In this document: one piece after another, positions 1 through 64,000 of the stretch
How the letters are laid out: each line of letters opens with the position of its first letter
Position numbering within the stretch: the stretch's first letter is position 1
Source of the DNA: Escherichia phage ECD7
Sequence record: NC_041936.1
DNA: 64,000 nucleotides
Strand: one strand, 5' to 3'
The notes under the pieces: model-generated
The model's input: the letters and a program-made list of their open reading frames with translations, nothing else
The model's database searches: none
Told to the model about the DNA's origin: nothing
Translations under genes and position numbers: made by a program

Positions 1-94
1 CTCTGCTATTGCATCATTTGCAACGCTAAAGTTTGCAAAATCTTCTCTCGTTTTCTTATCTTTCCACTGATAGGTCACGCCAGCAACAAACATA

Positions 95-919
95 TTACCA
101 TCCTCGCTCTTTACCAATCAAAAATTCAACTTCACGACGTTTAATGTCTTCTTGAAGGTCTTTAATCTTCTGTCGATCTTGCATGATTTCATCCATCTTG
201 TCAAGTGCCGCAATGAAATCATCGAAACGTTCAAAGGTTTTACCTTCATTTGCTTCGCCAAATTTAACCATTGTCAGGCCGTAACGACTACTAAACAGAC
301 GTTTCAACTGTCCAACGATCTTAGAATCAGTGGTTATAACTTCCAATTCTTCTACTTCACGAAAGAATTTTCTATCAGAATCAATAAACCAGCTAGTTCC
401 TTTATGGTCTCTATCTTCGGTTGCGCTCATTAGAGTATGGTCTTTACCATCAATTTCAATTACATCAATTTGCCCACATGGACTAACATTTTTAACAGTA
501 AAAGGTCTATAATTTATTGCTCGTGCAATAACATAATTAAGGTTAGATACGTTTTCAGCATAATGGCAGAAGTCGGTCATAGCATTCGCATCTTTCCAAG
601 TATAAGTTTTACCAACTTCCCATTTCTGGGGAACTTCTTCAACTTCACGAAAGAATTTTCTATCGAATGGACTAAAGAAATATGTTGCCGTCCAAATGTC
701 TTTTCCTGTAGCAGTTTTCGCCGTATGATAAACACCGTCTAGCTCTATTGCATCAATCCAACCGTTACCCTCGATCTCGATGATGGTAAATGGCTTGTCA
801 CCAATAGCTGCACTGATATCGCTGTTAAGTGGAGAAAGAACACCTTCTCCGTTAGTAATAAACTCAGTTTTAGCGTTTTCGTCTTTCCAGGTGTAAGTTT
901 TACCAATTTCCCATTTCAT
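95..919 (-). CDS. hypothetical protein with two tandem copies of a KWExGKTY...DRKFFREV module
   Basis: ORF track 274 aa; internal repeat (MKWEIGKTYTWKD...FDRKFFREVEE and QKWEVGKTYTWKD...SDRKFFREVEE); paralogous to the next two genes. Confidence 0.55.
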   Translation of the reverse strand: MKWEIGKTYTWKDENAKTEFITNGEGVLSPLNSDISAAIGDKPFTIIEIEGNGWIDAIELDGVYHTAKTATGKDIWTATYFFSPFDRKFFREVEEVPQKWEVGKTYTWKDANAMTDFCHYAENVSNLNYVIARAINYRPFTVKNVSPCGQIDVIEIDGKDHTLMSATEDRDHKGTSWFIDSDRKFFREVEELEVITTDSKIVGQLKRLFSSRYGLTMVKFGEANEGKTFERFDDFIAALDKMDEIMQDRQKIKDLQEDIKRREVEFLIGKERGW

Positions 920-931
920 AATATATTCCCC

Positions 932-1417
932 TTAACCGATTTTATCAAGTTCGTTTAATGCTTTCTCTGCTTCCTGTATAGCTTGCACCCTTTCCGGCAT
1001 TTTGTCAAGAAAATCTTTCAACTCTTCAAAACTGGAGATATGACGCAAGGCGTTAGCACCGATAGCCGCATGTGATTTACATTCAAAGCGGATTTTATAA
1101 TTATCCATCGCCAACTTGAGAAGATCTATTAGATCATATTCATGACCAGGCAATAAAACTTCTTTGAAGCACGCTCGGTCGCCATCGGAAAACCATATAT
1201 TATCACCAACATCGATAGAACTAATATAATCCCCTTCGTGATTATAGATTGAACGTACATTACCCCAACGGTCTACAGTAGCGACAGTAAATGGTTTATC
1301 TAGATATGTAAACACACCATCAATATTAGGTTTTTGTTTGTAACGCCAACAATCACGCAAAATGCGCTTTTCGTCCTCACCAACCAACTTATATGTCTTC
1401 CCTTCTTCCCATTTCAT
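932..1417 (-). CDS. hypothetical protein, KWExGKTY module family
   Basis: ORF track 932..1432; likely start at internal Met (MKWEEGKTYK); C-terminal motif ACFKEV. Confidence 0.5.
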   Translation of the reverse strand: MKWEEGKTYKLVGEDEKRILRDCWRYKQKPNIDGVFTYLDKPFTVATVDRWGNVRSIYNHEGDYISSIDVGDNIWFSDGDRACFKEVLLPGHEYDLIDLLKLAMDNYKIRFECKSHAAIGANALRHISSFEELKDFLDKMPERVQAIQEAEKALNELDKIG

Positions 1418-1456
1418 AATATCATCTCTCATTTTTGATACGTGATTCTAATTGGA

Positions 1457-1948
1457 TCATACGGTCGCGCGTTTGCTTGTATTCGCGGATAGCACCGATT
1501 CGGCTAGGCATACCATCCAGTACGCTCTTAATCCTTCTAGGGTAGTGATTTTAGCAATGCTATTATGTAACCCCATCTTATCGGTCAACTGAATGTCGTA
1601 GGCTTCCATAAGCAGACCCAGACGTTCTAAAGTTAGGTCTTCTTCTTTTTCTTCCGATTCTGGAATCTTAGGTTCAATAGTAACTTCGGTAAAGAAACGA
1701 CGCTCACCCGACCAAAACCACACGCCGGAACAACCAATAGGGGATTCTTTTAACGTCATAGAGTCGTAACCACTGCCGATAATAGTAATTTCTCTAACAT
1801 CACCATCATCGTCAAGGTCTTCTACCCTAAACGGGCGACCAGCCAACAAGTCAACAATACATCTGTTAATAGACGACGAAAATTTAGTCAGTTCGGCTTT
1901 CGACGCTTCGCATTCAATCTTGTAAGTTTTACCAACTTCCCATTCCAT
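1457..1948 (-). CDS. hypothetical protein, KWExGKTY module family
   Basis: ORF track 1457..1957; MEWEVGKTYK start and ERRFFTEV motif. Confidence 0.5.
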   Translation of the reverse strand: MEWEVGKTYKIECEASKAELTKFSSSINRCIVDLLAGRPFRVEDLDDDGDVREITIIGSGYDSMTLKESPIGCSGVWFWSGERRFFTEVTIEPKIPESEEKEEDLTLERLGLLMEAYDIQLTDKMGLHNSIAKITTLEGLRAYWMVCLAESVLSANTSKRATV

Positions 1949-1958
1949 AATAATCACC

Positions 1959-2468
1959 TCAAATAATTTTCACTGGAATACTATTAACAATCTTGTATTG
2001 TACTTGATTGTCAGACCCCCGCCACGGCTTCTTCGTTGGCATATCTTTAATATAACGCCCATCGATGAACATGTCAACTGATTCTACAATTTTTCTTTGC
2101 TCATCATTCAATTGGTCAAGGGTATAACCGGACCATAGCCAAATATCTTTATTTGGCATCCATGATTTTACTTCATCGATGATCCGCTGTACACCCTTTA
2201 AATTGCGTTTATACAGTGGATCGCCACCTAAGAATGTTAGCCCCTGAATAAAATCAGGTCTAAGCAGATCCAGAATCAATCCCATTGTATCATCGGTGAA
2301 TGGTTCCCCGTTCTTAGGATTGAGTAGGCTAGCATTAAAGCAACCATCACATGCGTGTGAACATCCGGTAACGTAAAGGGAGACTCTCACTCCCTCACCG
2401 TTAACCATATCACAATCTTTAATATCGGCATAGCGTAGTTTGCCGTATGTATCAGAACTCATATTCAA
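1959..2468 (-). CDS. nrdG: anaerobic ribonucleotide reductase activating protein (radical SAM)
   Basis: 169 aa; Cys cluster GCSHACDGC of the radical-SAM activase type; immediately downstream of nrdD as in T4. Confidence 0.85.
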   Translation of the reverse strand: MNMSSDTYGKLRYADIKDCDMVNGEGVRVSLYVTGCSHACDGCFNASLLNPKNGEPFTDDTMGLILDLLRPDFIQGLTFLGGDPLYKRNLKGVQRIIDEVKSWMPNKDIWLWSGYTLDQLNDEQRKIVESVDMFIDGRYIKDMPTKKPWRGSDNQVQYKIVNSIPVKII

Positions 2469-2604
2469 TTACCCCGAACTCGTTTACAATCTGCGCTTTA
2501 TAGTAACCACCGCGAGATGCTAATAGATAAGCTGGGCTTAGGTATTCGTATTCACGGATTTCTACTTGTGCGTTTTCAGTTTCCCAAATCAGTAAAGTCC
2601 ACAT
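2452..2604 (-). CDS. small hypothetical protein (about 50 aa)
   Basis: ORF 2452..2679 trimmed to the internal Met preceded by AGGAGAATCAAAT and lying downstream of the promoter at 2647-2675. Confidence 0.35.
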   Translation of the reverse strand: MWTLLIWETENAQVEIREYEYLSPAYLLASRGGYYKAQIVNEFGVIEYEF

Positions 2605-2646
2605 ATTTGATTCTCCTGTAAAGTTGTATCTCGTCTTGATGAATAT

Positions 2647-2675
2647 AGTATAGGGGATCTCGCGATCCCCGTCAA
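2647..2675 (-). promoter_or_regulatory. early sigma70-like promoter TTGACG-17-TATACT with palindromic spacer (GGGATC..GATCCC)
   Basis: Hexamers and spacing read on the minus strand; anchored to the ATG at 2679; followed by leader and SD AGGAGAATCAAAT. Confidence 0.5.
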
Positions 2676-2679
2676 GCAT

Positions 2680-3228
2680 TTATTTTAAATTTTTTCGAAT
2701 GTATTCAGACCATTCCTTCCCTGTCATTTCGGACCCGTTCTGGAAACTGAAATATTCATACGGCATCGAGTCAAGATAAAACAGGATCATACATCGCGCC
2801 ATATAATACCAATCACGATTAAAGTAAACTACGTTATCACCAGTACCATCAACCCCTTTATCATAACCATCGCGGGTACGGGCGACCCATTGAATAGTAT
2901 CATTTTTCTCGCGGATCGTAACAGGTTCCCAATATCCAGCACATCCAGCATGACCACACAAACAAGTCAGGAAATATTGACCTTTTGCTTTGTTGTCATC
3001 CCATTCACGATGGATTGGTTCGATCTCGTGAAACAGTGCTAAGCAATCATGATTATGCAACACTGGCTTACCATCAATCAATGCATGGAATGTATACAAA
3101 CGACCAGTAGACAAATAGCTATCCTCACGCTCAACCAGTTCAATAGCAATCTTTTTAGCTCGTTCTTTGTGTCGTTGTGCTTTACGCTTACGGTTTAATG
3201 ATTTCATATTCACCTCACACATTATCAA
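2680..3228 (-). CDS. hypothetical protein
   Basis: ORF track 182 aa; no recognised motif. Confidence 0.5.
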   Translation of the reverse strand: MIMCEVNMKSLNRKRKAQRHKERAKKIAIELVEREDSYLSTGRLYTFHALIDGKPVLHNHDCLALFHEIEPIHREWDDNKAKGQYFLTCLCGHAGCAGYWEPVTIREKNDTIQWVARTRDGYDKGVDGTGDNVVYFNRDWYYMARCMILFYLDSMPYEYFSFQNGSEMTGKEWSEYIRKNLK

Positions 3229-3770
3229 AGGTCGCGATATAGTACATTATGAAAATGAGAACTTGCATTACCAATATTGTAGATAATAAATTCTTCATCC
3301 GGCGCTTGCGCTACAAATTGAGTATGAGCAACCGCCACAACCTTAAAAATACGATCCGTGATCTTGTGTTTAATTTCGGCTCCTACTTCCATAGGAACAT
3401 ATTCATGTGTTTCTGTTTCAGTCGCAAAACAGCCATCTTCTTCATAAGCACGAACAAATCGATCGCAATCAGTACGCTTAACAAATTCAAGAGTATACAA
3501 TTCTCGTGAATTGTCGGTATAGACTAATACAGAATTATTCTGATAGCGAATCACATACAGGTTATTATCATCGTCAATTACGCAAAAGCTACGGATTTGT
3601 GTTCCTTCGCCTTTACTCCAGCAGATATTAACCACAGTTCCTCTAATAAAAAAACTTTCCTTTAAATTAAAACTAGCCAATGTGCTAGCGTGCATTTTAA
3701 CAACAACACCATCGCCAATTTCCAGTTTACGAAGTTTAACTTCTTTGCTCAGTACACAAAACATCATCAT
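3225..3770 (-). CDS. hypothetical protein
   Basis: ORF track 181 aa; promoter and SD upstream; ATGATGATG start. Confidence 0.5.
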   Translation of the reverse strand: MMMFCVLSKEVKLRKLEIGDGVVVKMHASTLASFNLKESFFIRGTVVNICWSKGEGTQIRSFCVIDDDNNLYVIRYQNNSVLVYTDNSRELYTLEFVKRTDCDRFVRAYEEDGCFATETETHEYVPMEVGAEIKHKITDRIFKVVAVAHTQFVAQAPDEEFIIYNIGNASSHFHNVLYRDL

Positions 3771-3799
3771 GTTGTCCTCTCGTTGTTTTCGATGTGAGC

Positions 3800-3827
3800 A
3801 TTATACATTAGCTAATCATGTTGTCAA
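3800..3827 (-). promoter_or_regulatory. early promoter TTGACA-16-TATAAT (AT palindrome ATTAGCTAAT in spacer)
   Basis: Consensus hexamers downstream of the nrdD terminator and upstream of the 3770 start. Confidence 0.55.
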
Positions 3828-3830
3828 CAC

Positions 3831-3864
3831 CCCAAAACGAAAAAGCCGACCCTTTCGGATCGGC
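3831..3864 (-). terminator. rho-independent terminator after nrdD
   Basis: Hairpin GCCGATCCGAAAGGGTCGGC followed by TTTTTCGTTTT on the minus strand. Confidence 0.6.
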
Positions 3865-3870
3865 TGAAAT

Positions 3871-5733
3871 TTACATGTGCTTAACGCGGTTTACCATCTC
3901 GGAGTGTTTCCCGTGATTAAATGGACGCAGATCAACAGATCCAAGATATCCACTAACGCGACGGATAACATTCATCTTTTCCAGATTGTCATTGCCGCAA
4001 TCAGGACAAACAAAACCAGACTCGGTCGCTCTCATTTCCTTATTAGATCCGCATACATGACATACATCAGAAGGAGTATTAACACCGAAGTAGTGCAATT
4101 TATCCATTGCATAGTCTACTACAGTTTCAAGACCTTTCAGGTTGTTTTTCATGTCTGGGAACTCAACATAAGAGATCATGCCACCGGACGCCAGCCAGTG
4201 ATAATCTTTCTCAAAGTCGATTTTCTCAAATGGTGTGACTTTCCGGTCTACGTCAAGGTGGAATGAGTTGGTGTACCAGTCTTTATCGGTAGCACCCTTA
4301 ACAATACCAAATTGCTCTCTGTCCAGTCGATTAAATCGATAGCAAAGGCTCTCGGCTGGCGTACCGTAAAGACTAAACCCAAGTCCGGTTTCATCCTTCC
4401 ATTTTTCAGTATAATGACGCAAGATCTTAAGAATATGTTTACCGTATCGCTGCGCATCTTCCGAATCAAACGGATGAACACCAAACAGGACGCTCAATAC
4501 CTCATGTAAACCAATATATCCAAGAGAGATACTAGCGCGACCATCTTTCAGAACTTCCAAAATTTCATCGTTTTGATGAATACGGAAAAATGCACCTTCG
4601 GTATACAGCACCGGAGCAACATTGGCTTTAGCACCTTTTAAAGCGTCTACGCGACTCATGAGAGCATCAAAGCAAATAGGCAGACGATTAGCTAGCTCTT
4701 GTTCGAATAGCTCAATTCTGCGCATTACAGACGCTTTACCAGCACGACGCGCGGCAATAAGAGCAATACGCGGAAGATTCAGAGTCACAACACCCAAGTT
4801 ATTGCGTCCGTCTAATACTTCCTCGCCTTTCTCATTATGCCACACACCCAGGAAGCTACGACAACCCATCGGGCTAACCGGAACACTAGATCCAGTGATA
4901 CTACGGTTATTCTTCGCAGAGATATAATCAGGGTAAAGACGCTTACTAGAACATTCCAATGCAAGTTGCTTAATGTCGTAGTTCGGATCTTCCGGTTTAA
5001 GGTTTAATCCTTCTTCTAAGAACATCACCAGCTTAGGAAACACCGGAGTGATACCATCTTTACCTAAACCTTTAGTTCGAACGTTCAGGATCGCTTTCTG
5101 AATCAGTTTTTCTTCCCAGCTAGTACCCATACCAAAGGTTAAAGTCACAAAAGGCGTTTGACCGTTGGTGGAGAACAAAGTGTTGATTTCATATTCCAAC
5201 GCTTGATACCCGTCTAAAGTTTCTTTTTCTGTCTTCTCTTGTGCATAGAGAGTATCAGCTTTGATTCCGTAGGTTTCGGCATCAGCAAGGTGTTTATGAT
5301 ATGTTTTCTCAACATACGGTGCTAACACCTGATCGATGTTTGCGATTGTGGTCCCGCCATATTGATGACTTGCCACCTGTGCGATAATTTGAGCGGTTAC
5401 AGCACAAGCAACGCCGATCGATTTCGGACTTTCGATTTGTGCGCTACCCAATTTAAAACCATTCTCTAACATGTCTTTGAGATTAACAAGACAGCAGTTA
5501 GTAAACGGCATAGCGGGTGCATAATCCATATCATGATAATGAATATCACCGTCTACATGCGCTTTATAGATGTGCTCAGGTAACACGGTTTTAGCAATCT
5601 GTTTAGACACAGCACCAGCAATCAGATCTCGACGTGTCGGGAATGTTCGCGCGTCTTTGTTCGCGTTCTCTTTGCTTACTTCGTTTTCTTTACCCGTTGC
5701 GATCTCTGTAATGTCTTTGATTAGTTTTTCCAT
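3871..5733 (-). CDS. nrdD: anaerobic ribonucleoside-triphosphate reductase (glycyl radical enzyme), uninterrupted
   Basis: 620 aa; C-terminal glycyl-radical motif RVSGYLG and Zn-ribbon CHVCGS...CPDCGN; no intron in the ORF. Confidence 0.95.
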   Translation of the reverse strand: MEKLIKDITEIATGKENEVSKENANKDARTFPTRRDLIAGAVSKQIAKTVLPEHIYKAHVDGDIHYHDMDYAPAMPFTNCCLVNLKDMLENGFKLGSAQIESPKSIGVACAVTAQIIAQVASHQYGGTTIANIDQVLAPYVEKTYHKHLADAETYGIKADTLYAQEKTEKETLDGYQALEYEINTLFSTNGQTPFVTLTFGMGTSWEEKLIQKAILNVRTKGLGKDGITPVFPKLVMFLEEGLNLKPEDPNYDIKQLALECSSKRLYPDYISAKNNRSITGSSVPVSPMGCRSFLGVWHNEKGEEVLDGRNNLGVVTLNLPRIALIAARRAGKASVMRRIELFEQELANRLPICFDALMSRVDALKGAKANVAPVLYTEGAFFRIHQNDEILEVLKDGRASISLGYIGLHEVLSVLFGVHPFDSEDAQRYGKHILKILRHYTEKWKDETGLGFSLYGTPAESLCYRFNRLDREQFGIVKGATDKDWYTNSFHLDVDRKVTPFEKIDFEKDYHWLASGGMISYVEFPDMKNNLKGLETVVDYAMDKLHYFGVNTPSDVCHVCGSNKEMRATESGFVCPDCGNDNLEKMNVIRRVSGYLGSVDLRPFNHGKHSEMVNRVKHM

Positions 5734-5745
5734 TGTATCACCTAT

Positions 5746-5768
5746 GAAAAAGCGGGATTTCTCCCGCT
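5746..5768 (-). terminator. terminator-like hairpin plus U5 ending 13 nt upstream of the nrdD start codon
   Basis: AGCGGGAGAAATCCCGCT + TTTTT then CATAGGTGATACA-ATG on the minus strand. Confidence 0.45.
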
Positions 5769-5777
5769 CGTTGATAG

Positions 5778-6272
5778 TTATTTTACCAGTTCTGCTAATT
5801 CTTTTTCCGCCGCTTCCAGTTCAGCTTTCAGTTGTTTGATCTCTTGTCGCTTCTTATTAGCGGCTTCCTGCTTACTATTTCGGATAACCTGATCTAGATA
5901 CAACTCCCAATCCTGAATATTTTTGATAATGTAACCGTCAACATTAATTGGTCGGAGATTCAGTACAGCTTCCAGTTTAGTTGGAAAAACTTTAATTGCT
6001 GGGGTGAAGTATTCATATTCGTTATCTTCAAACCAATAACCTAGACTTGCATTATCAATACGAAGACGAAGTTCAAGATCAAGGTCTTTATCTTCGGTGT
6101 ATAGGTCTTTTACACACCCCATAGAATTAACAACAACTTTAAAACGAATTTTATCTACACCACCAAACACATCAGTAAGGATACCAGCAATTGAGCTATT
6201 AGCGCAAGATTGGTCGCTGAATGCGTCAAGGTTTTCTTTAGTTACAGTATACCAAACATCTTGTACCCACAT
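5778..6272 (-). CDS. hypothetical protein
   Basis: ORF track 164 aa; coiled-coil C-terminus. Confidence 0.5.
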   Translation of the reverse strand: MWVQDVWYTVTKENLDAFSDQSCANSSIAGILTDVFGGVDKIRFKVVVNSMGCVKDLYTEDKDLDLELRLRIDNASLGYWFEDNEYEYFTPAIKVFPTKLEAVLNLRPINVDGYIIKNIQDWELYLDQVIRNSKQEAANKKRQEIKQLKAELEAAEKELAELVK

Positions 6273-6302
6273 AATATAATCCTCTCGTTGTTAAGTGGGA
6301 GT

Positions 6303-6330
6303 ATTATAGCATACTCCCTTTGCACGTCAA
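6303..6330 (-). promoter_or_regulatory. early promoter TTGACG-16-TATAAT with stem-loop GGGAGTAT/ATACTCCC spanning the -10
   Basis: The -35 overlaps the stop of the upstream gene; leader ends GAGGATTATATT-ATG. Confidence 0.5.
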
Positions 6331-7505
6331 GCACTAACTTTTTTCTTTACTGCTTTCACCTTCTGGCGAATTGCTCGAATCTCTTCGATCTCTTTTTCAG
6401 TATCTTTAACAATTTCTTTGCGATTCTGAATATCTTTATCGAGATTATCATCAAGTTTAGGCAGCATGTCAATCAAGAACTTTTTAAGGTCTTTCAGGTT
6501 TCGGATAACAGCACCTTCACCCATTACCGCCACACCAACACCATCCGGCAGATCACCAAACAGCTTAACCAGTTCAGACAGATGATCATGATCTTCTAGT
6601 GCTTCTTCCGGTTCAGATGGCAGTTCAACAAAGTTATAACGTTCATCATTGCTGATCAAGTGATACCACCAAACCCCGAAAGATTTCGGTGTATATTCTA
6701 CACCATCAATTTCAACCGCGTCAACACTTCCATAATCATCTACTTTAGTTACCTTAAATCCTTGTCCCAGCTTTTGAACAATTTCAACAACATTACTTGA
6801 TACAGTTTCAGCGGTAAACCAATATGGCAAATTATGCTGATTTGGCTTGTAGCGTTCACCTACTTTAAATCTCTGACCAGCCGCTTGCATAGAATGAAAT
6901 TGTTGTTTCGTGATTTCCGCGAAGTATTCAAATTCGCCATCATCAAACACACAAGCCCATTGATCACAAAAACGATCTGCCTTAACAGTTTCACCTTTCG
7001 CGGTGATCATGGTAGCTGATCCGTGCAATTCTTCTTCAACTAAAAAGCCATATTCGGCAAAATCAACAAGTTTCATGGCTTCTTTATGCTCTGGGTCATG
7101 CTCTCCCCAGAATCGCTTAAATTCTTGCAAACCTTCTGGGGTAAACGAATAACATTTACCTTTTTCAAAGTAAGTCGGCATTGCATCCTCTTTCTTGTTC
7201 ATCGCTTCGTATGCCTCTTTTGAGATGCGTTTAAAGTATTTACGCTCATTGTGCATAATCATAGTAGCCCAATAATCAACAATATCATTAGCGGAATAAA
7301 CTACATCTCCAGCTTCAATAGTAATAACATGACCGTGGTCATCTTTTTCTAATACTTTAAAGCCCTTTTCGACGATTTCAGCAACCCGAATATGACCACG
7401 GCGCGAAGCATCGGTCAGAATAATTGAATAGCGAGAAAAGTCTAGAAACTCATCTTTACCGCCTTCACGGAATGCATAGTAATGACCTTCAAAGAATTTA
7501 GCCAT
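6327..7505 (-). CDS. hypothetical protein with two internal GFKV...ERKYFKRI-type modules
   Basis: ORF track 392 aa; repeats GFKVLEKDDHGHVITIEAGD...NERKYFKRI and GFKVTKVDDYGSVDAVEIDG...NDERYNFVEL. Confidence 0.55.
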   Translation of the reverse strand: MAKFFEGHYYAFREGGKDEFLDFSRYSIILTDASRRGHIRVAEIVEKGFKVLEKDDHGHVITIEAGDVVYSANDIVDYWATMIMHNERKYFKRISKEAYEAMNKKEDAMPTYFEKGKCYSFTPEGLQEFKRFWGEHDPEHKEAMKLVDFAEYGFLVEEELHGSATMITAKGETVKADRFCDQWACVFDDGEFEYFAEITKQQFHSMQAAGQRFKVGERYKPNQHNLPYWFTAETVSSNVVEIVQKLGQGFKVTKVDDYGSVDAVEIDGVEYTPKSFGVWWYHLISNDERYNFVELPSEPEEALEDHDHLSELVKLFGDLPDGVGVAVMGEGAVIRNLKDLKKFLIDMLPKLDDNLDKDIQNRKEIVKDTEKEIEEIRAIRQKVKAVKKKVSA

Positions 7506-7536
7506 AATATAATCCTCTCGTTGTTTAGATTGTAGT

Positions 7537-7565
7537 ATCTTACTACTCCCGTTTCATCATGTCAA
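7537..7565 (-). promoter_or_regulatory. early promoter TTGACA-17-TAAGAT with dyad GTAGTA/TACTAC
   Basis: Anchored between the 7562 stop and the 7505 start. Confidence 0.45.
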
Positions 7566-8128
7566 GCGTTAAATGACTTTTGGATCTCTTTCAGTTCAGC
7601 TACTTTATCGGCGCTATATTTTGCTTGATGTTCCATGCGCTTAATCTCACCTTTGATATAGGTTTCTAGCTTAGGTTTATTCTCAATCAGAAAATCTTTC
7701 AAGTCATCGGCATTTTTAAAGTATAGCTGATTATCAAAGCTAAAATCTTCCAGCGTCAATGATACCAAAGAAGACTTCGCAAACAAGTTAATCAGATCTT
7801 CCAGCGATTCTTCTTTCTTAACTGGTTTCATTTCTTCAAACTGCTTTTTAGTGATGCGTTTAAAGTATTTGCGCTCGCTTGCATCAATCATGATTGACGC
7901 GCCCTCATAATCATGAGTTTCTACCAAATACACTTTACCCATAACATTAACCGTAAGAACTTTAAAGCCCCTGTGAAGCACACCATACAGGAACTTGTTA
8001 TGTTGTGGATAGCGTTTAACAAATTCCTCTACGGACTCAGCATTACGGAAAGTGTAATAACGACCTCGTTCAAAAACAGCATCATTTGAAGACTTAGCCG
8101 GATACAATTTATACGTTTTCTGTACCAT
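7562..8128 (-). CDS. hypothetical protein, same module family
   Basis: ORF track 7562..8146; MVQKTYKLYP start; GFKVLTVNVMGKVYLVETHD...SERKYFKRI. Confidence 0.5.
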   Translation of the reverse strand: MVQKTYKLYPAKSSNDAVFERGRYYTFRNAESVEEFVKRYPQHNKFLYGVLHRGFKVLTVNVMGKVYLVETHDYEGASIMIDASERKYFKRITKKQFEEMKPVKKEESLEDLINLFAKSSLVSLTLEDFSFDNQLYFKNADDLKDFLIENKPKLETYIKGEIKRMEHQAKYSADKVAELKEIQKSFNA

Positions 8129-8142
8129 AATATAATCCTCTA

Positions 8143-8415
8143 TCATGTCACTAATTGAACAGCACGAAACAGAATGCGGTCACACGGAAGCAGCATAAAT
8201 TCCCAACGCGGATCAAAATCTTTAGCGGTGTATGTTTTCCCATCAACAGAGATTTCACTTACATAACCAATAGGTGACACTTTAAGAACAGTAAATCCAT
8301 TTTTGATTGCTTCGTAGGTATCTTTCAGACCTTCGTAGTCGTCCTCTAAGAAGTCTTTACGTGCTTGCTCAGATTTAAAAACATAGGCAACACCAGCTTT
8401 AAACATCTTACGCAT
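8143..8415 (-). CDS. hypothetical protein, related module
   Basis: ORF 8143..8475 trimmed to the Met preceded by GAAGGAGAATCAACA; GFTVLKVSPIGYVSEISVDG motif. Confidence 0.45.
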   Translation of the reverse strand: MRKMFKAGVAYVFKSEQARKDFLEDDYEGLKDTYEAIKNGFTVLKVSPIGYVSEISVDGKTYTAKDFDPRWEFMLLPCDRILFRAVQLVT

Positions 8416-8446
8416 TGTTGATTCTCCTTCTTGATTAGATGGGAGC

Positions 8447-8475
8447 ATTTTACTACTCCCATTTCTTATTGTCAA
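8447..8475 (-). promoter_or_regulatory. early promoter TTGACA-17-TAAAAT with dyad GGGAG/CTCCC
   Basis: Upstream of the 8415 start (SD GAAGGAGAATCAACA). Confidence 0.45.
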
Positions 8476-8478
8476 CTA

Positions 8479-8952
8479 CTATCTTAATCTTTGTATGAAT
8501 TGTTTCTTATACTTCTTCGTGATCTCTTCTCGTGTATCAGCGTCGCAGTAATCGAAACCTTCTGCGTCCATAATATCAACCATCTCCGCGCGTGTCAAGC
8601 GTGAAAATCGTTTTACTTTATCAACAGCATATTGAGGATGTAAATGATTGTTGGTGTAGTCTCCTTTGATGTAATTAACATAGTTTGTAGCCCAAACAAC
8701 GAAATCAGCACCTAAAGCACCAACACCAAACCGTTTAAAGTCTCCGGTCAACGATCCTTCTAGGCGGTTGCAACACGAATGAAGCAATCCCCTTACGCGG
8801 CCTTGCCCTTTACCATCTAGATCGTGGTCGTGGTCAAGATGGTTTTTGCTCATATCCTCAAAAAGTGGCAATTGACAAAGGGGGCAAATGCCCCCCTGTT
8901 TTTCGAATAGTTCTTGTTTGTACTCTTTAGCACTCTTAGCAGTCAGTAACAT
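8479..8952 (-). CDS. 49: recombination endonuclease VII (Holliday junction resolvase)
   Basis: NHLDHDHDLDG...GRVRGLLHSCCNRLEG matches the T4 gp49 Zn-binding/catalytic region; MLLTAK start parallels T4 MLLTGK. Confidence 0.85.
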   Translation of the reverse strand: MLLTAKSAKEYKQELFEKQGGICPLCQLPLFEDMSKNHLDHDHDLDGKGQGRVRGLLHSCCNRLEGSLTGDFKRFGVGALGADFVVWATNYVNYIKGDYTNNHLHPQYAVDKVKRFSRLTRAEMVDIMDAEGFDYCDADTREEITKKYKKQFIQRLR

Positions 8953-8976
8953 AAATTCACCCTCCAAAGAAGGTAT

Positions 8977-9270
8977 TTAACCATTAATCTTGTTTTTGAC
9001 TACAAAGGATCGGAACTCATCAAAGCCACCGATATAATCACCATCATAGAAAATCTGCGGCATGGTGGCAATAACTTCTACCCCTGCGCGATCCTGAATG
9101 TCGGCAATGATAGAATCAATCTTTACAGGGCGACCGTTTTCGTCCACACCATCATTGACAGGAATATAGATGTAAGGGATCTTACGCGATTCACAAAGGC
9201 GCTTTGCATTCTGGCAATACTTACAGTTGTAACCTTCAAAACCAAAAATTTCTACCATGTTGTACCTCAA
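8977..9270 (-). CDS. nrdC: phage thioredoxin/glutaredoxin (NrdC-like)
   Basis: CKYCQNAKRL redox motif and TMPQIFYDGDYIGGFD closely parallel T4 NrdC. Confidence 0.8.
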   Translation of the reverse strand: MRYNMVEIFGFEGYNCKYCQNAKRLCESRKIPYIYIPVNDGVDENGRPVKIDSIIADIQDRAGVEVIATMPQIFYDGDYIGGFDEFRSFVVKNKING

Positions 9271-10079
9271 TCTACGTTAGTTACATAAACTTCTTGTGTA
9301 TCAGAAGACTTACCACCTGAACGATCTAGGCAATAGGTCTTATTCAACAGGACGCAGTTTAAATCATTCCGCTTGATAAAGTCAAGGAGATGATCATTTA
9401 CCTTTCCCTTATGATGTGTGACATTACTGATACCAAACCGAAAACCACGCTCCATAATAGATTCTACCCACTGATAGAATTTAATCTCTTCCTCGTCACT
9501 CCAGAACTTATTATATTCCGCAGAAGTGATAAGGTACGGCGGGTCCAAATAAACGAAATCACCTGGCAAGATCTCGATCTCGTCATAACGACCAGAAGTA
9601 AAACTGATTCGACCGTCTTTGTTTTCTTCCTTAAAATTCAGGACACGCTCTACCGCGTTTTCGTTAAAAGTCCGGCGACCAAAATTAGCATTAAATTCGC
9701 CCTTCCGGTTATGGCGGTTAATGTTGCTAAAACTGTGCTGAATCAGAACAAACAGAGATAGCGGATCTGGATTCTCATTATACTTCTTACGGAATGCCAT
9801 GTAAGCATCTTTATCATCACGAGACAAATCATTTTCGGCAATAATCCGCTTGATCGTAGAAACCGGATCAGGACACTCGTCAATCGCTTTGTACGCTTCA
9901 ATTAAGCGGTGATCATAGTCATTAGCCAGCACATCCCCTTCGACGTACAGAGACACGCTCAAGCCGCCACAAAAGGCATCAACAAAGCGGTTATAGTGCT
10001 TAGGGAAATACTTACTAACACCTGGCAATAGCTTTTCCTTATTGCCAGTATAGGGAATTAAACCTAATGCTTTCTTCAT
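9267..10079 (-). CDS. dam: DNA adenine methyltransferase (Dam family)
   Basis: 270 aa; motifs YTGNK, NRFVDAFCGGLSV, DFVYLDPPY and ISNV, collinear with T4 Dam. Confidence 0.9.
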   Translation of the reverse strand: MKKALGLIPYTGNKEKLLPGVSKYFPKHYNRFVDAFCGGLSVSLYVEGDVLANDYDHRLIEAYKAIDECPDPVSTIKRIIAENDLSRDDKDAYMAFRKKYNENPDPLSLFVLIQHSFSNINRHNRKGEFNANFGRRTFNENAVERVLNFKEENKDGRISFTSGRYDEIEILPGDFVYLDPPYLITSAEYNKFWSDEEEIKFYQWVESIMERGFRFGISNVTHHKGKVNDHLLDFIKRNDLNCVLLNKTYCLDRSGGKSSDTQEVYVTNVD

Positions 10080-10510
10080 TATCCCTTCCTCAAATAAGTT
10101 CTCTCAAGCTCTACCAGTTCGAAAAATTCTTGCCAATCACACGGAAAATTGCAGTTTCCAAAATGGTCTTCGTTATAGAGTTCTTGACCGGATGGCAACT
10201 TAATATCTGTTACGCTGTAGTATCCGCAACAATCGCAATCACCCTCTGTATATTCTGTTTTGGTAGGAATATCCATCATTGCCAGATACAAAGGTACATC
10301 GTCTTGCTCAAAGTTCATGTAACCTTCATGGTCAAACGAGACAAAGTTATCATCACCACCGAAAGGGATATAATGGTCATAATCGGTTATAGGTTGACCG
10401 TGTAATTCCCATTCTACAATTTTAACATTACCACTAAACTTTATACCCATAATTTCAACAAGAAAATGAGTATCGTCAATGTAAATCTTACTAGGGGTTG
10501 GATAAACCAT
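10079..10510 (-). CDS. hypothetical protein
   Basis: ORF track 143 aa. Confidence 0.5.
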   Translation of the reverse strand: MVYPTPSKIYIDDTHFLVEIMGIKFSGNVKIVEWELHGQPITDYDHYIPFGGDDNFVSFDHEGYMNFEQDDVPLYLAMMDIPTKTEYTEGDCDCCGYYSVTDIKLPSGQELYNEDHFGNCNFPCDWQEFFELVELERTYLRKG

Positions 10511-10520
10511 TATATAATCC

Positions 10521-10817
10521 TCATATCTCAGAGAATAGAATCTCTGTTAGCTTCACTGACTGCTCTCTGAATGTTAGCGTATACTCGAAAGGAAAGTCAA
10601 CACCCAACTTCAAAAGAGAATAGCCTACCGCCTCTTTATGCTTATCGGTTAGGGCGATCCTAACCAATTCCCGTTGAATCTCTTTAGGCGGTGAATGGAT
10701 AGTAACACGGGTATCATGTAATGTCCAGTCACCATTTCGAATTAAGATTAACGGTTTATCATCATTGAAGATCACCGACCCCTTTCCGGTCGGTGAATGT
10801 TTTATATTAATCATCAA
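10521..10817 (-). CDS. hypothetical protein
   Basis: ORF track 98 aa. Confidence 0.45.
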   Translation of the reverse strand: MMINIKHSPTGKGSVIFNDDKPLILIRNGDWTLHDTRVTIHSPPKEIQRELVRIALTDKHKEAVGYSLLKLGVDFPFEYTLTFREQSVKLTEILFSEI

Positions 10818-11028
10818 ATTCTAAGAAATATTCTGGAACGATATAACCGTTAAAGTCATTGCACTTATAAAAATGTGGTGCATTTAATGCTGGATGAGCA
10901 TTAGTAAAGAGTTTACCCTCTAGAAACAGAATGTAATTAATCGGTCTAATACCGACAGAATCAGGGTCTAAACCTTTTTCTTTCAGTTCAGCCAGCGTTA
11001 AAACTCGTCCAGATCGTAACTTAGCCAT
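10807..11028 (-). CDS. hypothetical protein
   Basis: ORF track 73 aa. Confidence 0.4.
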   Translation of the reverse strand: MAKLRSGRVLTLAELKEKGLDPDSVGIRPINYILFLEGKLFTNAHPALNAPHFYKCNDFNGYIVPEYFLEFDD

Positions 11029-11314
11029 GATTTACCCCCAATTCATCAAGATTATGTCGCAGCATTTCAGAGTATTTTTCTACTTCCTTAATCTTAGTGT
11101 GGATATCCACGATCTCATCCACACTATCAGAAATTTTAATGGCATTCGCGAGCGTGCTTTTACCCGCTTTCACAGTCTCTTTCATTTCAACCAACATGTC
11201 CGCGTGTTTCAATAGTAATTCTTCACGTCGAACATAAGCGACGGTCAAAGCCTCATCAGCGATTTCTAAAGCATTTTCAGCGACACCAACAACCATTTTA
11301 CGAGTAGACAGCAT
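11021..11314 (-). CDS. hypothetical coiled-coil protein
   Basis: ORF track 97 aa. Confidence 0.45.
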   Translation of the reverse strand: MLSTRKMVVGVAENALEIADEALTVAYVRREELLLKHADMLVEMKETVKAGKSTLANAIKISDSVDEIVDIHTKIKEVEKYSEMLRHNLDELGVNHG

Positions 11315-11328
11315 AAATTCACCTCACA

Positions 11329-11637
11329 TTATTTCACATTAACGCCGTCATCAATCCAGCCGACGCTATTTGGTTTAACAGTTTTACCATAGGATGCATA
11401 CTTAATCAAGCATGGTTTAACATCATTATCAAATCTTCCTAAACGTACCCCAAGATCAGGAATATCCATGTAGGCGGCTTTATATCCCCATGTGCCATAT
11501 TCAGAATCAATCTCAACCGGACGGCCTTTAAAAGCATACACTACACCGTGACGGTCAACGATAACATAGCAATAACCAGCCGGAAGATACACAGTTTCGC
11601 CGTAAACTTTAACTGGAGTAGCAGAAGAGATAAACAT
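11329..11637 (-). CDS. hypothetical protein
   Basis: ORF 11329..11673 trimmed to the Met behind GAGGATTATATT; promoter at 11672-11700. Confidence 0.45.
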   Translation of the reverse strand: MFISSATPVKVYGETVYLPAGYCYVIVDRHGVVYAFKGRPVEIDSEYGTWGYKAAYMDIPDLGVRLGRFDNDVKPCLIKYASYGKTVKPNSVGWIDDGVNVK

Positions 11638-11671
11638 AATATAATCCTCACATCGTTCATTTGATGCGGTC

Positions 11672-11700
11672 ATTATATGATAACCGCATTTTCATGTCAA
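11672..11700 (-). promoter_or_regulatory. early promoter TTGACA-17-TATAAT with dyad ATGCGGT/ACCGCAT around the -10
   Basis: Consensus hexamers; leader GAGGATTATATT-ATG. Confidence 0.55.
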
Positions 11701-11708
11701 CAGTTTTT

Positions 11709-12071
11709 TTAAAAATCTTCGTCCGGTTTATATCGACCGTCATCGACTGGTTTTGGACTGAATCCTTTATGCGTGCGCGGCTTCGCTTCCGGTTTACCAG
11801 CAATCATCAAACCAAAACATTTCATCCCCTTATAACACATAACAATATCAACCACGGTCCACGTTATAGGCCATAAGATTGCAGCAATACAAAATGCTCC
11901 TGTATCGACCTCTTTGGTGTCCTTGTCGAATCTGGCATACAAGCAGAATACTAGATACGAGATCATTGCACCAGTAACCCAGATATAAAGTACATTAACA
12001 ATATCTTGTGTTGTCAAATTGTCCTCCTTACATGTCTTGCAGTGCATAAAAGCATTTTTCTTCGTAGTCAT
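11709..12071 (-). CDS. hypothetical membrane protein
   Basis: ORF track; two hydrophobic segments; the listed first codon is non-ATG so an internal ATG is used. Confidence 0.4.
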   Translation of the reverse strand: MTTKKNAFMHCKTCKEDNLTTQDIVNVLYIWVTGAMISYLVFCLYARFDKDTKEVDTGAFCIAAILWPITWTVVDIVMCYKGMKCFGLMIAGKPEAKPRTHKGFSPKPVDDGRYKPDEDF

Positions 12072-12306
12072 AGAAAATGTCAAAGTATGCTTTTTCTACA
12101 TACTCGCCATTGATCCAAGCGGCAGTAACAATCAGAGTGGTCCAGTTAGATCCGCTCTCAACGGTAAAGGTTTTAATACCCAGCTTCGCTGCCAAGTCGA
12201 ACGCAAACCGGACGCAACCACGGCAGGAAGTGATATTGGAAGTTTTGATTTTAAAGCCACCGCGAGTTTTAGAAATTTCTACTTTAGCGAAAGACAGGTT
12301 GCTCAT
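12028..12306 (-). CDS. hypothetical protein with CRGC motif
   Basis: ORF track 92 aa; SD AAGGAGAATCAAA; promoter at 12349-12377. Confidence 0.45.
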   Translation of the reverse strand: MSNLSFAKVEISKTRGGFKIKTSNITSCRGCVRFAFDLAAKLGIKTFTVESGSNWTTLIVTAAWINGEYVEKAYFDIFYDYEEKCFYALQDM

Positions 12307-12348
12307 TTTGATTCTCCTTAAGAAAGTGTGTTTCGTTTTGATGTGTGT

Positions 12349-12377
12349 AGTATAGGGGATACGTGATCCCCTGTCAA
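12349..12377 (-). promoter_or_regulatory. early promoter TTGACA-17-TATACT whose 17-nt spacer is the palindrome GGGGATCACGTATCCCC
   Basis: Anchored between the 12386 stop and the 12306 start. Confidence 0.55.
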
Positions 12378-12385
12378 CAACTTTT

Positions 12386-12715
12386 TTATGATTTTAGTGA
12401 ATTAACCACTACATCAAAATGATGGACAGAGCACACCTTACGAAACACATATTCATCGTGTTTCGGGATCTCCCCTAACCTCTCTATTTCGCTCGCCATA
12501 ACGATAAACTGTTTATCTGGTGCATATGCCTTGTATGCTTCAACAACGCACGGAAAACGCGTTTTAGAGAGTTCTGGATAGTTTTCTGAATCCAGAAGGA
12601 CAATGAATACTCTGTTACATTGATTGTAGAATCCTGTTTTTGATTTCATCAAGTTTTCTTCTATGTTCAAGTCGCGCAATCTTCTTTTCATGATTTCGTT
12701 GGTTCTTGTCTTCAC
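12386..12715 (-). CDS. hypothetical protein (overlaps upstream ORF by about 100 nt)
   Basis: ORF track 109 aa. Confidence 0.4.
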   Translation of the reverse strand: MKTRTNEIMKRRLRDLNIEENLMKSKTGFYNQCNRVFIVLLDSENYPELSKTRFPCVVEAYKAYAPDKQFIVMASEIERLGEIPKHDEYVFRKVCSVHHFDVVVNSLKS

Positions 12716-12956
12716 AGTTTACCCACTCAACAAGATCTTTACCTAACTCGAAAGCCCATTCTCGGTCTTGCTTTACGTTTTGTAGGTATGGACTTTCTGA
12801 CACTCTACGAAGTGATGTTGTCGTAACAAGAATGATCCCAGAAATGGTCGGATGTTCCTTTCCATATACAATAGGACGCGAGTCACGTTCAATACCCTGT
12901 AAGAAGGTGTATCCTGAATCACTTAGGATCATATACATTTTCATTTCATCCATCAC
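12615..12956 (-). CDS. hypothetical protein
   Basis: ORF track 113 aa. Confidence 0.4.
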   Translation of the reverse strand: MMDEMKMYMILSDSGYTFLQGIERDSRPIVYGKEHPTISGIILVTTTSLRRVSESPYLQNVKQDREWAFELGKDLVEWVNCEDKNQRNHEKKIARLEHRRKLDEIKNRILQSM

Positions 12957-13210
12957 AGTTTCCTCAACCAGTTATTAAAGCGAGTAAACCATGATGCTTT
13001 TCGTGCTTCTTTTACTTTATGTGCACGTAAACCACTGAAACACCATTCATAATCATCACTGAAACATGATTCAACAGGAACACCCGCATTTCGTAGTTCT
13101 CTGGTCTTTATCATGAATCCTTGACATAAGGGGCGACCTTCAACAATAATAGGAAGTTTAACTTTTTCCATGAAAGTATACCCAGCACGGTCAATAATTT
13201 CAATTTTCAT
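12953..13210 (-). CDS. hypothetical protein
   Basis: ORF track 85 aa. Confidence 0.45.
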   Translation of the reverse strand: MKIEIIDRAGYTFMEKVKLPIIVEGRPLCQGFMIKTRELRNAGVPVESCFSDDYEWCFSGLRAHKVKEARKASWFTRFNNWLRKL

Positions 13211-13454
13211 TTACATTATCTCCATAGATCTTTCCAGCAATATCAATTTCACCAGCGCGAACATCTAGGATAAGATGCGGTAGGTGTATGCAGTTTTCCC
13301 ACCCTACGCGCTTCATTTCTTCTACGGTAACGTAAGCCCATCCGTTCGCTGTAATAAAGTCTACTTCAACCTTGAGAGGAAAGAAAGACTTTTCTATGTC
13401 TTCGAATCCGACAATATGTTTTGTTGTTGAATATGGAATATATCCGGTGATCAT
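13200..13454 (-). CDS. hypothetical protein
   Basis: ORF track 84 aa. Confidence 0.45.
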   Translation of the reverse strand: MITGYIPYSTTKHIVGFEDIEKSFFPLKVEVDFITANGWAYVTVEEMKRVGWENCIHLPHLILDVRAGEIDIAGKIYGDNVNEN

Positions 13455-13885
13455 TTTGTGATCTCCTTATACTCAACACACCATAAGCGGGTAGCCCATG
13501 ATAAACGCTCATAACGCTGGCAGAAATCGGACCATAGATATTGTGCACCGTTCGGCATAGTTGAAATATGCGTTTTCTCTCCAACTTTCACGAAAGAAGT
13601 ATTCGATTTTGTGATCTCGACCGGAGTATACCCGAAAGCGGGTTCCAAGCCAACATCTGAACTAAATGCCAATTTAACAGAATTTGTTTTTCTGACCGCT
13701 GTCCGGTTTCCTTCTGGGTATAGCACAGCAGGTTTAGCGCCTAAGCGGATAAACTCAGTGTTTTTAATAAACAGAATATCATGATAACCGTCATATTCTG
13801 ACACTTCCATAGTAACAGGAAAATCGACATGTGCTAAACCCGGTAGATCTCGCATATCATGAAAGGTCGCCATCAACTTTTTCAT
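13451..13885 (-). CDS. hypothetical protein (paralog of 13896..14141)
   Basis: ORF track 144 aa; shared motif ITKSN.SFV.VGE.THI.TM...QY.WS.FC..YE.LSWA. Confidence 0.5.
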   Translation of the reverse strand: MKKLMATFHDMRDLPGLAHVDFPVTMEVSEYDGYHDILFIKNTEFIRLGAKPAVLYPEGNRTAVRKTNSVKLAFSSDVGLEPAFGYTPVEITKSNTSFVKVGEKTHISTMPNGAQYLWSDFCQRYERLSWATRLWCVEYKEITK

Positions 13886-13895
13886 TCTATATTCC

Positions 13896-14141
13896 TCACT
13901 CTTCTGTAATTACTTCATATTCAATTTTCCATACATCAATCGCCCAGCTTAAAAGCTCGTACGATTTACAGAAAGATGACCAAATATACTGTTTTCCGTA
14001 CATCGTTGTTATGTGTGTATGCTCGCCAACTTCAACGAAAGACATATTTGACTTTGTGATAACTATAGGAATGCAACCGAAAGGAGGCGGTATTACTGAT
14101 TCGTTGGTCTTCATTCTATATTCCTCACTCTTCGGTTTCAT
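13896..14141 (-). CDS. hypothetical protein (paralog of 13451..13885)
   Basis: ORF track 81 aa. Confidence 0.45.
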   Translation of the reverse strand: MKPKSEEYRMKTNESVIPPPFGCIPIVITKSNMSFVEVGEHTHITTMYGKQYIWSSFCKSYELLSWAIDVWKIEYEVITEE

Positions 14142-14322
14142 TTCTTTTATATGGTACTATAACCGGATTAATACAGCAAGCACCAATTACGTTATGAGCA
14201 CCACAATTTAAGCATTTATAATCATGGAACTTATTAAGGAATCGCCCGAACTCATAACCTACTAGCGCCGCGTGTACTTGAGTCTCGATCTCATCCATAT
14301 CAGCCAATGTTTTAACCTTCAT
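14125..14322 (-). CDS. hypothetical Cys-rich protein
   Basis: ORF 14125..14361 trimmed to the Met behind GAGGATTATATT; CLNCGAHNVIGACC. Confidence 0.4.
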   Translation of the reverse strand: MKVKTLADMDEIETQVHAALVGYEFGRFLNKFHDYKCLNCGAHNVIGACCINPVIVPYKRNETEE

Positions 14323-14332
14323 AATATAATCC

Positions 14333-14623
14333 TCAAATACTGGTTTTGCGAAGATGGTCATTACATGCTTTTAATGCATCAGTTGCTGTGTCATAACGAG
14401 TATTATCATAGCACCAATAACCATCTGTCAACTGATAAATTAATCCATCCTTTTTAGCTTCGATGAAAGATAACTCTTTGAAAGTTTCTACTTTCTTTGC
14501 TGATACTCCACGGTCACGGCGCTTATAGAGTTTAGCTAAAATGCGTTCAGCTTGTTCCTCTTTATCACCAGACAGATCCCAAATAATGTTGCGGATATGT
14601 TTGATTAATTGTTCAGTGGTCAT
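14333..14623 (-). CDS. hypothetical protein
   Basis: ORF track 96 aa; promoter at 14653-14680. Confidence 0.45.
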   Translation of the reverse strand: MTTEQLIKHIRNIIWDLSGDKEEQAERILAKLYKRRDRGVSAKKVETFKELSFIEAKKDGLIYQLTDGYWCYDNTRYDTATDALKACNDHLRKTSI

Positions 14624-14652
14624 CTTTGATTCTCCTTAGTTGGTATGTGTGC

Positions 14653-14680
14653 ATTATAGCATTGTGATTATCTTTGTCAA
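14653..14680 (-). promoter_or_regulatory. early promoter TTGACA-16-TATAAT
   Basis: Immediately downstream of the 14684-14717 terminator; SD AAGGAGAATCAAAG. Confidence 0.55.
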
Positions 14681-14683
14681 CAC

Positions 14684-14717
14684 CCAAAAACAAAAAAGGC
14701 TATCCCGAAGGATAGCC
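14684..14717 (-). terminator. rho-independent terminator after the Gly-rich gene
   Basis: Hairpin GGCTATCCTTCGGGATAGCC + TTTTTTGTTTTT on the minus strand. Confidence 0.6.
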
Positions 14718-14724
14718 CATAAAA

Positions 14725-15501
14725 TTACACGCGAGCGCCGTAGATCGTGCCTACTTTATCCCAGCGAGGGGCATTACCAGTAACAGCCTTACCAGCAGCA
14801 CCACCGTTATATTCTGTACCGTTACCTTGAGTATTACATCTTCCTCCAGCAGCACCGACGTCACCACCAGCACCACCTGTATATGCACTAAGAGACCCCT
14901 CACCAACAGATCCTTTACCCGGAGCGGAAATAGTGCCGGCGGTTGCACCAGCACTCATATTAGAGGAAGACCCACCAGCACCAAATGGACGACCGCCGCC
15001 ACCGCCAAAGGATAGTTTACCCCTGTTACCACCGCCACCGCCACCGCCGCCACCAGCGATTGCACCGTTATTCGTAATTCGTAGACGTGTACCGATAGCG
15101 TTATTGATTGCGTTTCCACCAGCAGCGCCAGCAGCGTTACTACCACCATTACCCCCACGTCCGTAGACAGTCACACCGGCGTTAATGATCAATGTTACAT
15201 ATTCGTTTGTTAACGAGCTAGGGAAGTCAAGACAAGGAACGCCAGTAGATTGGGAAACAATATTACCAGTGATAGTAATTACTACAGGAGTAGATCCTTG
15301 TGCTTTCATCCAGTTAATAAGAGTGTCTTTATTGTAAGAGTTACTAGCACCAATGCTATAATGAATCTCTTTAGAGCGTCCGACCATTGCCGACATATAC
15401 GCCGGACGACCTAAGCGTACAGCTTGCATTGCGGCGCTCATCCACCGTTGACCAGTCTCGGACACCGCAGATGATCCTACCCATCCAGAAGATATTGCCA
15501 T
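14725..15501 (-). CDS. glycine-rich protein (folded N-terminal part plus about 140-aa Gly/Ala/Ser low-complexity tail)
   Basis: ORF track 258 aa; runs such as GGGGGGGGGNRGKLSFGGGGG; bracketed by hairpin terminators on both sides. Confidence 0.55.
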   Translation of the reverse strand: MAISSGWVGSSAVSETGQRWMSAAMQAVRLGRPAYMSAMVGRSKEIHYSIGASNSYNKDTLINWMKAQGSTPVVITITGNIVSQSTGVPCLDFPSSLTNEYVTLIINAGVTVYGRGGNGGSNAAGAAGGNAINNAIGTRLRITNNGAIAGGGGGGGGGNRGKLSFGGGGGRPFGAGGSSSNMSAGATAGTISAPGKGSVGEGSLSAYTGGAGGDVGAAGGRCNTQGNGTEYNGGAAGKAVTGNAPRWDKVGTIYGARV

Positions 15502-15514
15502 AAAATTTCCTCAC

Positions 15515-15537
15515 AAGAAAAGCCCCAATTAAGGGGC
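15515..15537 (-). terminator. hairpin with short U-run upstream of the Gly-rich gene (weak terminator or attenuator)
   Basis: GCCCC-TTAATT-GGGGC + TTTTCTTG, 20 nt before the 15501 ATG. Confidence 0.35.
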
Positions 15538-15555
15538 ATTGATTGATAATATTAC

Positions 15556-15777
15556 TTAGATGACCTCTGCTTCACCATCCAGGAAGAAAGACCATGTTTT
15601 GTTAGGATAGCGAAGCGCCCATGATTCAGCAGTTTTAACACCAGATTCGAACAATTGACGACTGGTTACTTTAGCCATACCATCTTCGATGGCAACGTTT
15701 TCAATAATCATCGGGTAATTAGCGCCACGCATGAAACCGAAACCAGCGGAAGATTTGATAATTTTAACAGTTGCCAT
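15556..15777 (-). CDS. hypothetical protein
   Basis: ORF track 73 aa; promoter at 15820-15848. Confidence 0.45.
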   Translation of the reverse strand: MATVKIIKSSAGFGFMRGANYPMIIENVAIEDGMAKVTSRQLFESGVKTAESWALRYPNKTWSFFLDGEAEVI

Positions 15778-15819
15778 TTTTTGATTCTCCTAGAAAGTGT
15801 ATCTCGTTTCGATGTGTGC

Positions 15820-15848
15820 ATTATGCAATAACACCGGATCGCTGTCAA
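15820..15848 (-). promoter_or_regulatory. early promoter TTGACA-17-CATAAT
   Basis: Anchored between the 15867 stop and the 15777 start; same leader as other cassettes. Confidence 0.5.
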
Positions 15849-15866
15849 CACTTTCTAAGAAAAATT

Positions 15867-16151
15867 TTAAATTAATCGAATATAGCCCAGAATTTCAGCA
15901 CTTTTAGCCAGGTCTAAAACTTCCCATTCAAGGTCGCCGTAGTCATAATTTGCAACCATCAACTGACCATTTTTCATGCAGCAATCATGAGAGAAAATTT
16001 GCCCCGCATAAACTACGATAGTGATAAACTTTCCTGATTCTGGCGGTGTGGAAGACAAAGCGACCATATGACCATTCAGCTTAGTCACCAGTGATGGAAC
16101 AATAAAATTCGGGCTTACCTTAATACCGTTAAATTCGTTTGTGTCTTTCAT
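15867..16151 (-). CDS. hypothetical protein
   Basis: ORF track 94 aa. Confidence 0.45.
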   Translation of the reverse strand: MKDTNEFNGIKVSPNFIVPSLVTKLNGHMVALSSTPPESGKFITIVVYAGQIFSHDCCMKNGQLMVANYDYGDLEWEVLDLAKSAEILGYIRLI

Positions 16152-16498
16152 GCCAGACCTCGCAAAACACTAATAGCATAATCATGCTGGTTATTCATAA
16201 TATCAATTGCATTGTGATAACGAGCTAAACCATCAAGGATAAATTCTTGTTTATCCTGTTTCAGTTTGGTATCACGCGCAGCCATAAGAGCATCGAGAAC
16301 AGGTCCAAAGTGATTATCTAATTCATCTTCGGTTGCAATGTTTCCTATTGCCTCGTCGATCCGTGATTCTAATGCTTGCTTTTCGTTGATCACTTGCTGG
16401 GTATATTCCAACACATCAAGAATATCGCGGGTAACGTCGCCATGATAAGGTATTCCCGCATGAAGGTGATCAATTAGTCGTTGAATGTCAATGTTCAT
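16148..16498 (-). CDS. hypothetical protein
   Basis: ORF track 116 aa. Confidence 0.45.
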   Translation of the reverse strand: MNIDIQRLIDHLHAGIPYHGDVTRDILDVLEYTQQVINEKQALESRIDEAIGNIATEDELDNHFGPVLDALMAARDTKLKQDKQEFILDGLARYHNAIDIMNNQHDYAISVLRGLA

Positions 16499-16833
16499 TT
16501 GTAACCCTCCTCTGAAAGCACATCCCAGATCGTTGCGTCAAGATGCATTAAATTCCACATAATAGAATCATAACTACCGAAGCCAGAAGTAAAAATTACA
16601 TCACACTGGCGATAAGTCTTATGAAAATCGGTAGCGGTCTCTGCATCAATAGGCATATCGTCACCGGAAAGCACCAGACATTTAAGAATCATAACTCTGT
16701 TAGCCGTTGGCGCTTGCTTAGTCTTTTCAGCATATTTTTCGATGATCCGTTTTGCCTTTTCTTCTTTGATACGTCCAGACCAAATCCGGTTTCGGTATTG
16801 ATTCATAATAATTTCAATCACATCATTTTGCAT
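16495..16833 (-). CDS. hypothetical protein
   Basis: ORF track 112 aa. Confidence 0.45.
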   Translation of the reverse strand: MQNDVIEIIMNQYRNRIWSGRIKEEKAKRIIEKYAEKTKQAPTANRVMILKCLVLSGDDMPIDAETATDFHKTYRQCDVIFTSGFGSYDSIMWNLMHLDATIWDVLSEEGYK

Positions 16834-17032
16834 TCTTCACGGTCTCCATAATTGTTTTGTAAGCCAGTTTAAGATGATCACCGAAAAACTTTGCGGTGTT
16901 ACCCTTCGGATCGCGGAGCATGGTTTCTACGATCTCATCGTCAGTAACAATTTCTCCCTTCTTTGCTGCATGTTCTACCATATACTTCAAAGTTTCTTCG
17001 GAGGCAAGTGCTGCGGCTACTGGATTAATCAT
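16823..17032 (-). CDS. hypothetical protein
   Basis: ORF track 69 aa; SD AAGGAGAACCAAA; promoter at 17062-17090. Confidence 0.4.
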   Translation of the reverse strand: MINPVAAALASEETLKYMVEHAAKKGEIVTDDEIVETMLRDPKGNTAKFFGDHLKLAYKTIMETVKNAK

Positions 17033-17061
17033 TTTGGTTCTCCTTTGTTGTCGATGTGTGC

Positions 17062-17090
17062 ATTATGCTATACCCTATTCCGGTTGTCAA
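17062..17090 (-). promoter_or_regulatory. early promoter TTGACA-17-CATAAT
   Basis: Downstream of the 17094-17125 terminator; leader CAACAAAGGAGAACCAAA-ATG. Confidence 0.5.
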
Positions 17091-17093
17091 CAC

Positions 17094-17125
17094 CTAAAAA
17101 CGAAAAAGCCACCCTTTCGGATGGC
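17094..17125 (-). terminator. rho-independent terminator
   Basis: Hairpin GCCATCCGAAAGGGTGGC + TTTTTCGTTTTT on the minus strand. Confidence 0.6.
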
Positions 17126-17359
17126 TTTTGATTATATTTTATTCACGTCCATTTGTATAGTAGTGTTTGAATCGACCTTTGCTAAACTCGTTAAACATAG
17201 TAACCAATTTACCATCCCTTTCCAATGATAACCCTTCCTCGTCTTAGATGGGTCTTCCGATTCGGCAGTAATTGAACACGCGAAAGTATGAGGAAGCCAA
17301 ATGGTTGTGTTAATGCTAGTATTCTTTTACTTCTGGTATGTATCCCAATGTGACTAACA

Positions 17360-17758
17360 TTAAGCCAATCGAGTGAGTTTATAAATTGTTTTAAAGCATA
17401 GAGCTTTGATATCGTCTAAAACGCTCTGTAACGAGCTATCAACATCATTATAAATCTCACTAGCCATTTGCGTTAACTCTTGCAAATAGGCAATTTCGCT
17501 CATCTCCTTGCGGACGACCAACGTTGGCTGATAACGACCAGTGATCCCAATATTGGTTTCAGTGAAATCATCAACCAATTCTTGCATTTCAAGATAGAAC
17601 TCTTCTAGAGCCTTATGTTTTGCATAAGATCCAGGACCAGTTACCCCAAAATGCGCAGAATGCATATAAGTAACACTCATCAGACATTCACCGATAAAGC
17701 GGTCAACTTTATTAGCTTTCCCCTCTTCGGACGTCTTTCGAAAATCACTGAATTTCAT
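17360..17758 (-). CDS. Dps/ferritin-like protein (putative)
   Basis: ORF 17360..17857 trimmed to MKFSDF; HSAHFGVTGPGSYAKH...EEFYLEMQELVDDFTE has the His-x12-His and Asp/Glu spacing of a Dps ferroxidase site. Confidence 0.45.
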   Translation of the reverse strand: MKFSDFRKTSEEGKANKVDRFIGECLMSVTYMHSAHFGVTGPGSYAKHKALEEFYLEMQELVDDFTETNIGITGRYQPTLVVRKEMSEIAYLQELTQMASEIYNDVDSSLQSVLDDIKALCFKTIYKLTRLA

Positions 17759-18047
17759 GTTCTCGATTCTCCATATTATGCAACATAACAAACTGTTGTG
17801 CGGCATATTCCCCCATAATAAAACACTGCTTAGAATCCATACATTTACTACGAGCATACATCTTCATAATATGGGCATGAAATTTCTGGCTGGTTTCAAT
17901 GGAAGGAGATATTTTGTTTACATATACTATCATTGCACCGTCGAAATAATCAGTAAAGTCACCAGTTGGATCATATTGATCAGCACTGACACTTCCGACC
18001 GCAGTCAAGCATATTGCCGCTGTTAGAGTTTTACGAATAAATGACAT
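17745..18047 (-). CDS. secreted/periplasmic protein, rI-like (putative lysis-inhibition regulator)
   Basis: 100 aa; N-terminal signal peptide MSFIRKTLTAAICLTAVGSVSA; two-Cys C-terminal region resembling T4 rI; sits next to tk as rI does in T4. Confidence 0.45.
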   Translation of the reverse strand: MSFIRKTLTAAICLTAVGSVSADQYDPTGDFTDYFDGAMIVYVNKISPSIETSQKFHAHIMKMYARSKCMDSKQCFIMGEYAAQQFVMLHNMENREHEIQ

Positions 18048-18055
18048 AAGTCATT

Positions 18056-18096
18056 CCCCCAGATTAAAAATATTCAGTTATATTTATAATCTGGGG
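18056..18096 (-). promoter_or_regulatory. 10-bp stem hairpin (CCCCAGATTA..TAATCTGGGG) containing a late-promoter TATAAATA box (18081-18088) and overlapping the SD of the rI-like gene
   Basis: Inverted repeat between the tk stop and the 18047 start; TATAAATA read on the minus strand; SD GGGGGA lies in the 3' stem arm. Confidence 0.5.
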
Positions 18097-18115
18097 CTTT
18101 ATTTATGATTAACTC

Positions 18116-18712
18116 TTATTTGGTAGTACCGTCAATAAAATGTTTACGGCACACAGAGACATATTTATCCTCTGCACCAACTTCTATTTGAGCACCATCG
18201 CGAATAACATTACCCTCTTTATCTACACGAAGGACCATTGTTGCTTTCTTGCCACAATGACAAATACCCTTCATTTCGACCAGTTTATCAGCAAATGCCA
18301 TTAATGCCGCAGATCCTTCAAATAGATTGCCCTGAAAGTCGGTGCGAAGGCCATAGCACAGTACAGGGATATTTGCATCATCGACAAGCGCACACAAGCC
18401 TAAAACATGCTCTTTAGTCATAAATTGGGCTTCATCTACAAATACAGCATCAGGACGCCATCGATCCGGTCTACGCTTACCTAACGATTCACGATAAACC
18501 AAATCGAAAAGATCATCCGATTTAGTGAAGGTGATCGCTGGAGCACTTAGACCAATTCGGGAAACAACTTCACTTTCTGAATCTCGATTATCAATCGCTG
18601 GCTTAAGAATTAATACTCGCATATCACGTTCGGTATAGTTATAAGCACTTTGTAACAGAGAAGTTGATTTGCCAGCGTTCATAGATGCATAGTAGAAATA
18701 TAGTTGCGCCAT
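18116..18712 (-). CDS. tk: thymidine kinase
   Basis: 198 aa; P-loop SMNAGKST, VFVDEAQF, C-terminal Zn motif CHCGK...CRKH. Confidence 0.9.
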   Translation of the reverse strand: MAQLYFYYASMNAGKSTSLLQSAYNYTERDMRVLILKPAIDNRDSESEVVSRIGLSAPAITFTKSDDLFDLVYRESLGKRRPDRWRPDAVFVDEAQFMTKEHVLGLCALVDDANIPVLCYGLRTDFQGNLFEGSAALMAFADKLVEMKGICHCGKKATMVLRVDKEGNVIRDGAQIEVGAEDKYVSVCRKHFIDGTTK

Positions 18713-19005
18713 TAATTAATCTCCAAAAATCCAGCAAGACCTAAACCGATATAAGTCCAGATACAAAGGAAAAAGAAGCAAACACCCATAGCAAAGATAA
18801 ATCCGCGTAGTGTCTTTGGATAACCTACCCAATATTCCCGACCATCTTCTAACCGGATCAACTTATTGCCTTGCGAGTCCATATCAACTACAACATGTTT
18901 ATTTCGAGATTGCAATAGATATTGTTTTACAATCTCTACACCCGCCATAATAACAATAACGAAAATAAAAGTCCACACAACAAGATTAATGATAGTCTCA
19001 AGCAT
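18712..19005 (-). CDS. hypothetical membrane protein
   Basis: ORF track 97 aa; two hydrophobic helices. Confidence 0.45.
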   Translation of the reverse strand: MLETIINLVVWTFIFVIVIMAGVEIVKQYLLQSRNKHVVVDMDSQGNKLIRLEDGREYWVGYPKTLRGFIFAMGVCFFFLCIWTYIGLGLAGFLEIN

Positions 19006-19240
19006 TTTCTATCACCTCCACCCAATCAGGTGTTTCCTGAAAGACTCCTTCACCTTCATGATGGTCGCAACCTTTATTGCTGCAATACATCCACCAATCC
19101 CACATTCCCCACGGTAAACGCTGCATATCGTCGTTACAGCAAGTGAAGATGATAGGCCAACCACATCTACCACAACGGCAGTTTTCCTTCATGTGTGCGG
19201 TATTAGGCTTCTTCATAGATGACTCCAATATAATCGACAT
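18998..19240 (-). CDS. hypothetical Cys-rich protein
   Basis: ORF track 80 aa; CRCGRCG...CCNDD...CSNKGCDHH. Confidence 0.4.
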   Translation of the reverse strand: MSIILESSMKKPNTAHMKENCRCGRCGWPIIFTCCNDDMQRLPWGMWDWWMYCSNKGCDHHEGEGVFQETPDWVEVIENA

Positions 19241-19443
19241 TTACATTTAGGGCAATGCGGTTCTTTAATATAATACCCGTCTGTCTTTGGAACACTAACA
19301 GGAGCGGTTTTTATATTGTATTCAGTGAAACAACGAAAACAAGTTACGTTTTCTACAGACTGACGTTTCACCCAATCACCGGAATATAGATCATTTTTAT
19401 TTGTCATATTCAACCACCACAATGTTAATGTCTGGAGTAGCAA
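19213..19443 (-). CDS. hypothetical zinc-ribbon protein
   Basis: ORF track 76 aa; CFRC...CPKCKC. Confidence 0.4.
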   Translation of the reverse strand: MLLQTLTLWWLNMTNKNDLYSGDWVKRQSVENVTCFRCFTEYNIKTAPVSVPKTDGYYIKEPHCPKCKCRLYWSHL

Positions 19444-19852
19444 TATTAATGATCTCTTCTACACATTCCCACTCAAGGCCACCGATACCGCAACCGATTT
19501 TAGGAATATAGAAAGGCTGTATAGCACCCTCAAAAACATCATTGAGAGACTCAAATCCTTTCAGGATAGCACCATATTCAGCATTTGGACCCGGTCGGAA
19601 TTTGGTATAGAGATTCACCCCGCACCAGTTATAACCATTAACTTGATGCGTCCAGACACTAAACCCACCCAGCTTTTCGACCTTACCGCGAGAAGTTTGC
19701 TTGTCAATCTCTAACGCTTGCGGGAACTCTTTCGCGATCTTCGCAGCAATACCAGCGCCCATAGTATGAAAACAATTACAACCATGAATTAAATGACCGT
19801 TTCCTTGTTTAAACAGGGCGATGAGATCGCCCTTTACAGTATCAATAATCAT
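19397..19852 (-). CDS. macro-domain-like protein (putative ADP-ribose binding/processing)
   Basis: 151 aa; GDL...IHGCNCFHTMGAGIAAKIAKEFP...IPKIGCGIGGL parallels the macro-domain pattern; SD GAGGTTTATATT. Confidence 0.45.
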   Translation of the reverse strand: MIIDTVKGDLIALFKQGNGHLIHGCNCFHTMGAGIAAKIAKEFPQALEIDKQTSRGKVEKLGGFSVWTHQVNGYNWCGVNLYTKFRPGPNAEYGAILKGFESLNDVFEGAIQPFYIPKIGCGIGGLEWECVEEIINIATPDINIVVVEYDK

Positions 19853-19867
19853 AATATAAACCTCTCA

Positions 19868-20227
19868 TTAGTCACGGGAAGACAACCCAGCCATAAAACG
19901 GCTTAACAGTGTGTCGCGATAAGCAAAGCATAATTGCTTATCAGGAGCAGTATCACACAAGTTGCGTTTTGTTTTAGCAAAGCTGGCAATACTCAGATCC
20001 CATGCTCGATTTTTTCGTTTTTCGTCTCGACCTTGTTTGTATGCTTCATCAAGTTCGAGCGCGATAAAATCACTACACATGTTATCATCATCACAGAAAG
20101 TTTTAATGATCTTTTTGTTGATCTCAAATCCTTTGTATTCAAACTTTGGATAAGGGCGCTCATTACTAGCAAGCGCACCAGCAGAGAACATCATAGCAAT
20201 CATAGCAATTATTGTCAACTTTTTCAT
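19868..20227 (-). CDS. secreted hypothetical protein
   Basis: 119 aa; signal peptide MKKLTIIAMIAMMFSAGALA; several Cys. Confidence 0.45.
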   Translation of the reverse strand: MKKLTIIAMIAMMFSAGALASNERPYPKFEYKGFEINKKIIKTFCDDDNMCSDFIALELDEAYKQGRDEKRKNRAWDLSIASFAKTKRNLCDTAPDKQLCFAYRDTLLSRFMAGLSSRD

Positions 20228-20234
20228 ATATTCC

Positions 20235-20825
20235 TCAATAGCGTTTAGTCTTAAGAATGCCTTTACTCTTTAGATGGTTAGCCTTTTTTAGTACGTCATC
20301 AGCATAACCTAATCCGGCTTTATAGTTCCATCCAGCATTGTAAGAAGCTAGCGCGAGTCTGATATTACCGTTTCGAATATCCAGCCAGTATGCTAACTCA
20401 TCCATCGCGTAGAATGCAGAAACCTCGCGATTCATGATAAAGTTGATAGTCTGGCGATCACTCATTTTAACACCGCGCTTTGCATTTTTCGCTTTCACCG
20501 TTTTAAGGTAATTTTGAAATAATCCATAAGCATGATGATTTTTCTTTGGTGCTAAGTTTGCACCCGCGCTTGATTCTTGCCATGCGATACCCGCCAGGAT
20601 GTGACCTAAACCCTTTCCGTTATAGCGAATATTCGGATGGTACTTTTTCAACTTACCGCTTTTCTCAAATTGCTCGCCGTATTGATAGGCGAAATGTAAA
20701 TTATCTAGTTGGTGTGCTGTAAAGTTGTCTATCGGCGCTTTTTTGATCGGTGCGCTAGTCGATGCGTGTGTAGCACCAACGGCTAGTGACAGACTCAATA
20801 CTATCGCTTTTAGAACTTTTAACAT
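20235..20825 (-). CDS. secreted lytic transglycosylase-like protein (SLT domain)
   Basis: 196 aa; signal peptide; SLT motifs AWQESS, GLFQ and SYNAGWNY. Confidence 0.6.
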   Translation of the reverse strand: MLKVLKAIVLSLSLAVGATHASTSAPIKKAPIDNFTAHQLDNLHFAYQYGEQFEKSGKLKKYHPNIRYNGKGLGHILAGIAWQESSAGANLAPKKNHHAYGLFQNYLKTVKAKNAKRGVKMSDRQTINFIMNREVSAFYAMDELAYWLDIRNGNIRLALASYNAGWNYKAGLGYADDVLKKANHLKSKGILKTKRY

Positions 20826-20859
20826 TAATTTCTCCTGTTTGGCTTAACTTTCTGATTTC

Positions 20860-20888
20860 ATAATATAGCCCTATCACCAGAAAGTCAA
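20860..20888 (-). promoter_or_regulatory. early promoter TTGACT-17-TATTAT
   Basis: Between the regB stop and the SLT-like gene start. Confidence 0.45.
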
Positions 20889-20911
20889 GCATTATTTTTA
20901 ACCAATTTCCA

Positions 20912-21334
20912 TTATTGGTCTACCTTCAAAACAACCGCCGACATTTTACCCGCCAGTCGTTTTGGATTCTCTATAATCATTCGGCAGCATAGACCGTGAT
21001 ATGGCTTACCCTCTTCGATTAGATCTACTGTCATCCCGATCCACATGTTACCATCAGTAATTTCTAATCGATTAGGTCGGTTTTCCATTTTCAGGAAGTC
21101 GAAGATCTCCGGCAAACGAGTTTCTATCTTATTGAATAGTTCCATTGTCTTATGTTCATCGATATGACGATCGGTTAGACGGTCGATCATATGCGGACTA
21201 AAGCGAATGAAAATATACTCGCCGTAACCATCATTCAAGCACTTTTCTTTGATCTGCGCATTGGTTTTGCGCATTTCGGTTTCGAAGAATCTACGCAGCT
21301 TACTACGGCGAACATGTACGTTAATTGTTTCCAT
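20912..21334 (-). CDS. regB: RegB site-specific endoribonuclease
   Basis: ORF 20912..21376 trimmed to METINVHVRRSKLRR; RLEITDGNMW and CCRMIIENPKRLAGK match T4 RegB. Confidence 0.85.
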   Translation of the reverse strand: METINVHVRRSKLRRFFETEMRKTNAQIKEKCLNDGYGEYIFIRFSPHMIDRLTDRHIDEHKTMELFNKIETRLPEIFDFLKMENRPNRLEITDGNMWIGMTVDLIEEGKPYHGLCCRMIIENPKRLAGKMSAVVLKVDQ

Positions 21335-21338
21335 TTTA

Positions 21339-21674
21339 TTATCCTTTCTTAAACAAATTGCGAATCCAGTATACAAACGGGATCTCTTTAAACTTGAATT
21401 TCTCTATAGTTAATTCTTTAGTAGCAAGATGAATACCATAAGCATCATGTGTCACGATATGCCATTTTCTATAGTCCAAATGTGAACAACCGTCTGGATC
21501 TAGGTTAATAAGAGTTTCTCGCTCACTAGGATTATTTTTCCACAATTTTGTAATAGGATCGCACATAATTCGACCTAGCGTACCATGAATAATCTCACAA
21601 CGGTAAAGTTTTCCAGCAGTGAGATAGGCGCACCCGTCATAGTCGGTATAAACAAACACTTCTTTAACACTCAT
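21339..21674 (-). CDS. hypothetical protein (small paralog family with 21732..21992 and 21974..22168)
   Basis: ORF 21339..21731 trimmed to MSVKEV behind AAGGAG; shared GY..D..G......L...C.HLD..W motif. Confidence 0.45.
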   Translation of the reverse strand: MSVKEVFVYTDYDGCAYLTAGKLYRCEIIHGTLGRIMCDPITKLWKNNPSERETLINLDPDGCSHLDYRKWHIVTHDAYGIHLATKELTIEKFKFKEIPFVYWIRNLFKKG

Positions 21675-21702
21675 TTTAATACTCCTTTGTTTCGATGGGG
21701 GT

Positions 21703-21731
21703 ATATTACTACCCCCGTTTTGTTGTGTCAA
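21703..21731 (-). promoter_or_regulatory. early promoter TTGACA-17-TAATAT with stem-loop GGGGGTA/TACCCCC around the -10
   Basis: Upstream of the 21674 start; SD AAGGAG. Confidence 0.5.
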
Positions 21732-21992
21732 CTACTTTTTCAAGATTTTTTTAATTGCGTTCCAAAGACCTTTATTCTCAGGTTGTTTTGGTTCTTCGAT
21801 CAGTGTCCATGTTCGACCGTCTAAGTGTGCACAATTTTTAAGACAAATAAAAATCTGGTGTCCATTATCATCACGGATATAACCACTATTCGCAAATCTT
21901 TCATGTGGTGTATATTCATACAGTGTATTTGGTGTAATATACTTGCGGTTACTATAAGGTGTCATTACATATTTCATGGTACTAACTCCCAT
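21732..21992 (-). CDS. hypothetical protein (paralog)
   Basis: ORF track 86 aa. Confidence 0.4.
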   Translation of the reverse strand: MGVSTMKYVMTPYSNRKYITPNTLYEYTPHERFANSGYIRDDNGHQIFICLKNCAHLDGRTWTLIEEPKQPENKGLWNAIKKILKK

Positions 21993-22168
21993 TTATCACC
22001 GCGAAGATGAGAACATCCACCATCAAGAAGGATCGTAATACGAAACCCCGCATCATCTTCAATATACCCGATTGTCGGTGGATTTTCGTCGTCTCGTGCC
22101 GGGGTAAAATCATACATCTTTCCCGGTGTGATATCATTGCCTTTATTGCTATTGGTATAAACTTGCAT
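21974..22168 (-). CDS. hypothetical protein (paralog)
   Basis: ORF track 64 aa. Confidence 0.4.
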   Translation of the reverse strand: MQVYTNSNKGNDITPGKMYDFTPARDDENPPTIGYIEDDAGFRITILLDGGCSHLRGDKWELVP

Positions 22169-22189
22169 TTTCTTAATCTCCTATATTAA

Positions 22190-22888
22190 CTAACCACGGG
22201 TATAGTGTTCCAGAACAACTGTCAGATGAATATATTCTAATAGATCTTTCCAAAAGTCAACATCTGGTTCTTCCGGCATACCGTTTTTCTTTGCCTCTTC
22301 ACGCGCGAGTTTAACACGCTCGTAGAGGTCTTTCAATTCTTCCCGCACATTATCAAATGTTCTTTCTCCTAACTTACACGCTAAAATCGAAGAACGTCGT
22401 GCGAGCGGGAATTGTAGATCACCTGTCTGGTAGATTTCAAGTAGCTGATAACCAACACGCAGAGCATGAGAAAGATCTTTCCAGTTACTGAAATACTTTT
22501 CCGATTTGGCTACCTGTTTCTTGAGATAACCAGACAAACCCCACATACCAACATGATAGAATTTATCGCGATGTGTTCGGATGTATTCCCATTCTCTGGA
22601 GGATTCGATCAACATGTTACTAGGCGCGTGCACCATGTCAATAGCGCCGATATCGCCTTTACATGCCAGATTGATAAACCGTTTTAGACTGAACATATTA
22701 ACGTCAATATCGTCTTTGGTGTTCTTGATCCCTTGACCGCTAGTGCTTTGATCATAGTGTTCTTTCATCGATCCTAAGATAATTTCTTTCGCAGTCGGAA
22801 CAAAGATACCACGATAATCTTTATCTGAATTTTCAGTATCAAGGCCGTATAAGTGAGATCCGAAGACCATTTTAACCATTGTATGCAT
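22190..22888 (-). CDS. nucleotidyltransferase-fold protein (pol-beta-like NTase superfamily), function unknown
   Basis: 232 aa; N-terminal VFGSHLYGLDTENSDKD matches the GS-x(9-13)-DxD NTase signature. Confidence 0.5.
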   Translation of the reverse strand: MHTMVKMVFGSHLYGLDTENSDKDYRGIFVPTAKEIILGSMKEHYDQSTSGQGIKNTKDDIDVNMFSLKRFINLACKGDIGAIDMVHAPSNMLIESSREWEYIRTHRDKFYHVGMWGLSGYLKKQVAKSEKYFSNWKDLSHALRVGYQLLEIYQTGDLQFPLARRSSILACKLGERTFDNVREELKDLYERVKLAREEAKKNGMPEEPDVDFWKDLLEYIHLTVVLEHYTRG

Positions 22889-22933
22889 AATTAAACCCTC
22901 AGTTGATTAAGAGATTGCATCATATCATCATAA

Positions 22934-22963
22934 AACGAAAAAGCCAACCCTTTTCGGATTGGC
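22934..22963 (-). terminator. rho-independent terminator after the grcA-like gene
   Basis: Hairpin GCCAATCCGAAAAGGGTTGGC + TTTTTCGTT on the minus strand. Confidence 0.6.
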
Positions 22964-22974
22964 TTGATGAAAAA

Positions 22975-23391
22975 TTAGAGAGATTCGGTAAAGGTACGCG
23001 CGATAACGTCACGCTGCTGGTCTGGAGTCAGACTATTGAAGCGCACTGCGTAACCAGAAACGCGAATTGTAAGCTGCGGGTACTTCTCAGGATGTTCAAC
23101 AGCGTCCAGCAACATTTCTCGTAACAATACGTTAACATTCAAATGCTGACCACCTTCGACAACCGGAGCACCATTATCTACAATGACAGGACGGAAGCTA
23201 GTTGTGTGCAGTGCCAGCGAATCGACGTCTTCTGCGGTGATCACATGGTCTTCTGCGAAAGTTTTACTAACAATTACTTTAGCGCCGATCAGTGCTTTCG
23301 GTTCGGATACCAGAATCATAGGCGCGAAGTGTCCACCAATAATAGTACCTTTATGCTCACCTTTCATGATTTGAATTGCTTTAAATTCCAT
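22975..23391 (-). CDS. grcA: autonomous glycyl radical cofactor (GrcA/YfiD-like)
   Basis: 138 aa; C-terminal [12 protein letters not shown]...[36 protein letters not shown] is close to E. coli GrcA; T4 is known to carry a YfiD homolog. Confidence 0.85.
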
Positions 23392-23401
23392 AATTCACCT
23401 C

Positions 23402-23527
23402 TTATAGATCAGGACGTTCGTCATTAATTTTACCAACCAAAACACCATAGAGTTTATCAGGTTGGATTTTACGATTCTTTTTAATTGTAGCACGAAATCG
23501 ACGAGCTACGCTATCTTTATTTTTCAT
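23402..23527 (-). CDS. small basic hypothetical protein (41 aa, not in ORF track)
   Basis: Hand-translated MKNKDSVARRFRATIKKNRKIQPDKLYGVLVGKINDERPDL; start overlaps upstream stop (TAATG). Confidence 0.25.
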   Translation of the reverse strand: MKNKDSVARRFRATIKKNRKIQPDKLYGVLVGKINDERPDL

Positions 23528-24012
23528 TAGTTGATACCTAAGCCAATGAAAATAGGTTGGTCTTCTACACTACCCCTTCCAACACTAAATCGATTTACTT
23601 CTAAAAACTGCAATACGCTGTCAGTAAATCCGCGCATGGTAGTATCTAGGATAAAAATTGTTTTGTCAAGACTACGACCTCGCCAAGTGATCGGATTCAG
23701 GAAAGTTCGGATAGACGTACAATCTACATTTGAAATATTTACATTTTCACCGCGACCGCGATCTCGGATCGTTTTGGCATGTTCCCGCGTCGTTGAAACG
23801 ATAAAGACACTATAGCCTTTTCTAGTATAATGGTCATATAACTTGATTGTAGCGTCTGTATGCCCTGTCTGACGTCCTAAATTGATTGAGACGATGGAAT
23901 CTAGGTCATCAGCAAAATTGCGTCGCTTACGGCGTTCTATGATGCCATTTACGGCAGAAATACACGCAGCATAAATCAAATCTTTACTTTCTAATTTTAC
24001 ATCAATATTCAT
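23527..24012 (-). CDS. hypothetical protein
   Basis: ORF track 161 aa; SD GGAG; GC hairpin just upstream. Confidence 0.45.
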   Translation of the reverse strand: MNIDVKLESKDLIYAACISAVNGIIERRKRRNFADDLDSIVSINLGRQTGHTDATIKLYDHYTRKGYSVFIVSTTREHAKTIRDRGRGENVNISNVDCTSIRTFLNPITWRGRSLDKTIFILDTTMRGFTDSVLQFLEVNRFSVGRGSVEDQPIFIGLGIN

Positions 24013-24028
24013 GGTAAAGTCTCCAGTG

Positions 24029-24061
24029 AACGGGGAGAGATCCTTAGATTGTCTCCCCGTT
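24029..24061 (-). promoter_or_regulatory. GC-rich 10-bp stem-loop (AACGGGGAGA..TCTCCCCGTT) without U-tract, between the endolysin and the next gene
   Basis: Perfect inverted repeat with 13-nt loop; shares the CGGGGAGA arm with hairpins near nrdD and gene 19. Confidence 0.4.
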
Positions 24062-24074
24062 GATGGTTAATATT

Positions 24075-24464
24075 TTATTTTGGATCTGGGTATTTGCTGT
24101 GTGGTAGCTGAAAATGAACACCGTCTTTAAACGATACCCAATCCCCACCCCATTCAACAGAAACACCCAATTCTCGACCAGCTTGTTTAAATGCATCCGC
24201 GATCATGCGGTAGTATTTCATGTTCCATGTATCCTTATCTTTCGGATACGCTACAACGTCAACCGCTAAACCGTGAAGATGACGAGATTTCATAGTCTTA
24301 GATTTACCTTCCGCAACATATTTCTTTTGCGTTTCTAGACTACGTACACCTTCCGTAATACCAAAATCGACCGGAGTCAGTTCTAATGCACGATGAACGA
24401 CTTTTACCAGATCAGGATGCACACCAACAAGCCGATCTTTGCTTCTTTGAGATAATTTAAACAT
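24075..24464 (-). CDS. endolysin, L-alanyl-D-glutamate peptidase (peptidase M15 family)
   Basis: 129 aa; SRHLHGLAVDV and DGVHFQL are the Zn-binding His/Asp/His motifs of M15 peptidases (T5 endolysin type). Confidence 0.7.
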   Translation of the reverse strand: MFKLSQRSKDRLVGVHPDLVKVVHRALELTPVDFGITEGVRSLETQKKYVAEGKSKTMKSRHLHGLAVDVVAYPKDKDTWNMKYYRMIADAFKQAGRELGVSVEWGGDWVSFKDGVHFQLPHSKYPDPK

Positions 24465-24493
24465 TATTCACCCCCCTTTGTGAGTGATAATAT

Positions 24494-24685
24494 TTAGATT
24501 CCGGCGATCCTGCATATAGTTCTTGTATTAGCACCAATCAGGATCGCATTAACGACAACCATTCCCCAATCAACCCACTGATTATTATAAATGCTAAACC
24601 CGTTTGCAAGACCAAATACAAGCATTCCGGTACACATACTCAGAGCAATAATCAACATCACGGTAAAACCAAATGCAAATCTCAT
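24494..24685 (-). CDS. small hydrophobic membrane protein
   Basis: ORF track 63 aa; two TM-like segments. Confidence 0.4.
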   Translation of the reverse strand: MRFAFGFTVMLIIALSMCTGMLVFGLANGFSIYNNQWVDWGMVVVNAILIGANTRTICRIAGI

Positions 24686-24686
24686 A

Positions 24687-24953
24687 TTATTTTCCTTTTC
24701 TCTGTTTACGTTTATAAAAGTAATACATTACCTCATCGCGTCCGGTGATCCAACATGCTAGGGCGGTAAACAGGTTTACAATTCCCAACACACCTACGGA
24801 TGCGGCGCTGTCAACAGACATAGGAACAGTAAAGGCCATAGCTAACATAGCAACGCCACAAATGACATTAAGCACCATTATAATAAGACCGAAGAAAACC
24901 ATTGTCAATCCTCCCAAATAAGAAAACCAACAATCACGCCAGTGATAAGACAT
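24687..24953 (-). CDS. small hydrophobic membrane protein
   Basis: ORF track 88 aa. Confidence 0.4.
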   Translation of the reverse strand: MSYHWRDCWFSYLGGLTMVFFGLIIMVLNVICGVAMLAMAFTVPMSVDSAASVGVLGIVNLFTALACWITGRDEVMYYFYKRKQRKGK

Positions 24954-25096
24954 GATGCGCCGCTAATAAGACAACCCGCGCCAAGTGATTCCCACCAGAT
25001 CAGAGAAGCGACAATAACACAGAATCCCCATACTACCGCAATCACAACATAGGCAAGGGTCGCCCAAAACATATATTTGTTCATAATAAATCCCAT
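24905..25096 (-). CDS. small hydrophobic membrane protein
   Basis: ORF track 63 aa. Confidence 0.4.
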   Translation of the reverse strand: MGFIMNKYMFWATLAYVVIAVVWGFCVIVASLIWWESLGAGCLISGASCLITGVIVGFLIWED

Positions 25097-25254
25097 TCAC
25101 CAAACAAATAAGAAAAAAGCCATATCAACAGAAACGAGGCAATTGATCCGGCAAGCAAAATGATATTAGAGAATCCGCCGTCTATCCAGCGACAAAACAG
25201 AATACGCCAGTATAGAAGCATAAACCCAGTACAAAGCATACTATAAGCAACCAT
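25081..25254 (-). CDS. small hydrophobic protein (57 aa, not in ORF track)
   Basis: Hand-translated MVAYSMLCTGFMLLYWRILFCRW...; fills an otherwise non-coding gap. Confidence 0.3.
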   Translation of the reverse strand: MVAYSMLCTGFMLLYWRILFCRWIDGGFSNIILLAGSIASFLLIWLFSYLFGEWDLL

Positions 25255-25315
25255 AGAAAGCCCTCCAGTGAGCTAATTTAGTGCGGGTAGTACATTACCC
25301 TACCCGTATTGTTAA

Positions 25316-25474
25316 TCATCGCAGAGCTTCTTCTAGCGCGATCCCAAACCATCCACAAACAACGCCCATACAGACAGCTACAAGAAGATTCATTCTCTCT
25401 TTAGGAATCATTGCAATCATAACAACAACCATACAGAAAGCCATTACCATTGAAGTTAACATTTGTTCAACCAT
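25316..25474 (-). CDS. small hydrophobic protein (52 aa, not in ORF track)
   Basis: Hand-translated MVEQMLTSMVMAFCMVVVMIAMIPKERMNLLVAVCMGVVCGWFGIALEEALR. Confidence 0.3.
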   Translation of the reverse strand: MVEQMLTSMVMAFCMVVVMIAMIPKERMNLLVAVCMGVVCGWFGIALEEALR

Positions 25475-25476
25475 TA

Positions 25477-25815
25477 TCACACCTTTAAAGTCATAGACGC
25501 ATAAACATTAATGCCAGTCCAGTTAGGATCGCAATTATACTCAACATCCCACAAATAAAGCGGTTTAGATGTATCAGCCAAGTTTTTAAAATCTTCTACC
25601 CACATTTCAAGGCTATATGATGGATAAACTAGGCTATCATATCCGCCGTAACGTTGGCCTACTGGTCGGTCAGTAAAAACTACCTCAAGATCCGGTAATT
25701 CTTTTTCAAGGATAACCGCCAGCGCATAAATCAGACGGTCTTCCTTGTTACGCTGCCGAAGGACCGTTGTCAGTTGGGTTTTCTGGTTCACTAGCAAGCA
25801 CCTCCACATTTTCAC
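25477..25815 (-). CDS. hypothetical protein
   Basis: ORF track 112 aa; overlaps upstream ORF by 68 nt. Confidence 0.4.
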   Translation of the reverse strand: MKMWRCLLVNQKTQLTTVLRQRNKEDRLIYALAVILEKELPDLEVVFTDRPVGQRYGGYDSLVYPSYSLEMWVEDFKNLADTSKPLYLWDVEYNCDPNWTGINVYASMTLKV

Positions 25816-26068
25816 AGAATGAAATTTTCACAGACACAATTTTACCATAAGTGAAGAATGAATATACATTATCGAGATATTCAACGTCACCTACAATCAC
25901 ATCAAACTGCGGATCAGCAACTGCCGCAACATATTCTACCAGTTCATCAAGAGAATGCAACTTAATTTCATCAATTCGGCTGTATTTGGTTGCATCTTTA
26001 ATTTTAAAACCACGTTCTTTCAGCTTGTCAATCAGAATTTCACGCGGAGTTTCAAACAGTTTGCTCAT
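25748..26068 (-). CDS. hypothetical protein
   Basis: ORF track 106 aa; SD GAGGATTATATT. Confidence 0.45.
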   Translation of the reverse strand: MSKLFETPREILIDKLKERGFKIKDATKYSRIDEIKLHSLDELVEYVAAVADPQFDVIVGDVEYLDNVYSFFTYGKIVSVKISFCENVEVLASEPENPTDNGPSAA

Positions 26069-26089
26069 AATATAATCCTCACATTAAAT

Positions 26090-26290
26090 CTAAAATTTGT
26101 TAACGACGAATTGCATAATTAGACTAATCACAAACATTGCAAACCAAGTATAAATGCAACAGATAAAAGCTACATACAATTCAATCTGGTCAGAGAATAC
26201 ACCGGGTAAAAGCATTAGCAAAATAACAACAGTAAAGACGCTAGCGATACCCGCAACAAAACCAATATCATTTTTACTAATCGTCATCAA
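26090..26290 (-). CDS. small hydrophobic membrane protein
   Basis: ORF track 66 aa. Confidence 0.4.
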   Translation of the reverse strand: MMTISKNDIGFVAGIASVFTVVILLMLLPGVFSDQIELYVAFICCIYTWFAMFVISLIMQFVVNKF

Positions 26291-26496
26291 GTCACCGTTT
26301 TGTAAAGAAACACAATAAAATCCAAGACAAGAAAGACAGTGTAAATGATCATCGTCAAGACAGTAAACACTGTCAAATTTTCATCGTTAGTTAATTCATA
26401 GTCGCCCATCCATACAATAACAAGATATAGCATTGAAAGAATGGAAGCACCTACGAAGTTAAAAAACATATTCTTGAGCGTCATATTAACAACCAT
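26287..26496 (-). CDS. small hydrophobic membrane protein
   Basis: ORF track 69 aa. Confidence 0.4.
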   Translation of the reverse strand: MVVNMTLKNMFFNFVGASILSMLYLVIVWMGDYELTNDENLTVFTVLTMIIYTVFLVLDFIVFLYKTVT

Positions 26497-26668
26497 CGCG
26501 GCTTAAGTCAACAACAATTGCATACAGCATAATGAATATGCTAGCAGATCCGAGAATCAATGCACCCTCACATTTTGAAACTCGCTCATCAAAATGTAAC
26601 ATTATCCATCCGAGGATGTTAAAGGCGCAGACCGCGCCTATGTTCGCTAACCAATTAATCTTTTTCAT
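26486..26668 (-). CDS. small hydrophobic membrane protein
   Basis: ORF track 60 aa. Confidence 0.4.
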   Translation of the reverse strand: MKKINWLANIGAVCAFNILGWIMLHFDERVSKCEGALILGSASIFIMLYAIVVDLSRDGC

Positions 26669-26676
26669 AATATACC

Positions 26677-27003
26677 TTAGAAAGAAACAGTTTTCAAGAA
26701 ATCCAGATTTTTAGTACCGAAAACAGAAAAGTAGTGTTTTCCTTTTTCGGTTTTAGAGAAAGCGATTGTCTTCTCTACATGGTGACGGAAGCCAGACAGA
26801 CGATCACCCAGGTCAAGGCGGCAAGCGTAAGTAGTGCCGTTTTCGAAAGTAACCTCGATTTGAGTTTTGTCATATTCGCTTTCATAGGCTTTTGCTGCCG
26901 CGTCCTGTGCTTTACGCTCGAAGTCTTCGAAGTGGAATACTTCGTTTGCGTTAGCGAATACAGAAGATTCAGAGAAGATAACTTTAACAGATACTGGTTT
27001 CAT
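26677..27003 (-). CDS. hypothetical protein
   Basis: ORF track 108 aa; promoter cassette at 27046-27074. Confidence 0.45.
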   Translation of the reverse strand: MKPVSVKVIFSESSVFANANEVFHFEDFERKAQDAAAKAYESEYDKTQIEVTFENGTTYACRLDLGDRLSGFRHHVEKTIAFSKTEKGKHYFSVFGTKNLDFLKTVSF

Positions 27004-27045
27004 TTTGATACTCCTTAGTAGTTCGTGTTTCGTTTCGATGGGTGT

Positions 27046-27074
27046 ATTATGCTATACACCCTCTCTCGTGTCAA
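27046..27074 (-). promoter_or_regulatory. early promoter TTGACA-17-CATAAT with stem-loop GGGTGTAT/ATACACCC
   Basis: Upstream of the 27003 start. Confidence 0.5.
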
Positions 27075-27083
27075 CAACTTTTT

Positions 27084-27272
27084 TTAGTCTTTTTTCAAAA
27101 TTTTTAAGGCAGTTTCTACAGCACCTTTCCAACCCTCCCACATAATGGACATAGTAATGAAGTTAAAGCACCCGCAGGAATCAACCTTTTTAGAGATAAA
27201 CCATTCAACAAATCCTTCGCTCATACCATGCTCTTTAGCGGATTCGCGTAATTGTTCAATTTGGTCTTCCAT
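27084..27272 (-). CDS. hypothetical protein
   Basis: ORF track 62 aa. Confidence 0.4.
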   Translation of the reverse strand: MEDQIEQLRESAKEHGMSEGFVEWFISKKVDSCGCFNFITMSIMWEGWKGAVETALKILKKD

Positions 27273-27281
27273 AGTATCACC

Positions 27282-27482
27282 TCAACACTTAACGTTATTC
27301 AAACGATTTTGAAAGTACATATAGCAAGCATAATTTTGCTTTGGTTGTACCGTATCAGATAGACACGCTTTTGCAGCCTCGCGGTCCGATGGATCTACAC
27401 CCTCAGCTTTAAGTAATGCTAAAATCTGGTTATAGCGTACTCTTAGCTGTACTAATGGTTTCTCTCCCACAAAACCCTCCAA
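27282..27482 (-). CDS. hypothetical protein
   Basis: ORF track 66 aa. Confidence 0.4.
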   Translation of the reverse strand: MEGFVGEKPLVQLRVRYNQILALLKAEGVDPSDREAAKACLSDTVQPKQNYACYMYFQNRLNNVKC

Positions 27483-27710
27483 TTAAAGTTGTTCTGCAAT
27501 GTATGCGGTGCATTTGCGGAGTTTAGCCATAGCACCACCTTTCATGTCGCTTGCGCCTACAATGTTCATGATCTCTAAGCGATCAGCCGGATTCAGTCTA
27601 GTAGCCCAGATCTGGTTAGCCAGTTCCATTTTACCCATCTGCGGTTCCATCTCAAACATTTCACGCTCAAAGTCGATAATTTCTTTTGCTGCGTCTTTAA
27701 AGTTAATCAT
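27483..27710 (-). CDS. hypothetical protein
   Basis: ORF track 75 aa; promoter at 27740-27768. Confidence 0.4.
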   Translation of the reverse strand: MINFKDAAKEIIDFEREMFEMEPQMGKMELANQIWATRLNPADRLEIMNIVGASDMKGGAMAKLRKCTAYIAEQL

Positions 27711-27739
27711 TTTGGTCCTCCCGTTTCGTTGATGGTTGT

Positions 27740-27768
27740 ATTGTAGGGGAGTTATCCTCCCCTGTCAA
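27740..27768 (-). promoter_or_regulatory. early promoter TTGACA-17-TACAAT whose spacer is the palindrome GGGGAGGATAACTCCCC
   Basis: Anchored between the 27777 stop and the 27710 start. Confidence 0.5.
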
Positions 27769-27776
27769 CACTTTTA

Positions 27777-27962
27777 TCAGAAATATGCAATATAGTTTGC
27801 CAGTCCTACAGAGTCATCATTCGGCATTGCTTTTACCGCCAGTTCAAACCCTGCTTCAACTTTCTGTTTAGCGGATTCTTCGTTATAACCCCAGATGACC
27901 AGAATAGCTACTACGTTTTCTTTGCTTACTGCTTTCAGTGCTTTAGTGATGCGACGTGCCAT
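27777..27962 (-). CDS. hypothetical protein
   Basis: ORF track 61 aa; promoter at 28009-28037. Confidence 0.4.
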   Translation of the reverse strand: MARRITKALKAVSKENVVAILVIWGYNEESAKQKVEAGFELAVKAMPNDDSVGLANYIAYF

Positions 27963-28008
27963 AATTTGATTCTCCGTTTAAGAAAGTGTGTTTCGTTTCG
28001 ATGGGTGT

Positions 28009-28037
28009 ATTATGCTATAGGCGTGATCTGGTGTCAA
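28009..28037 (-). promoter_or_regulatory. early promoter TTGACA-17-CATAAT (near-identical copy of the 27046 cassette core)
   Basis: Shares about 30 nt with the cassette at 27020-27055. Confidence 0.5.
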
Positions 28038-28054
28038 CAACTTTTTTAAAAATT

Positions 28055-28088
28055 TTAGGCAATAAAAAAGCCACTCCGAAGAGTGGCT
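28055..28088 (-). terminator. rho-independent terminator
   Basis: Hairpin AGCCACTCTTCGGAGTGGCT + TTTTTTATT on the minus strand. Confidence 0.6.
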
Positions 28089-28237
28089 TATAGGGAAGGT
28101 AGCGAATCTTCCTTGTCTCCAACCTGCTAGCGGCCTAGCAAGTGAATGCTTTAGCGTACCGGATCACCCCATACGCTGTAATAAATGCGGCTAGGTGACG
28201 TCCAAATCATTCTAACCGCGCTGTCTTTAGTTCACTA

Positions 28238-28456
28238 TTATTTATATCGCTTTCTCTCGCGACGTTTTTGATCTTCTTCCTTGATAGAGTTAAACGCATC
28301 AAAAAGACACATGACACTGATAATGAACATAACCGTATTTTCTACGATATCCCACGGCTTCGCATCAGTACAGATCCCCCAAACGGTAAGAAATGCAAAT
28401 AGTGCAGAAGAGATCACAAGCATGATACTTGCTAAGATATAAAAAGTCATTTTCAT
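28238..28456 (-). CDS. small hydrophobic membrane protein
   Basis: ORF track 72 aa. Confidence 0.4.
   Translation of the reverse strand: MKMTFYILASIMLVISSALFAFLTVWGICTDAKPWDIVENTVMFIISVMCLFDAFNSIKEEDQKRRERKRYK
28239..28246 (-). promoter_or_regulatory. TATAAATA late-promoter-like box overlapping the last codons of gene 28238..28456
   Basis: Exact match to the T4 late -10 consensus on the minus strand, facing a 150-nt non-coding stretch that ends at a terminator; could be chance. Confidence 0.3.
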
Positions 28457-28647
28457 GGTTTTACCTCAATTCTTCGATATTCATCACACATCCACGCAGT
28501 AAGCAAGAATCCCAGCACATAAGCAACAAAATACGTTAATGCTTCTTCTGGTTTCGTGCTATGTATCATCAGTAAACCAGCGAGAACGGTCTTAACAATT
28601 ACATTTAAAATAATTAGCCACGCAAATAATTTCATCGTTTGCCCCAT
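28453..28647 (-). CDS. small hydrophobic membrane protein
   Basis: ORF track 64 aa. Confidence 0.4.
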   Translation of the reverse strand: MGQTMKLFAWLIILNVIVKTVLAGLLMIHSTKPEEALTYFVAYVLGFLLTAWMCDEYRRIEVKP

Positions 28648-28871
28648 TTCGGTCGAGTCTTTTCAAACTTATACATTACGTAACAATCTCGAATCATCCA
28701 CGTAACAAGAGCACCAGTCAACACAGACAACACACAGAAGAAGTAAAACGGTCCGGTTGCATTATCAACATGAGCAAGCCATGTAAAGAAAACACATGCT
28801 AAGAATGTAAAGAACATCATAAAACACAAGAAAGCAAAATATTTTATGCTACTCATAGCGCCACCATACAA
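28632..28871 (-). CDS. small hydrophobic membrane protein
   Basis: ORF track 79 aa. Confidence 0.4.
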   Translation of the reverse strand: MYGGAMSSIKYFAFLCFMMFFTFLACVFFTWLAHVDNATGPFYFFCVLSVLTGALVTWMIRDCYVMYKFEKTRPKWGKR

Positions 28872-28959
28872 CAGATCATAAGAAAACCCAACGCAATAAG
28901 AATTGCATCAAATTTAGTGAACTCCGGTCCACCTATCAACATCATTCGTTCCTGTTCAT

Positions 28960-29202
28960 TCATAGATCACAGAGCCATCTGAAAGCACCACATAAAGCGA
29001 GCAGAATACTAGGTATAAACGAGACTAAAACAAGTTGGCAAAAATCATCTAAGGTAACACCGGAATAGCTACCTACTGTAACAACACCGATCATCAGACA
29101 CAGAAAGAAAACAAATGCAATCAGAAACAAAGTATTGCTAAACAGTTTAGTGATCATTAGACACCCCACGACGATCAATTTCAAAAACTTTTTTATCATC
29201 AA
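28960..29202 (-). CDS. small hydrophobic membrane protein
   Basis: ORF track 80 aa. Confidence 0.4.
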   Translation of the reverse strand: MMIKKFLKLIVVGCLMITKLFSNTLFLIAFVFFLCLMIGVVTVGSYSGVTLDDFCQLVLVSFIPSILLALCGAFRWLCDL

Positions 29203-29350
29203 CGAAGCATGTCACAACTGCCTCGTTGACTTCCGCAAATTGTTGTGTTACCCACTTAAGGTCAGAGCGAAACAATGTTCTATTAATAACAAATGTTTTA
29301 CCGCTCTTATCCTTACCCATAAATTTTGCTTTAACCATATCCAATTCCAT
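29147..29350 (-). CDS. hypothetical protein
   Basis: ORF track 67 aa. Confidence 0.4.
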   Translation of the reverse strand: MELDMVKAKFMGKDKSGKTFVINRTLFRSDLKWVTQQFAEVNEAVVTCFVDDKKVFEIDRRGVSNDH

Positions 29351-29359
29351 ATTATCACC

Positions 29360-29518
29360 TTATTTGCTAATCGCTAAACCCAATCCGAAGAGAGCACCCG
29401 ATGCTACAGTATACACGAAAGTTTCAAAGGCAGTAAAGATATCTAAGCCACCAGCTAACAGAGTTGCAGTAAACAGAGTACCAGCTACGAACATAAAAGT
29501 TTTACCGATAAATTTCAT
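29360..29518 (-). CDS. small hydrophobic protein (52 aa, not in ORF track)
   Basis: Hand-translated MKFIGKTFMFVAGTLFTATLLAGGLDIF...; preceded by AAGGAGAATCAAG and the promoter at 29550-29578. Confidence 0.35.
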   Translation of the reverse strand: MKFIGKTFMFVAGTLFTATLLAGGLDIFTAFETFVYTVASGALFGLGLAISK

Positions 29519-29549
29519 CTTGATTCTCCTTTCGTTTGTTTGTGGGGGT

Positions 29550-29578
29550 ATCTTACTACCCCCGTTTCATGTTGTCAA
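29550..29578 (-). promoter_or_regulatory. early promoter TTGACA-17-TAAGAT with stem-loop GGGGGTA/TACCCCC
   Basis: Between the 29585 stop and the small ORF start at 29518. Confidence 0.5.
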
Positions 29579-29584
29579 CTGTTT

Positions 29585-29959
29585 TTAAGAAAATTTTACT
29601 TCGTCTACAATGTCTTTCATGACATTGATTTCCATTCCGGTCAGAACACGTTGGAACATGTGCTGAACATACGCTTTCAGGTATTCATTTGACGGCTTGC
29701 TATCAAAAGTCTTTTTAGTGTAGTAGTCATCACCGAAAGCTACTGTAATTACATTTTCGTCGTCATTCCAAGCGATATAAGCAAATTTGCCGTTATCCCA
29801 GAAGCGAGCACTAATTGCTACTTTTGTTGAATCGAATCCTAATTCGCTGTGAGATTCAAGAACTACTTGCGTGCCAGTTTCTTTATGAATGTAGTAGCGG
29901 GATACTAAGTCAAAGTTACGGGTGTAGTGACATTCGAATTTATCTTTAAACATCATCAT
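29585..29959 (-). CDS. hypothetical protein
   Basis: ORF 29585..30028 trimmed to MMMF behind AGGAGAATCAAA; promoter near 29997-30025. Confidence 0.45.
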   Translation of the reverse strand: MMMFKDKFECHYTRNFDLVSRYYIHKETGTQVVLESHSELGFDSTKVAISARFWDNGKFAYIAWNDDENVITVAFGDDYYTKKTFDSKPSNEYLKAYVQHMFQRVLTGMEINVMKDIVDEVKFS

Positions 29960-29996
29960 TTTGATTCTCCTAAGTGTGTTTCGTTTCGATATGTGT

Positions 29997-30025
29997 ATTA
30001 TTCTATAGTCGTTTATGGTTGTCAA
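29997..30025 (-). promoter_or_regulatory. early promoter TTGACA-17-AATAAT
   Basis: Downstream of the terminator after the acb1-like gene; coordinates anchored to the 30069 stop. Confidence 0.45.
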
Positions 30026-30029
30026 CACC

Positions 30030-30062
30030 TAAAAACAAAAAACCCCGAAAAATTTTCGGGGT
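30030..30062 (-). terminator. rho-independent terminator after the acb1-like gene
   Basis: Hairpin ACCCCGAAAATTTTTCGGGGT + TTTTTGTTTTT on the minus strand. Confidence 0.6.
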
Positions 30063-30068
30063 ATAAAA

Positions 30069-30539
30069 TTACAGTTTGGTCGTCCACTCCAGGTCTAGAT
30101 CTTCGACATACTCATGAGATCGGACAATCTCTAAATCGAACTCTAGGTCAGTGCCAAATTTACGCGCACCAACATCATAAGAAAGCGTGATATGCGGTAC
30201 ATATTCAGGATAATCCCACGTCGCACCTAAAGCAGTGCCGATATCGTGTCTGAATTGCATGTAGTCGCTTTCAAATGCCAACACAAGCGCATTAGTACCG
30301 GATTGAGTTTCAAACACTTTCAGATGACACAGAGAGCCTAAAAACTTTTCACCCTCTTCCGGGATAAACGGAACATAGACACGAGAATATAAGATAGTGC
30401 TATGCAGTTTATCACGAGGAACAGCATTAGGCAGATCGTAGAACTCCTGCAATTTTTCAATGCGGTCTAGTGTATCCTCAGTGAATTTAACCGCAGCATA
30501 TGTACCTTTAACGGATTCTCGAAACGGGGTCATAATCAA
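30069..30539 (-). CDS. acb1: 2H-phosphoesterase, Acb1-like (anti-CBASS; T4 gene 57B position)
   Basis: 156 aa; two H-x-T/S-x motifs (HSTILY, HITLSY) of the 2H family; lies upstream of 57A and gene 1 as T4 57B does. Confidence 0.65.
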   Translation of the reverse strand: MIMTPFRESVKGTYAAVKFTEDTLDRIEKLQEFYDLPNAVPRDKLHSTILYSRVYVPFIPEEGEKFLGSLCHLKVFETQSGTNALVLAFESDYMQFRHDIGTALGATWDYPEYVPHITLSYDVGARKFGTDLEFDLEIVRSHEYVEDLDLEWTTKL

Positions 30540-30802
30540 GCCTCCGTGATCAGTTCTACTTCCTCTTTATCGTCTTCCGCTGCTTCGTCTTTAGGGAGAA
30601 GTGCTTTCACTTCTTCGACAATCGCATCAAGGGAAACAGTGCCGTTTTCGTCTGGCTGAATACCCAGAATGCGTACCAGTTCCATCAATACACGCTCACG
30701 ATCTTTCAGTTGGCCTTCTAAGAATGCGGCCTTTTCTTGAGTGTCAAACAGACGTACTTTCAGGACATTAATCATTTGTTCATGCTGATTGGACATATTC
30801 AC
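30536..30802 (-). CDS. 57A: gp57A-like protein (by position)
   Basis: 88 aa acidic coiled-coil ORF between the 57B-like gene and gene 1; assignment by synteny only. Confidence 0.45.
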   Translation of the reverse strand: MNMSNQHEQMINVLKVRLFDTQEKAAFLEGQLKDRERVLMELVRILGIQPDENGTVSLDAIVEEVKALLPKDEAAEDDKEEVELITEA

Positions 30803-30829
30803 ATCTCCTACTTGTTGATAACTTTTTTA

Positions 30830-31486
30830 TTAAATGTTCGCGAGAATCGCGCTTTCAAATTCTTCTAATGTACCATTATTTATGATAATGGTTTCACCGT
30901 CAATAGGCAAAATTCCTTTTTCGGTGGAGTGAGTCGATACAATACCAGTATCACGATGAATATGCAACACCTTAGCACCCATAGAACGCATGAGAGCAAT
31001 TTCAATAGGCTGACGCACATCAACCACTACAAAATACCCTTCTTCATTTTTGCGCTTCATAAACTCATTCACGAAGAGATTACACCAATAAAGCGGATTG
31101 ATCAAGTTAACCATTATATCAGTACCGAGAGTGGTTAACATGAGACGAATAGACCAGACGTTATTATGTTTTTCGCCAATCTCATTAACGACCTTGTAAA
31201 TCTCAGCCAGACGATCACAAGTAAAGGAACTACCGCCATACTTCGAATCTAACATAAGCAGACACTGAATAAACCACTTATGCGCGGTATAGGTATCAAT
31301 ACCTAGATCGGCTTCTCTGTCACGCCCTAACCCGTCAAAGTCAAGATAAGTCAGACCTAAGTCTGGTTGACATTCGCATAAGATTTCTTTGATCGGTGCT
31401 GCCAGTTGATAACTGTGTCCATCAATGATTAACGCGGCAGTGTCTTTTCCTACTCGCTTTTTACCACAAAGTGCAATCAATTTCAT
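30830..31486 (-). CDS. 1: deoxynucleoside monophosphate kinase
   Basis: 218 aa; P-loop CGKKRVGKDT; T4 gene 1 position. Confidence 0.8.
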   Translation of the reverse strand: MKLIALCGKKRVGKDTAALIIDGHSYQLAAPIKEILCECQPDLGLTYLDFDGLGRDREADLGIDTYTAHKWFIQCLLMLDSKYGGSSFTCDRLAEIYKVVNEIGEKHNNVWSIRLMLTTLGTDIMVNLINPLYWCNLFVNEFMKRKNEEGYFVVVDVRQPIEIALMRSMGAKVLHIHRDTGIVSTHSTEKGILPIDGETIIINNGTLEEFESAILANI

Positions 31487-31501
31487 TATATAAGCCTCTT
31501 A

Positions 31502-32092
31502 TTACTTTCTAAAAGCAGGGTGCATAGCTTTAATACCTTCCACCCGCTGACGATCCGCCGCCTGAATTGCTGGGCGAGGAACGATCAGTTGACCATCACG
31601 TTCAATGCTCATTGTTTTAAATGGAAGAATTGCAGTACACACCAGAGATTCATGCATATCATCAGTGTATGTTAACTCAAGTTCCCCCAATTGTGAACAC
31701 CAACAACCATAAAAGTTAAAGGTGCAAACAATGTTACGGCGTTCATTGTCCATCATGTGAACTTGAACGGCTTCCGGCATTGAATCCTTCCACGCTGTGG
31801 AGTTACCGTTATTGTAGTCTACTATAGAAAGCATCCATGTGTAAAGGTTTAGATAGCTTTCCAAATGCTCATCAACGATAAACCGGACTACCAACGGGTC
31901 AAACTCCACATGACTAGACGGATAATCAGCAACCGCCAAACCATATTGACCAGCAACTTGCTTAGTCGGTGGAATGGTTATAGCAGGAAGTGTAACACAT
32001 TGACAGTTTAAAGTAAAGCCTTTTGTTAGTTGACCATCTGGAATATTGATCTGCCAGTTGCTAGGGTTAGCATAGTTAAAGAGATTAGACAT
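31502..32092 (-). CDS. 3: tail completion / sheath stabiliser protein gp3 (by position)
   Basis: 196 aa ORF between gene 1 and gene 2; call is synteny-based. Confidence 0.55.
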   Translation of the reverse strand: MSNLFNYANPSNWQINIPDGQLTKGFTLNCQCVTLPAITIPPTKQVAGQYGLAVADYPSSHVEFDPLVVRFIVDEHLESYLNLYTWMLSIVDYNNGNSTAWKDSMPEAVQVHMMDNERRNIVCTFNFYGCWCSQLGELELTYTDDMHESLVCTAILPFKTMSIERDGQLIVPRPAIQAADRQRVEGIKAMHPAFRK

Positions 32093-32282
32093 TACTGATT
32101 CCTCAAATGAAAATATTTATTAACAATTGTCGCTTTGCGACGTGCCGGAGGCACTGACTACTTTTTAACCGAAACAAATTTTCTATTATTCTAAAGATCT
32201 TTCTTCGTTTTGGTTATGTTTTAACCAATAACTATATTTTTATACAGTAATAAATAAAACGGGTACTATACGAGGACTTCTT

Positions 32283-32537
32283 ATGACAGAAGACATTTTG
32301 TTAAAACTCTATGATCGTCTGGATAACGAATTGGCAACATTGCGGGGTGAAGTTCTCTATTTGTCTAAATGCAATACAGATCTGCTTAAGCAGATTGCAG
32401 AAAGGGATGATCAAATAAAATCCCTTTCAGGTGCATTACGTGATCGCGACAAGGCATTAGAGATTTTACAGCGTGTTACCAATAAGGAAGAATTAAAAGA
32501 CTTCTTACATGGTTATGCTCATGCCATCGATCTATAA
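32283..32537 (+). CDS. hypothetical coiled-coil protein, opposite strand to neighbours
   Basis: ORF track 84 aa; only plus-strand ORF in the early block, adjacent to the HE-like gene. Confidence 0.35.
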   Translation: MTEDILLKLYDRLDNELATLRGEVLYLSKCNTDLLKQIAERDDQIKSLSGALRDRDKALEILQRVTNKEELKDFLHGYAHAIDL

Positions 32538-32567
32538 TAAAAAAGCCCGTCAATGACGGGCTTAATT

Positions 32568-33602
32568 TTAATATGTATCAGCTAATTTAATTATGTTATC
32601 AAGTTCCGTGATTGGTAAAGTTTCTGTGTATCCATCTTTCAACATGGATTTATCAACAACGCCACAATGATAAGTTCTCTTTATTTCCTTTTCAAGTTCC
32701 CACGGAATCCAGCCATCAACACTTTGTTTGACGTAAACAAGTTTGTGAACAAACTTAGATTTCTGCATATGTTGTTTCATTCTGGTTTCCGGTAATTCAT
32801 TGGTTACACCAAACTTTATAAATTTATCATCTAACGTCTGGATATAAAAATATCCCATCTCAGATGGACGATAGCCAGAAGAACTACATTTCGGACACCC
32901 TTTAGCATTTCTGTTGAACGTACAATATCTTACAGAAAATTCTGCGTCATGTTTTGTACATTTAAGTTTTATCCATGAATTTGCAGTACCTATCCATTCA
33001 CCATCGACACCTATATATTCATACCCTAACTTTTTACATTTATCTTCTATTCTAGATAGTGCATCTTCCACGGGAACGACATATTCCGTCTTAAATTGTT
33101 CAGCCGCACATTTCTTACAACCACATGTACCATGATTTTTAAAATCAAAGAACTTTGTATTCTTCCAAATGTGGTCATGTTTCTTGCATCTAAGAATCAT
33201 CTTAGTAATTTGTGATTTCCAGCCACCAACAAATCCCAAAAATTCATAATCAAGATCTTTACATTTTTCTTCAATGAATTTGGTTGCTTCCTCTTCTGTC
33301 ATAACTCCCCTACATTGAGGGCAACCAACAATAACCTTTTTAGCATAGAAACTATTACTGGAAACATCATAGACAGTTCCATGCTTATTGCATTGGATAA
33401 CAGATCTAGTCAATTTTCCTTTCCATTCTCCAGAAAATCCTAAGAATGTATGGTCGACAAGTTTACATCTTTCAATAACTTTATCCGCAAATTCTCTAGG
33501 AGATTTTGTTACCTTGTTTACTCTGTATTCTATTTCTTCCGGTTGACGAAGATAATAAACGTGGGGATTGCTCCCCACGGAATTAATATTAATATTAAGC
33601 AT
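32568..33602 (-). CDS. putative homing-endonuclease-like protein: three Cys-containing repeats plus C-terminal T5orf172/GIY-YIG-like domain
   Basis: ORF 32568..33704 trimmed to the Met overlapping the gene 2 stop; three ~55-aa repeats (..C.KHG...GCP.C..); C-terminal GYFYIQTLDDKFIKFGVTNELPETR...ELEKEI. Confidence 0.45.
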   Translation of the reverse strand: MLNININSVGSNPHVYYLRQPEEIEYRVNKVTKSPREFADKVIERCKLVDHTFLGFSGEWKGKLTRSVIQCNKHGTVYDVSSNSFYAKKVIVGCPQCRGVMTEEEATKFIEEKCKDLDYEFLGFVGGWKSQITKMILRCKKHDHIWKNTKFFDFKNHGTCGCKKCAAEQFKTEYVVPVEDALSRIEDKCKKLGYEYIGVDGEWIGTANSWIKLKCTKHDAEFSVRYCTFNRNAKGCPKCSSSGYRPSEMGYFYIQTLDDKFIKFGVTNELPETRMKQHMQKSKFVHKLVYVKQSVDGWIPWELEKEIKRTYHCGVVDKSMLKDGYTETLPITELDNIIKLADTY

Positions 33603-34416
33603 CCTTCCACACCTTCCTTGCATCATAGTTTTTACCTTTAGAAACAAATTTATATGTGTTAAGGTAGATAATATTGCTCCAGTCTTTCGGGCTAATCTCA
33701 ACAAGTTTTGTTTTAATGTGTCCAGGTAGATATGCTTTGATCATGTGGTCACTACCACGCATACCTTTTACATCGCTCCATTTGATTTTTAAGCGTGTTT
33801 TATTGCTCAAGGTAGGAGTAGATGCATATTGCTTTAAAAGTGCCTCTAAAAACTGCTGACGGGCTTTAGGCGTTACATAGTGTAAGTTAAGACCCAGCAT
33901 TACAGTATTACCCGCCTTTGTCTTAGAATCACCCAGACAAATGATCAGCGGGAAAACATCCCAATATGGCAAAGTGTCTTTATACTTCGCATCATACATA
34001 AAGGTATAGATTCGCCCTACTTGCGGTTTTACAATCTGGTGTCCCTTTATTCCCGCTTTTATTGTTTTAGTAAACCACTCCTGTGATTTTTCTTTAGGGC
34101 GACTCTTTGATACAGCACGCATAGACGCACGAAAATCATTAATCATCATCATTGCGCGTTGCTGCTTATTGAGACCCTTTGCGCCTTTCCCTTTTAGTTT
34201 TTCAACTTCTATTGCTGTTTTAATTTCGCTGGCATAACGAGACATACTTTTAGTGAAAGTCGCATAGGCTATTCCCTTAGAATCTGCAAATGCTTTAGCT
34301 GTCATTCCTTTGGCTTTTGCTTTCGCAAATTCTACACCCAATTCGACCCACTGTTTAGACTTTCTTTTTTGGGGAGACGGCTTTTCGTCTTCTGTGATTA
34401 TTTCAAATACGCTCAT
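33595..34416 (-). CDS. 2: DNA end protector protein gp2
   Basis: 273 aa, T4 gp2 size; position between gp3 and gp4. Confidence 0.75.
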   Translation of the reverse strand: MSVFEIITEDEKPSPQKRKSKQWVELGVEFAKAKAKGMTAKAFADSKGIAYATFTKSMSRYASEIKTAIEVEKLKGKGAKGLNKQQRAMMMINDFRASMRAVSKSRPKEKSQEWFTKTIKAGIKGHQIVKPQVGRIYTFMYDAKYKDTLPYWDVFPLIICLGDSKTKAGNTVMLGLNLHYVTPKARQQFLEALLKQYASTPTLSNKTRLKIKWSDVKGMRGSDHMIKAYLPGHIKTKLVEISPKDWSNIIYLNTYKFVSKGKNYDARKVWKDA

Positions 34417-34427
34417 AATATTATCCT

Positions 34428-34901
34428 CTATTTGTTAAGCCCTTTAAAGCCAAACACTTTCTTTAATGCATGTTCGGTTATGATCTTAAACTCCATGTTA
34501 TGCTTTTGGCATAATTTCACGGCAGCTAACCATTTTTCAGTATTTTTTGTGTACGTCCATACTTCATGCATATATCGTTGCTTTGTCTTCGCGGTCATTC
34601 TTTTTGGCTTTTCCGGTGGCCTTGTCTCTTTAGCTGGTTTAACTTCCCATAAATGCTCCTTGCCATCATCAAACTTAACGTAAAAATCCATAAAGTATCT
34701 GTGTCTTTTCCCGTCTGTTGATGACTCATAAGGAATTACTACGGTCTCAGATCCCCATTTTGCAACTCTAGGATTGCGGTCTAGCCACTGCATGATCCAT
34801 CTTTCCCAGCTTGAACGGTATGTGATCTTACGTATATCCCCTTTATACTTTTCCTTATTCTCAGGAACATACTTGCCCTTATAAGTGTTAGATCCTCCCA
34901 T
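34428..34901 (-). CDS. 4: head completion protein gp4
   Basis: 157 aa starting MGGSNTYKGKYVPENK; T4 gp4 position opposite gene 53. Confidence 0.75.
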   Translation of the reverse strand: MGGSNTYKGKYVPENKEKYKGDIRKITYRSSWERWIMQWLDRNPRVAKWGSETVVIPYESSTDGKRHRYFMDFYVKFDDGKEHLWEVKPAKETRPPEKPKRMTAKTKQRYMHEVWTYTKNTEKWLAAVKLCQKHNMEFKIITEHALKKVFGFKGLNK

Positions 34902-34916
34902 TTTAGCACCCTTTAT

Positions 34917-34924
34917 TATAAATA
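34917..34924 (+). promoter_or_regulatory. late promoter box TATAAATA upstream of gene 53
   Basis: Exact T4 late consensus about 32 nt before the ATG, in the divergent 4/53 intergenic region. Confidence 0.55.
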
Positions 34925-34956
34925 CATAATACTATTTATCAATTGAGGGTGATAAA

Positions 34957-35511
34957 ATGCTCTTTTCTTTCTTCCCTGCCATTGAATACAACGGCAAGAT
35001 GATTACTGACATTGTGCGCAATTACCGCGCATATTTCAACGCAATAATTTCTGATTATAACATACAAACATATTACATTCAAGGTAGTCCACGACCGGAA
35101 CAAGTTGCATATGAAGTATACGGAAACCAACAACTTTATTGGATCTTGCTGATGCTTAATGACGTATACGATCCGTTCCATGACTGGATCACCGATCAAG
35201 AGACAGCATATGAATCAGCCGAACAACGATATGCAAATGTAGGAGGAAATCAAGTATTATACCACGTTGATATTGACGGAAACAAGTATTGGAATCTTAC
35301 CGAATATCCGAAAGGATCAAGCAATTGGTATGATAAAGGGGATATTCATCACCGTCATTTGCAGTTTCAGGGTGCATTATCGGCAGTAGACACACTGGAA
35401 GATGCGATCCTCCGTAATGAGGAACGACGCAAGATCAAGATCATAGATCCTACACAAATTAAACAATTTATTAACGCATTCATTCGAGAAATGGAAAAGG
35501 CTGATGTGTAA
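34957..35511 (+). CDS. 53: baseplate wedge protein gp53
   Basis: 184 aa; first gene of the late block ahead of gp5; TATAAATA late promoter upstream. Confidence 0.75.
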   Translation: MLFSFFPAIEYNGKMITDIVRNYRAYFNAIISDYNIQTYYIQGSPRPEQVAYEVYGNQQLYWILLMLNDVYDPFHDWITDQETAYESAEQRYANVGGNQVLYHVDIDGNKYWNLTEYPKGSSNWYDKGDIHHRHLQFQGALSAVDTLEDAILRNEERRKIKIIDPTQIKQFINAFIREMEKADV

Positions 35512-35522
35512 GGTGATTAATT

Positions 35523-37322
35523 ATGCTAATGTTTAATAACTCCGTTAAATGGTTTACCGGAATTGTAGAAAACAGGGAAGACCCATTAATGCTGGGGCGT
35601 GTTCAGGTTAGGATTCATGGTATACATCCCTCGCTATCCGCACACGGTGACATTCAAGGTCTTCCAACCGAAGATCTATTATGGATTACGCCAGTACAAG
35701 ATATTACAAGCGCGGCGATCTCCGGTATAGGTCAAAGCCCTACTGGTATTGTTGAAGGTTCAATGGTATTTGGTTTGGCTTTAGATGAACGCTATTTAAA
35801 CTGCGTTATTCTGGGTACTATTGCCGGACAATATACAGAGAAACCACTCACTACAGAGGGTTTTTGCGACCCTTCTGGTGCATATCCTCGTTATATTGGT
35901 AATGATGTTAATATTCTTGCTCGTGGCGGTATTAACCCAGAAACCGGACAAACAACAAAACCTGATAGTGTCTATATTCGAGATGAAAACACTGGAGTTG
36001 CAGTAAATCCAGACGACGAGCCATTAGACCAAATTCCGGTTGATGATAATCCTGATTTTACAATCGAAAAAATGCTGCGGGGCGATGAGGGATATCGCGA
36101 GAAATGGTATCTTGATTCAGAAGGATATCCGACAATAGGCATCGGGCATTTGATCATTTATAAGAAAACCAGTGATCTGGGTATTATCAATAATGAACTT
36201 TCTAAGCTGGTAGGGCGTGAAGTTACAAACGGAAGACTTACCGCCGAAGAAGTTAGTAAAGTATTTGCCGACGATATAGAAAAGACTCGTCGTGATATGC
36301 GCAAGCATCCACGAATTGCACCTGTCTATAATAAATGTAATGCCTCACGTCGTATGGCATTAGAAAATATGGCGTTTCAAATGGGTGTTGGTGGATTGGG
36401 TAAATTTAAGAATAGTCTTGCTGCGATGTTAGCGGAAGAATGGAAACAAGCCTATGATGGATTACGTCAATCTGTATGGGCTAACCAAACTCCAGGACGA
36501 TCCAGCCGTGTTTCTAAAATTATTCTGACTGGTAACTTAGAATCATATGGCGTAATTGCTCCAAAGAAAGAGGAATCAATTTCGGATGACCCGCGAGCAC
36601 GTTTGAGAAATGCCCGTATTGCTGCCTATAAGACGCAGAGAGCAGAAGAAGACCCAGAAGCACCGTTTACCCCACAAGACACACGAATCATGTTTAAAGA
36701 GCCTAAGAGTTCGTATTCTGCGAGGTATCCTTATAACCATGTTTACGAGTCAGAGAGCGGTCATATTATCGAGATTGATGATACTCCTTCTCATGAGCGT
36801 TATCACCGCAAACATCCTTCTGGTACATTTGAAGAAACCAGACCGGACGGAACGAGGGTAGAAAAGATTGAAGGCGATGATTATCTGATCGTTAAACAAG
36901 GCCGGAAAGTAAACGTTAAGGGTAATTTGCAAGTTGTTGTTGAAGGTGACGCGCAAGTTTATTATATGGGTAATGTGATGCAAACCGTTGATGGTAACGT
37001 CACGGAATTTATTCGTGGCAATGTTAATCAGACCGTTGAAGGCACTGCTAACATGCATGTTGTAGGTGATGTTACCGCTCAGCTTGACGCTAATTTGACG
37101 GCTAATGTCAAGGGTAATGCTGAATTAATGATCGAGGGTAACACTACAGAGACAATTAAAGGTAACTATGATTTAACCGTTGAGGGTAATTTTAATATGA
37201 CCGTCAATGGCACTAAATCAGATCAGGTTAATGGTGATTGGTCCCGTAATTGTGGTGCAAGCGTTAAAGATATTGCATCTGGTACAGTTAAAATTGATGG
37301 TAGCCGTATTGATCTTGGGTGA
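35523..37322 (+). CDS. 5: baseplate hub / cell-puncturing protein with lysozyme domain gp5
   Basis: 599 aa; N-terminus DPLMLGRVQVRIHG, lysozyme core GYPTIGIGHL, C-terminal VxGxxxxx beta-helix repeats and SGTVKIDGSRIDLG. Confidence 0.95.
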   Translation: MLMFNNSVKWFTGIVENREDPLMLGRVQVRIHGIHPSLSAHGDIQGLPTEDLLWITPVQDITSAAISGIGQSPTGIVEGSMVFGLALDERYLNCVILGTIAGQYTEKPLTTEGFCDPSGAYPRYIGNDVNILARGGINPETGQTTKPDSVYIRDENTGVAVNPDDEPLDQIPVDDNPDFTIEKMLRGDEGYREKWYLDSEGYPTIGIGHLIIYKKTSDLGIINNELSKLVGREVTNGRLTAEEVSKVFADDIEKTRRDMRKHPRIAPVYNKCNASRRMALENMAFQMGVGGLGKFKNSLAAMLAEEWKQAYDGLRQSVWANQTPGRSSRVSKIILTGNLESYGVIAPKKEESISDDPRARLRNARIAAYKTQRAEEDPEAPFTPQDTRIMFKEPKSSYSARYPYNHVYESESGHIIEIDDTPSHERYHRKHPSGTFEETRPDGTRVEKIEGDDYLIVKQGRKVNVKGNLQVVVEGDAQVYYMGNVMQTVDGNVTEFIRGNVNQTVEGTANMHVVGDVTAQLDANLTANVKGNAELMIEGNTTETIKGNYDLTVEGNFNMTVNGTKSDQVNGDWSRNCGASVKDIASGTVKIDGSRIDLG

Positions 37323-37330
37323 GGTAACTA

Positions 37331-37897
37331 ATGGTTGAAATTCTTCCGATGAGTTCAAAATTGGAGGATATCAGCGAGCGAGAAATCTTTGAGGTGGTGT
37401 TCTCTTATAAAGCAACGCCACCGGATGCAAATACCACATACACGATTAAAGAGTTTAAGATCAGCGAGTATCGCCCTAATAAGGGCGTTACCGTTGAAGA
37501 AACTAAAATATCTGGTGAGTATCTGGATAGTTTTTCGCTTGGCGCGGATTCTCTTAAATATATAACGAAAGATCGAATTAAAAAATCTGCCGGAAGTTTT
37601 GATGATTTACCAGATCCAACTACCGCAGATCTATATTATTTTAACGCTCCTACACATCTACAGGAGGTTTATACTTATAAAGTAACCCTAACCTATATCC
37701 AATCTGTTTCAGAGTCTTCTGGGGGGTCTGGTGAAGGAAATAGTGGTGGTTCCAATAGCCGAGAGGGTGCTGGTGAAACTAATCCGCCTCCGGTAGTAAC
37801 CGAGCACACAATAGAGAAAGTTTATACTCAAACCGTTTTTGGAAATTGGGATGTGTGGAGTAAACAGTTAAGAGATTATGTACATAGGGGTGTTTAA
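37331..37897 (+). CDS. 5.1: gp5.1-like baseplate-associated protein (by position)
   Basis: 188 aa ORF between gp5 and gp5.4. Confidence 0.5.
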
Positions 37898-38190
37898 TGG
37901 CTGGATTATCCTACGATAAAGCTAAAACTACAGGGCACGGAAACTACCCACCTACGGTAATTAATGCAACTCAATCTAAGGTATTTGTTGAGGGTATCCC
38001 TGTATTAGTCGAAGGAGACCCAATTACACCACACACAAAAACAACAAAGCCTTATGATACACACGGGGGAACTACGGTCGCCAGTACCCCGAAAGTATTT
38101 GTTACCGGAAAGAAAGCAATTCAAATGGCAGATCGTATTAGCTGTGGCGATACCGTCGCTATGGCATCACCGAAGGTATTCATAAAATGA
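37897..38190 (+). CDS. 5.4: PAAR-repeat spike-tip protein gp5.4
   Basis: 97 aa; [32 protein letters not shown] matches T4 gp5.4. Confidence 0.85.
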
Positions 38191-40091
38191 CAAAGCAAAA
38201 GATTACACAAATTCCTGATATTTTTAATGCTGCTACATTCGATGAAATTAAAAGCGCATTAACAGACTGGATGAGAAACCAGGAAGAATTTAAAGATTTT
38301 GATTTTAATGGTGCTGGTATTAACGTATTGATGGACTTGCTCGCATATAATACCCTTTATATTCAGCAATTCGCCAACGCCGCGCTATATGAATCTTTTA
38401 TCAGAACGGCAATTAAGCGTAGTTCAGTTGTTCAAGCCGCGCAAGATTTAGGATATTTGCCAGCGAGCAAAACGAGTGCATCGACTACAATTATGTTGCA
38501 TGTATCACATCCGCGAAATCCGGCAAGTATTCGAATCCCACGAGGAACTAAATTTATTGCAAGTGTGGATCGCCAGACGTCTTATCCGTTTGTGACTACA
38601 GAAGACGTTGTGAGCGTTTTAGGTTCAAATGGTTTATATACGCCTATGCTTAAAGTCGCACAAGGTCGTATTGTTCGTACAGAAATGTTATTTGATCCGA
38701 AGAAACAAATTCTGATCCGTGATCCTGATATTGACCGCGCTCAGGTTAAGTTGTGGGTAGACGGTGCTGAATGGAAAGACTGGACGCGAGAAAGTATTGT
38801 TAATGCAACTGGCGCTAGTAATATTTTCTATCTGCGTGAAACCGTAGACGGACATACTGAAATTTTCTTTGGTGAGGGTGAATCAACTTTATCTGCTGCT
38901 GGCGGTGCACTGGAAGCAAATTATATTGGTGGACTTAAGCCGTCAACTGGCGCTAATATTGTTATTGAATATATCAGCACTAAGGGCGCGGAAGCAAACG
39001 GTTCAGTTAATTTCACATACGCGGATACCCTTGCATCTATCTCTATTGTTAAAATTATTGAGAATCCGACAAATGATCGTGATTATGTCGGTGCAGATGG
39101 TGGTGGTGATCCTGAATCAATCGAACGTATTCGTGAACTTGCTCCGGTAATGCGTGAATCTCAGCGTCGTTGTGTAACTGCGTCCGACTATGAGGCTTTT
39201 GTATCTAGCCGTTTTGGTAGTATTGTTCAGGCGGTACAATGTTTCACCGACCGAGAAAAACCGGGTTATGCTTTTGTTGCTGTTAAGCCTAAATCTGGCT
39301 TGCGCTTGACAACTGTTCAAAAAGAAGATATGCGGGATTATCTGGCAAAATATAATCTTGCCCCTATCACTCCGAGCATCATTGACCCTAACTATCTGTA
39401 TATTAAACAGAATATTAAAGTTTCCTATTCAATCAATGACTTGTCAGAATCAGAGCAGTGGTTGCGCGGTGCGGTTATTGATCAGATTGATGCATATTAT
39501 ACCGACGAAGTGGAAATTTTTAACCAGACCTTTAGTAAGTCTAAAATGCTTGCGCGTATTGACAAAGCTGATGTATCTGTGATAGGTTCTAGTGCAGAAA
39601 TAGAGATGGTGCGAGAGATCGACAACTTCTATAAAGCACCGATGGCTGGAATCAAGTTTTTAAACCAGTATAAGAGCGGAATCAAGTCTAGTTCATTCAA
39701 CTTCGAAAAGGACGACAAGCAATATCCAATCCATTATGTAAGTACAGAAATGAACAAAGAATCCGGTTTAGCTAAATTGCTGGTTGGACCTTTCCCTGTT
39801 GATTCTACAATCGCTTTACCGCACTATTCCGGCACTGATTTTGATAAAGAGGTTATCGACGGTGCGGACCTATACTTTGAGGTTGGAGAGGTTCAGCATT
39901 ATGACGACCTTATTTCATGGGATCTGGGTAAACTGAATATCAATAGCGATCGCTTTACTGGTTCATATATTGAGTTGACAGCTAAACCGATTGCTGATAA
40001 CATCTTTACTAAAGACGGTTCTTTGATCGTGTTTGAAAACGATCTCCGTCCTCAGTACACAACTATTAGTCTGGAGGCAATTGCTCAATGA
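38187..40091 (+). CDS. 6: baseplate wedge protein gp6
   Basis: 634 aa (T4 gp6 is about 660 aa); synteny. Confidence 0.85.
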
Positions 40092-43000
40092 TTAAAGCGC
40101 CTAGTGTAACTAGCTTGACAATAGAAAAATTGTCTGCTAATCAGGCGTATATCACATGGGATGACGTAGGCGAAAACTTCTTTTATTTTGTGGAGTTAGC
40201 CGAAACCAGAACGCGAGACGGGGAGATCATCCCCGTCGATGAGTTAAGCTGGGTAAACCTGGGATATACTGCCGATCAAAACTGGTTTGAGGATAAAAAC
40301 CTTTTTCCAGAATATTATTACAAGTTTCGTGTAGCAGTAGCCGCAGAAGGATTTGAACAAAGTAAATGGGTTGAGACAGAAGAGTTTCAGACATTTAAAA
40401 CAAACGCATATAATTTTTCTATGATGCGAGAGTTCAACCTTGCAAACGAGTTTATAAAGGAAAAATTTACATACGATAATCGAGAGTATGTCAAGTTTAA
40501 TACTGACCTGATTCAAGCATCATTGATGAAGGAAGATTTTGTCTTTAGTCCTGAATATGCAAACATGACAAATATCTCAAACTACATTGTAGTTGATGAG
40601 AACTTTCATGAAATACAGGATCACATAGAAAAAGTTTGTACTGATATAAACCGCACAATGTTAGCGGAAATGAACGGTGTTTTGTACCTTTTCGAACGGT
40701 TCCAGCCGATCGTGAAAGTGTCAAATGATAAAGGTCAATCATGGAAAGCATACAAGGCTTTTAATGATCGTGTAGGCAATCCGGTTTCCCGCACATGCGT
40801 TTATCAGTCTAAAACCACTACTTACGTTTTAGGATATGACCGAATCTTTTACGGACGACAAGCTAGCGATACTCGATGGAGCGCGGACGATGTTCGATTT
40901 AGTGATGATACGATCACTTTTGCAAAGGTTGGTGACGAGAACGATTTAGGCTTTGATGTTGAGGTCTTTGGTGTATTTTCCAGATTAACAGGTGATACCA
41001 CAAAATACGCCGAAGCTATGGCGTGCAGTGATGACTATTTGTGGGTTGGTGCTAAAGATGTTATTCGCCGGATTCGTCTTAAGAATACTCCTGTTGATAC
41101 CGTACAGGGTTCGCCTACGTTTGGAGAAAAAATATTCGATCCTGATGTTATACGAGTAACAGGAAATGATAAAGCTGTCATTCAGAAAATGGATGTGATC
41201 GACGGTAAATTGCTTGTATTTGTTACGGGTGAAGTTAAACAGCGTTATCAAGATCCAACTAAACCAGAAAACGTTGTTCCGTCAGATGATGCGGGTGTAT
41301 ACTTAATAGGGAGTGATGGTCTGTCTTTTCAGAGAGTATTTGGCAACACTCCGCAGGAAAGGGAATATATTCAGCACGGGTTCAGTAATATGTCAACCAA
41401 TGGTGATGAGGTGTTCATAAGCCATTATAATCATCACTTCGAAAGCATTTTACCTGATCCAGAAACTGCCGCAAAATATGAATTAGGCGAAGCTGTAAAA
41501 TATTCTCAGGAGCCAACTTATCTAACTGATAAGAAAATACATCAAACTACTTTCAGAGCAAGTTATGATGATTTGCGTATTTGGGAGTTAGGACCGCAAG
41601 CGTATTATAACGAGGCTGATTATACATGGATGCGTCGAAACGGTGTCCGTGTGTGGATCACAAATGATAATCGCCCGTTGGTTGTTTATCCAGAGGTTGT
41701 CTATACTCAAGAAGTTGATACATCTGGCATTCTTGACCAAAATAGGGTTAACCGAGAAGTTTATGATAAAGGGACCGTGACCTGTTATCTTAACAATGTT
41801 AAATTTGAAGGATTCAAACAATATGCATCCGGTGTAATGTTCCATAAAAACACAGGAGAGATCATTGGATTCTATCAATTTAATTATCGTGTTCGTGATC
41901 AGGTTGGTGTATATTGGAAACCTACAAATGTAGCATTTGTTGCTGAATTGCAAAATCAGGTTAGAGAGGTTCCCTGGGTTCCGGTTCACTACGATCGAGA
42001 GCAAGATCCAGATTTGCGGCCTTTACTGAATAAGATGACCCCTGATAGCTTTTTACTTGAGAACGAAAATTTCAGAAAATTCTCTGAATATTATCTGCAA
42101 TTCTTAAGCGATGGTTCAGGAACATATTATAATAAACTAAAAAATCTGATTAAAAACAAATATCCACGCGAGAAAGATGCATATGAGTATCTTTGGTCAG
42201 AGATGAACAAACGAAACATCTATGCAGATAAAAACAAGCGAGATGCGGTAGTAAGATTCTTTGAATCCCGCAAATCAGATTTTTATTCCACTAAGGGCGT
42301 GGAGGCTTCTTATAAGTTCTTGTTTAAGTTACTTTATAATGAAGATGTGGAAATTGAGGTTGAATCACAAGCCGGACTAGAGTATGATATTGTTGTTAGT
42401 TCAACGAACATTGACGAGGATATCGTAGGTCGCACGATTTATACTCCAACCGGACGGGCTAACGTGACGTATCTTGAAAGGGAATATGAAGGTGGTCGCC
42501 TACGCTGGCGAGTAACCATTCATAACCTGATCGGGCGGTTCGAAGAAGGTCAAGTGATCAAATCAGAGAAAACAGCGTTTGAAGGGATGATCCTTGTTGG
42601 TGTACGTGGTAAAGAGTTGTTGAGTAGTTCAATCGACTATATCAACCGCTCACGAAGCCAATACACCATGAAGATTAAAAGTGCATTGCCAGTTTCGCGC
42701 TATGCAAATGATGTAATGCGATTCGTTCATCCTGTCGGCTTTGGGTTTATCGGTGTTACCCTGCTTACAATGTTCATTAACAGCGGGTTAAGCATGAAGC
42801 ACACCGAGACTATAATTCAATCTCTGAAAAATTATAAGTTTGACAGCGGATTGCCTAGCGTGTATCCTGATCGGGTGGCAGACCTTGACGTTGACGGAAA
42901 CATTAAGAAAGACCCGCTTACCGGAAAAGCATTATATTTGACTTCACCTTTAATTGGTGAAGAATTTCCGGTTCCTCCTGAATATGATCAGGAGAACAGC

Positions 43001-43174
43001 GAATTGTTCCACGGACTTAAAGCAAGCGAACGAAGATTTGCAATGAGTCCACTGTTTGACCAGTCGGCGGTAACATTCTCTATGTTCCGTGAACTTGTAG
43101 ATAAACGGTTGAAGGATAATATAGGGAATCCACGCGATCCGAAGAATCCGACACAGAGGAAAATTAATGGCTAA
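40088..43174 (+). CDS. 7: baseplate wedge protein gp7
   Basis: 1028 aa (T4 gp7 is about 1032 aa); synteny. Confidence 0.85.
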   Translation: MIKAPSVTSLTIEKLSANQAYITWDDVGENFFYFVELAETRTRDGEIIPVDELSWVNLGYTADQNWFEDKNLFPEYYYKFRVAVAAEGFEQSKWVETEEFQTFKTNAYNFSMMREFNLANEFIKEKFTYDNREYVKFNTDLIQASLMKEDFVFSPEYANMTNISNYIVVDENFHEIQDHIEKVCTDINRTMLAEMNGVLYLFERFQPIVKVSNDKGQSWKAYKAFNDRVGNPVSRTCVYQSKTTTYVLGYDRIFYGRQASDTRWSADDVRFSDDTITFAKVGDENDLGFDVEVFGVFSRLTGDTTKYAEAMACSDDYLWVGAKDVIRRIRLKNTPVDTVQGSPTFGEKIFDPDVIRVTGNDKAVIQKMDVIDGKLLVFVTGEVKQRYQDPTKPENVVPSDDAGVYLIGSDGLSFQRVFGNTPQEREYIQHGFSNMSTNGDEVFISHYNHHFESILPDPETAAKYELGEAVKYSQEPTYLTDKKIHQTTFRASYDDLRIWELGPQAYYNEADYTWMRRNGVRVWITNDNRPLVVYPEVVYTQEVDTSGILDQNRVNREVYDKGTVTCYLNNVKFEGFKQYASGVMFHKNTGEIIGFYQFNYRVRDQVGVYWKPTNVAFVAELQNQVREVPWVPVHYDREQDPDLRPLLNKMTPDSFLLENENFRKFSEYYLQFLSDGSGTYYNKLKNLIKNKYPREKDAYEYLWSEMNKRNIYADKNKRDAVVRFFESRKSDFYSTKGVEASYKFLFKLLYNEDVEIEVESQAGLEYDIVVSSTNIDEDIVGRTIYTPTGRANVTYLEREYEGGRLRWRVTIHNLIGRFEEGQVIKSEKTAFEGMILVGVRGKELLSSSIDYINRSRSQYTMKIKSALPVSRYANDVMRFVHPVGFGFIGVTLLTMFINSGLSMKHTETIIQSLKNYKFDSGLPSVYPDRVADLDVDGNIKKDPLTGKALYLTSPLIGEEFPVPPEYDQENSELFHGLKASERRFAMSPLFDQSAVTFSMFRELVDKRLKDNIGNPRDPKNPTQRKING

Positions 43175-44162
43175 TGAAAATAGTGTGATCTATCGCTCAA
43201 TCATTACTAGTAAATTCAGAACGGAAAAACTTCTGAATTTCTATAATTCTGTAGGCGATGAGGCAAATCAAATTACAATTTATGGAACGTTTGGACGTTC
43301 GGAGCCGTGGTCAGAAAACGAAAAAGAGGTGGGCTTTGCCCCACCTTATCCGACCGATTCAACGGCTGGTGTTGTTGACATGTGGACCCATATGATGGGG
43401 GCGGTTAAGATTAACAAATCACTTCTTGATGCGGTTATCCCTCGTAAAGATTGGGGTGATACCGGACAGGATAACCCGCGCACATTCTTTATCAATGACA
43501 TTGTTGTTGTCAACTCAGCACCATATAACAGAACTGATGTTGGTAGCGGCTGGATGGTGTATCGCGTAACCGATGTTCCTGATCGCGGTTACTGCTCGAT
43601 TTCAAGCATTGACGCTAAAGTGGAGTGTTTGAAGTTGGGCGGAAAGTGGACCCCCACTCATGAATCAATTGCGCCACCTGTAGGAAAGGGCGATTCTATT
43701 GATATGGGTGATGGGTATCGTTGGGAATATCTGTACACAATTCCACCTGATGCGGCGATCAACCGTTGCACCAATGAACATATTGTTGTACCGTTCCCCG
43801 ATGAACTGCGACAAGATCCGGCGCGTTGGGGTTATGACAATGTGATCACCTGGTATAATGACTATAATCTGCTTTATCGGCTGAAAGTAGTAACTTTGCG
43901 TTTTCAGGCTTATATGGACTCTGCGCAATTCCCAACTACCGCGTTAGTGGGTAATACTGGTTTCCGTCAGTTAAGCATTATCCTTAACCCATTGGAAAAG
44001 AAAGCACGCCCTAGCGATCCAGACGTTAAAGCGGTCAAAGATAAGTACCGACCGCAAGACTTAGAGCCACACTCAGGCGAAATGATCTACATGGAAAACC
44101 GACAACCTATCGTTCGGTCATTAGATCAAACAGAACTTGTTTCTGTATTGTTTGAGTTCTAA
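43167..44162 (+). CDS. 8: baseplate wedge protein gp8
   Basis: 331 aa (T4 gp8 is about 334 aa); synteny. Confidence 0.85.
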   Translation: MANENSVIYRSIITSKFRTEKLLNFYNSVGDEANQITIYGTFGRSEPWSENEKEVGFAPPYPTDSTAGVVDMWTHMMGAVKINKSLLDAVIPRKDWGDTGQDNPRTFFINDIVVVNSAPYNRTDVGSGWMVYRVTDVPDRGYCSISSIDAKVECLKLGGKWTPTHESIAPPVGKGDSIDMGDGYRWEYLYTIPPDAAINRCTNEHIVVPFPDELRQDPARWGYDNVITWYNDYNLLYRLKVVTLRFQAYMDSAQFPTTALVGNTGFRQLSIILNPLEKKARPSDPDVKAVKDKYRPQDLEPHSGEMIYMENRQPIVRSLDQTELVSVLFEF

Positions 44163-44174
44163 GTGTATGATTTA

Positions 44175-44205
44175 AAAGCCAATTCGAGAGAGTTGGCTTT
44201 TTCTA
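44175..44205 (+). terminator. rho-independent terminator after gene 8
   Basis: Hairpin AAAGCCAA-ttcgagagag-TTGGCTTT + TTTCTATTTT. Confidence 0.5.
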
Positions 44206-44214
44206 TTTTGGGTG

Positions 44215-44242
44215 TTGACAATCTTGTCTGATAAGGTATAAT
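44215..44242 (+). promoter_or_regulatory. early sigma70-like promoter TTGACA-16-TATAAT inside the late block
   Basis: Consensus hexamers then SD GGAGG and the ATG at 44272. Confidence 0.6.
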
Positions 44243-44271
44243 GATCACATCTAAACAACGGAGGATAAATT

Positions 44272-44529
44272 ATGGCACGTCGTAAATTTACAGATAATTG
44301 TGAAGCAATTCAGGTATCCCCTTGCGGTTGGGATGTGATCGCGAACGGTGAAAAGATCGGAGAGATCATCGATCATACTCATTCATCACTAGCCGATTAC
44401 ACCGATGAACTATTGGAGGGTATCAACTTCATGAATGACACTAAACGATTCAAGACTATCGACGAAGCTATCTATTTTGTGTATAATCCAACTTTCGGTA
44501 TGTGGGGTAATAGAAAATGGCACGCGTAA
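44272..44529 (+). CDS. hypothetical protein, first gene of the inserted early cassette
   Basis: 85 aa; MAR start shared by all three cassette genes; SD GGAGG; own early promoter. Confidence 0.5.
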   Translation: MARRKFTDNCEAIQVSPCGWDVIANGEKIGEIIDHTHSSLADYTDELLEGINFMNDTKRFKTIDEAIYFVYNPTFGMWGNRKWHA

Positions 44530-44849
44530 ATATTAAATTGCATTACACAATGAATAAAGCTAAGTTCCCAATGCAAAAGCATTACTATGGTCTACGTGCA
44601 CAAGATCCTAAACTCTATGGTACTCATTGGTTTTGTAAACATGATAACCAATGGCACACATACGAAGAAATGCACGAGATGATGAAACAGGGTATTGAAT
44701 TTAGTTATTCTAATTATGACCATCGTATAACTTGCATTCGAAAATTGAAACGATGGATTCGTAAGAATCCGCAATTTAAAAACTTTGTGTTCTTTATGTC
44801 TCATGTTTATTTGGGACATAGCGTTACCGTCACAGCAAAGGTTAAATAA
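44517..44849 (+). CDS. hypothetical protein, second cassette gene
   Basis: 110 aa; start overlaps upstream stop. Confidence 0.5.
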   Translation: MARVNIKLHYTMNKAKFPMQKHYYGLRAQDPKLYGTHWFCKHDNQWHTYEEMHEMMKQGIEFSYSNYDHRITCIRKLKRWIRKNPQFKNFVFFMSHVYLGHSVTVTAKVK

Positions 44850-45688
44850 TGGCACGACTTTCTAAACAAGAACAAAAATTACACGATCGGGTGATGGAGT
44901 TGATTAATTCAGATCGCCCATTGACATATGAAGAAAAAGAATTTTGCTATAATAACTATCATGGCGATGGTCTAGGCGGTTCAGGTGCATTCTTTACCCC
45001 AGAAGGGCTTGCATGGGATTTTACCATCGATGCACATTGCACAGGAAAAGTATTAGATCTTTGTGCTGGGATCGGTCGCTTATCTTTTTGTATGTTACAT
45101 CGTTGTAAGCCAGAAAAGATCGTATGCGTCGAACTCAATCCAGAATTTGCGCGGATTGGCAAGAGACTATTACCGGAGGCAGAATGGATCACCAGCGATG
45201 TATTCGAATTTGAGTCAAACGAAAAATTCGATGTGGTGATCAGCAATCCACCTTTCGGGAAAATCAATACAACCAACACAAAGGATGTATTTGAGTACAC
45301 TGGCGGCGAATTTGAATTTAAGGTTATGACATTAGGCCAGAAGTTTGCCGATGTTGGCTATTTTATTGTTCCTGTGGGTTCCGCTGGTTTTGCTTATTCC
45401 GGCAGACCTTATTATGACGGGACCATGAAGTCTAATAAATATCTAAAATGGAGCAAACAAACTGGTTTGGTGACTTATGCCGGATGTGGTATCGATACAT
45501 CAATCTATCGCGATGAATGGCACAGTACCAACGTTTTAACAGAAGTGGTTGAGGTTCGGTATTACGAGAAAGAAGCCGTAGAAGCGCCTAAATCACGCCC
45601 TAACGAACAAATAGAAGAAAGTAAGGAGATTACCTTACCGAAACAGGAAAGCGAGTCTGGGACGCTCTCAGATTTGTTTGACATTTAA
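44849..45688 (+). CDS. N6-adenine methyltransferase-like protein (gamma-class motif order, NPPF)
   Basis: 279 aa; FFTPEGLAWDF, AdoMet motif VLDLCAGIGRL, catalytic DVVISNPPFGK; no obvious target-recognition domain. Confidence 0.65.
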   Translation: MARLSKQEQKLHDRVMELINSDRPLTYEEKEFCYNNYHGDGLGGSGAFFTPEGLAWDFTIDAHCTGKVLDLCAGIGRLSFCMLHRCKPEKIVCVELNPEFARIGKRLLPEAEWITSDVFEFESNEKFDVVISNPPFGKINTTNTKDVFEYTGGEFEFKVMTLGQKFADVGYFIVPVGSAGFAYSGRPYYDGTMKSNKYLKWSKQTGLVTYAGCGIDTSIYRDEWHSTNVLTEVVEVRYYEKEAVEAPKSRPNEQIEESKEITLPKQESESGTLSDLFDI

Positions 45689-45693
45689 TTATA

Positions 45694-45718
45694 AGCCGTC
45701 CTCGTGGGCGGCTTTTTT
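45694..45718 (+). terminator. rho-independent terminator after the methyltransferase-like gene
   Basis: Hairpin AGCCGTCC-tcgt-GGGCGGCT + TTTTTT. Confidence 0.55.
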
Positions 45719-45728
45719 GTATGTATTT

Positions 45729-45736
45729 TATAAATA
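45729..45736 (+). promoter_or_regulatory. late promoter box TATAAATA upstream of gene 9
   Basis: Exact late consensus 28 nt before the gp9 ATG; SD GAGGA. Confidence 0.55.
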
Positions 45737-45763
45737 ATACATCATAACATGAGGAATTAAACA

Positions 45764-46618
45764 ATGGCACAAGTTCCAAAGAAAAGAATAGACACAGGTA
45801 CTGTCGGCAATCCATCGACTGGCGATATCTTATATGATGGCGGTAATAAAATTAACGATAACTTTGATTCAATATATGACGCATTTGCTGATCAGCGGTT
45901 TAAAGACGTAGACCACGGCGTGGGAAGAATGGTTATTCATGCAACCGGATACTATCAGAAGCATCCACGTCAAAGCTACGCTGGTTCCGCTGTTGAGATT
46001 GGGAGTCTACACGATATCGATACAACTCAAGGCGCACTTATTGCTATTCTACCTAAAGCGAAGGTTGGTGAGGGTGTTGTATTCATAAATAGTAACGGTA
46101 GCCTTTCAACGACGACACCGCTCAATATTCGAACTCAAGCAGGTGATTCTATTAGCGGGTATTCCGGTGATGCTACAATAACACAACCATTTTCAAAAGT
46201 CACTGTTTGGTGTACTGCCGTTGAAGGTAGTCGCGTAACATGGCGATTGGGTATCGAAAGTATGTTTACCGATACAACAACGCCATTAGATAAAACAGTT
46301 AACGTAACTGGAGTAGCAACAAACGTTGCTATTGCCGCAAAAACAGAATACGTTTCCATCAAATTATTAACTACCGCTAGCAATACATCCGGTTCAAAAA
46401 TGCGTTCAAGTGAAACGCTACTAATGATTGATTCTAAAGCCGGAAAAGTTTATGCGACGGAATATGCAGTTTTGCAGAAGACAGAAGATGAACTATACAC
46501 GGTTCGTTATTTCATCGGTTCCGGCGATAAAGTATATGCAGAGTATAAGGCTACTGGCGAAAATATTCGTTTAGCAGTTAAAGCCGTAGACACTATTAAA
46601 ATCGGGGTTGCTACATGA
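45764..46618 (+). CDS. 9: baseplate wedge / long tail fiber connector gp9
   Basis: 284 aa; N-terminus PKKRIDTGTVGNPSTGDILYDGGNKINDNFDSIYDAF parallels T4 gp9. Confidence 0.85.
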   Translation: MAQVPKKRIDTGTVGNPSTGDILYDGGNKINDNFDSIYDAFADQRFKDVDHGVGRMVIHATGYYQKHPRQSYAGSAVEIGSLHDIDTTQGALIAILPKAKVGEGVVFINSNGSLSTTTPLNIRTQAGDSISGYSGDATITQPFSKVTVWCTAVEGSRVTWRLGIESMFTDTTTPLDKTVNVTGVATNVAIAAKTEYVSIKLLTTASNTSGSKMRSSETLLMIDSKAGKVYATEYAVLQKTEDELYTVRYFIGSGDKVYAEYKATGENIRLAVKAVDTIKIGVAT

Positions 46619-48417
46619 AACAATTAATTAATATCGGTAACGTTGTTGATGACGGTACAGGTGATTATCTAAGAAAAGGTGGTCAAAAGATTAATGACAA
46701 CTTTTCTGAACTTTACACTAAGCTGGGGGATGGTGATATCCCTCATGCATCCGGCGCGTGGAAAACTCACACACAACCAGTATTAAAACCAAATTTTGGT
46801 GATGCATGGGCGATTAATACAACGAACAACGCTGTTTCTGTTGAATTGCCTAAAGGAAGCGCGAGTGATTATAATAAAACAATTAAACTTCGTGATGTTT
46901 GGCGCTCATGGGCTGCACATAACGTAACGTTGAAGCCAGCACAAGGTGATACCATTAAGGGATCTCCAATCGACCGTGAGTTGTATAAAGATTTCATGGA
47001 TGTTGAATTGGTTTATTGTGCGCCTGGACGTTGGGAATATGTCGAAAATAAACGAGTAGATACTATCACCACTTCCGATTTAAGCACAGTCGCTAAGGAA
47101 GTTTATATTGCAACCGAAGGACAAACAGACTTCCCCAATGTGTTTGGTTCCAATACTTACAACATTCGAAATGTTGAAGTGTATTATCGCGGTAACTTGC
47201 TTTATTATGGCAAGGATTTAACCGATGATTCTAACTATGGTTCAATCGGTGAAAATGGTGATATTGTTCCGCTGGACGGTAAAAGCATTAAATTACGCTT
47301 CCCTTGTTCGGCGGGTGATACCATTCAAATCATCACTTATATGGACGGTATCGCATCCTTCCGGTCAAGCTATATTACTCATACAATCCGCGTTTATGAA
47401 ACAGGAATGACCACTTTGGAATCCATCCCAGGTGAAGTTTGGGTTGGTGAACTAGCTAATAAGAAAGAATTTACTAATGCTGAATTAGGCGTAAGTAAGC
47501 GAGATCTTATTAATCCAAATTCATTTGAATTGCTGATCAACGGCACACAAATGATTAAAGCGGGCGATGCGGATTTACCTTTCTTTATTTGTGAAGGTGC
47601 TGACGGTGAAACAGAAGAAACCTGCGTACTTGCTGGCGGTCAATGGGTGGAATCTGGCGAAGATTATTCATTGATGTTCGACGAAAACAGCGTGGTGACT
47701 GGTATTAAATTATCTAAAGCACTAGATAACCGAGACACTATCACAATTCGCTGGTTTAATAATGATATCGGAACATTAATGGAATGGGACGGTGTAGGTG
47801 GTATTAAAGAAAAAGCAGATAAAATCTATCTTAATAACGAAGATGAAGTTACTCTGACAAATCGAATTGAATATACCGATTTCCAGAATCCAAGCCAAGC
47901 GACTAAACGCCCAATGGAAGATTATACAGGTCGTGTGATGGATATCTATTCCATATTCGATATTTTCTATCCTATAGGCACAATTTATGAAAATGCGCAT
48001 AACCCAGCTAACCCAGCGACCTATATGGGATTTGGTACATGGGTACGTTATGCAGAAAAAGAATTTTTAGTTGGTTGGTCCTCTGACGCAAGCGATCAAA
48101 ACTTCGCACTAAACAACAACGATCTTGATACACATGGTCAACCTACACACACCGCAGGTGGTAACGGTGGTGATGTTGCATACCAGATCAAGAAAAATAT
48201 GATTCCTGAATTACAGAGCGACGATCGAGTTCTTGTAAAAGATGATAACGGAAATATTATTATCGGTGGTTGTCAGGTAGACCCTGATGCAGTAGGTCCA
48301 GCGTTTACCAAATATCGCGAAGATAATGTTAAAGTTAATCAGGGAAATACCGATCCATCAATGATTGGTATTCTTCCTCCATACAGAACTGTCTATCGTT
48401 GGCTAAGGGTAGGTTAA
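46615..48417 (+). CDS. 10: baseplate wedge / short tail fiber attachment protein gp10
   Basis: 600 aa (T4 gp10 is about 602 aa); synteny. Confidence 0.85.
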   Translation: MKQLINIGNVVDDGTGDYLRKGGQKINDNFSELYTKLGDGDIPHASGAWKTHTQPVLKPNFGDAWAINTTNNAVSVELPKGSASDYNKTIKLRDVWRSWAAHNVTLKPAQGDTIKGSPIDRELYKDFMDVELVYCAPGRWEYVENKRVDTITTSDLSTVAKEVYIATEGQTDFPNVFGSNTYNIRNVEVYYRGNLLYYGKDLTDDSNYGSIGENGDIVPLDGKSIKLRFPCSAGDTIQIITYMDGIASFRSSYITHTIRVYETGMTTLESIPGEVWVGELANKKEFTNAELGVSKRDLINPNSFELLINGTQMIKAGDADLPFFICEGADGETEETCVLAGGQWVESGEDYSLMFDENSVVTGIKLSKALDNRDTITIRWFNNDIGTLMEWDGVGGIKEKADKIYLNNEDEVTLTNRIEYTDFQNPSQATKRPMEDYTGRVMDIYSIFDIFYPIGTIYENAHNPANPATYMGFGTWVRYAEKEFLVGWSSDASDQNFALNNNDLDTHGQPTHTAGGNGGDVAYQIKKNMIPELQSDDRVLVKDDNGNIIIGGCQVDPDAVGPAFTKYREDNVKVNQGNTDPSMIGILPPYRTVYRWLRVG

Positions 48418-48418
48418 T

Positions 48419-49063
48419 ATGATTTCGAAAACACGTTCAAAAGCTAGTGTATTTTCCAGCGATGCGGCGTTTATTTCATACGATCCAGGATCGAAAGATC
48501 CTGTTATCGGTGGTTCTCGTCCAATTGGTGGCGTTAATGTCGATCAATCAAGAAAAGGTTCCTATGTAAACAACGTTCAATCTGCAATTGATGACCTTTA
48601 TTCGTTGTCAATGATCCGAATTGGTGACGTTTTAGTAACAACAAATTCAACTGCACCACAATCGGCAGGGCAAATTGAAACATTAACATTTGCAGGAAGC
48701 GTTAATAATCAACATAACCCAGAAGCAAAGAAAGTATTAATTGATGTTTTGGGTTATCCATTTATTGTTGATGTTGGGTCTTCCGGCGTTTCTCTATGTG
48801 AGAAAGTAACGGAAAAATTTACCGAACTAATGAATAAAAACATTATGTTCAAAGAAGTAAAAAGAAAAGGAAGTAGCAACGACCAATTAGAAATTCATTA
48901 TATCGATTCTCTTGAACATCAACCAACCGATATTAACAAGTACGGAATTACAATCACAGGAAATGTTGATTCTCCTGCTCGTGTTGGTTATGGTTCATGG
49001 TCTCGCATGGGTACAGAAGAGAAATTTGGAACTACCCTATATTATTTCAAACGTATTGCATAA
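48419..49063 (+). CDS. 11: baseplate wedge protein gp11
   Basis: 214 aa (T4 gp11 is about 219 aa); synteny. Confidence 0.8.
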   Translation: MISKTRSKASVFSSDAAFISYDPGSKDPVIGGSRPIGGVNVDQSRKGSYVNNVQSAIDDLYSLSMIRIGDVLVTTNSTAPQSAGQIETLTFAGSVNNQHNPEAKKVLIDVLGYPFIVDVGSSGVSLCEKVTEKFTELMNKNIMFKEVKRKGSSNDQLEIHYIDSLEHQPTDINKYGITITGNVDSPARVGYGSWSRMGTEEKFGTTLYYFKRIA

Positions 49064-49074
49064 GGTGATGTATA

Positions 49075-50475
49075 ATGGCAAACAATACTATTAACCACGT
49101 AAAAGACGATGCTCAATACGTCAAGTTTAACCCTGTAAATGATTGGCCTCAAAACATTACCAACGTACAAGCGGCTTTAGCCGCTATTAACGGCTTTGCT
49201 GTAAATGGATTGCCGGACGCTACGGAAGATACAGCCGGGATCGCTGCAATCGCAACTCAGGAAGAAGTAAACGACGGTACTGTAGATAATAAGATCGTGA
49301 CTCCAAAAACACTGGCTGTTAAAATGTCACGTCCAGATGCTACAAAAGAAGTAAAGGGTATCACCCGATTTGCCACGATGGAAGAATCGCTGCAAGAGAG
49401 CAACGAGAACATGGCAATCGGTCCAGACACACTAAACCATTACTTCACCACTAAAAAGGCGTCAGAGAGCGTTCAGGGGACTATTAAGATATGTTCTCTT
49501 GAGGCAGCAAAGATTGGCAGTGATGACACAATGGCAGTAACACCGAAAAAGATGCACACTGCCATTGCACAGATTGTGCCGGGATTAATTCCAGATCAAA
49601 ACACAGCAACCGAAAGCGCACAGGGTTTAGTTCAGTTAGCAACTAATGCGCAGGTTTTACAAGGCCAGATTCGAGAAGGTTTTGCAATTAGCCCTTATGC
49701 ATTTGCAAATGCTCGCGCCAATGAGAATCAGGCGGGTACTGTTAAGATCGCCAGCCAGTCACAGATGAATGCTGGTTCAGATGATACTGTAGTTGTTTCT
49801 GCTAAGAAGTTTGCAAGCACTAAGGCAACAACGTCTCAATACGGCATTGTTAAACTACGAGACACCGTAGGAAGTGAGGCTAACGCTGCACTATCAGCAA
49901 ATGCTAAGGTTCTTCCTAGCACTGGCGGTACGGTAAGCGGAAACGTCTATAAAGGTTCAAACTCAGACGGCAACCAGTTTGTTACTAAAAATGAATTAGC
50001 GAATCACGCAATGCCAATTGGTGGTATTATCCTTTCTGGATTCAATGCCGATCGAGGTGACTTTCTGATCTGTAATGGTCGTTCACTGAATAAAAATCAA
50101 TATCCGCAATTATTTTCTGCGATTGGTTATACCTTTGGTGGTTCAGGTGACAATTTTAATATTCCTGATATGCGCGGTTTAGTTGCTCGTGGTTGCGATC
50201 ATGGAAGAAACCTTGATCCAGGTCGTCGATTTGGTTCTTATCAAGAAGATGCAATGCAGAGAATTACTGGTAAATTCCCTGTAGCTGACCGCTGGCGCGG
50301 TTGGTATGGTGGCGCATTTACTGCACAGCGCGGTCAATGGAGCACGAACTATAAAAACGGTGGTGGTGATGATTGGGGTTCTACTGTTAACTTTGATTCA
50401 GGAAGATCCGTAAGAACGGCTAACGAGACTCGCGTCAAGAGTCTGGCATTAAACTATATCATAAGGGTGCGCTAA
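49075..50475 (+). CDS. 12: short tail fiber protein gp12
   Basis: 466 aa; N-terminus NNTINHVKDDAQYVKFNPVNDWPQNITNVQAALAAI and C-terminal NIPDMRGLVARG collinear with T4 gp12. Confidence 0.9.
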   Translation: MANNTINHVKDDAQYVKFNPVNDWPQNITNVQAALAAINGFAVNGLPDATEDTAGIAAIATQEEVNDGTVDNKIVTPKTLAVKMSRPDATKEVKGITRFATMEESLQESNENMAIGPDTLNHYFTTKKASESVQGTIKICSLEAAKIGSDDTMAVTPKKMHTAIAQIVPGLIPDQNTATESAQGLVQLATNAQVLQGQIREGFAISPYAFANARANENQAGTVKIASQSQMNAGSDDTVVVSAKKFASTKATTSQYGIVKLRDTVGSEANAALSANAKVLPSTGGTVSGNVYKGSNSDGNQFVTKNELANHAMPIGGIILSGFNADRGDFLICNGRSLNKNQYPQLFSAIGYTFGGSGDNFNIPDMRGLVARGCDHGRNLDPGRRFGSYQEDAMQRITGKFPVADRWRGWYGGAFTAQRGQWSTNYKNGGGDDWGSTVNFDSGRSVRTANETRVKSLALNYIIRVR

Positions 50476-52244
50476 TGATTGAACAATTAAACATCCACGA
50501 GATCCCACATGTTGACGGTGTACCAAGCGAAGGACAGCACCGTATTAACTGGATCAAGAATGGCGAATGTTTAAGCGCAGCAACGACACAGACGGGCAAT
50601 GACGGGACGCTTAACCGCGCCCCGGTTGCAATTCAAGAAAACGTTGCACGCGTAAACGAAAACGCAAAATCAACCGTCGCTAAAGTTAACGAGGTTGTAA
50701 CGGCGGTTAACGATATTAAAACAACTTTAGGGGTAATTTCTGACGGAAGTATCATTGATGTGGTTAACCAGACTGTCGCAAAAGTTGAATCCGTCGAAGA
50801 GAACTTAGGAGAAACAGCAAGAACTCTGCAAACAACGGTAGACGCTGTATCAGAACTTAACATCAAGATTGGTGATCGCCCCGCTGCCGATCCGAGCACA
50901 AGAACAATCTATGATGACATTTCTTTCATCAAACAAGAAATGGGTTCTTATCCTAACTTTAATATCAATGGTTCCCCTGATGCTGGCAGTTCCGGTTCTG
51001 GCATCAAATACCGAGTTATTCAGAATACCGCAGCATTAAATGACCACGGTCGCCGAATCATTCAGCTTGAAAACGACTGGCAAGATTCTGACGTAGGCGA
51101 GTTAACAAGACAAGTTAACAAAATGCGCAGTGAGATCGGCGACACGTCTCTTGCAACACAAGAAAATGTGTATGTTCGTCTCCGCACCAACGCAAGAAAC
51201 ATTGCTAACTTATCAAACGAAGTTCTAGAAGTCAAGAAAGCAATTTTGTTTGATTCAATCCCTGATATCGGGACTAAAGTCACTACGCTGGGAACTAATT
51301 ATGAACGTCTAAACAATGATGTTAATGGTGTAGATTCCGGTATTCGTCCTCGTCTTCTGGCTGTCGAGAATAAGATCGGAACGCCTCAATCGGCTGGAAG
51401 CATTGACTATCGATTAACCAACACAGAGCGAGAATTTTTAGATCTTAAACAGGTTGTTGGTGTAAGCGGTGCTGACGGTTTGCGCGGTGAAGTTGTTCGA
51501 CTTTCCAATGAGATTGGCACTGACAGCGATCGACATACTCTAGCCGGACGTATTAAAGTTGTAGAAAACACTCAGGGTCGGTTAGAAGCAAGCGTACAGG
51601 ACATGGAACAGATTGTAGGTGATCGCGAATCAGGTTTGACCGCTGGCGTTATTAAACTATCAAGTGATATCTATGGCGATGATGGTTCAGAAGATCCATT
51701 TACTCAGAAAGGCGTGATTAAAATCGTCAAAGAGCTACAAACATCTAACGGAAACAAAGTAGATGATGTACCTGATGACGGTTTCCATTATCTGCGTAAG
51801 CGCGGAGAATGGGTGCAAGTTGCATATGCTGCTGGAGCATTTAAAAATACCGCAGATATTACGGTTGAACTTGACGAACAGGATGTTTATAAACCGATTC
51901 CGCTAAACGATATGACCGAAGAAGTTCCTGCGCGTGGAATGGTTAAGAGCGAATCTCTTGTTACGGTTAACGACAAAGGATTATTCCGTTGTGATTTCCG
52001 TTGTTCTGTAAATGCGGCACATAACGCTACTTTCGTAGTCGGTATTGCTAAAAATGGTCTGATTGTACATGAGGTACGAAATGGTCATTATGGAGCTGAT
52101 GATTTAATTAGCTATTCTACCAGTGCTTTCCTAAATATTGAAAAGGGCGACCGGATCGATATTCGCATTAAGGGCGTATCCGAAGAAGCATTAGCGCAAC
52201 AGCTACAAATTAAAGAGTTCCTCTTTGGGATTTCTCCGGTATAA
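50475..52244 (+). CDS. wac: fibritin (whisker/neck fibre) with extra C-terminal domain
   Basis: 589 aa; N-terminus VDGVPSEGQHRINWIKNGE as in T4 wac; foldon-like YLRKRGEWVQV followed by about 140 additional residues. Confidence 0.85.
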   Translation: MIEQLNIHEIPHVDGVPSEGQHRINWIKNGECLSAATTQTGNDGTLNRAPVAIQENVARVNENAKSTVAKVNEVVTAVNDIKTTLGVISDGSIIDVVNQTVAKVESVEENLGETARTLQTTVDAVSELNIKIGDRPAADPSTRTIYDDISFIKQEMGSYPNFNINGSPDAGSSGSGIKYRVIQNTAALNDHGRRIIQLENDWQDSDVGELTRQVNKMRSEIGDTSLATQENVYVRLRTNARNIANLSNEVLEVKKAILFDSIPDIGTKVTTLGTNYERLNNDVNGVDSGIRPRLLAVENKIGTPQSAGSIDYRLTNTEREFLDLKQVVGVSGADGLRGEVVRLSNEIGTDSDRHTLAGRIKVVENTQGRLEASVQDMEQIVGDRESGLTAGVIKLSSDIYGDDGSEDPFTQKGVIKIVKELQTSNGNKVDDVPDDGFHYLRKRGEWVQVAYAAGAFKNTADITVELDEQDVYKPIPLNDMTEEVPARGMVKSESLVTVNDKGLFRCDFRCSVNAAHNATFVVGIAKNGLIVHEVRNGHYGADDLISYSTSAFLNIEKGDRIDIRIKGVSEEALAQQLQIKEFLFGISPV

Positions 52245-52251
52245 GAAATTA

Positions 52252-52278
52252 AAGGGGCGTTAAGCCCCTTTTTCGTTT
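52252..52278 (+). terminator. rho-independent terminator after wac
   Basis: Hairpin GGGGC-gttaa-GCCCC + TTTTTCGTTT. Confidence 0.55.
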
Positions 52279-52290
52279 ATAGGTGATATT

Positions 52291-53223
52291 ATGTCAGGAT
52301 ATGTAACAAATAACCCAAGAGAATTAAAAGACGCTATTCTGCGTCGTTTAGGCGCACCAGTAATTAACGTAGAAGTAACAGAAGACCAGATTTACGATTG
52401 TATTCAGAGAGCATTAGAACTCTATGGGGAATATCATTTCGATGGTGTGAATAAAGGATATAAAGTATTTCGTGTTAGTGCAGAGCAAGCTCAACACGGG
52501 GTATTTGATTTGAGCGATTCTGGAGTATTCGCAGTAACTAAAATAATTCGAACAAACGTAGGTAGCGCGGCTACGATGGATGGCACTGCCGTTTATCCGT
52601 GGTTTACTGACTTTCTGTTGGGTTTAGCTGGTGTAAATGGCGGTTTAGGATCTGGCTGTAGTAAATTTTATGGTCCAAATGCAATGGGCGGTGATCTAGG
52701 ATATTTCGAACAGCTTATGAGCTATCGAGCCACTATGCAAAATATGCTCAATCCGCTTCCAGACTATTGGTATAATAGCGCAAACGGACAACTTAAGATA
52801 ACAGGAAACTTCCGAGAAGGTGATCTCATTGTTGTTGAATTATATGTTAAAAGCTATGTAGACGTTCCTGATATGATCGGCGCGGTTGCTGGTTATGCTC
52901 ATGCTGGAGGATGTTCTACCGCTGGCGGGATTAGCGCCGTTTATGATAATCCAACTGCTGGTTTAAGCGGGATTGTTGCTGGCATGGGACCGATCAGTGA
53001 GAACAAGCAGGGCGCATATAATAACCGTTGGGTTAAAGACATGGCAACCGCTTTCACTAAGGAGGTGTGGGGGTCCATCATGGCTAAACATCAAGGTCTG
53101 CAATTACCCGGCGGTGTCACTGTTGATGGTATCCGAATCATTGAAGAAGCACGCGCCGACATTGAGAAATTGCGACAAGAACTAGAATTATTAGATCCTC
53201 CGTTCGGCATCCTCATGATTTGA
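52291..53223 (+). CDS. 13: neck protein gp13
   Basis: 310 aa (T4 gp13 is about 309 aa); synteny. Confidence 0.8.
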
Positions 53224-53232
53224 TTAAATGTG

Positions 53233-53275
53233 TTGACTAATATGTTCTCGTTAGTGTATGATCTGACGAGAACAT
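53233..53275 (+). promoter_or_regulatory. sigma70-like promoter (TTGACT...TATGAT) embedded in a 10-bp stem-loop ATGTTCTCGT/ACGAGAACAT upstream of the GIY-YIG gene
   Basis: Inverted repeat with the -10 in the loop; SD AAGGAG; same promoter-plus-stem-loop architecture as the early-region cassettes. Confidence 0.45.
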
Positions 53276-53289
53276 AAAAGGAGAATCAT

Positions 53290-53874
53290 ATGGCATATTA
53301 TTATCTATATCAAATAACAAATAATTTAAATGGGATGGTCTATGTTGGTATGAGAACGTCCAAAAAACCAATAGAAAAGGATTCTTATTGGGGGAGCGGA
53401 AAACGAATTAAAAGAGCAATAAAAAAGTATGGAATAGAGAACTTCACAAAAACTATTCTTTCCACACACAACACGTTAGAAGAACTAGCTTTAGCAGAAA
53501 AAAAGATAGTGACTAAGGAATTTGTAGAAAGAGAAGATACATATAATATTGCTCTGGGTGGAGTGAATAGAGGTTCTTTGTGGGATGACATGGACGAAGA
53601 AACAAAAAATGAAGCAAGAAGAAAAATATCTGAAAAAGCATCCAGTCGAAAAAGAGAATCTCACTCAGACGAGACTAAAAATAAAATGAGTCAATCGGCA
53701 AAAAATAGAAAGAGAGATTGGGAAAATTTTAAAGGCGCAAGAAAAATTATGGCAGAAGGTGTTCTATACCTAACCACTCAAGAATGTTGTAGAAAGTATG
53801 GGATATCAGCCGCTTCTATGAGGAAACGAGTAAAGTCAACCGCAGAAAAATGGAAGGAGTTTTATTATGTTTGA
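53290..53874 (+). CDS. free-standing GIY-YIG homing endonuclease (Seg/I-TevI-like)
   Basis: 194 aa; N-terminal [23 protein letters not shown]...[16 protein letters not shown]...EELALAEKK fits the GIY-(x10)-YIG, Arg, Glu layout; AT-rich; between genes 13 and 14. Confidence 0.8.
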
Positions 53875-54619
53875 CTCTACATTATTTGCCAGATTGGAGT
53901 CACAGAAGGATTATGAGAACACTAGACAAACAGAAATTCTCAATCCTTATGTGAATTTCAATTCACATACAAATACACAAACTCTAGCCGATATTATGGT
54001 TGCCGAGTCTATACAAATGCGCGGCGTCGAGATGTACTACATACCGAGAGAATTTGTTAAACCTGATATGATATTTGGGGAGGACGTACAAAGCAAATTC
54101 ACTAAGGCGTGGAAGTTTGCAGCGTACATAAATTCTTTCGATGGGTATGAGGGTGCTGGCAATTTCTTTCAATCTTTCGGTTATACCGCTAATGATGAAT
54201 TAACCATAACCATAAATCCAAATTTATTCAAACATCAAGTAGACAACCAAGAGCCTAAATCCGGCGATTTGTTTTACATTCCTATGAGCAACGATTTATT
54301 CGAAATCTCATACGTCGAGCCATATCAGCCGTTTTTTCAGGCTGGCAAAAATGCCATGCGTAAAATTATTGCAGAGAAATTCGTGTATAGCGGCGAGGAA
54401 TTGCGACCAGAATTACAACGCAATGATGGAATTAATGTTGATGAGTTTGCGGATCTGGATCTTGCACCGATCACTAATCTGGACGGGTTAACAGATATCA
54501 ACTTAGATCAGTACAAAGAAGATAAGCAATTCAGAAGCGAAGGACAAGATTTTATTGATCCGTTTGATCCTATTAATGCAAGGGTTCACCTTTCGCCGAT
54601 TTTTGATAAATACTCATAA
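53867..54619 (+). CDS. 14: neck protein gp14
   Basis: 250 aa (T4 gp14 is about 256 aa); synteny. Confidence 0.8.
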
Positions 54620-54632
54620 ACAAGGGGGTCAA

Positions 54633-55466
54633 ATGTTCGGTTGGCACTATAATTCGTCAATTAGACGGTATATTGTATTGCTGGGTAATTTATTCTCCGG
54701 CGTACAAATTAAAAGGGTGCGTAGCGACGGTGAGCGTTTTATTAAAGTTCCTATCACCTACGCAAAGAAAGAAAAATTCATGATGAGTCTGGACAAATAT
54801 AACAACATCTCAAGTGAGGAAGACGTAGCAAAGGTAGAAACTATTTTACCGCGTATGTGTCTTTCTTTGATTGATATGACATACGCCCAGAACTTTAAAA
54901 CAAATATTGCAAATAAGACAGTACCAAAATATACGGCTGATGGAATCAGGAGCATAACACAATATAACCCTGTACCATATAAGTTTACTTTCGAGTTAGG
55001 GATTTATACGCGTAACGAAGATGATATGTTTCAGATAATTGAACAGATTCTTCCTTACTTCCAGCCTCATTTTAACTGTAAGATTAAAGAACTACACGGT
55101 AATGATGTATGGATTGATCGAGATATTCAGGTCACAATTAGTTCTATTACTCCAGATGAACAGGTAGGCGAAGATAAGTTTTCTCGTCGTCGTCTTGAGT
55201 GGACCATTATGTTCGAATTTATCGGGTTTATATATCCTCCAGCTACCGACGTTAAGGGGGAAATCAGAACGATTTATCTTGATTTTCATGCCAATTCTCG
55301 TGAATTGAATCCTAGCGGTAATTTTGAATCAGTGGATCACGAGGTCGTTAAACGTGACGTCGAGCAAGAAGAATGGGATGGAACAATCAAAGAATCATAT
55401 TCTAGTGATATTCCAATACCAGTTGCACCGACCCCACCGGGTCCACGTATTGTAAGAGAATTTTAA
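54633..55466 (+). CDS. 15: tail sheath stabiliser / tail terminator gp15
   Basis: ORF 54555..55466 trimmed to MFGWHYNSS downstream of the gp14 stop; 278 aa (T4 gp15 is about 272 aa). Confidence 0.8.
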   Translation: MFGWHYNSSIRRYIVLLGNLFSGVQIKRVRSDGERFIKVPITYAKKEKFMMSLDKYNNISSEEDVAKVETILPRMCLSLIDMTYAQNFKTNIANKTVPKYTADGIRSITQYNPVPYKFTFELGIYTRNEDDMFQIIEQILPYFQPHFNCKIKELHGNDVWIDRDIQVTISSITPDEQVGEDKFSRRRLEWTIMFEFIGFIYPPATDVKGEIRTIYLDFHANSRELNPSGNFESVDHEVVKRDVEQEEWDGTIKESYSSDIPIPVAPTPPGPRIVREF

Positions 55467-55479
55467 GAGGTAATTTATT

Positions 55480-58793
<3,314 letters not shown>

Positions 58794-58824
58794 CGATAAT
58801 GCATAAAAAGATGAGGAAATTCTA

Positions 58825-60825
58825 ATGACTCTATTATCACCGGGTTTCGAAACGAAAGAAACTACTCTCTCCACTACCATTGTGCAATCTGCGACTGGTC
58901 GCGCGGCACTGGTAGGTAAATTCCAATGGGGTCCAGCTTTCCAGATTATTCAAGTAACTAATGAAGTTGAATTAGTTAATAAATTTGGTCAGCCGGATAA
59001 TAACACCGCAGACTATTTCATGAGCGGGGCTAACTTCCTCCAGTACGGTAATGATCTGCGTGTTGTTCGTGTATTGAATAAAGAAAAAGCGAAAAACGCA
59101 ACTGCCCTAGCTGGTAACGTCGAGTTTGAAATCACAAACGAAGGTTCAAACTATGAAGTAGGCGATACCATCAAGATTAAACATAACCGTCAAGATATTG
59201 AAACGGCAGGTAAAGTAACTAAAGTTGATGGTGATGGTAAAGTTAAGGGTGTATTTATCCCAACTGGTAAAATTATCGCTCACGCTAAAGCAATCGGTGT
59301 ATATCCAGAACTTGATGGCGATTGGACGGCAGAGTTCACTTCTTCGTCGGGTAACGGTAGTGCGGCGCTGTCAGTAACGAAAATTGTTACTGATTCCGGT
59401 CTTCTGTTAACGGATCTGGAAACTTCCCGCGCCAATATCACAAATCAAACTTTCTTGACTAAACTCAAGAAGTATGATATGCCAGCGGTAAGCGCGATCT
59501 ATGCTGGTGAGATTGGCAACTCGCTGGAAGTTGAAATTCTGGCGCGTAGTGCGTTTAAGAACACAGCACCGGAACTGACCATGTATCCTTATGGTGGCGA
59601 GCGCACCGCAGCACGCAACCTGATTCCATATGCACCGCAGAATGATAATCAATATGCATTTATTGTTCGTCGCGATGGTGTTGTGGTAGAATCCTATGTA
59701 CTGTCTACTCTGAAAGGGGATAAAGACGTATATGGCAATTCTATCTACATGGACGACTTCTTTGGTCGTGGTTCTAGCCAGTACATCTATGCAACCGCTC
59801 AAGGGTGGGTAGATGGTTTCAGTGGTATTATCTCTCTTGCCGGTGGTGTTTCTGCTAACGAAGCAACGACTGGTGGAGTTGGTGCTGATCCGTTCATCGG
59901 TGCGATGATGCAAGGTTGGGATCTGTTTGCTGAACGAGAATCTATTCACGTAAACCTGTTGATCGCTGGTGCATGTGCTGGCGAAGGCGATGCGTTCTCT
60001 ACCGTACAGAAACATGCTGTTTCCATCGGTGATGAGCGTCAGGATTGCTTAGTAATGGTTTCTCCGCCACGTAGCACTGTTGTTAATATTCCGGTGACTA
60101 CTGCAATTGATAACCTGATTGCATGGCGCGAAGGTTCAGGAAACTATAATGAAAACAACATGAACATTAATACCACTTACGCGGTTATTGATGGTAACTA
60201 CAAATATCAGTATGACAAATACAACGACGTAAACCGTTGGGTTCCGTTGGCTGCTGATATTGCTGGTTTGTGCGCTCGTACTGATGCTGTATCCCAGCCG
60301 TGGATGAGTCCGGCAGGTTATAACCGTGGTCAGATCATGAACGTGGTTAAACTGGCAATTGAGCCTCGCAAGGCGCACCGCGATCGTCTGTATCAGGCTG
60401 CAATTAACCCGGTGATCGGTGCTGGTGGTGAAGGGTTTATCCTGATGGGTGATAAAACCGCTACGACTGTTCCTAGCCCGTTTGACCGCATTAACGTTCG
60501 TCGTCTGTTTAACATGCTGAAAAAGAATATCGGTGATTCAAGCAAATACAAACTGTTTGAAAACAACGATAACTTTACTCGCGCTTCCTTCCGTATGGAG
60601 GTTTCGCAATATCTCAGCACGATTCGCTCTCTGGGTGGCATTTATGACTTCCGAGTACAATGCGACACCACGAATAACACGCCGGATGTAATTGATCGTA
60701 ACGAATTTGTTGCTAGTATGTTCATCAAACCAGCAAAATCGATCAACTATATCATGCTCAATTTCACTGCTGTTGCAACTGGTTCTGATTTTGACGAAAT
60801 TATCGGTCCAGTTAACCAGGCATAA
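58825..60825 (+). CDS. 18: tail sheath protein gp18
   Basis: 666 aa (T4 gp18 is about 659 aa); TATAAATA late promoter upstream. Confidence 0.95.
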   Translation: MTLLSPGFETKETTLSTTIVQSATGRAALVGKFQWGPAFQIIQVTNEVELVNKFGQPDNNTADYFMSGANFLQYGNDLRVVRVLNKEKAKNATALAGNVEFEITNEGSNYEVGDTIKIKHNRQDIETAGKVTKVDGDGKVKGVFIPTGKIIAHAKAIGVYPELDGDWTAEFTSSSGNGSAALSVTKIVTDSGLLLTDLETSRANITNQTFLTKLKKYDMPAVSAIYAGEIGNSLEVEILARSAFKNTAPELTMYPYGGERTAARNLIPYAPQNDNQYAFIVRRDGVVVESYVLSTLKGDKDVYGNSIYMDDFFGRGSSQYIYATAQGWVDGFSGIISLAGGVSANEATTGGVGADPFIGAMMQGWDLFAERESIHVNLLIAGACAGEGDAFSTVQKHAVSIGDERQDCLVMVSPPRSTVVNIPVTTAIDNLIAWREGSGNYNENNMNINTTYAVIDGNYKYQYDKYNDVNRWVPLAADIAGLCARTDAVSQPWMSPAGYNRGQIMNVVKLAIEPRKAHRDRLYQAAINPVIGAGGEGFILMGDKTATTVPSPFDRINVRRLFNMLKKNIGDSSKYKLFENNDNFTRASFRMEVSQYLSTIRSLGGIYDFRVQCDTTNNTPDVIDRNEFVASMFIKPAKSINYIMLNFTAVATGSDFDEIIGPVNQA

Positions 60826-60858
60826 TCAGTAAATTAGCATAGATTAAAAGTTAAATCA

Positions 60859-60879
60859 AGCGGGGAGAAAATCCCCGCT
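60859..60879 (+). promoter_or_regulatory. RNA stem-loop AGCGGGGA-gaaaa-TCCCCGCT between genes 18 and 19
   Basis: 8-bp GC-rich stem, weak U-tract; likely transcript-stability or attenuator element. Confidence 0.4.
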
Positions 60880-60898
60880 CTATTAAGGAATATCAATT

Positions 60899-61393
60899 AT
60901 GGCACTCGATTTGAATGATATTACACGCGGTTTCGAGTCTGGCGATTTTGCTCGTCCCAACCTGTTTGAAGTTGAGATCCCGTATCTGGGGCAAAACTTT
61001 AAGCTGATGTGTAAGGCTGCGACTGTCCCGGCTGCTACCGTAGAAAAAATTGCTATAGGCTATCAAAACCGTAAAATTAACATCGCTGGCGACCGTGTAT
61101 ACGACGACTGGACCATCACTGTATTCAACGATGACGCACACAAGATCCGTGATGCTATCGTTGCATGGAGCGATCAGACACACGGCACTGGTTCGGCGAT
61201 CACGGGTGCAACTCCTGCACAATATAAGAAACAAGCTATTGTTCGTCAACTTAACCGTAACACCGAATCAACTAGCGAAAAAACATTGTACGGTATTTTC
61301 CCGACCAACGTTGGTGAAGTAACCCTCGATTGGGAACAAAACAACGAAGTTGAAACGTTTGAAGTTACTTTTGCTATCGATTGGGTAGAATAA
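60899..61393 (+). CDS. 19: tail tube protein gp19
   Basis: 164 aa (T4 gp19 is about 163 aa); flanked by GC hairpins. Confidence 0.9.
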   Translation: MALDLNDITRGFESGDFARPNLFEVEIPYLGQNFKLMCKAATVPAATVEKIAIGYQNRKINIAGDRVYDDWTITVFNDDAHKIRDAIVAWSDQTHGTGSAITGATPAQYKKQAIVRQLNRNTESTSEKTLYGIFPTNVGEVTLDWEQNNEVETFEVTFAIDWVE

Positions 61394-61405
61394 ATATATT
61401 ATCAT

Positions 61406-61424
61406 GCGGGGAGAAGTTCCCCGC
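61406..61424 (+). promoter_or_regulatory. RNA stem-loop GCGGGGA-gaagt-TCCCCGC between genes 19 and 20
   Basis: Near-identical stem to the 60859 hairpin; followed by CTAATTTCTCCC. Confidence 0.4.
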
Positions 61425-61451
61425 CTAATTTCTCCCAATTCGAGGTGAATA

Positions 61452-63017
61452 ATGTTTAGTAGATTAAAAATGCTTGCGCGTTGGGCTGATTTTGACAACG
61501 ACAAATACGAAGAACAAATTAAAGATAAAGCAGAGTCTATCGCCGCACCTAAAAACAATGATGGTGCTACGGAAGTAGAAATTAATGATAATTTACCTGC
61601 TAGCGCGTGGAACTCTCTTACCCAGCAATTTTACAGCACCGACCAGAAAATCAGCACAACTAAGCAATTAGTTAACACATATCGCGGTTTGATGAATAAC
61701 CATGAAGTCGAAAACGCTGTACAAAATATCGTTAACGATGCGATTGTATTTGAAGAAGGTCATGAAGTTGTTTCATTAAATCTTGAGGCGACTGGCTTTA
61801 GTGAATCTGTAAAAGAGCGCATTCATGAAGAATTTAAAGATCTTTTAAACACTATCCAGTTTGATAGGCGCGGTCAGGATATGTTCCGTCGCTGGTATGT
61901 CGATTCGCGTATTTTCTTCCATAAAATAATCGGCAAAAATCCAAAAGATGGTATCGTAGAATTACGCCAGCTTGACCCACGTAATCTTGAATATGTTCGC
62001 GAGATCATTACAGAAGACACACCGGAAGGTAAAATTTATAAAGCAACGAAAGAATATTTCATTTACACTGTAGGCAATAGTTCTTATTGCGCGGGTGGTC
62101 AAGTATTCTCTCCTAATAGTCGCGTTAAAATCCCGCGTAGTGCTATTACATACGCTCACAGCGGCTTAATGGATTGCGATGATAAATATATCATTGGTTA
62201 TTTGCATCGGGCTGTTAAGCCAGCAAACCAGCTTAAATTGTTGGAAGACGCAATGGTCGTTTATCGTATCACGCGTGCACCGGAACGCCGAGTGTTCTTT
62301 ATTGATACCGGAAACATGAACAACCGCAAGGCTGCACAGCACATGAACTCAGTGGCACAGTCTTTTAAAAACCGCGTTGTTTATGATGCATCGACTGGTA
62401 AACTTAAAAACCAGCAAGCAAATCTATCAATGACAGAGGACTACTGGTTACAGCGTCGAGATGGTAAAGCAATCACCGACGTTACTACTTTACCAGGTGC
62501 ATCCGGTATGAGTGATATCGATGATATTCGCTACTTTAACCGTAAATTGTATGAAGCGTTACGCGTTCCATTGTCACGCAGCAATCTCTCCGATGCTAAT
62601 ATGGTGATCGGTGGTGATGGTTCAGAAATTACTCGCGATGAGTTGGAATTTTCGAAATTCATTAGAACTCTGCAATCACAGTTTTCGGAAGTATTGCGCG
62701 ATCCTCTGAAATATAATCTGATTCTCAAAAATGTAATTACGGAAGATGATTGGGATCGTGAAATAAATAATATCAAGGTGGTTTTCCATCGGGACTCTTA
62801 CTATACAGAAGTTAAAGACGCGGAAATTTTAGAACGTCGAATCGGTCTAATCGAACGTATTACACCTTACATTGGTAAGTATTTCTCTAACCAGACAGTG
62901 ATGCGTGACATTCTGAAATATACCGATGACCAGATGGACACCGAGAAGAAACAGATCGAAGAAGAAGCGAACGATCCGCGCTTTAAACAAACTCCCGATG
63001 AAATAGAGGATTTTTAA
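61452..63017 (+). CDS. 20: portal vertex protein gp20
   Basis: 521 aa (T4 gp20 is about 524 aa); synteny. Confidence 0.95.
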   Translation: MFSRLKMLARWADFDNDKYEEQIKDKAESIAAPKNNDGATEVEINDNLPASAWNSLTQQFYSTDQKISTTKQLVNTYRGLMNNHEVENAVQNIVNDAIVFEEGHEVVSLNLEATGFSESVKERIHEEFKDLLNTIQFDRRGQDMFRRWYVDSRIFFHKIIGKNPKDGIVELRQLDPRNLEYVREIITEDTPEGKIYKATKEYFIYTVGNSSYCAGGQVFSPNSRVKIPRSAITYAHSGLMDCDDKYIIGYLHRAVKPANQLKLLEDAMVVYRITRAPERRVFFIDTGNMNNRKAAQHMNSVAQSFKNRVVYDASTGKLKNQQANLSMTEDYWLQRRDGKAITDVTTLPGASGMSDIDDIRYFNRKLYEALRVPLSRSNLSDANMVIGGDGSEITRDELEFSKFIRTLQSQFSEVLRDPLKYNLILKNVITEDDWDREINNIKVVFHRDSYYTEVKDAEILERRIGLIERITPYIGKYFSNQTVMRDILKYTDDQMDTEKKQIEEEANDPRFKQTPDEIEDF

Positions 63018-63259
63018 ATGAAACAATTTATCGAAGCAATTAAAACTCGCGATCTAACGCTGATCGAAAAAGAATTTGATAAGATCATGGAGGCTAAAAA
63101 AGCCAGATCATCGAATCCCAGCGTGTCGAAATCGCATCCAGTATCATGATCGAAGGTGAAGAAGAAAAAGACCGCGATGATGAAGAAGATATGGAAGATG
63201 AGGACGACGAAGACGAAGATCGCAAAGAAGATAAAAAAGACAAAGAAGACGACGAATAA
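63018..63259 (+). pseudogene. 67: prohead core protein gp67 homolog disrupted by a -1 frameshift in an A6 run
   Basis: Frame 0 MKQFIEAIKTRDLTLIEKEFDKIMEAKK stops at 63147-63149; the -1 frame continues SQIIESQRVEIASSIMIEGEEEKDRDDEEDMEDEDD... to 63259; together about 80 aa, the T4 gp67 size. Confidence 0.6.
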
Positions 63260-63271
63260 TAGGAAGCCAAC

Positions 63272-63679
63272 ATGATTAAAGATTTTACTCCTAAAGCTGA
63301 CTTAGAAACTTTTCTGCCGGAAGCACAGGAAAAATTGGACATGTTGGCTATGTTTGAGTCAGAAGAACTATTGAAAATCGTTGAAGGTATCTCCGAGGAT
63401 GAGCCGGAACTGGCGGTAGCAATGCTGTCTATCATCGACGGAATTACTGTAAATGAAGCAATGGTTAAACATGTAAACGCACGCGGGGAAGTTGCACGTA
63501 AGAAAGATCGCAAAACCCGTGAGCGTAATGCTTACATGACTACTGGCCTAAGCAAAGCTAAACGCCGTCAAATTGCCCGTCGTGCTGCAAAAACCAAACG
63601 TGCAAATCCATCTATCGAACGTCATGCGGAACGTAAGCGCAAAAAAGCAATGCGTAAACGTAAGGCGTTAGGATTATAA
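63272..63679 (+). CDS. 68: prohead core protein gp68
   Basis: 135 aa basic C-terminus; between 67 and 21 as in T4. Confidence 0.75.
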   Translation: MIKDFTPKADLETFLPEAQEKLDMLAMFESEELLKIVEGISEDEPELAVAMLSIIDGITVNEAMVKHVNARGEVARKKDRKTRERNAYMTTGLSKAKRRQIARRAAKTKRANPSIERHAERKRKKAMRKRKALGL

Positions 63680-63690
63680 CAGGAAACAAC

Positions 63691-64000
63691 ATGGAAAAGA
63701 ACGAATTACTGATCGAACAATGGGGCGTTCCTTGTGCTCGCGGTAGTTCGTCATTGCTTGAATCATTTGATGATAAGGCTACAGGAAATCTCTATATTCA
63801 AGGGATTTTCCTGCAAGCCGAAACGGTAAACCGCAATAAACGCTGGTATCCTCGCAGTGTTCTAGAAAATGCGGTTACTAAATACATACATGAACAAGTT
63901 GAGACACATCAAGCTCTAGGCGAACTTAATCACCCAGCAAGAGCAATGCCAGATCCATCTAATGCTTGCATCATAATTGAAAAATTATGGTGGGAAGGTA
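63691..64000 (+). CDS. 21: prohead core scaffold protein and protease gp21 (5' part; runs off the window)
   Basis: Hand-translated MEKNELLIEQWGVP...IQGIFLQAETVNRNKRWYPRSVLENAV...ALGELNHP parallels the T4 gp21 N-terminus. Confidence 0.85.
   Translation, partial: MEKNELLIEQWGVPCARGSSSLLESFDDKATGNLYIQGIFLQAETVNRNKRWYPRSVLENAVTKYIHEQVETHQALGELNHPARAMPDPSNACIIIEKLWWEG

Follow-up and report, generated by a model that had tools for sequence, protein, structure and literature searches.

Macro domains occur in ~41% of myoviruses (PMC9503650), and the function of one of them has been reported for phage T4. A transposon-sequencing screen (HIDEN-SEQ) of T4 on a DarTG2-expressing host returned tk.4 as the single significant gene; a clean tk.4 knock-out turned out to be sensitive to DarTG2, and tk.4 was given the new name adfM, from 'anti-DarT factor Macrodomain' (bioRxiv 10.1101/2025.11.20.689424). 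The evidence on T4 tk.4 comes from this 2025 preprint and consists of genetics only. A further factor had been predicted in earlier work, in which T4 without adfA and adfN retained its resistance to DarTG2 (PMC11825919). Another phage protein, PhiKZ gp104, also named AdfM (Cell Rep 2026, PMC13309987), is a stand-alone macro domain of a DarG-like lineage that counters DarTG2 and is imported into the phage nucleus. In vitro, gp104 strips ADP-ribose from DarT2-modified TNTC DNA (PMC13309987).

Related proteins have been characterized in cellular organisms. SCO6735 of Streptomyces coelicolor (PDB 5E3B) was shown to hydrolyse thymidine-linked ADP-ribose on DNA efficiently and to protect against DarT, with Gln85 and Asn27 being needed (PMC9411070). 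Gln85 is held in place by Asn27, both Q85A and Q85E lose all activity, and the residue is equivalent to Lys80 of T. aquaticus DarG and to Lys84 of TARG1 (PMC9411070). The Lys-type DarG carries out the same hydrolysis of thymidine-ADP-ribose as SCO6735. DarG of DarTG2 (T. aquaticus, M. tuberculosis; PDB 5M31/5M3I/7OMU) is a protein of ~340 aa with a C-terminal DarT-binding domain, encoded beside darT. Human TARG1/OARD1 (PDB 4J5R) acts mainly on Glu/Asp-linked protein ADP-ribose.

Here, we describe the counterpart of these proteins in Escherichia phage ECD7. In our estimate, with a probability of roughly 65%, it is an orphan antitoxin-like eraser of the thymidine-ADP-ribose marks that DarT2 puts on replicating phage DNA. 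The discovery is not a new one, as annotations of the gene exist and a function has been reported for T4 tk.4, its orthologue. The sole new detail on this gene is a singleton change at a catalytic position, Lys84.

The tk.4 gene of ECD7 and its surroundings

The window, i.e., the whole analysed stretch of 64,000 nucleotides of Escherichia phage ECD7 (NC_041936.1), belongs to Krischvirus (the RB49 group). The 3.5 kb around tk.4 share 98-98.7% DNA identity with 57 RB49-group (Krischvirus) phage records. The gene occupies positions 19397-19852 of the minus strand (stop codon included) and encodes a stand-alone macro domain protein of 151 aa, identical to ECD7 YP_009602056.1 / ASJ80184.1. The codons read from the sequence place the ATG at 19850-19852 and the TAA stop at 19397-19399, and direct reading also reveals a Shine-Dalgarno GAGG at 19861-19864 (minus strand), with 8 nt between it and the ATG. 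A gap of 15 nt, in which the Shine-Dalgarno element lies, separates the ATG from the stop codon of the preceding gene vs (19868-19870). Having a 15-nt gap and a Shine-Dalgarno sequence of its own, tk.4 looks co-transcribed with vs. The peptides quoted by the sequence-only reading were all found in the protein: GDL at residues 8-10, IHGCNCFHTMGAGIAAKIAKEFP at 22-44, and IPKIGCGIGGL at 116-126. The open reading frame is genuine and no chance one, as follows from its Pfam Macro match, its match to PHROG 335 (E = 3e-62), 302 homologues in a collection of 5.8 billion proteins, and tblastn matches in 2,734 phage records. A minus-strand frame at 19459-19554 and plus-strand frames overlapping tk.4 (e.g., 19401-19511) were rejected as short and without support. 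In a promoter and terminator scan of 18000-22500, promoter-like sites numbered 20 (expected, 13 ± 4), and no site in this interval could be convincingly assigned to tk.4. The gene lies within a long leftward block of early-type genes.

The window, RB49, and T4 share the gene order tk, three small open reading frames (tk.1-3 in T4), tk.4, vs, vs.1, regB. T4 Tk.4 (155 aa) falls into the same PHROG and shows 44% identity to the ECD7 protein over the full length (E = 1e-44). With this shared gene order and full-length identity, the ECD7 protein is orthologous to T4 Tk.4 by both position and sequence. The names in use differ: RefSeq calls the ECD7 protein 'phosphatase' and UniRef 'Macro domain-containing protein'; the JGI name is 'O-acetyl-ADP-ribose deacetylase'; the RB49 annotation reads tk.4, 'contains A1pp phosphatase motif', and 'macro domain protein' is the name in other phage records. 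The 'phosphatase' label in RB49-group records should be replaced by 'macro domain protein, Tk.4/AdfM family, probable anti-DarTG2 ADP-ribosylglycohydrolase'. As a gene, tk.4 is of little importance beyond annotation. Correct naming is of some practical value in predicting which therapeutic phages, ECD7 being one of them, are able to grow on DarTG2-carrying strains.

The location between tk (18116-18712) and regB (20912-21334; Pfam REGB_T4, E = 2e-48) had been recognized correctly from the sequence. The additional statement that the gene shares a neighbourhood with acb1, a nucleotidyltransferase gene, and two methyltransferase genes is loose. On the RB49 map, the nrdC.11 nucleotidyltransferase gene is indeed near, at ~2.4 kb, whereas 57B/acb1 is ~10.7 kb away, dam ~9 kb, and the second methyltransferase gene ~24 kb. 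Around tk.4 lie vs, vs.1 (SLT), and regB on one side and tk and the genes of two phage Zn-binding proteins on the other.

Some features of these neighbours deserve mention in their own right. Two small Cys-rich phage zinc-binding genes lie directly downstream of tk.4 on the minus strand, at 19213-19407 (PF23903, E = 1e-23) and 18998-19240 (PF23895, E = 9e-34). The former begins 11 nt ahead of the stop codon of tk.4, an arrangement suggestive of translational coupling. On the other side, vs (valyl-tRNA synthetase modifier, 19868-20227) and vs.1 (20235-20825), both on the minus strand, encode proteins with signal-peptide-like N-termini (MKKLTIIAMIAMMFSAGALA and MLKVLKAIVLSLSLAVGATHA, respectively), and vs.1 contains an SLT lytic transglycosylase domain. 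Export would seem strange for a 'tRNA synthetase modifier'. In T4, vs was the most depleted gene in minimal medium, as determined by HIDEN-SEQ (bioRxiv 10.1101/2025.11.20.689424). Just upstream of regB there are three tandem small minus-strand open reading frames, 21342-21674, 21735-21992, and 21977-22168 (RB49p095-097). They are paralogues, 29-36% identical, with the common motif ITPGKLY..TP...GYI.DD.G..I.I.L..GC(S/A)HL.G.KW.L, and a Pfam search of the three gave no match.

Fold, class and active site

The ECD7 protein consists of a macro domain alone and belongs to the TARG1/DarG/SCO6735 (ALC1-like) class. The Pfam Macro profile PF01661 matched it over positions 1-118 of 118 with E = 6e-7 and 29.8 bits vs. 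a gathering cut-off of 22. A sequence search of the PDB returned M. tuberculosis DarG (5m3i, 2e-8) and TARG1 (7e-7), and the profile of the Tk.4 family matched BT1257 of Bacteroides (2e-15), SCO6735 (4e-14), DarG (1e-13), and TARG1 (3e-13). The AlphaFold2 model, built from an 89-sequence alignment, has a mean pLDDT of 96.4 and a pTM of 0.91 and displays the three-layer alpha/beta/alpha macro fold. The top Foldseek matches of this model in the PDB are the macro domains of TARG1, Poa1p, and DarG, with E = 3e-11 to 3e-9. The macro-domain assignment of the sequence-only reading has thus held up, since profile, sequence, and structure searches all give the macro fold and no different one. The motifs to which it had likened the protein (GDIT / NAAN / GGGV / G.STGIYG) are those of MacroD-type domains, however, and not of the class to which the protein belongs.

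The presence of Poa1p among the best structural matches bears on the possibility that the protein is a small-molecule enzyme, which would act like yeast Poa1p as an ADP-ribose-1''-phosphate phosphatase, or else as an O-acetyl-ADP-ribose deacetylase, and would clear by-products of RNA repair or sirtuin reactions. Poa1p is structurally as close to the ECD7 model as DarG is; 'phosphatase' is what the database name implies, and deacetylase activity is also found in TARG1/OARD1. However, both names are transfers from the domain family and do not originate from tests. The only known phenotype of an orthologue is DarTG2 sensitivity (bioRxiv 10.1101/2025.11.20.689424), and SCO6735, the closest biochemically studied Gln-type relative, acts on ADP-ribosylated DNA (PMC9411070). 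We therefore consider a small-molecule substrate to be decidedly improbable and prefer the eraser of DNA-linked marks.

The comparison with DarG defines the architecture of the protein. The sole match among NCBIfam and PADLOC models is the N-terminal macro half of DarG: NCBIfam NF048014 scores 54 bits vs. an equivalog cut-off of 250, with model positions 2-141 of 338 matched. The score stays far below the cut-off because the C-terminal DarT-binding domain is absent, and the NCBIfam search yielded no equivalog for the ECD7 macro protein. Unlike DarG, the ECD7 protein is a macro domain alone, is phage-encoded, and has no adjoining darT. In the comparison with T4 Tk.4, the DarG model scores 36 bits in T4 vs. 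56.6 in ECD7. The two orthologues have the motifs HGCNCFHTMG, NLYT, and PxIGxGIG in common.

The putative ADP-ribose-binding loops and Asn26 are conserved, as judged from the alignments. The motif His23-Gly-Cys-Asn26 (HGCN; 19775-19786, minus strand) provides Asn26 and His23, corresponding to Asn27 and His24 of SCO6735. In the 89-sequence alignment, N26 is invariant and H23 nearly so; among further representatives, they are present in 134/134 and 129/134, respectively. The predicted first Gly-rich loop of the ADP-ribose cleft, Met31-Gly-Ala-Gly34 (19751-19762, minus strand), aligns with MGAGIA of TARG1 and MGKGIA of DarG. Its M31 and G34 are invariant in the same alignment, and G32 and A33 are nearly invariant. 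The second (phosphate-binding) Gly-rich loop, Pro117-Lys-Ile-Gly-Cys-Gly-Ile-Gly-Gly125 (19478-19504, minus strand), likewise assigned by alignment, corresponds to GCGLDRL of TARG1 and GVGNGGL of DarG, with P117, G120, and G122 invariant and G125 nearly invariant.

Against TARG1, the best Foldseek match (E = 3e-11, ~30% identity), the protein has the KGDL, MGAGIA, and IGCG motifs in common, and Lys84 of TARG1 aligns with Lys84 of ECD7. The Lys84/Asp125 dyad of TARG1 is nevertheless absent, since the position of Asp125 is taken by Gly124. SCO6735 and Bacteroides BT1257 (2FG1/2AFC) are ~23% identical to the ECD7 protein. The SCO6735-type site is marked by Gln85, held by Asn27, and by Gly128 in the phosphate-binding loop. 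The ECD7 protein has the Asn (N26) and the Gly loop; Gln is found in the family consensus, the ECD7 allele having Lys in its place. Lys34 and Lys89 of SCO6735 are not conserved in the ECD7 protein, which has Ala33 at the first of these positions.

Probable function, spread and origin

The deletion test on DarTG hosts that had been proposed for this gene has in effect already been done on the T4 orthologue, the tk.4 knock-out being DarTG2-sensitive (bioRxiv 10.1101/2025.11.20.689424). By analogy, events in an ECD7 infection may run as follows. Host DarTG2 would release DarT2, which would ADP-ribosylate thymidine in single-stranded DNA and thereby block replication. The macro protein would bind the ADP-ribosyl-thymidine adduct in its Gly-rich cleft and hydrolyse the N-glycosidic bond, so that the DNA would be restored. 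That the ECD7 protein has the same activity as its relatives we infer from the literature on T4, SCO6735, DarG, and PhiKZ gp104, and this transfer is limited by identities of 44% to T4 Tk.4 and 26% to PhiKZ gp104.

The latter identity extends over 129 residues. As a phage stand-alone macro domain countering DarTG2, gp104 resembles the ECD7 protein and also has Lys (FPTK) at the catalytic position. The assumption that the PhiKZ and T4 'AdfM' proteins form one family was rejected, given this low identity and a catalytic Lys in gp104 vs. Gln in T4. The name AdfM has been given to two distinct phage macro-domain lineages, that of T4 Tk.4 and that of PhiKZ gp104.

The Tk.4 family is large. At E <= 1e-3 it comprises 17,737 clusters of 50% identity, and at E <= 1e-30 it comprises 1,294. 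A darT-like partner was sought beside the bacterial relatives in 80 loci, and no neighbour family occurred in more than 9 of them. The largest neighbour clusters resemble ordinary lineage-specific genes, judged by appearance and without a profile library. The absence of a shared neighbour family in the 80 loci indicates that the present-day relatives are not embedded in DarTG operons, and we rejected the idea that the synteny of today still reveals a toxin-antitoxin origin, there being no recurrent neighbour.

This distribution is also relevant to another proposal of the sequence-only reading, which connected the protein with the phage's own ADP-ribosyltransferases. The protein would then erase or read the ADP-ribose (or RNAylation) marks made by Alt/ModA/ModB-type transferases and so tune host take-over. 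Such a role is favoured solely by the fact that T4-type phages encode both ADP-ribosyltransferases and a macro domain. The marks made by Alt, ModA, and ModB are arginine-linked, whereas macro domains of the TARG1/DarG class act on ester-, phosphate-, and thymidine-linked ADP-ribose, and we know of no cleavage of arginine-linked ADP-ribose by this class. In addition, the family is widespread in stand-alone form in bacteria without a conserved partner, and it occurs in many phage groups. With the arginine linkage outside the known range of the class, this role appears very improbable, and removal of DarT2 marks remains the reading that we favour.

The Krischvirus Tk.4 proteins are 66-68% identical to the copies of rV5-like phages and 44-48% identical to those of T4-like phages. 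Their greater closeness to the rV5-like copies suggests that tk.4 has been exchanged horizontally between phage groups. As a side observation, the 90%-identity cluster of the macro protein also lists 132-aa members (e.g., P0122), which are the unrelated rI.-1 Dps-like protein (window 17360-17857); their inclusion appears to be an artefact of database clustering or look-up.

Lys84 at a position of glutamine

Codon 84 (19601-19603, minus strand), in the motif N-L-Y-T-K, is AAA (Lys) in the window and CAA (Gln) in RB49. In pairwise and profile alignments, the residues opposite position 84 are Lys84 of TARG1, the FPTKK lysine of DarG, and the NMIGQ glutamine of SCO6735 and BT1257. Thus, the Gln of SCO6735 and BT1257 is replaced by Lys in ECD7, and T4 has LYTQF where ECD7 has LYTKF. 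The catalytic Lys of DarG (K80) has its counterpart in K84 of ECD7 and not in the rest of the Tk.4 family. A first alignment of 123 rows (the ECD7 protein and TARG1 included) has Gln in 118 of them, and in the 89-sequence alignment it is present in 87 of the 88 other rows. Further 50%-identity representatives have Gln in 133/134 cases and Lys in 0, and all 80 bacterial loci have Gln. Among 80 IMG/VR viral-contig loci, Gln was found in 76 and Glu in 1, and the remaining 3 are misaligned at this position yet contain TQY, which brings Gln to ~79/80. Altogether, Gln occupies position 84 in ~99% of the sampled relatives, including T4 Tk.4 and RB49.

Within Krischvirus, the count of alleles rests on 35-mer BLAST searches of the phage collection. 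The 35-mer of the window around codon 84 was perfectly matched in none of 56 Krischvirus records. When the RB49 35-mer served as the query, 46 of the 56 were 100% identical and the other ten gained one match each; these gains show that all 56 records carry C, i.e., the Gln codon. Exact 23-mer scans of IMG/VR found neither the AAA nor the CAA allele and are uninformative on allele frequency. The exact K84 protein is recorded from one contig only. K84 could be either a true variant or an error in sequencing. The plus strand has AATTTGG in the window vs. AATTGGG in RB49, with the difference at window position 19603 and at the junction of two homopolymer runs, and we infer that a paired homopolymer miscall at this T-run/G-run junction may be behind K84.

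If the change is real, its effect on the protein has to be weighed. The K84 allele may be impaired, considering that SCO6735 Q85A and Q85E are inactive and that residue 84 is a near-invariant Gln. Such an allele could be decaying in the absence of DarTG2 selection, or else the protein could protect mainly in a non-catalytic way, by binding DarT2 or ADP-ribosylated DNA. The latter would agree with the finding that inhibition of DarT in vitro persists in the catalytically dead SCO6735 Q85A, DarG K80A, and TARG1 K84A and is strongest for SCO6735 (PMC9411070). An impaired allele would fit a substitution at a 99%-conserved position that is recorded from a single contig, the other amino-acid polymorphisms among the Krischvirus copies all being in variable columns, where the commonest residue reaches 14-60%. 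However, H23, N26, and both Gly loops, which make up the remainder of the active site, are intact, and Lys also occurs in an unrelated family member. Furthermore, Lys is the catalytic residue at the same position in DarG, TARG1, and PhiKZ gp104, so it may suit hydrolysis, and the change from Gln is not obviously inactivating. Taken together, mainly non-catalytic protection or an impaired allele seems unlikely to us, and we retain catalytic removal of thymidine-linked ADP-ribose as the probable activity.

The opposite possibility is that K84 is both genuine and selected. The ECD7 allele has the configuration of DarG, with Asn plus Lys and with Gly rather than Asp at the position of TARG1 Asp125. 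A selected K84 would mean that, on the Tk.4 scaffold, an SCO6735-type site, which is water-mediated and Gln-positioned, has given way to a lysine site of the DarG/TARG1 type. This scenario is quite unlikely in our judgement. Were it true, the mechanism or substrate range could shift, e.g., to other DarT variants or to ester-linked protein ADP-ribose, and both catalytic solutions of this macro class would be one mutation apart. Should K84 prove real and functional, it would represent a natural experiment on how Gln-type and Lys-type active sites relate to each other. An unrelated distant member of the family, P0019, also has Lys at this position, and its near relative P0021 has Gln; this independent occurrence of Lys would fit a selected K84.

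Follow-up and report, generated by a model that had tools for sequence, protein, structure and literature searches.

The gene at positions 22190..22888 on the minus strand of the window, a 64,000-nucleotide stretch of the Escherichia phage ECD7 genome, almost certainly encodes a Pol-beta nucleotidyltransferase (NTase) of the PF10127/RlaP family, to judge from its profile matches, and its product is the ortholog of T4 NrdC.11. By analogy with the Pseudomonas members of this family, we favor as moderately probable a mechanism in which the enzyme would extend RNA 3'-OH ends by one to two nucleotides, an accessory contribution to Pnkp/Rnl1 tRNA repair directed against nucleotide-excising anticodon nucleases. 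Databases and publications already cover the family, the NTase fold, and the gene, which is not of a new kind; the NTase annotation of T4-like NrdC.11 dates to a 2006 comparison of T4-like genomes, where it was made under COG3541 (PMC1524935).

Family membership, catalytic residues, and predicted fold

The coding sequence runs from an ATG at 22888-22886 to a stop codon at 22192-22190, specifies 232 amino acids, and is preceded by a Shine-Dalgarno sequence, GAGGG (22896..22900, minus strand), located by sequence reading 7 nt 5' of the ATG. The initial annotation had placed an NTase-fold protein at 22190-22888, and the open reading frame is real, with Pfam and PHROG agreeing on its nature. The product matched Pfam PF10127, described there as RlaP, 'RNA repair pathway DNA polymerase beta family', at 53.6 bits (E=3.4e-14; the gathering cutoff is 23), and the match is contiguous, with residues 7-191 aligned to positions 24-198 of the 249-position model. 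The profile of PHROG 388, 'nucleotidyltransferase', was matched with E=2.1e-79. We found 288 homologs, with PF10127 present in all 120 among the matches listed, and a wider search returned 3575 cluster representatives at E<=1e-3; the window protein itself has the same sequence as a cluster in the database (P0001), which comprises 149 members. A search of NCBIfam gave no match to the protein, and a PADLOC search gave no significant one, its sole score (E=0.03) being meaningless. The earlier description of the specificity as unknown is out of date at the family level, given that the protein is assigned to PF10127/RlaP as the T4 NrdC.11 ortholog and that an activity has been defined for Pseudomonas RlaP.

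The N-terminus, MHTMVKMVFGSHLYGLDTENSDKD, contains G10-S11, followed after ten residues by D22-K-D24, which corresponds to the hG[GS]-x(9-13)-DxD signature of Pol-beta NTases far beyond chance. This catalytic signature, G10-S11-x10-D22-x-D24 (GSHLYGLDTENSDKD; 22817..22861, minus strand), was identified by sequence reading and conservation, and bears out the GS-x(9-13)-DxD motif that had been pointed out from the sequence at the start. A second motif, NTKDDID (N56-D62; 22703..22723, minus strand), was recognized by its conservation in homologs. In an alignment of 50 homologs, G10, S11, D22, D24, N56, D60, and D62 are invariant, as are W136, K137, H141, and R144 in the helical domain, and T57, K58, and D59 are conserved in at least 90% of the aligned homologs. 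Situated at the start of a predicted strand (62-67), D62 is probably the third metal-binding/catalytic carboxylate, considering the topology of Pol-beta NTases, and in the hhalign comparison canonical RlaP has the conserved D of 'lDinGWD' at this position. A lack of conservation of the catalytic Asp residues in orthologs had been raised as a possible objection to the assignment; D22, D24, and D62 are invariant in the 50 homologs.

Comparison of the phage alignment with canonical RlaP by hhalign gave 94% probability (E=1.2e-7, 20% identity) across the N-terminal ~120 columns only, in a register that matches GS, DxD, and the third Asp to the canonical sequence GSRAWGFPSxDSDYD...lDinGWD. Pseudomonas RlaP and the window protein belong to the same Pfam family and have the same GS...DxD...D set and a similar core of ~250 amino acids, but they are only ~20% identical, with profile alignment restricted to the N-terminal ~120 residues. 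A two-domain plan, an NTase domain followed by a helical domain, is predicted for the window protein by an AlphaFold2 (AF2) model and may correspond to that of PfRlaP, the crystal structure of which displays an N-terminal NTase domain, a C-terminal helical domain, and a cleft (PMC12776372).

The AF2 model of the window protein is compact and confident (mean pLDDT 91.3, pTM 0.87). The predicted N-terminal alpha/beta NTase domain comprises residues 1 to ~115 (22544..22888, minus strand), as delimited by AF2 secondary structure and by the hhalign coverage of the N-terminal part of canonical RlaP. It contains strands 2-9, 24-30, 44-48, 62-67, and 93-96, interspersed with helices and mostly at pLDDT >90, and DxD immediately precedes strand 24-30. 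The C-terminal domain, residues 116-232 (22193..22543, minus strand), is predicted to form a HEPN/KNTase-C-like bundle; the model is all-helical from 116 to 230, with five helices, in agreement with the helical C-terminal half described in the initial annotation. Foldseek searches against the PDB retrieved the ANT(4') kanamycin NTase, Hailong HalB, LinB, 3c18, and AadA, with E between 3e-5 and 1e-3 and TM about 0.4; the structural neighbors of the model are enzymes composed of an NTase and a helical domain. The predicted fold is therefore a Pol-beta NTase domain joined to a helical domain, and not the non-NTase fold that had been held up as the alternative outcome of structure prediction. Neither the protein alone nor a profile of 50 sequences retrieved a relative in searches of PDB sequences, and hence no solved structure related by sequence was found.

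Phage context and transcription

The window derives from a Krischvirus, an RB49-like T4-type phage. The 3.5 kb around the gene are 97.6-98.4% identical at the DNA level to GEC-3S, Phi1, RB49, and other Krischvirus genomes (57 records), and the RB49 counterpart is RB49p098, or nrdC.11, with the RefSeq product name 'nucleotidyltransferase'. By tblastn, homologs were detected in 1618 of 50,697 phage records, mostly in T4-like phages with enterobacteria, Aeromonas, and Acinetobacter as hosts, with further, more distantly related homologs in phages of Bacillus, Mycobacterium, and Gordonia. Many of these phage homologs are mislabelled 'thioredoxin', apparently because the gene name nrdC was propagated. 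The Krischvirus gene adjoins vs.6 and regB and is not near nrdC, which in RB49 lies ~13 kb away.

Neighbors of the phage gene include the Gly_radical gene (vs.6), an M15 endolysin gene, regB, and small ORFs. No RNA ligase or RNA-repair gene adjoins nrdC.11 in this neighborhood, and it is solely in the sense of lacking an adjoining RNA ligase that the protein can be called stand-alone, as it was in the initial annotation. RB49 encodes pseT (Pnkp) and rnlA (Rnl1) at 127.7-130.6 kb and nrdC.11 at 52.8-53.5 kb, which places the repair genes ~75 kb away and outside the window. RB49 gene 57B, annotated as 'RNA ligase', was considered as a nearby ligase partner and rejected, as 57B is Acb1, an anti-CBASS protein, and not an RNA-repair ligase.

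The grcA-like Gly_radical gene (Pfam PF01228; 22975..23391) and the NTase gene are both on the minus strand, and the former is transcribed first; the NTase gene is consequently located downstream of it, and not directly upstream as had been stated before. The spacer between the two genes is 86 nt long and contains an intrinsic-terminator-like hairpin, AAGCCAATCC-GAAAA-GGGTTGGCTT, with a T-tract (22931..22965, minus strand). The hairpin proper (22965..22941) has a 10-bp GC-rich stem and is followed by TTTTCGTTTT. Its RNA fold has a dG of -18.4 kcal/mol (z = -4.6), none of 200 shuffled sequences being as stable, and in the GEC-3S record it bears a terminator annotation. An identical stem sequence follows the Gly_radical gene on a divergent contig (L086, 3909-3932), the NTase of which is 57% identical to that of the window. 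This conserved hairpin argues against simple co-transcription with the grcA-like gene, and a grcA-NTase operon was rejected as the default on these grounds.

A consensus scan revealed a weak sigma-70-like promoter candidate, TTGGCT-17-TG-n-TATGAT (22919..22947, minus strand), which overlaps the 3' arm of the hairpin, matches the consensus at 9 of 12 positions, and has an extended -10 TG. Promoter-like sites of this kind are common in AT-rich DNA here, with 21 found against 11.8 expected, so that the TATGAT site is at most a weak candidate for the promoter of the NTase gene. The view that the gene has no promoter of its own can nevertheless not be upheld, considering the strong terminator-like hairpin and the weak extended -10 site in the 86-nt spacer.

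Proposed role in RNA-end repair and alternative reactions

In 2016, Burroughs and Aravind are said to have named RlaP and to have proposed its role in the repair of nucleotide-excised tRNA. This role was already proposed in print in 2021 (PMC7824862) and 2025 (PMC12776372), and Iyer et al. (2021), with reference to the 2016 work, also included phage members in the RNA-repair prediction (PMC7824862). The sole experimentally defined activity in the RlaP family is the addition of NMP to RNA 3'-OH ends (PMC12776372). It was described by Carruthers, Fatma, and Huang (bioRxiv, December 2025) for the Pseudomonas proteins PfRlaP and PaRlaP, the genes of which are situated between rtcB and rtcA (PMC12776372). 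These enzymes transfer 1-2 NMP to the RNA 3'-OH, use any NTP and also dATP, and require a free 3'-OH; they label RNA, not DNA or E. coli proteins, with Mn2+ or Co2+ as the preferred metal and the 5' half of a mimic of cleaved tRNA as the preferred substrate (PMC12776372). Applied before ligation, RlaP partly rescued aminoacylation of a tRNA without one anticodon-loop nucleotide, and it was proposed as an antidote to 'smart' ribotoxins such as RloC, in which a nucleotide is excised after the cut (PMC12776372). The in vivo role of Pseudomonas RlaP is only proposed, and its choice of nucleotide is unspecific, with the consequence that most repaired products would be wrong (PMC12776372). The same study named T4 NrdC.11 as a member of the RlaP family and assigned it to cluster 5, with Pseudomonas RlaP in cluster 1a (PMC12776372).

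Since the characterized RlaP enzymes are distant, we examined the tie of the NrdC.11 clade itself to RNA repair. A scan of 185,579 species genomes yielded 80 bacterial loci with relatives at 25-53% identity; the four ORFs on each side of these loci were clustered, and the largest clusters were annotated. The three most recurrent neighbor families were the RtcB ligase (10 of the 80 loci), the regulator RtcR (10), and Ro60/TROVE (6), and a quarter of the loci (20/80) had RtcB, RtcR, or Ro60 within four ORFs. At one Nitrosospira locus (L030), the order is Ro60-x-RtcB-RtcA-[NrdC.11-like, 323 aa]-[canonical RlaP, 255 aa, 175 bits]-Hen1. These bacterial gene neighborhoods firmly link the NrdC.11 clade to RNA-end repair. 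Among the candidate roles listed in the initial annotation, tRNA or RNA 3' end modification thus gains support from the activity of Pseudomonas RlaP and from the RtcB/RtcA/Ro60/Hen1 operons; for alarmone synthesis and interference with nucleotide signalling, we found no evidence. A long NrdC.11-like gene followed in tandem by a canonical short RlaP gene occurs in 14 bacterial loci. This arrangement makes redundancy between the two types improbable, and NrdC.11-type enzymes may differ in the exact reaction that they catalyze or in their substrate, which limits literal transfer of the Pseudomonas activity to them.

Transferring the reaction of Pseudomonas RlaP, we propose that the phage enzyme would carry out a two-metal, probably Mn2+-dependent, untemplated addition of 1-2 NMP to an RNA 3'-OH, preferably on the 5' half of a tRNA cleaved within its anticodon loop. 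During infection, it would act between phage Pnkp (pseT) and RNA ligase 1 (rnlA). Pnkp would remove the 2',3'-cyclic or 3'-phosphate and phosphorylate the 5' end, the NTase would then replace the nucleotide taken out by a 'nucleotide-excising' host anticodon nuclease of the RloC type, and Rnl1 would seal the 3'-OH to the 5'-P. In this way, some functional tRNA might be restored and the translation-shutoff defence of the host defeated. The chemistry appears to fit, as Pnkp yields the 3'-OH needed by an RlaP-type enzyme and the extended end is open to sealing by Rnl1, which joins 5'-P to 3'-OH; the Pnkp/Rnl1 route would also avoid the 3'-phosphate problem raised for RtcB (PMC12776372). Unlike the Pseudomonas RlaP genes, which are flanked by rtcB and rtcA, the phage gene has no adjoining ligase. 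The region from nrdC.11 to mobD.3 can be deleted from T4 in the laboratory (PMC9825161), and this tolerance fits an accessory, host-dependent or counter-defence function. A parallel is offered by the class II CCA-adding enzyme, which likewise adds nucleotides to an RNA 3'-OH without a template, restores functional tRNA, and is also a phage-borne RNA-repair accessory (PMC7824862), but belongs to another Pol-beta family, works on the acceptor end, where it is strictly specific for CCA, and is a far larger protein. The window protein showed no match to the CCA-adding enzyme in sequence.

It is conceivable, if unlikely, that proteins of the NrdC.11 type, and especially the Krischvirus form, catalyze a different reaction, such as primer-independent or protein-primed oligonucleotide synthesis or the tagging of host or phage RNA, and serve as a counter-defence against a system other than anticodon nucleases. 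The basis for this possibility is the tandem arrangement of NrdC.11-like and canonical RlaP genes, together with the oligonucleotide-synthesizing HalB as the best structural match.

Closer to HalB itself, the enzyme might produce free or protein-primed oligo(deoxy)nucleotides without any part in RNA repair, for example keeping a Hailong-type DNA-gated channel closed or jamming or spoofing host nucleotide signalling. HalB of the anti-phage system Hailong (PDB 9dbh) is an oligodeoxyadenylate-synthesizing NTase that is protein-primed and processive and uses dATP, unlike the characterized RlaP members, which add just 1-2 nt to RNA (PMC12776372). The likeness of the window protein to HalB, a Foldseek match, is one of fold only: identity is 13%, the TM values of 0.36-0.48 are no better than those for aminoglycoside NTases, and the single-sequence and profile searches of the PDB miss HalB, no sequence relationship to it being detected. 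In addition, PADLOC gave no significant match, no HalA-like partner or channel gene is found beside the phage NTase gene, and the closest bacterial relatives reside in RtcB/RtcA/Ro60/Hen1 operons, not beside channel genes. We therefore consider such an activity very improbable.

Marginally less probable still is a function resembling that of MNT antitoxins or aminoglycoside NTases, in which the protein would AMPylate and neutralize a host toxin, such as a HEPN-domain RNase, or modify a small molecule. ANT(4')/MNT-type enzymes also combine a Pol-beta NTase domain with a four-helix KNTase-C/HEPN-like bundle, and the generic similarity of the window protein to them lies at this fold level. Identity is 10-13% and TM about 0.4, and their substrates are aminoglycosides or proteins, whereas Pseudomonas RlaP labelled RNA and not E. 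coli proteins or DNA (PMC12776372). Their genomic contexts differ as well, given that relatives of the phage protein are found in the context of RNA-end processing, not in toxin-antitoxin pairs or with antibiotic resistance.

The compact Krischvirus form

T4 NrdC.11, with ~336-aa orthologs (PHROG 388), falls into the same orthologous clade as the window protein. The window protein is 41-48% identical to these T4-type proteins over the parts that they have in common, which include the invariant FGSHLYG...SDxD, NTKDDID, and WKxxSHxxR. A length of 310-350 amino acids is typical of NrdC.11-type proteins from phages and bacteria, most of which carry a segment of ~100 amino acids between window residues ~129 and ~131, which is present in T4-type NrdC.11 and absent from the Krischvirus form. 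This insert starts with KYGVKGSR, nearly invariant in the NrdC.11 clade and missing here, and in the AF2 model of the T4-type protein (residues ~131-240) it consists of one helix, several beta-strands, and a long helix. The window protein is therefore not collinear over its full length with the ~336-aa T4-type protein, and its PHROG and phmmer matches to long forms are split into two stretches by the insert. The PF10127 model is contiguous with short forms and breaks at position ~143 in long, T4-type forms. As there is no such break where the short form is aligned to the 249 model positions, its 232 amino acids represent the core length of the family. The only unusual feature of this gene is the missing insert, which makes it a minor variant.

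In a neighbor-joining tree of shared columns, computed without support values, the window protein and a 234-aa protein that is 57% identical to it (P0002) nest inside the phage long-form clade. The simplest reading of this nesting is that the insert was lost secondarily in the Krischvirus form. Other insert-less members occur sporadically (P0143, P0153, P0230, and L045), which suggests repeated losses of the insert. The contig encoding P0002 (L086) keeps both the short form and synteny, with the order M15 endolysin, 160-aa ORF, 39-aa ORF, Gly_radical, an inserted HNH homing endonuclease, and RlaP.

The copies of the window and RB49 differ by 14 synonymous and 1 nonsynonymous substitutions (dN/dS 0.018), and dN/dS among Krischvirus copies ranges from 0.018 to 0.023; the short form of nrdC.11 is under strong purifying selection. 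This dN/dS, together with the architecture and synteny kept on the divergent P0002 contig, clearly speaks for a functional short form. That the 232-aa protein could be a decaying remnant, an internally deleted, non-functional derivative of a ~336-aa NrdC.11 gene, as the missing ~100 residues including KYGVKGSR and the nesting inside the long-form clade might suggest, is hardly credible against such low dN/dS values, a protein identical or nearly so in 57 phage records, a short form that a divergent, syntenic phage has kept at 57% identity, intact catalytic residues, a core-length contiguous match to the RlaP model, a compact and confident AF2 model, and the existence of other insert-less members. 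The pseudogene reading was accordingly rejected, on the basis of a dN/dS of ~0.02, the conserved divergent short ortholog, and the core-length Pfam match.

Absence of the insert and of KYGVKGSR could alter substrate recognition. The Krischvirus form and the insert-bearing T4 form offer a natural comparison that could reveal the role of the insert, and the compact 232-aa Krischvirus protein represents a convenient minimal enzyme with which to test NrdC.11 against anticodon nucleases such as RloC.

Surroundings of the nucleotidyltransferase gene

Between the Gly_radical and NTase genes lies a predicted RNA hairpin (window 22941-22965, minus strand), located 3' of the Gly_radical gene and built on a 10-bp stem (AAGCCAATCC/GGGTTGGCTT). 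A counterpart with an identical stem is found in the divergent, syntenic phage contig L086 (3909-3932, plus strand), although the NTase proteins encoded by the two phages are only 57% identical. Since the stem is better conserved between the window and L086 than the flanking coding sequence, we suggest that this hairpin is a functional terminator or RNA-stability element. In some relatives, an HNH/NUMOD4 homing endonuclease gene has inserted between these two genes, as in L086 (3951-4547) and in phage records H19, H20, H23, and H24. The alignments of these records to the window are split in two, with approximately 620 bp extra; the window carries no homing endonuclease insertion at this site.

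Directly downstream of the NTase gene, three small ORFs are arranged in tandem on the minus strand (21974-22168, 21732-21992, and 21339-21731). They are mutual paralogs with 36-42% identity and share a ...C-x-H-L-x4-W... motif, and none of the three had a match in Pfam.

Gene names and RNA-related annotations

In GenBank and UniRef, many NrdC.11 homologs carry the name "thioredoxin", and a single homolog is called "HNH homing endonuclease", apparently through a misannotation that spread from the name of the neighboring nrdC gene.

The T4 57B homolog (30069-30539, minus strand; 156 amino acids), in which the HxT/S motif occurs twice (as HSTI and as HITL), is matched by the Pfam family Acb1, an anti-CBASS protein (E=1.5e-51), but only weakly by the 2'-5' RNA ligase superfamily. 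The label "RNA ligase" assigned to the 57B gene in RefSeq RB49 is misleading. Apart from pseT and rnlA, the RB49 record includes near nrdB a short second "polynucleotide kinase" ORF, RB49p229 (132333-132809, outside the window), annotated as similar to bifunctional polynucleotide kinase/RNA ligase.

Tandem nucleotidyltransferases in bacterial RNA-repair operons

Bacterial RNA-repair operons frequently encode two NTases in tandem (14 loci): the first is NrdC.11-like, approximately 320 amino acids long, and scores weakly against PF10127, whereas the second is a canonical RlaP of approximately 265 amino acids with a strong PF10127 score. Examples are a Nitrosospira contig (L030, 1555-9158), with the order Ro60-x-RtcB-RtcA-NTase-RlaP-Hen1, and bacterial locus L062 (226-7781). 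This tandem arrangement of NrdC.11-like NTase and canonical RlaP suggests that two non-redundant NTase activities operate in one pathway.

Follow-up and report, generated by a model that had tools for sequence, protein, structure and literature searches.

The locus and its genes

Between positions 24494 and 29518 of the DNA analysed here (the window, 64,000 nucleotides), the minus strand carries an array of very small hydrophobic ORFs, which raises the question of whether these are real genes and what their products may do. They are genuine genes for tiny proteins predicted to lie in the membrane. The source phage belongs to Krischvirus, being an RB49/Phi1/GEC-3S-like T4-type coliphage; it is pseudo-T-even and does not belong to the T-even phages, the group that an earlier sequence-only reading of this DNA had invoked. 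That reading had reported at least 13 small hydrophobic ORFs in 24.5-29.5 kb; we counted 14, of which 13 encode 52-74 aa and one 29-36 aa [Table 1]. All 14 are already annotated in public genomes, with RB49 ORF103-107, 110-112, 118-122, and 124 as equivalents, and we use these numbers below. Three ORFs of 57, 52, and 52 aa (ORF106, ORF107, and ORF124) had been described as missing from the ORF track; they are absent there, which reflects only its 60-aa cutoff, as the annotations of RB49, Phi1, JSE, and GEC-3S carry them, and they have the SD-like sites GGAGG, AAGGTG, and AGGAG, respectively. The region housing the 14 ORFs was previously known as hyperplastic.

Every gene between 24.0 and 30.1 kb lies on the minus strand. 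The placement of the array "downstream of the endolysin" holds in plus-strand coordinates only; in the direction of transcription, the genes are 5' (upstream) of it. The hydrophobic ORFs form three blocks, namely A (29518-28238, around dmd), B (26668-26090), and C (25474-24494). Their GRAVY values range from 0.32 to 1.63, the maximum being scored on the 80-aa longest ORF 28960-29202 and not on the 65-aa form of ORF122, whereas the 10 neighbouring soluble proteins score -0.55 to +0.08. Small membrane-protein genes account for 14 of the 24 genes in this region vs. ∼5 of ∼83 in the rest of the 64 kb, as estimated from a rough greedy ORF call (Fisher p=1e-7), which bears out the unusual density first noticed. 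The ORFs tile the minus strand, and each is either preceded by an SD site or begins in an ATGA overlap of stop and start, as six of the starts do. The longest-ORF coordinates overshoot the likely start in some cases (e.g., 24687-24902 rather than 24687-24953), and ORF121 has two possible starts, one at an ATGA overlap with the previous stop (36 aa) and the other at AGGA plus ATG at 28942 (29 aa).

Table 1. Positions in the window of the hydrophobic ORFs, neighbouring genes, and regulatory elements
Feature	Position	Strand	Description
PeSL-type early promoter cassette	29542..29578	-	-35 TTGACA 29578-29573, -10 TAAGAT 29555-29550
ORF124 equivalent	29360..29518	-	52 aa; two hydrophobic segments; AGGAG SD; GRAVY 1.20; phrog_16462 (function unassigned)
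dmd	29147..29350	-	soluble antitoxin against RnlA/LsoA; Pfam PF17587 58.6 bits (cutoff 27); phrog_2102
ORF122 equivalent (h28960)	28960..29157	-	65 aa; two-TM; phrog_17225; start overlaps dmd 3' end by 11 nt
ORF121 equivalent	28853..28963	-	29-36 aa; single-TM; phrog_15282
ORF120 equivalent (h28632)	28632..28856	-	74 aa; two-TM; basic C-terminal tail; ATGA-coupled
ORF119 equivalent	28453..28635	-	60 aa; probable two-TM; ATGA-coupled; phrog_15717
ORF118 equivalent (h28238)	28238..28456	-	72 aa; probable two-TM; GAGG SD and ATGA overlap
PeSL ending block A	28009..28089	-	intrinsic terminator hairpin 28089-28068, then TTGACA-17-CATAAT promoter 28037-28009
ORF112 equivalent	26486..26668	-	60 aa; two-TM; phrog_16425; opens block B, 9 nt after LPD25 gene
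ORF111 equivalent (h26287)	26287..26484	-	65 aa; two-TM; acidic loop; phrog_21837
ORF110 equivalent (h26090)	26090..26287	-	65 aa; two-TM; own small PHROG
ORF107 equivalent	25316..25474	-	52 aa; two-TM; basic loop; AAGGTG upstream; phrog_16035; opens block C
Stem-loop CGGGTAG...CTACCCG	25284..25306	-	in 61-nt gap between ORF107 and ORF106
ORF106 equivalent, private allele	25081..25254	-	57 aa (RB49 ORF106, 62 aa); GGAGG upstream
ORF105 equivalent	24905..25084	-	59 aa; two-TM; glycine-rich TM2; ATGA-coupled; phrog_16151
ORF104 equivalent (h24687)	24687..24902	-	71 aa; two-TM; basic C-tail; GGAGG SD
ORF103 equivalent	24494..24685	-	63 aa; hydrophobic; AGGA SD; phrog_15016; directly 5' of endolysin
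Endolysin	24075..24464	-	soluble M15 peptidase; Pfam PF13539; phrog_465

Promoters and operon layout

Five sigma70 matches (10-11/12), all on the minus strand and in intergenic gaps, were found in the region, two of them with upstream terminators; these promoters are predicted from consensus matches and third-party annotation. The promoter cassette that the sequence-only reading placed before 29360-29518 is present (TTGACA-17-TAAGAT at 29578-29550), with a G/C-run stem-loop (29565-29542) between and over the hexamers, and the GEC-3S annotation also has a promoter at this site. Its layout fits the PeSL classes of Arbiol et al. 2010 (PMC2839356), in which promoters and terminators of the RB49/Phi1 group were experimentally validated. 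ORF124 is the first gene behind this predicted early promoter and lies directly 5' of dmd, which sits embedded in block A; neither block B nor block C borders on dmd. Block A is closed by ORF118, and the PeSL that follows, also annotated as terminator plus promoter in GEC-3S, is part of a 69-nt repeat family (27025-27093, 27988-28056, and 29976-30044). The stem-loop in block C has no T-run after it, and it is annotated as a terminator in phage G2494.

Coding evidence and selection

There was no stop in 858 codons of the annotated frames vs. 7-9 stops per 100 codons when this DNA is read in its two alternative frames, which indicates that these are coding frames and not products of chance. T makes up 48% of codon position 2. 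Frames and synteny are conserved in 11 Krischvirus relatives and in two divergent metagenome contigs (L093 and L094), with exceptions recorded gene by gene, ORF111 being missing in 6 of the 11 relatives and ORF110 replaced in six phages. Translation signals and conserved frames, the lack of which would have refuted the sequence-only reading by its own account, were both found. Pooled over the hydrophobic ORFs, dN/dS was 0.29 among members of the genus and 0.26 when dS was about 0.45, compared with 0.18-0.21 for the soluble neighbours, and it was 0.09-0.30 for most of the 14 members.

Low values of dN/dS are seen in ORF118 (0.09-0.13), ORF120 (0.13, with 0 of 48 TM residues variable across six alleles), and ORF104 (0.15-0.22), and against L093 in ORF103 (omega 0.11) and ORF105 (omega 0.13 at 90% aa identity). 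ORF124 is intact in 11/11 relatives (event-count dN/dS 0.17), and ORF112 has 83-87% aa identity in the two divergent contigs (omega 0.27-0.28). Constraint is weak in two members: ORF122, intact in 11/11 yet fast-evolving (omega 0.66), and ORF110 (omega 0.81 vs. L093).

Predicted membrane architecture

Hydropathy of the whole set predicts two-helix transmembrane hairpins for 10 ORFs clearly and for three more probably, the remaining one being single-span. AF2 models, made for ORF118 (helices 2-29 and 34-71, pLDDT 85) and ORF104 (helices 2-25 and 32-69), were helix-turn-helix in both cases. By the positive-inside rule, most would be N-in/C-in with a short acidic periplasmic loop; ORF107 is probably inverted because its loop is basic. 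A periplasmic domain as used by RI- or Sp-type proteins is absent from all 14, and no paralogy was detectable among them.

Distribution and plasticity

With all 14 as tblastn queries, matches among 50,697 phage records were confined to 57 Krischvirus records, and no homologue outside Krischvirus was found for any of them. Large-database searches, run for two members, returned close relatives only: ORF110 had only five clusters (74-97% identical) among 5.8 billion proteins, and the sole HMMER match of ORF104 among 1.84 billion representatives was its own cluster. None of the 14 matched Pfam, NCBIfam, or a named PHROG, and each falls in a small PHROG of its own with no assigned function.

Phages whose genomes are 97-99% identical nevertheless differ here by allelic replacement, loss, duplication, fusion, and frameshifts. 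ORF110 is swapped for a 64-66-aa allele that is only 34% identical (E=3e-10) in JSE, MIZ4, phiS, Whisky, Makalu, and SFHK24; ORF111 has a 1-nt indel in W115 and JK32; and Whisky has a frameshifted or fused ORF105/106. In the window itself, ORF106 has a 14-nt deletion (junction 25258/25257) that removes the ancestral ATG and a 1-nt deletion (25190/25189) that restores the frame, such that a different frame supplies the first 22 aa and the PHROG match spans residues 11-57 only. The extra 15 nt are present in 19/19 phage records covering a 111-nt probe around the deletions. By inspection, with no separate score, the frameshifted N-terminus is mostly hydrophobic but for two arginines. As frameshifted or fused copies occur in several isolates, some members may contribute little. 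Overall, we read the 14 ORFs as lineage-restricted accessory genes, individually dispensable, which undergo shuffling, duplication, and replacement among near-identical phages.

Possible functions

The sequence-only reading had pointed to the superinfection-exclusion, immunity, and lysis-regulating factors of T-even phages, a parallel drawn by analogy. By analogy and gene neighbourhood, we suggest, with roughly even confidence, that the likeliest products of the lineage-restricted coupled operons are accessory proteins that would act early at the inner membrane, in exclusion or counter-defence. Early polycistronic, translationally coupled operons driven by sigma70-type PeSLs would express the 14 ORFs, and each protein would insert into the inner membrane of the infected cell and bind a membrane-resident target. 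This target could be the DNA-translocation machinery of superinfecting phages, resulting in Imm-like exclusion, or abortive-infection or toxin effectors of the host that act at its membrane, in which case the proteins would extend the anti-toxin operon of dmd, the gene with which block A is co-operonic.

It is unlikely, though conceivable, that the proteins are host-takeover toxins, i.e., generic membrane-perturbing or transporter-inhibiting peptides that shut down host membrane functions early. The early-type promoters and very hydrophobic hairpins of 52-74 aa would suit such a role, and toxicity is common among small bacterial membrane peptides. Cloned PeSL-driven expression was also reported as deleterious (PMC2839356). 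However, a generic perturbation would not call for 14 distinct, individually conserved sequences, purifying selection is sequence-specific, as in the invariant TM residues of ORF120, and no toxin family, Hok and TisB included, showed similarity.

A lysis cassette, in which block C and perhaps others encode holin/antiholin/pinholin-type proteins that serve or arrived with the M15 endolysin and time lysis, is improbable. Block C places five hydrophobic ORFs just 5' of the endolysin gene, which follows them on the minus strand without an intervening terminator; the enzyme is not a T4 e-type lysozyme; ORF104, ORF120, and ORF118 resemble class II holins in having two TM segments and a basic C-tail (very basic in ORF118, which also has an MKM start); and there are faint sub-threshold Pfam holin matches (E 0.15-0.96). 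Nevertheless, what makes this role less likely is that RB49 still carries gene t for the canonical T holin, and no holin family was matched at threshold in Pfam, NCBIfam, or PHROGs. None of the 14 had a homologue in 80 IMG/VR loci (0.92 Mb) flanking the closest relatives of the endolysin, indicating that they did not travel with it. Having neither a TM window nor an SAR or signal segment, the endolysin would not be set free by a pinholin, and ORF118 lies 3.8 kb off, beyond a terminator. The promoters are of early type; the motif TATAAATA occurs once in the region (28239-28246, at the 3' end of ORF118), and its five matches in the whole window equal chance expectation.

That most are young or nearly neutral genes, with T-rich DNA between PeSLs yielding hydrophobic ORFs, many of them newborn or decaying and kept by linkage, would fit their genus restriction and lack of paralogy, the broken and replaced alleles, the hydrophobicity of the +1 frame (mean GRAVY 0.88, and mostly so in the ORF106 N-terminus), and the two weakly constrained members, but is improbable given the low omega of the pool and of most members, the intactness of all at dS of about 0.45 in L093 and L094, the stops abounding in other frames, and the frame-restoring double deletion in ORF106, as expected under selection on its C-terminal part.

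Comparison with known systems

None of the 14 is similar to T4 Imm, Sp, 61.x, e.2-e.4, or trna.4, and none has sequence similarity to TifA, AdfA, or any characterised protein. The holin, immunity, and toxin families of Pfam, NCBIfam, and PHROGs, the only route by which RI and RIII would have come to light, gave no match. The syntenic T4 interval, 57B to e, holds only trna.4, e.3, e.4, and perhaps e.2, i.e., 3-4 membrane genes vs. 14 in Krischvirus. The uncharacterised e.3/e.4 and trna.4 share this slot and two-TM character, although e.3 and e.4, at 120-130 aa, also carry a cytoplasmic tail domain. In this slot, a 163-kb T4-like IMG/VR contig (L046) carries a tandem run of 4-5 membrane-protein ORFs, with C-terminal tails that look like those of e.3/e.4 by eye, not by alignment.

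Class II holins/pinholins (e.g., S21) are alike in size (65-75 aa), two TM segments, predicted N-in/C-in topology, charged C-terminal tail, and, for block C, adjacency to an endolysin; they differ in that the ORFs here match no such family, have early and not late promoters, belong to a phage that already has a T holin, and are not co-inherited with the endolysin. The PeSL-flanked ORFan modules of the same RB49/Phi1 group (PMC2839356) have the same anatomy, a sigma70 promoter plus stem-loop before orphan ORFs, and their gene content likewise varies between close relatives; that study treats the shuffling mechanism and not the products, and a text search of it turned up nothing on membrane proteins among the ORFans.

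T4 Imm (PF14373; 83 aa, early, helical, inner-membrane; GRAVY 0.97) is comparable in size class, hydrophobicity, and expression class. It stops genome entry through a short loop that contacts and binds the incoming tape-measure protein, and is modelled as helix 1 plus a core of helices 2-4 (bioRxiv 10.64898/2026.03.06.709160), whereas two helices are predicted here. There is no sequence similarity (no Pfam match at E<=1; phmmer <5 bits). In T4, genes 42 and 43 flank imm, whereas the corresponding place in RB49 (syntenic uvsX-43) is empty, and no imm was found in the window or in RB49 12-30 kb. The T4 anti-toxin island dmd-tifA(61.4)-adfA(61.2) (Srikant et al. 2022, PMC9391042) is an early operon of dmd and small accessory genes, and block A is likewise built around dmd; the proteins encoded next to dmd in T4 are soluble ones (GRAVY -0.3 to -1.1) with no sequence relationship to those of block A, whereas the partners of dmd here are predicted membrane hairpins.

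Organization of the locus and architecture of the hydrophobic ORFs

A megablast search with window 24000-30000 matched 57 phage records at 93-98% identity, all of which are Krischvirus (RB49, Phi1, JSE, GEC-3S, and relatives). The GC skew and the ORF list place every gene between ~22 and 36 kb on the minus strand; transcription hence proceeds towards lower coordinates, in the order 57B (30539-30069), a soluble 124-aa ORF, a first group of hydrophobic ORFs around dmd (block A), four small soluble ORFs, an LPD25-domain ORF, a second hydrophobic group (block B), two soluble ORFs, a third hydrophobic group (block C), and the M15-peptidase endolysin (24464-24075). By this direction the hydrophobic ORFs lie upstream of the endolysin, and not downstream of it as the sequence-only reading had it. 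Three genes beyond the endolysin, the vs.6 equivalent (22975-23391, minus strand) carries a glycyl-radical domain; PF01228 matches its orthologue in L093 (a divergent metagenome contig with the same gene order), and the W115 annotation reads 'autonomous glycyl radical cofactor'. A 191-aa ORF is inserted between the endolysin and vs.8 in JSE (locus L005, 7818-8393), phiS, and Whisky; the window is without this insert. Another record, vB_Eco_SAP, matches in 2 pieces, and under that match its annotation has a 'Homing endonuclease'.

We refined the ORF starts using SD sites, stop/start overlaps, and public annotations, which gave 14 hydrophobic ORFs, named here by h and their low window coordinate. 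The earlier proposal of at least 13 small hydrophobic ORFs at 24.5-29.5 kb was thus correct but somewhat understated, and the ORFs have a hairpin architecture in common. Their GRAVY values range from 0.32 to 1.63, as against -0.55 to +0.08 in ten soluble neighbours, and the hydropathy profiles have two clear spans in ten ORFs, one clear and one weaker span in three, and a single span in one. The AlphaFold2 models of the two ORFs covered, computed without alignment, are both helix-turn-helix (h28238, helices 2-29 and 34-71, pLDDT 85; h24687, helices 2-25 and 32-69, pLDDT 71). As read from the sequences, Lys or Arg occurs among the first six residues of 10 of the 14, the inter-helix loop is acidic and devoid of Lys or Arg in 9 of 13, and three have strongly basic C-tails, which by the positive-inside rule suggests that most of the hairpins are N-in/C-in; the exception is h25316 with its basic loop, PKERMN. 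The impression that loops are better conserved than TM helices was dropped (variable positions 24% vs 20%, p=0.23). The density, which had been called unusual, is indeed so, as small membrane ORFs account for 14 of the 24 genes at 24.5-29.5 kb and for ~5 of ~83 elsewhere (p=1e-7; the count elsewhere comes from calling genes roughly over the full window). In T4, the interval syntenic to this one, 57B to e, has trna.4, e.3, e.4, and perhaps e.2.

Hydrophobic ORFs and predicted regulatory sites in the window
Feature	Position	Strand	Size or basis
Block A ORF	29360-29518	-	52 aa
Block A ORF	28960-29157	-	65 aa
Block A ORF	28853-28942/28963	-	29/36 aa
Block A ORF	28632-28856	-	74 aa
Block A ORF	28453-28635	-	60 aa
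Block A ORF	28238-28456	-	72 aa
Block B ORF	26486-26668	-	60 aa
Block B ORF	26287-26484	-	65 aa
Block B ORF	26090-26287	-	65 aa
Block C ORF	25316-25474	-	52 aa
Block C ORF	25081-25254	-	57 aa
Block C ORF	24905-25084	-	59 aa
Block C ORF	24687-24902	-	71 aa
Block C ORF	24494-24685	-	63 aa
PeSL-type cassette	30062-29997	-	promoter + stem-loop scan
PeSL-type cassette	29578-29542	-	promoter + stem-loop scan
PeSL-type cassette	28089-28009	-	promoter + stem-loop scan
Promoter	27768	-	sigma70-type match
Promoter	27074	-	sigma70-type match

Coding status, conservation, and plasticity

The annotated frames of the hydrophobic ORFs contain no stop in 858 codons, as against 7-9 stops per 100 codons when the same DNA is read in its other two frames; T occupies the second codon position in 48%, and for each of the 14 there is either an SD-like site or an overlap with the stop of the gene before (ATGA overlaps in six). 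Across the 11 Krischvirus loci compared, the ORFs are intact and syntenic, barring a few losses, fusions, and indels, with a pooled dN/dS (each distinct codon change entered once) of 0.29 vs 0.18 for soluble neighbours. Through a relative 77-78% identical to h26090 we traced two divergent contigs, L093 and L094, which retain the whole gene order with every ORF open in both; at their dS of ~0.45, omega is 0.26 for the hydrophobic and 0.21 for the soluble genes. Two ORFs, h28960 (omega 0.66) and h26090 (0.81 against L093), are weakly constrained. On these sequence features, the 14 ORFs are genes rather than chance ORFs. The sequence-only reading had named missing translation signals or unconserved frames in relatives as grounds for giving it up; as both signals and conserved frames are present, it stands in this respect.

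The content of the region varies between relatives although the flanks are 97-99% identical. Six of the 11 loci (JSE, MIZ4, phiS, Whisky, Makalu_001, and SFHK24) have, in place of h26287 and h26090, a single 64-66-aa hairpin with only 34% identity to h26090 (E=3e-10), while JK32 carries a tandem duplication around ORF106/107 (RB49 numbering), Whisky an ORF105/106 fusion, and both W115 and JK32 a 1-nt indel in h26287. The window itself holds a private allele of ORF106, h25081 (among the three ORFs singled out in the sequence-only reading), with a double frameshift at 25189-25258 (minus strand). Its ancestral start was lost by a 14-nt deletion between TCTATGG repeats, and its frame was restored by another deletion, of 1 nt, that lies 65 nt inside the new ORF, due to which its 22 N-terminal residues are in a different frame. 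The extra 15 nt are present in all 19 phage records covering a 111-nt probe around the deletions; this compensated double frameshift could be real or a sequencing artefact.

The 14 ORFs match 14 separate small PHROGs, all of 'unknown function', with profile lengths equal to the RB49 protein lengths, and none has a match near the curated cutoff in Pfam or NCBIfam. Among 50,697 phage records, tblastn of the concatenated 14 had no match other than the 57 Krischvirus genomes already named; for h26090, a search of 5.8 billion proteins gave five clusters at 90% identity and no more (74-97% identical), and HMMER recovered for h24687 its own cluster alone among 1.84 billion representatives. At the level of detectable similarity we reject tandem duplication as the origin of the array, there being no significant pair in all-against-all blastp and phmmer comparisons; a weak C-tail similarity of h24687 and h28632 (E=0.013) is the sole hint of paralogy. 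Foldseek with the h28238 model against BFVD gave no match at E<=1e-3 and generic helical hairpins only, which weighs little because fold search cannot tell two-helix proteins apart. All 14 are annotated already in RB49 (ORF103-107, 110-112, 118-122, and 124), Phi1, JSE, and GEC-3S, 11 of them appear as 'putative membrane protein' in W115, and we found no paper on their products. They are, in essence, publicly annotated, genus-restricted, uncharacterised ORFans in a known hyperplastic region.

Beyond the genus, the soluble 61-aa ORF at 27777-27962 (minus strand; labelled DUF7421 in a related contig) has homologues of 71-78% nucleotide identity in many T1-like ~50-kb coliphages (e.g., SECphi27, tonnikala, and pSf-2), which suggests that T4-type and T1-type phages have exchanged genes; the rest of the 5.6-kb query had no match outside Krischvirus. 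In a different T4-like phage (IMGVR_UViG_2706796082_000001, 163 kb), whose endolysin has 60% identity, 4-5 membrane-protein ORFs stand in tandem upstream of that gene and are translationally coupled (2579-3934 and 4858-5427 of the contig). Three of these end in ...CRG(E/KK), suggesting paralogy, and judged by eye the tails are similar to the T4 e.3 and e.4 tails. It seems that different lineages gather membrane proteins of different families in one and the same genomic slot.

Promoter cassettes, predicted operons, and a possible role in lysis

The intergenic gaps contain five sigma70-type sites on the minus strand (30025, 29578, 28037, 27768, and 27074), which agree with the consensus at 10-11 of 12 positions and have spacers of 17 nt. 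Intrinsic-terminator hairpins are found directly upstream of two promoters (30062-30042 and 28089-28068), promoter 29578 has a G/C-run stem-loop between its -35 and -10 hexamers, and a 69-nt repeat is common to three cassettes (27025-27093, 27988-28056, and 29976-30044; copies 61-84% identical). These copies match the PeSL (early promoter and stem-loop) cassettes, mobile regulatory elements known from RB49 and Phi1, whose promoter and terminator activities were shown experimentally and which flank ORFans in hyperplastic regions (PMC2839356). In GEC-3S, promoters and terminators are annotated at the same places. Since the layout is that of the RB49/Phi1 PeSLs, block A is one operon (promoter 29578, h29360, dmd, five hydrophobic ORFs, and terminator 28089-28068), block B stands behind the LPD25 gene under promoter 27074, and block C, with no recognisable terminator found between it and the endolysin, continues into that gene. 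Other known occurrences of the LPD25 domain are in large polyvalent proteins of mobile elements; at the head of the block B operon it makes up a stand-alone 108-aa protein (26677-27003, minus strand; Pfam PF18840, 53.7 bits). A near-consensus sigma70 site (TTGACA-17-TATTAT, 11/12; 24880-24908, minus strand) spans the h24905/h24687 junction and, if active, would send transcripts from inside h24687 into h24494 and the endolysin.

From the promoter type we infer early expression of the hydrophobic ORFs, and this weakens the alternative that they, block C above all, form a lysis cassette with the adjoining endolysin. The late promoter motif TATAAATA has one copy in the region (28239-28246), and across the window it occurs about as often as expected by chance. 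Although h24687, h28632, and h28238 have the architecture of class II holins (two TM segments, predicted N-in/C-in, charged C-tail), a canonical T holin gene t is present in RB49, the endolysin is soluble, and no holin family is matched: the best Pfam scores are 12.4 bits for Phage_holin_3_5 (cutoff 27) and 12.5 bits for Phage_holin_3_6 (cutoff 28.4), NCBIfam gives no holin model, and no PHROG match falls in the lysis category. Co-inheritance with the endolysin was rejected, as no hairpin homologues occur next to 80 related endolysins.

Putative function

Counter-defence genes are generally enriched in variable accessory regions of phages, some abortive-infection effectors of hosts are small membrane proteins too (bioRxiv 10.1101/2023.04.06.535777), and Imm is the best-understood small membrane protein of T4. 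Imm blocks genome entry, and its loop binds the tape-measure protein (bioRxiv 10.64898/2026.03.06.709160). Given this precedent together with the lack of imm at the syntenic uvsX-43 position of RB49, the operon that block A shares with dmd, and the richness of accessory regions in counter-defence, we favour the 14 ORFs as putative early accessory inner-membrane proteins that would act on membrane-resident targets; the sequence-only comparison with exclusion, immunity, and lysis-regulating factors of T-even phages is a reasonable analogy. A more elaborate reading, which we consider improbable as a whole, makes the hyperplastic region a nursery: T-rich DNA between mobile promoter cassettes would repeatedly yield two-helix hairpins, de novo or by frameshift, and the phage would keep a combinatorial battery of them as intramembrane inhibitors. 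Every hairpin would be adapted to a membrane-embedded target of its own, be it a tape-measure or injection channel of a competitor phage or a small host effector of abortive infection that forms pores. Snapshots of this arms race would then be the replacement of h26090 by an allele 34% identical to it and the double deletion that restores the frame in ORF106.

The current understanding is left standing; public records carry these genes already, labelled hypothetical or putative membrane proteins. Little in phage genomes is understood as poorly as their small membrane proteins, and the few that have been characterised (T4 Imm, holins, and antiholins among them) control entry to or exit from the infected cell. 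Fourteen unrelated, conserved hairpins within 5 kb of a coliphage genus in therapeutic use, with one block co-operonic with the antitoxin gene dmd, offer a compact, easily deletable test bed for whether such hairpins exclude superinfecting phages or neutralise membrane-acting host defences, and would bear on the origin and turnover of ORFan membrane genes.

Comparison with known systems

Direct comparison of the 14 ORFs with T4 Imm, Sp, 61.1, 61.2, 61.4, e.2-e.4, and trna.4 gave noise only. For Imm, phmmer and blastp scores stayed below 5 bits, and a Pfam scan at E<=1 gave no Imm_superinfect (PF14373) match. Tblastn with T4 Imm returned 989 matches from which the presence of Krischvirus records was not readable, and the syntenic RB49 region was therefore inspected directly: imm is missing from the uvsX-43 position, and neither the window nor RB49 12-30 kb has a match to Imm or Sp. 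Type I toxins (Hok/Gef and similar) differ in their single TM segment, most of the 14 ORFs having two, and HokA remained below threshold (10.6 bits, cutoff 89). The ORFs also differ from spanins, as their sequences have neither a periplasmic domain longer than ~15 residues nor a [LVI][ASTVI][GAS]C lipobox.

The T4 genes dmd, tifA (61.4), and adfA (61.2) make up an anti-toxin island (PMC9391042), to which block A, and only block A, bears a likeness in being co-operonic with dmd behind an early-type promoter. The likeness does not extend to homology with TifA or AdfA, for which phmmer and blastp of T4 61.4 and 61.2 gave no score above noise; synteny with the T4 dmd neighbours (61.4, sp, 61.2, and 61.1) was rejected, these being soluble or secreted and unrelated to the 14 ORFs. 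With the PeSL-associated ORFans (Arbiol 2010), the window modules share a sigma70-like promoter and stem-loop cassette immediately upstream, and the ORFs are likewise database orphans whose presence varies among very close relatives.

Follow-up and report, generated by a model that had tools for sequence, protein, structure and literature searches.

A conserved, structured non-coding element at the 3′ end of the early dmd operon of Krischvirus phages, a candidate functional RNA

We found a non-coding element at positions 28064-28237 (minus strand) of the 64,000-nucleotide stretch of phage DNA analysed here, hereafter the window. It folds into a row of hairpins, ends in an intrinsic terminator, occupies the genomic interval that in T4 carries tRNAs and stable RNAs, and is under purifying selection. 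We propose that it encodes a functional structured non-coding RNA of the minus strand, lying at the 3′ end of the early dmd operon and acting in its own right, a reading to which we give about an even chance. The initial annotation had described the stretch as a candidate small RNA bounded by a late-promoter-like box and a terminator. A non-coding, structured and conserved minus-strand RNA with its terminator was borne out by our analysis, whereas the late promoter as its 5′ boundary was not. Such an RNA would form a family of its own within a general type that is already known.

A 1-kb query around the element matched 57 GenBank phages with 97-99.8% identity, all of them Krischvirus (RB49, Phi1, JSE, GEC-3S and their relatives), which identified the window as DNA of an RB49-like T4-type coliphage of this genus. 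The minus strand carries every gene of the region around the element (Table 1). The element is bounded by the stop of the 72-aa membrane ORF and by the early promoter of a promoter-early stem-loop (PeSL) cassette. At the end of the 72-aa ORF, phage E26 has TAA CAG TGA in place of the three consecutive stops TAA TAG TGA. The element adjoins an island with the anti-defence genes acb1 and dmd, and the genes for RlaP, a macro-domain protein, thymidine kinase and gp38 also lie further down than the DUF7421 gene. The T4 genome carries its eight tRNA genes, together with the stable RNAs rnaC and rnaD, between the lysis gene e and 57B. The earlier remark that the gap corresponds to this tRNA/e region with its stable RNAs was right, as the element lies between the endolysin gene and Acb1/57B.

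Table 1. Features of the region around the element, from high to low coordinates, with sequence motifs read on the strand given
Feature	Position	Strand	Description
Gene 3	31502-32092	minus	
Gene 1	30830-31486	minus	dNMP kinase
57A-like ORF	between gene 1 and Acb1/57B	minus	
Acb1/57B	30069-30539	minus	followed by a PeSL cassette, two small ORFs and Dmd
Dmd	29147-29350	minus	followed by five small membrane ORFs, the last being the 72-aa ORF
72-aa ORF	28238-28456	minus	two predicted membrane helices; phrog_15168; last gene of the operon
Mechanical ORF, 35-36 aa	28207-28317	minus	overlaps gap edge
T4 late-promoter consensus box	28239-28246	minus	TATAAATA; also TAT AAA and the TA of the stop TAA of the 72-aa ORF
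Consecutive in-frame stops	28232-28240	minus	TAA TAG TGA at the end of the 72-aa ORF, from sequence
Conserved non-coding element	28064-28237	minus	5′ tail, H1-H4 and terminator; 3′ untranslated end of the early dmd/small-membrane-protein operon
5′ tail	28237-28220	minus	
Hairpin H1	28187-28219	minus	8 + 4 bp with internal loop, GCGGUUAG..UGAU-UUGGAC-GUCA.CUAGCCGC
Linker	between H1 and H2	minus	AUUUAUUAC
Hairpin H2	28153-28177	minus	7-bp lower stem AGCGUAU/GUACGCU; hypervariable tip at 28161-28170
Linker	between H2 and H3	minus	AAAGCA
Hairpin H3	28118-28146	minus	upper 8 bp CUUGCUAG-GCCG-CUAGCAGG above a weaker lower stem
Linker	between H3 and H4	minus	GAGACAA
Hairpin H4	28094-28112	minus	GGAAG-AUUCGCUAC-CUUCC; T-arm-like but degenerate; followed by 7 nt, G and CCA
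Linker	between H4 and terminator	minus	CUAUA
Mechanical ORF, 35-36 aa	28015-28122	minus	overlaps gap edge
Mechanical ORF, 35-36 aa	27986-28093	plus	overlaps gap edge
Intrinsic terminator	28064-28089	minus	9-bp stem 28089-28068, UUCG loop, six U at 28069-28064
Early sigma-70-type promoter of the PeSL cassette	28009-28037	minus	TTGACA-17-CATAAT, 11/12 matches; outside the element, bounding its 3′ side
DUF7421 gene	27962-27777	minus	downstream of the element and the PeSL early promoter
M15 endolysin	24078-24464		further down in the gene order
RegB	20915-21376		further down from the element

The interval 27963-28237 is the longest internal stretch of the 64 kb without an ORF of 40 aa or more, and the gap has a G+C content of 51%, compared with 40% for the window, which places it in the top 2% of 130-nt windows. 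The statement that it holds no ORF of at least 30 aa was correct for ORFs inside the gap but not at its edges, which are overlapped by three mechanical ORFs of 35-36 aa. Some GenBank records annotate these edge ORFs, whose frames are broken in relatives by indels that are not multiples of three. Stops are present in all six frames of the gap, where relatives differ by indels of 1, 2 and 4 nt, so that no reading frame among the edge ORFs is conserved. A 28-aa ORF on the plus strand (28185-28271) is likewise frameshifted by a 1-nt deletion in SSG23 and L020. With no frame open and with indels in relatives, we rejected a protein-coding small ORF or a pseudogene as an explanation; the spurious small ORFs that several GenBank records annotate inside the stretch are thereby flagged. 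The searches for tRNAs and RNA families recommended in the initial annotation were both without a match, and its observation that the gap holds no tRNA cloverleaf stands: ARAGORN detected no tRNA or tmRNA gene in the whole 64-kb window, and no Rfam family (riboswitch, ribozyme or known sRNA) matched in the window at its gathering score. Below threshold (E up to 10, 27900-28400), the Rfam matches were weak and driven by the terminator (RNAI, STnc100 and EF3314), the best of them, RNAI, reaching 22.8 bits against a gathering threshold of 47.

We then analysed the 3′ boundary. The strong terminator said to close the gap is real, intrinsic and on the minus strand; five of its nine stem pairs are G-C, the stem is invariant in 24 sequences, and the records of GEC-3S, TB34 and G5211 annotate a terminator at this site. 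In phage FL15, the loop is inverted to CGAA. The terminator hairpin is the stem-loop of a PeSL cassette. Such cassettes have been described in RB49 and Phi1 as repeated motifs of about 100 bp, present in roughly 50 copies per genome (PMC2839356, PMC4122927), and are known sites of recombination, through which modules spread (PMC2839356); the latter paper makes no mention of ORF117/118 or of a non-coding RNA. The defining features of a PeSL, namely a stem-loop, an AT-rich tract, sigma-70-type -35 and -10 boxes, SD-ATG and repetition, were found together for 27963-28089 only. This part belongs to a repeat family (D1) with three copies, the others lying at 27025-27093 and 29976-30044. The element part at 28090-28237, in contrast, is not repeated; it is present in a single copy and is absent from the other PeSLs of the window. 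Since the other PeSL stem-loop of the region (30062-30042, after Acb1) directly follows a stop codon, the extra 150 nt found here are unusual.

The arrangement of signals suggests how the element may be transcribed. An early-type promoter (TTGACA-17-TAAGAT) lies on the minus strand at 29578-29550, and the only minus-strand terminator-like sites between 30062 and 28068 are those at 30062-30042 and 28089-28068. No sigma-70-type promoter was detected inside the gap in a scan of the minus strand. Since no terminator is predicted between the promoter at 29578-29550 and the gap, the RNA is expected as the 3′ end of the early dmd operon transcript. Early transcripts would thus probably start near 29578-29550 and extend over dmd and the genes of the five small membrane proteins as far as the PeSL terminator (28089-28064), with the element as the last 170 or so nucleotides of this transcript. 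The PeSL promoter at 28037-28009 is predicted to drive the downstream DUF7421 gene. An attenuator or riboswitch for the downstream genes is unlikely, as these genes have a strong promoter of their own beyond the terminator and the sequence showed no anti-terminator pairing. A link to the DUF7421 gene was also discarded, because the homologues of this gene (about 77% identity) found in T1-like phages of about 50 kb lack the element and are preceded by a spacer of 72 nt. Likewise, we rejected an antisense or plus-strand RNA, as nothing like a plus-strand promoter was found near the gap and the hairpin lacks a T-run when read on that strand.

The fold on the minus strand consists of four hairpins (H1-H4) and the strong intrinsic terminator. 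With the terminator included, this strand folds better than its shuffles (z = -4.5); without it, z was -2.9, a value equalled by 1 of 200 shuffles, and the corresponding value of the plus strand was -1.9. The parts of the fold differ in their variation. The loop of H1 shows one change, C to U in L012, and the upper stem of H3 is invariant, with a G to U change in its loop in JEP8. The tip of H2, on the other hand, has 11 alleles, including indels of 1-2 nt, in an alignment (A4) of 24 distinct sequences, which was assembled from 22 GenBank copies and contigs. The hairpin GCTAG-cggc-CTAGC, already recognized from the sequence, was located at 28126-28139, and a GGAG motif lies at the base of H3 (28120-28117). 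RNAalifold favours a long-range helix between 28229-28237 and 28100-28109, which replaces H4 and closes a four-way junction. H4 and this helix would be mutually exclusive foldings, and the data fit either.

Changes in the stems among relatives point to selection on RNA. In H2, pair 62/87 changes from A-U to G-U in kaaroe, OZ035808, L016 and the IMG/VR contig, and pair 65/84 from G-C to G-U in UPWr_E1. Pair 63/86 of the same hairpin changes from G-C to G-U in L012 and L013 and from G-U to A-U in L016 and the IMG/VR contig, completing the series G-C, G-U, A-U. In H1, pair 25/47 changes from U-A to U-G in Brandy, and in H4, pair 130/144 changes from A-U to G-U in L012 and L013. Thus, all five single stem transitions outside the H2 tip give G·U on the minus strand and A·C on the plus strand; by chance half would be expected each way, and the probability of five of five in one direction is about 0.03. 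The only disruptive stem change outside the H2 tip is a C to A transversion in the lower pair C96-G120 at the base of H3, shared by kaaroe, OZ035808 and AV108. The G·U-only changes together with one compensatory pair thus argue for selection on an RNA from the gene strand. Overall, 99.0% of the alignment cells are paired, and the covariation score was reached by 5 of 500 shuffles, a level that related sequences can attain with the tool used even when they have no structure. We therefore rate the structural evidence as moderate. As all copies come from one genus with at least 96% identity, 37 of the 48 pairs never vary and the covariation rests on few events. The structural evidence agrees in direction with the fold energies, the gene orientation and the terminator orientation, and the pattern of kept pairing with strand-specific G·U changes is, at this moderate level, what would be expected of a structured RNA in general.

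The conservation of the gap in relatives, which the initial annotation had proposed to check, proved to be high: it is kept almost unchanged across Krischvirus. A 156-nt core is present as a single copy in each of the 57 Krischvirus genomes with 96.8-100% identity, and blastn in distant mode detected no copies beyond these 57 records. Searches through relatives of the 72-aa protein and DNA pattern scans recovered the element in eight further contigs, one from IMG/VR and seven metagenomic, in which the upstream 72-aa protein is only 81-93% identical; look-ups of 20-21-mers returned one IMG/VR contig and two metagenome contigs. A covariance model of H1-H4 (R1), run over 1.16 Mb comprising 57 other T4-like loci downstream of Acb1 and the T4 tRNA region, found only the element itself. 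More distant copies were also sought with nhmmer and blastn-short, which gave nothing, the recurrent 12-mers being coding sequence for A-K-A-F. A host or plasmid origin was rejected, as the generic terminator hairpin was the only part matched by blastn in 5,426 E. coli genomes and 72,556 plasmids, and no copy of a 27-mer of the element occurred in 185,579 species genomes. Within the reach of these data, the element thus appears to be specific to Krischvirus. A literature search for a Krischvirus transcriptome, RNA-seq study or sRNA report returned none. Complementarity between the element and the rest of the window was confined to matches of 10-12 nt, which is the chance level, and a possible mimic of CRISPR repeats was dropped, since a few hexamers resembling the E. 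coli I-F repeat gave no consistent alignment.

Nucleotide diversity (pi), calculated from 14 sequences spanning the whole region, demonstrated that the element is under purifying selection, as its diversity is far below that of the neighbouring synonymous sites. At third codon positions, pi was 0.150 in the 72-aa ORF, 0.087 in the 64-aa ORF, 0.215 in the 75-aa ORF and 0.047 in the DUF7421 gene, the protein of which is invariant. In the element, it was 0.0096 at 28090-28161 (4 segregating sites in 72), 0.028 at 28173-28237 and 0 in the terminator. The tip of H2 (28162-28172) reached 0.195, and the spacer of the adjacent PeSL promoter is also polymorphic. Neutral positions in the block thus had time to vary, and most of the element did not. 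Furthermore, conservation of the unpaired linkers and of most loops equals that of the stems (pi 0.01-0.03). The block of low diversity, from about 28200 to 27750, also takes in the PeSL and the DUF7421 gene, so that part of the conservation could reflect a recent spread of the module by PeSL recombination.

We next weighed other explanations of the stretch. It could be an independent small-RNA gene that is transcribed late from the TATAAATA box, starting near 28233 and ending at the terminator, with a product of about 170 nt. The octamer is indeed an exact match to the T4 late-promoter consensus and lies on the minus strand at 28246-28239, as originally reported. It is kept in 29 of 30 relatives, and its three positions that could change synonymously never vary, while 56% of the third positions of the ORF segregate; moreover, late promoters of the T4 type need only the octamer (PMC1524935). 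However, the octamer is at chance frequency, with five copies of TATAAATA in the window where 6.3 are expected and 18 of ATAAATA where 24 are expected, and here it doubles as coding sequence (Tyr-Lys) and stop codon. The late promoters of RB49 have been reported exclusively upstream of orthologues of T4 late genes (PMC1524935), and the box at the gap has no ORF behind it, whereas the one at 32114 stands 22 nt upstream of gene 3. Thus, compared with a T4-type late unit, the octamer is found at -13 to -6, but it is neither above chance, nor in front of a late gene, nor independent of coding. A start at 28233 would also remove most of the 5′ strand of the long-range helix. In addition, absence of the box in relatives had been named in advance as an observation that would refute the proposal, and the box is missing from one relative, albeit a single metagenome contig (L019, MAVA01000028.1), where a 14-nt deletion takes out GATATAAATAATAG, the C-terminus of the upstream ORF is frameshifted and the rest of the element is intact. 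With the box at chance frequency, made of codons and lost in this relative, its role as late promoter and 5′ boundary was not upheld, and we consider an independent late gene unlikely. Late transcription from the box may add to the RNA but is not needed for it.

A stretch that acts only in cis, as a 3′ UTR whose hairpins protect the operon mRNA from 3′ exonucleases or improve termination, would account for the position directly upstream of the terminator on the operon transcript, for the row of stable hairpins and for stem changes that keep pairing. However, a simple barrier would not require linkers and most loops to be conserved like the stems, other PeSL terminators in the window have no such leader, and the terminator hairpin alone is already very stable; we regard this explanation as rather improbable. 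The purifying selection contradicts a functionless relic of the T4-type cluster of tRNAs and stable RNAs, and a relic in any form, including one exapted from a tRNA, seems very unlikely to us, even though the element lies at the site where T4 and about 50 other T4-like loci carry tRNAs, rnaC and rnaD, and RB49 has no tRNA genes (ARAGORN; PMC1524935). The sequence of H4 and its flanks also shows a resemblance: GACAAGGAAGAUUCGCUACCUUCCCUA agrees at 21 of 27 positions with an unusual 83-nt phage tRNA that has the anticodon GUU and a long variable arm, or at 26 of 34 when extended by hand over the next seven bases, with G and CCA at tRNA spacing. The matched part of the tRNA comprises the variable arm, the T-arm and the 3′ part of the acceptor, the seven best-scoring phage tRNAs are all of that family, and weak matches of the R1 model in other phages fall on tRNA T-arms. 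The similarity is marginal, however, since as high a score came up in 19 of 1000 shuffles and in 22 of the 992 natural segments taken from the window (p about 0.02). The element contains no UU[AG]U[AG]GG that could serve as an acceptor 5′ strand and pair with CCUAUAA. In the T-arm register, the key T-loop residues G53 and A58 are replaced, position 53 being A opposite C and position 58 being C, and no tRNA detector and neither the rnaC nor the rnaD model gave a match. A tRNA origin would thus be a lead, not a finding. A tRNA gene as such was rejected, as ARAGORN found none, RF00005 gave no match at E up to 10 over 27900-28400, and there is no acceptor stem. Finally, the sequence could act as DNA, for instance by binding a protein or as an origin of replication or a site of recombination. 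The perfect palindrome GCTAG-CGGC-CTAGC, the conserved unpaired positions, the adjacent PeSL as a known recombination site (PMC2839356) and the inverted terminator loop of FL15, which points to hairpin or cruciform events in DNA, would be in keeping with this. Nevertheless, G·U changes on one strand only are unexpected for duplex DNA, the element has no iterons or direct repeats, and the minus strand folds better than the plus strand; we consider a DNA-level element highly improbable.

We thus prefer a structured RNA that is made as the 3′ end of the operon transcript and acts in its own right. Selection would keep its pairing and most of its unpaired sequence, leaving only the H2 tip free to vary. 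A stable 3′ fragment would probably be freed from the mRNA by endonucleolytic cleavage, since the phage encodes RegB; candidate sites are the AU-rich linkers (28178-28186 and 28147-28152) and GGAG where H3 begins to pair. The freed fragment could then act in trans or bind a protein, by analogy with small RNAs derived from 3′ UTRs in enterobacteria. More speculatively, and as a long shot, the element could represent an undescribed family of regulatory or decoy RNAs that arose from a tRNA in the ancestral T4-type cluster and survived in a lineage from which every tRNA has been lost. Such an RNA might act in trans, for example by imitating a tRNA 3′ half and so drawing off a host nuclease or processing enzyme directed at tRNAs, or by regulating host mRNAs in an Hfq-dependent manner, with the H2 tip engaged in an arms race.

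To our knowledge, very few non-coding RNAs apart from tRNAs are known in T4-type phages, and the element, present throughout the genus, is a clean candidate for one with a function. RB49, Phi1 and JSE are easy to grow and to engineer, which makes the question directly testable. Should the RNA prove to target the host or defence systems, an arsenal so far described as proteins would gain an RNA member; if the element is only a stabilizing 3′ UTR, it would be an ordinary feature.

Among known systems, the stable RNAs rnaC (species 1, 139 nt) and rnaD (species 2, 119 nt) of T4 share with the element the type of phage, the strand and the interval from the lysis gene to 57B/Acb1-57A-gene 1, and all are structured non-coding RNAs of 120-170 nt. 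Relatives of rnaC occur in 23 of 57 T4-like loci and those of rnaD in 13 of 57, always 2-6 kb downstream of Acb1, and the rnaD relatives, like the element, combine a conserved body with a hypervariable internal hairpin. The T4 RNAs sit within a tRNA cluster and are cut out by tRNA-processing enzymes, whereas the element comes after a protein gene, ends in an intrinsic terminator of its own and belongs to a phage that lacks tRNAs. We know of no function assigned to rnaC or rnaD, and neither is in Rfam. We built covariance models from T4 rnaC and 19 relatives (R2) and from T4 rnaD and 12 relatives (R3). With filters off, R2 gave no minus-strand match on the element within 20000-36000, its best, unrelated match scoring 9 bits; R3, also with filters off, gave none on the element, and the R1 model of the element had no match in T4. 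Homology to rnaC or rnaD was thus rejected, and the element is a positional analogue of these RNAs, not a detectable homologue. With tRNA-like structures, it shares the T-arm-like H4 and, in one predicted fold, a four-way junction closed by a long-range helix. On its 3′ side, the terminator (28089-28064) and the promoter (28037-28009) form a typical PeSL. Small RNAs derived from 3′ UTRs of enterobacteria include, for example, CpxQ, SroC, DapZ and MicL. Compared with these, the element is longer, far more structured and phage-encoded. Like them, it lies at the (here predicted) 3′ end of an mRNA, the intrinsic terminator and U-tail of which it shares, carries an A/U-rich UAUAA directly before the terminator hairpin, and is better conserved than the synonymous sites of the preceding gene.

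The 72-aa ORF that precedes the conserved non-coding element ends in TAA TAG TGA, three successive in-frame stops of all three kinds, which phage E26 carries as TAA CAG TGA. We observed a larger change at this site in the metagenome contig MAVA01000028.1, where the A-run is longer by two A, a 14-nt deletion (GATATAAATAATAG) is present and the 72-aa ORF has a new C-terminus, …EEDQKNVARES*. The contig lacks both the TATAAATA box and the triple stop, and the element downstream of the deletion is intact. The change could be genuine or could come from a faulty assembly.

In several GenBank entries for Krischvirus (PTE-Eco09, GoldenSnicker, Delraymugoa, FL15 and UPWr_E1), small "hypothetical proteins" are annotated at two places around the element; their ORFs either cross the terminator and the promoter or share sequence with the 72-aa ORF in a different frame. 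Since these frames are not conserved, the small ORFs look like annotation artefacts. The 72-aa ORF itself is not annotated in PTE-Eco09.

Within the element, the tip of hairpin 2 has 11 alleles, including indels of 1-2 nt, among 24 distinct sequences, while the rest is nearly invariant. The diversity of the tip is at the level of synonymous sites, and could be due to neutral drift, to slippage within the G-run or to selection for diversity. On the 3' side, the spacer of the early promoter in the promoter-early stem-loop (PeSL) cassette contains two positions between -35 and -10 with at least five alleles (AC, CG, GT, CT and CA), and the A/T tract differs in length by 1-5 nt; no variation is seen in the promoter hexamers or in the 5' UTR. 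The 61-aa DUF7421 protein showed no variation in the 14 sequences compared. Its counterparts, with about 77% identity, occur in T1-like siphoviruses about 50 kb in size (L090, L091 and L093; for example, phage JMPW2), in which the gene is followed by another 61-aa ORF. This suggests that DUF7421 is a small gene swapped between unrelated coliphages.

Positions of the features described, in the ECD7 window unless a locus is named
Feature	Position	Strand
gp38 tail-fibre adhesin gene	14728-15501	
ORF-free stretch	17229-17359	
DUF7421 gene	27777-27962	
Annotated small ORF	28015-28122	-
PeSL promoter spacer	28018-28025	
A/T tract	28040-28060	
Terminator loop (CGAA in FL15)	28077-28080	
Hairpin 2 tip	28161-28170	
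Annotated small ORF	28207-28317	-
Equivalent of region altered in MAVA01000028.1 (L019)	28225-28275	-
Triple stop	28232-28240	-
ORF-free divergent region	32093-32282	
ATAAATA box	32114	-
ATAAATA box	32250	+
rnaC and rnaD, T4 tRNA region (L018)	4909-5172	
GUU tRNA, locus L030	12569-12651	
GUU tRNA, locus L036	12133-12217	

Elsewhere in the window, the highest G+C peak (62% over 130 nt) lies within the gp38 gene and presumably falls in the Gly-rich segments that bind the receptor. There are two other internal ORF-free stretches, one of which separates gene 3 from a plus-strand gene and carries ATAAATA boxes on both strands, as true late promoters would be expected to do.

The T4 RNAs rnaC and rnaD are clearly related to sequences in other T4-like contigs, 23 for rnaC and 13 for rnaD, with homologues within loci L028-L075. 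Covariation is seen in both families, and rnaD has a hypervariable internal hairpin. Neither family is present in Rfam 15, and our alignments (A5 and A6) and covariance models (R2 and R3) are possible seeds for such entries. We also found an unusual 82-85-nt tRNA with the anticodon GUU (Asn according to ARAGORN) and a long variable arm like that of a class II tRNA, in L030, L036 and a further seven T4-like loci; several T4-like phages share this conserved tRNA, inside their tRNA clusters.

Finally, the terminator loop UUCG is replaced in phage FL15 (L082) by its reverse complement, CGAA, on the same stem. This is a hairpin-loop inversion, and it fits the reported recombination within the PeSL stem-loops of RB49 and Phi1.
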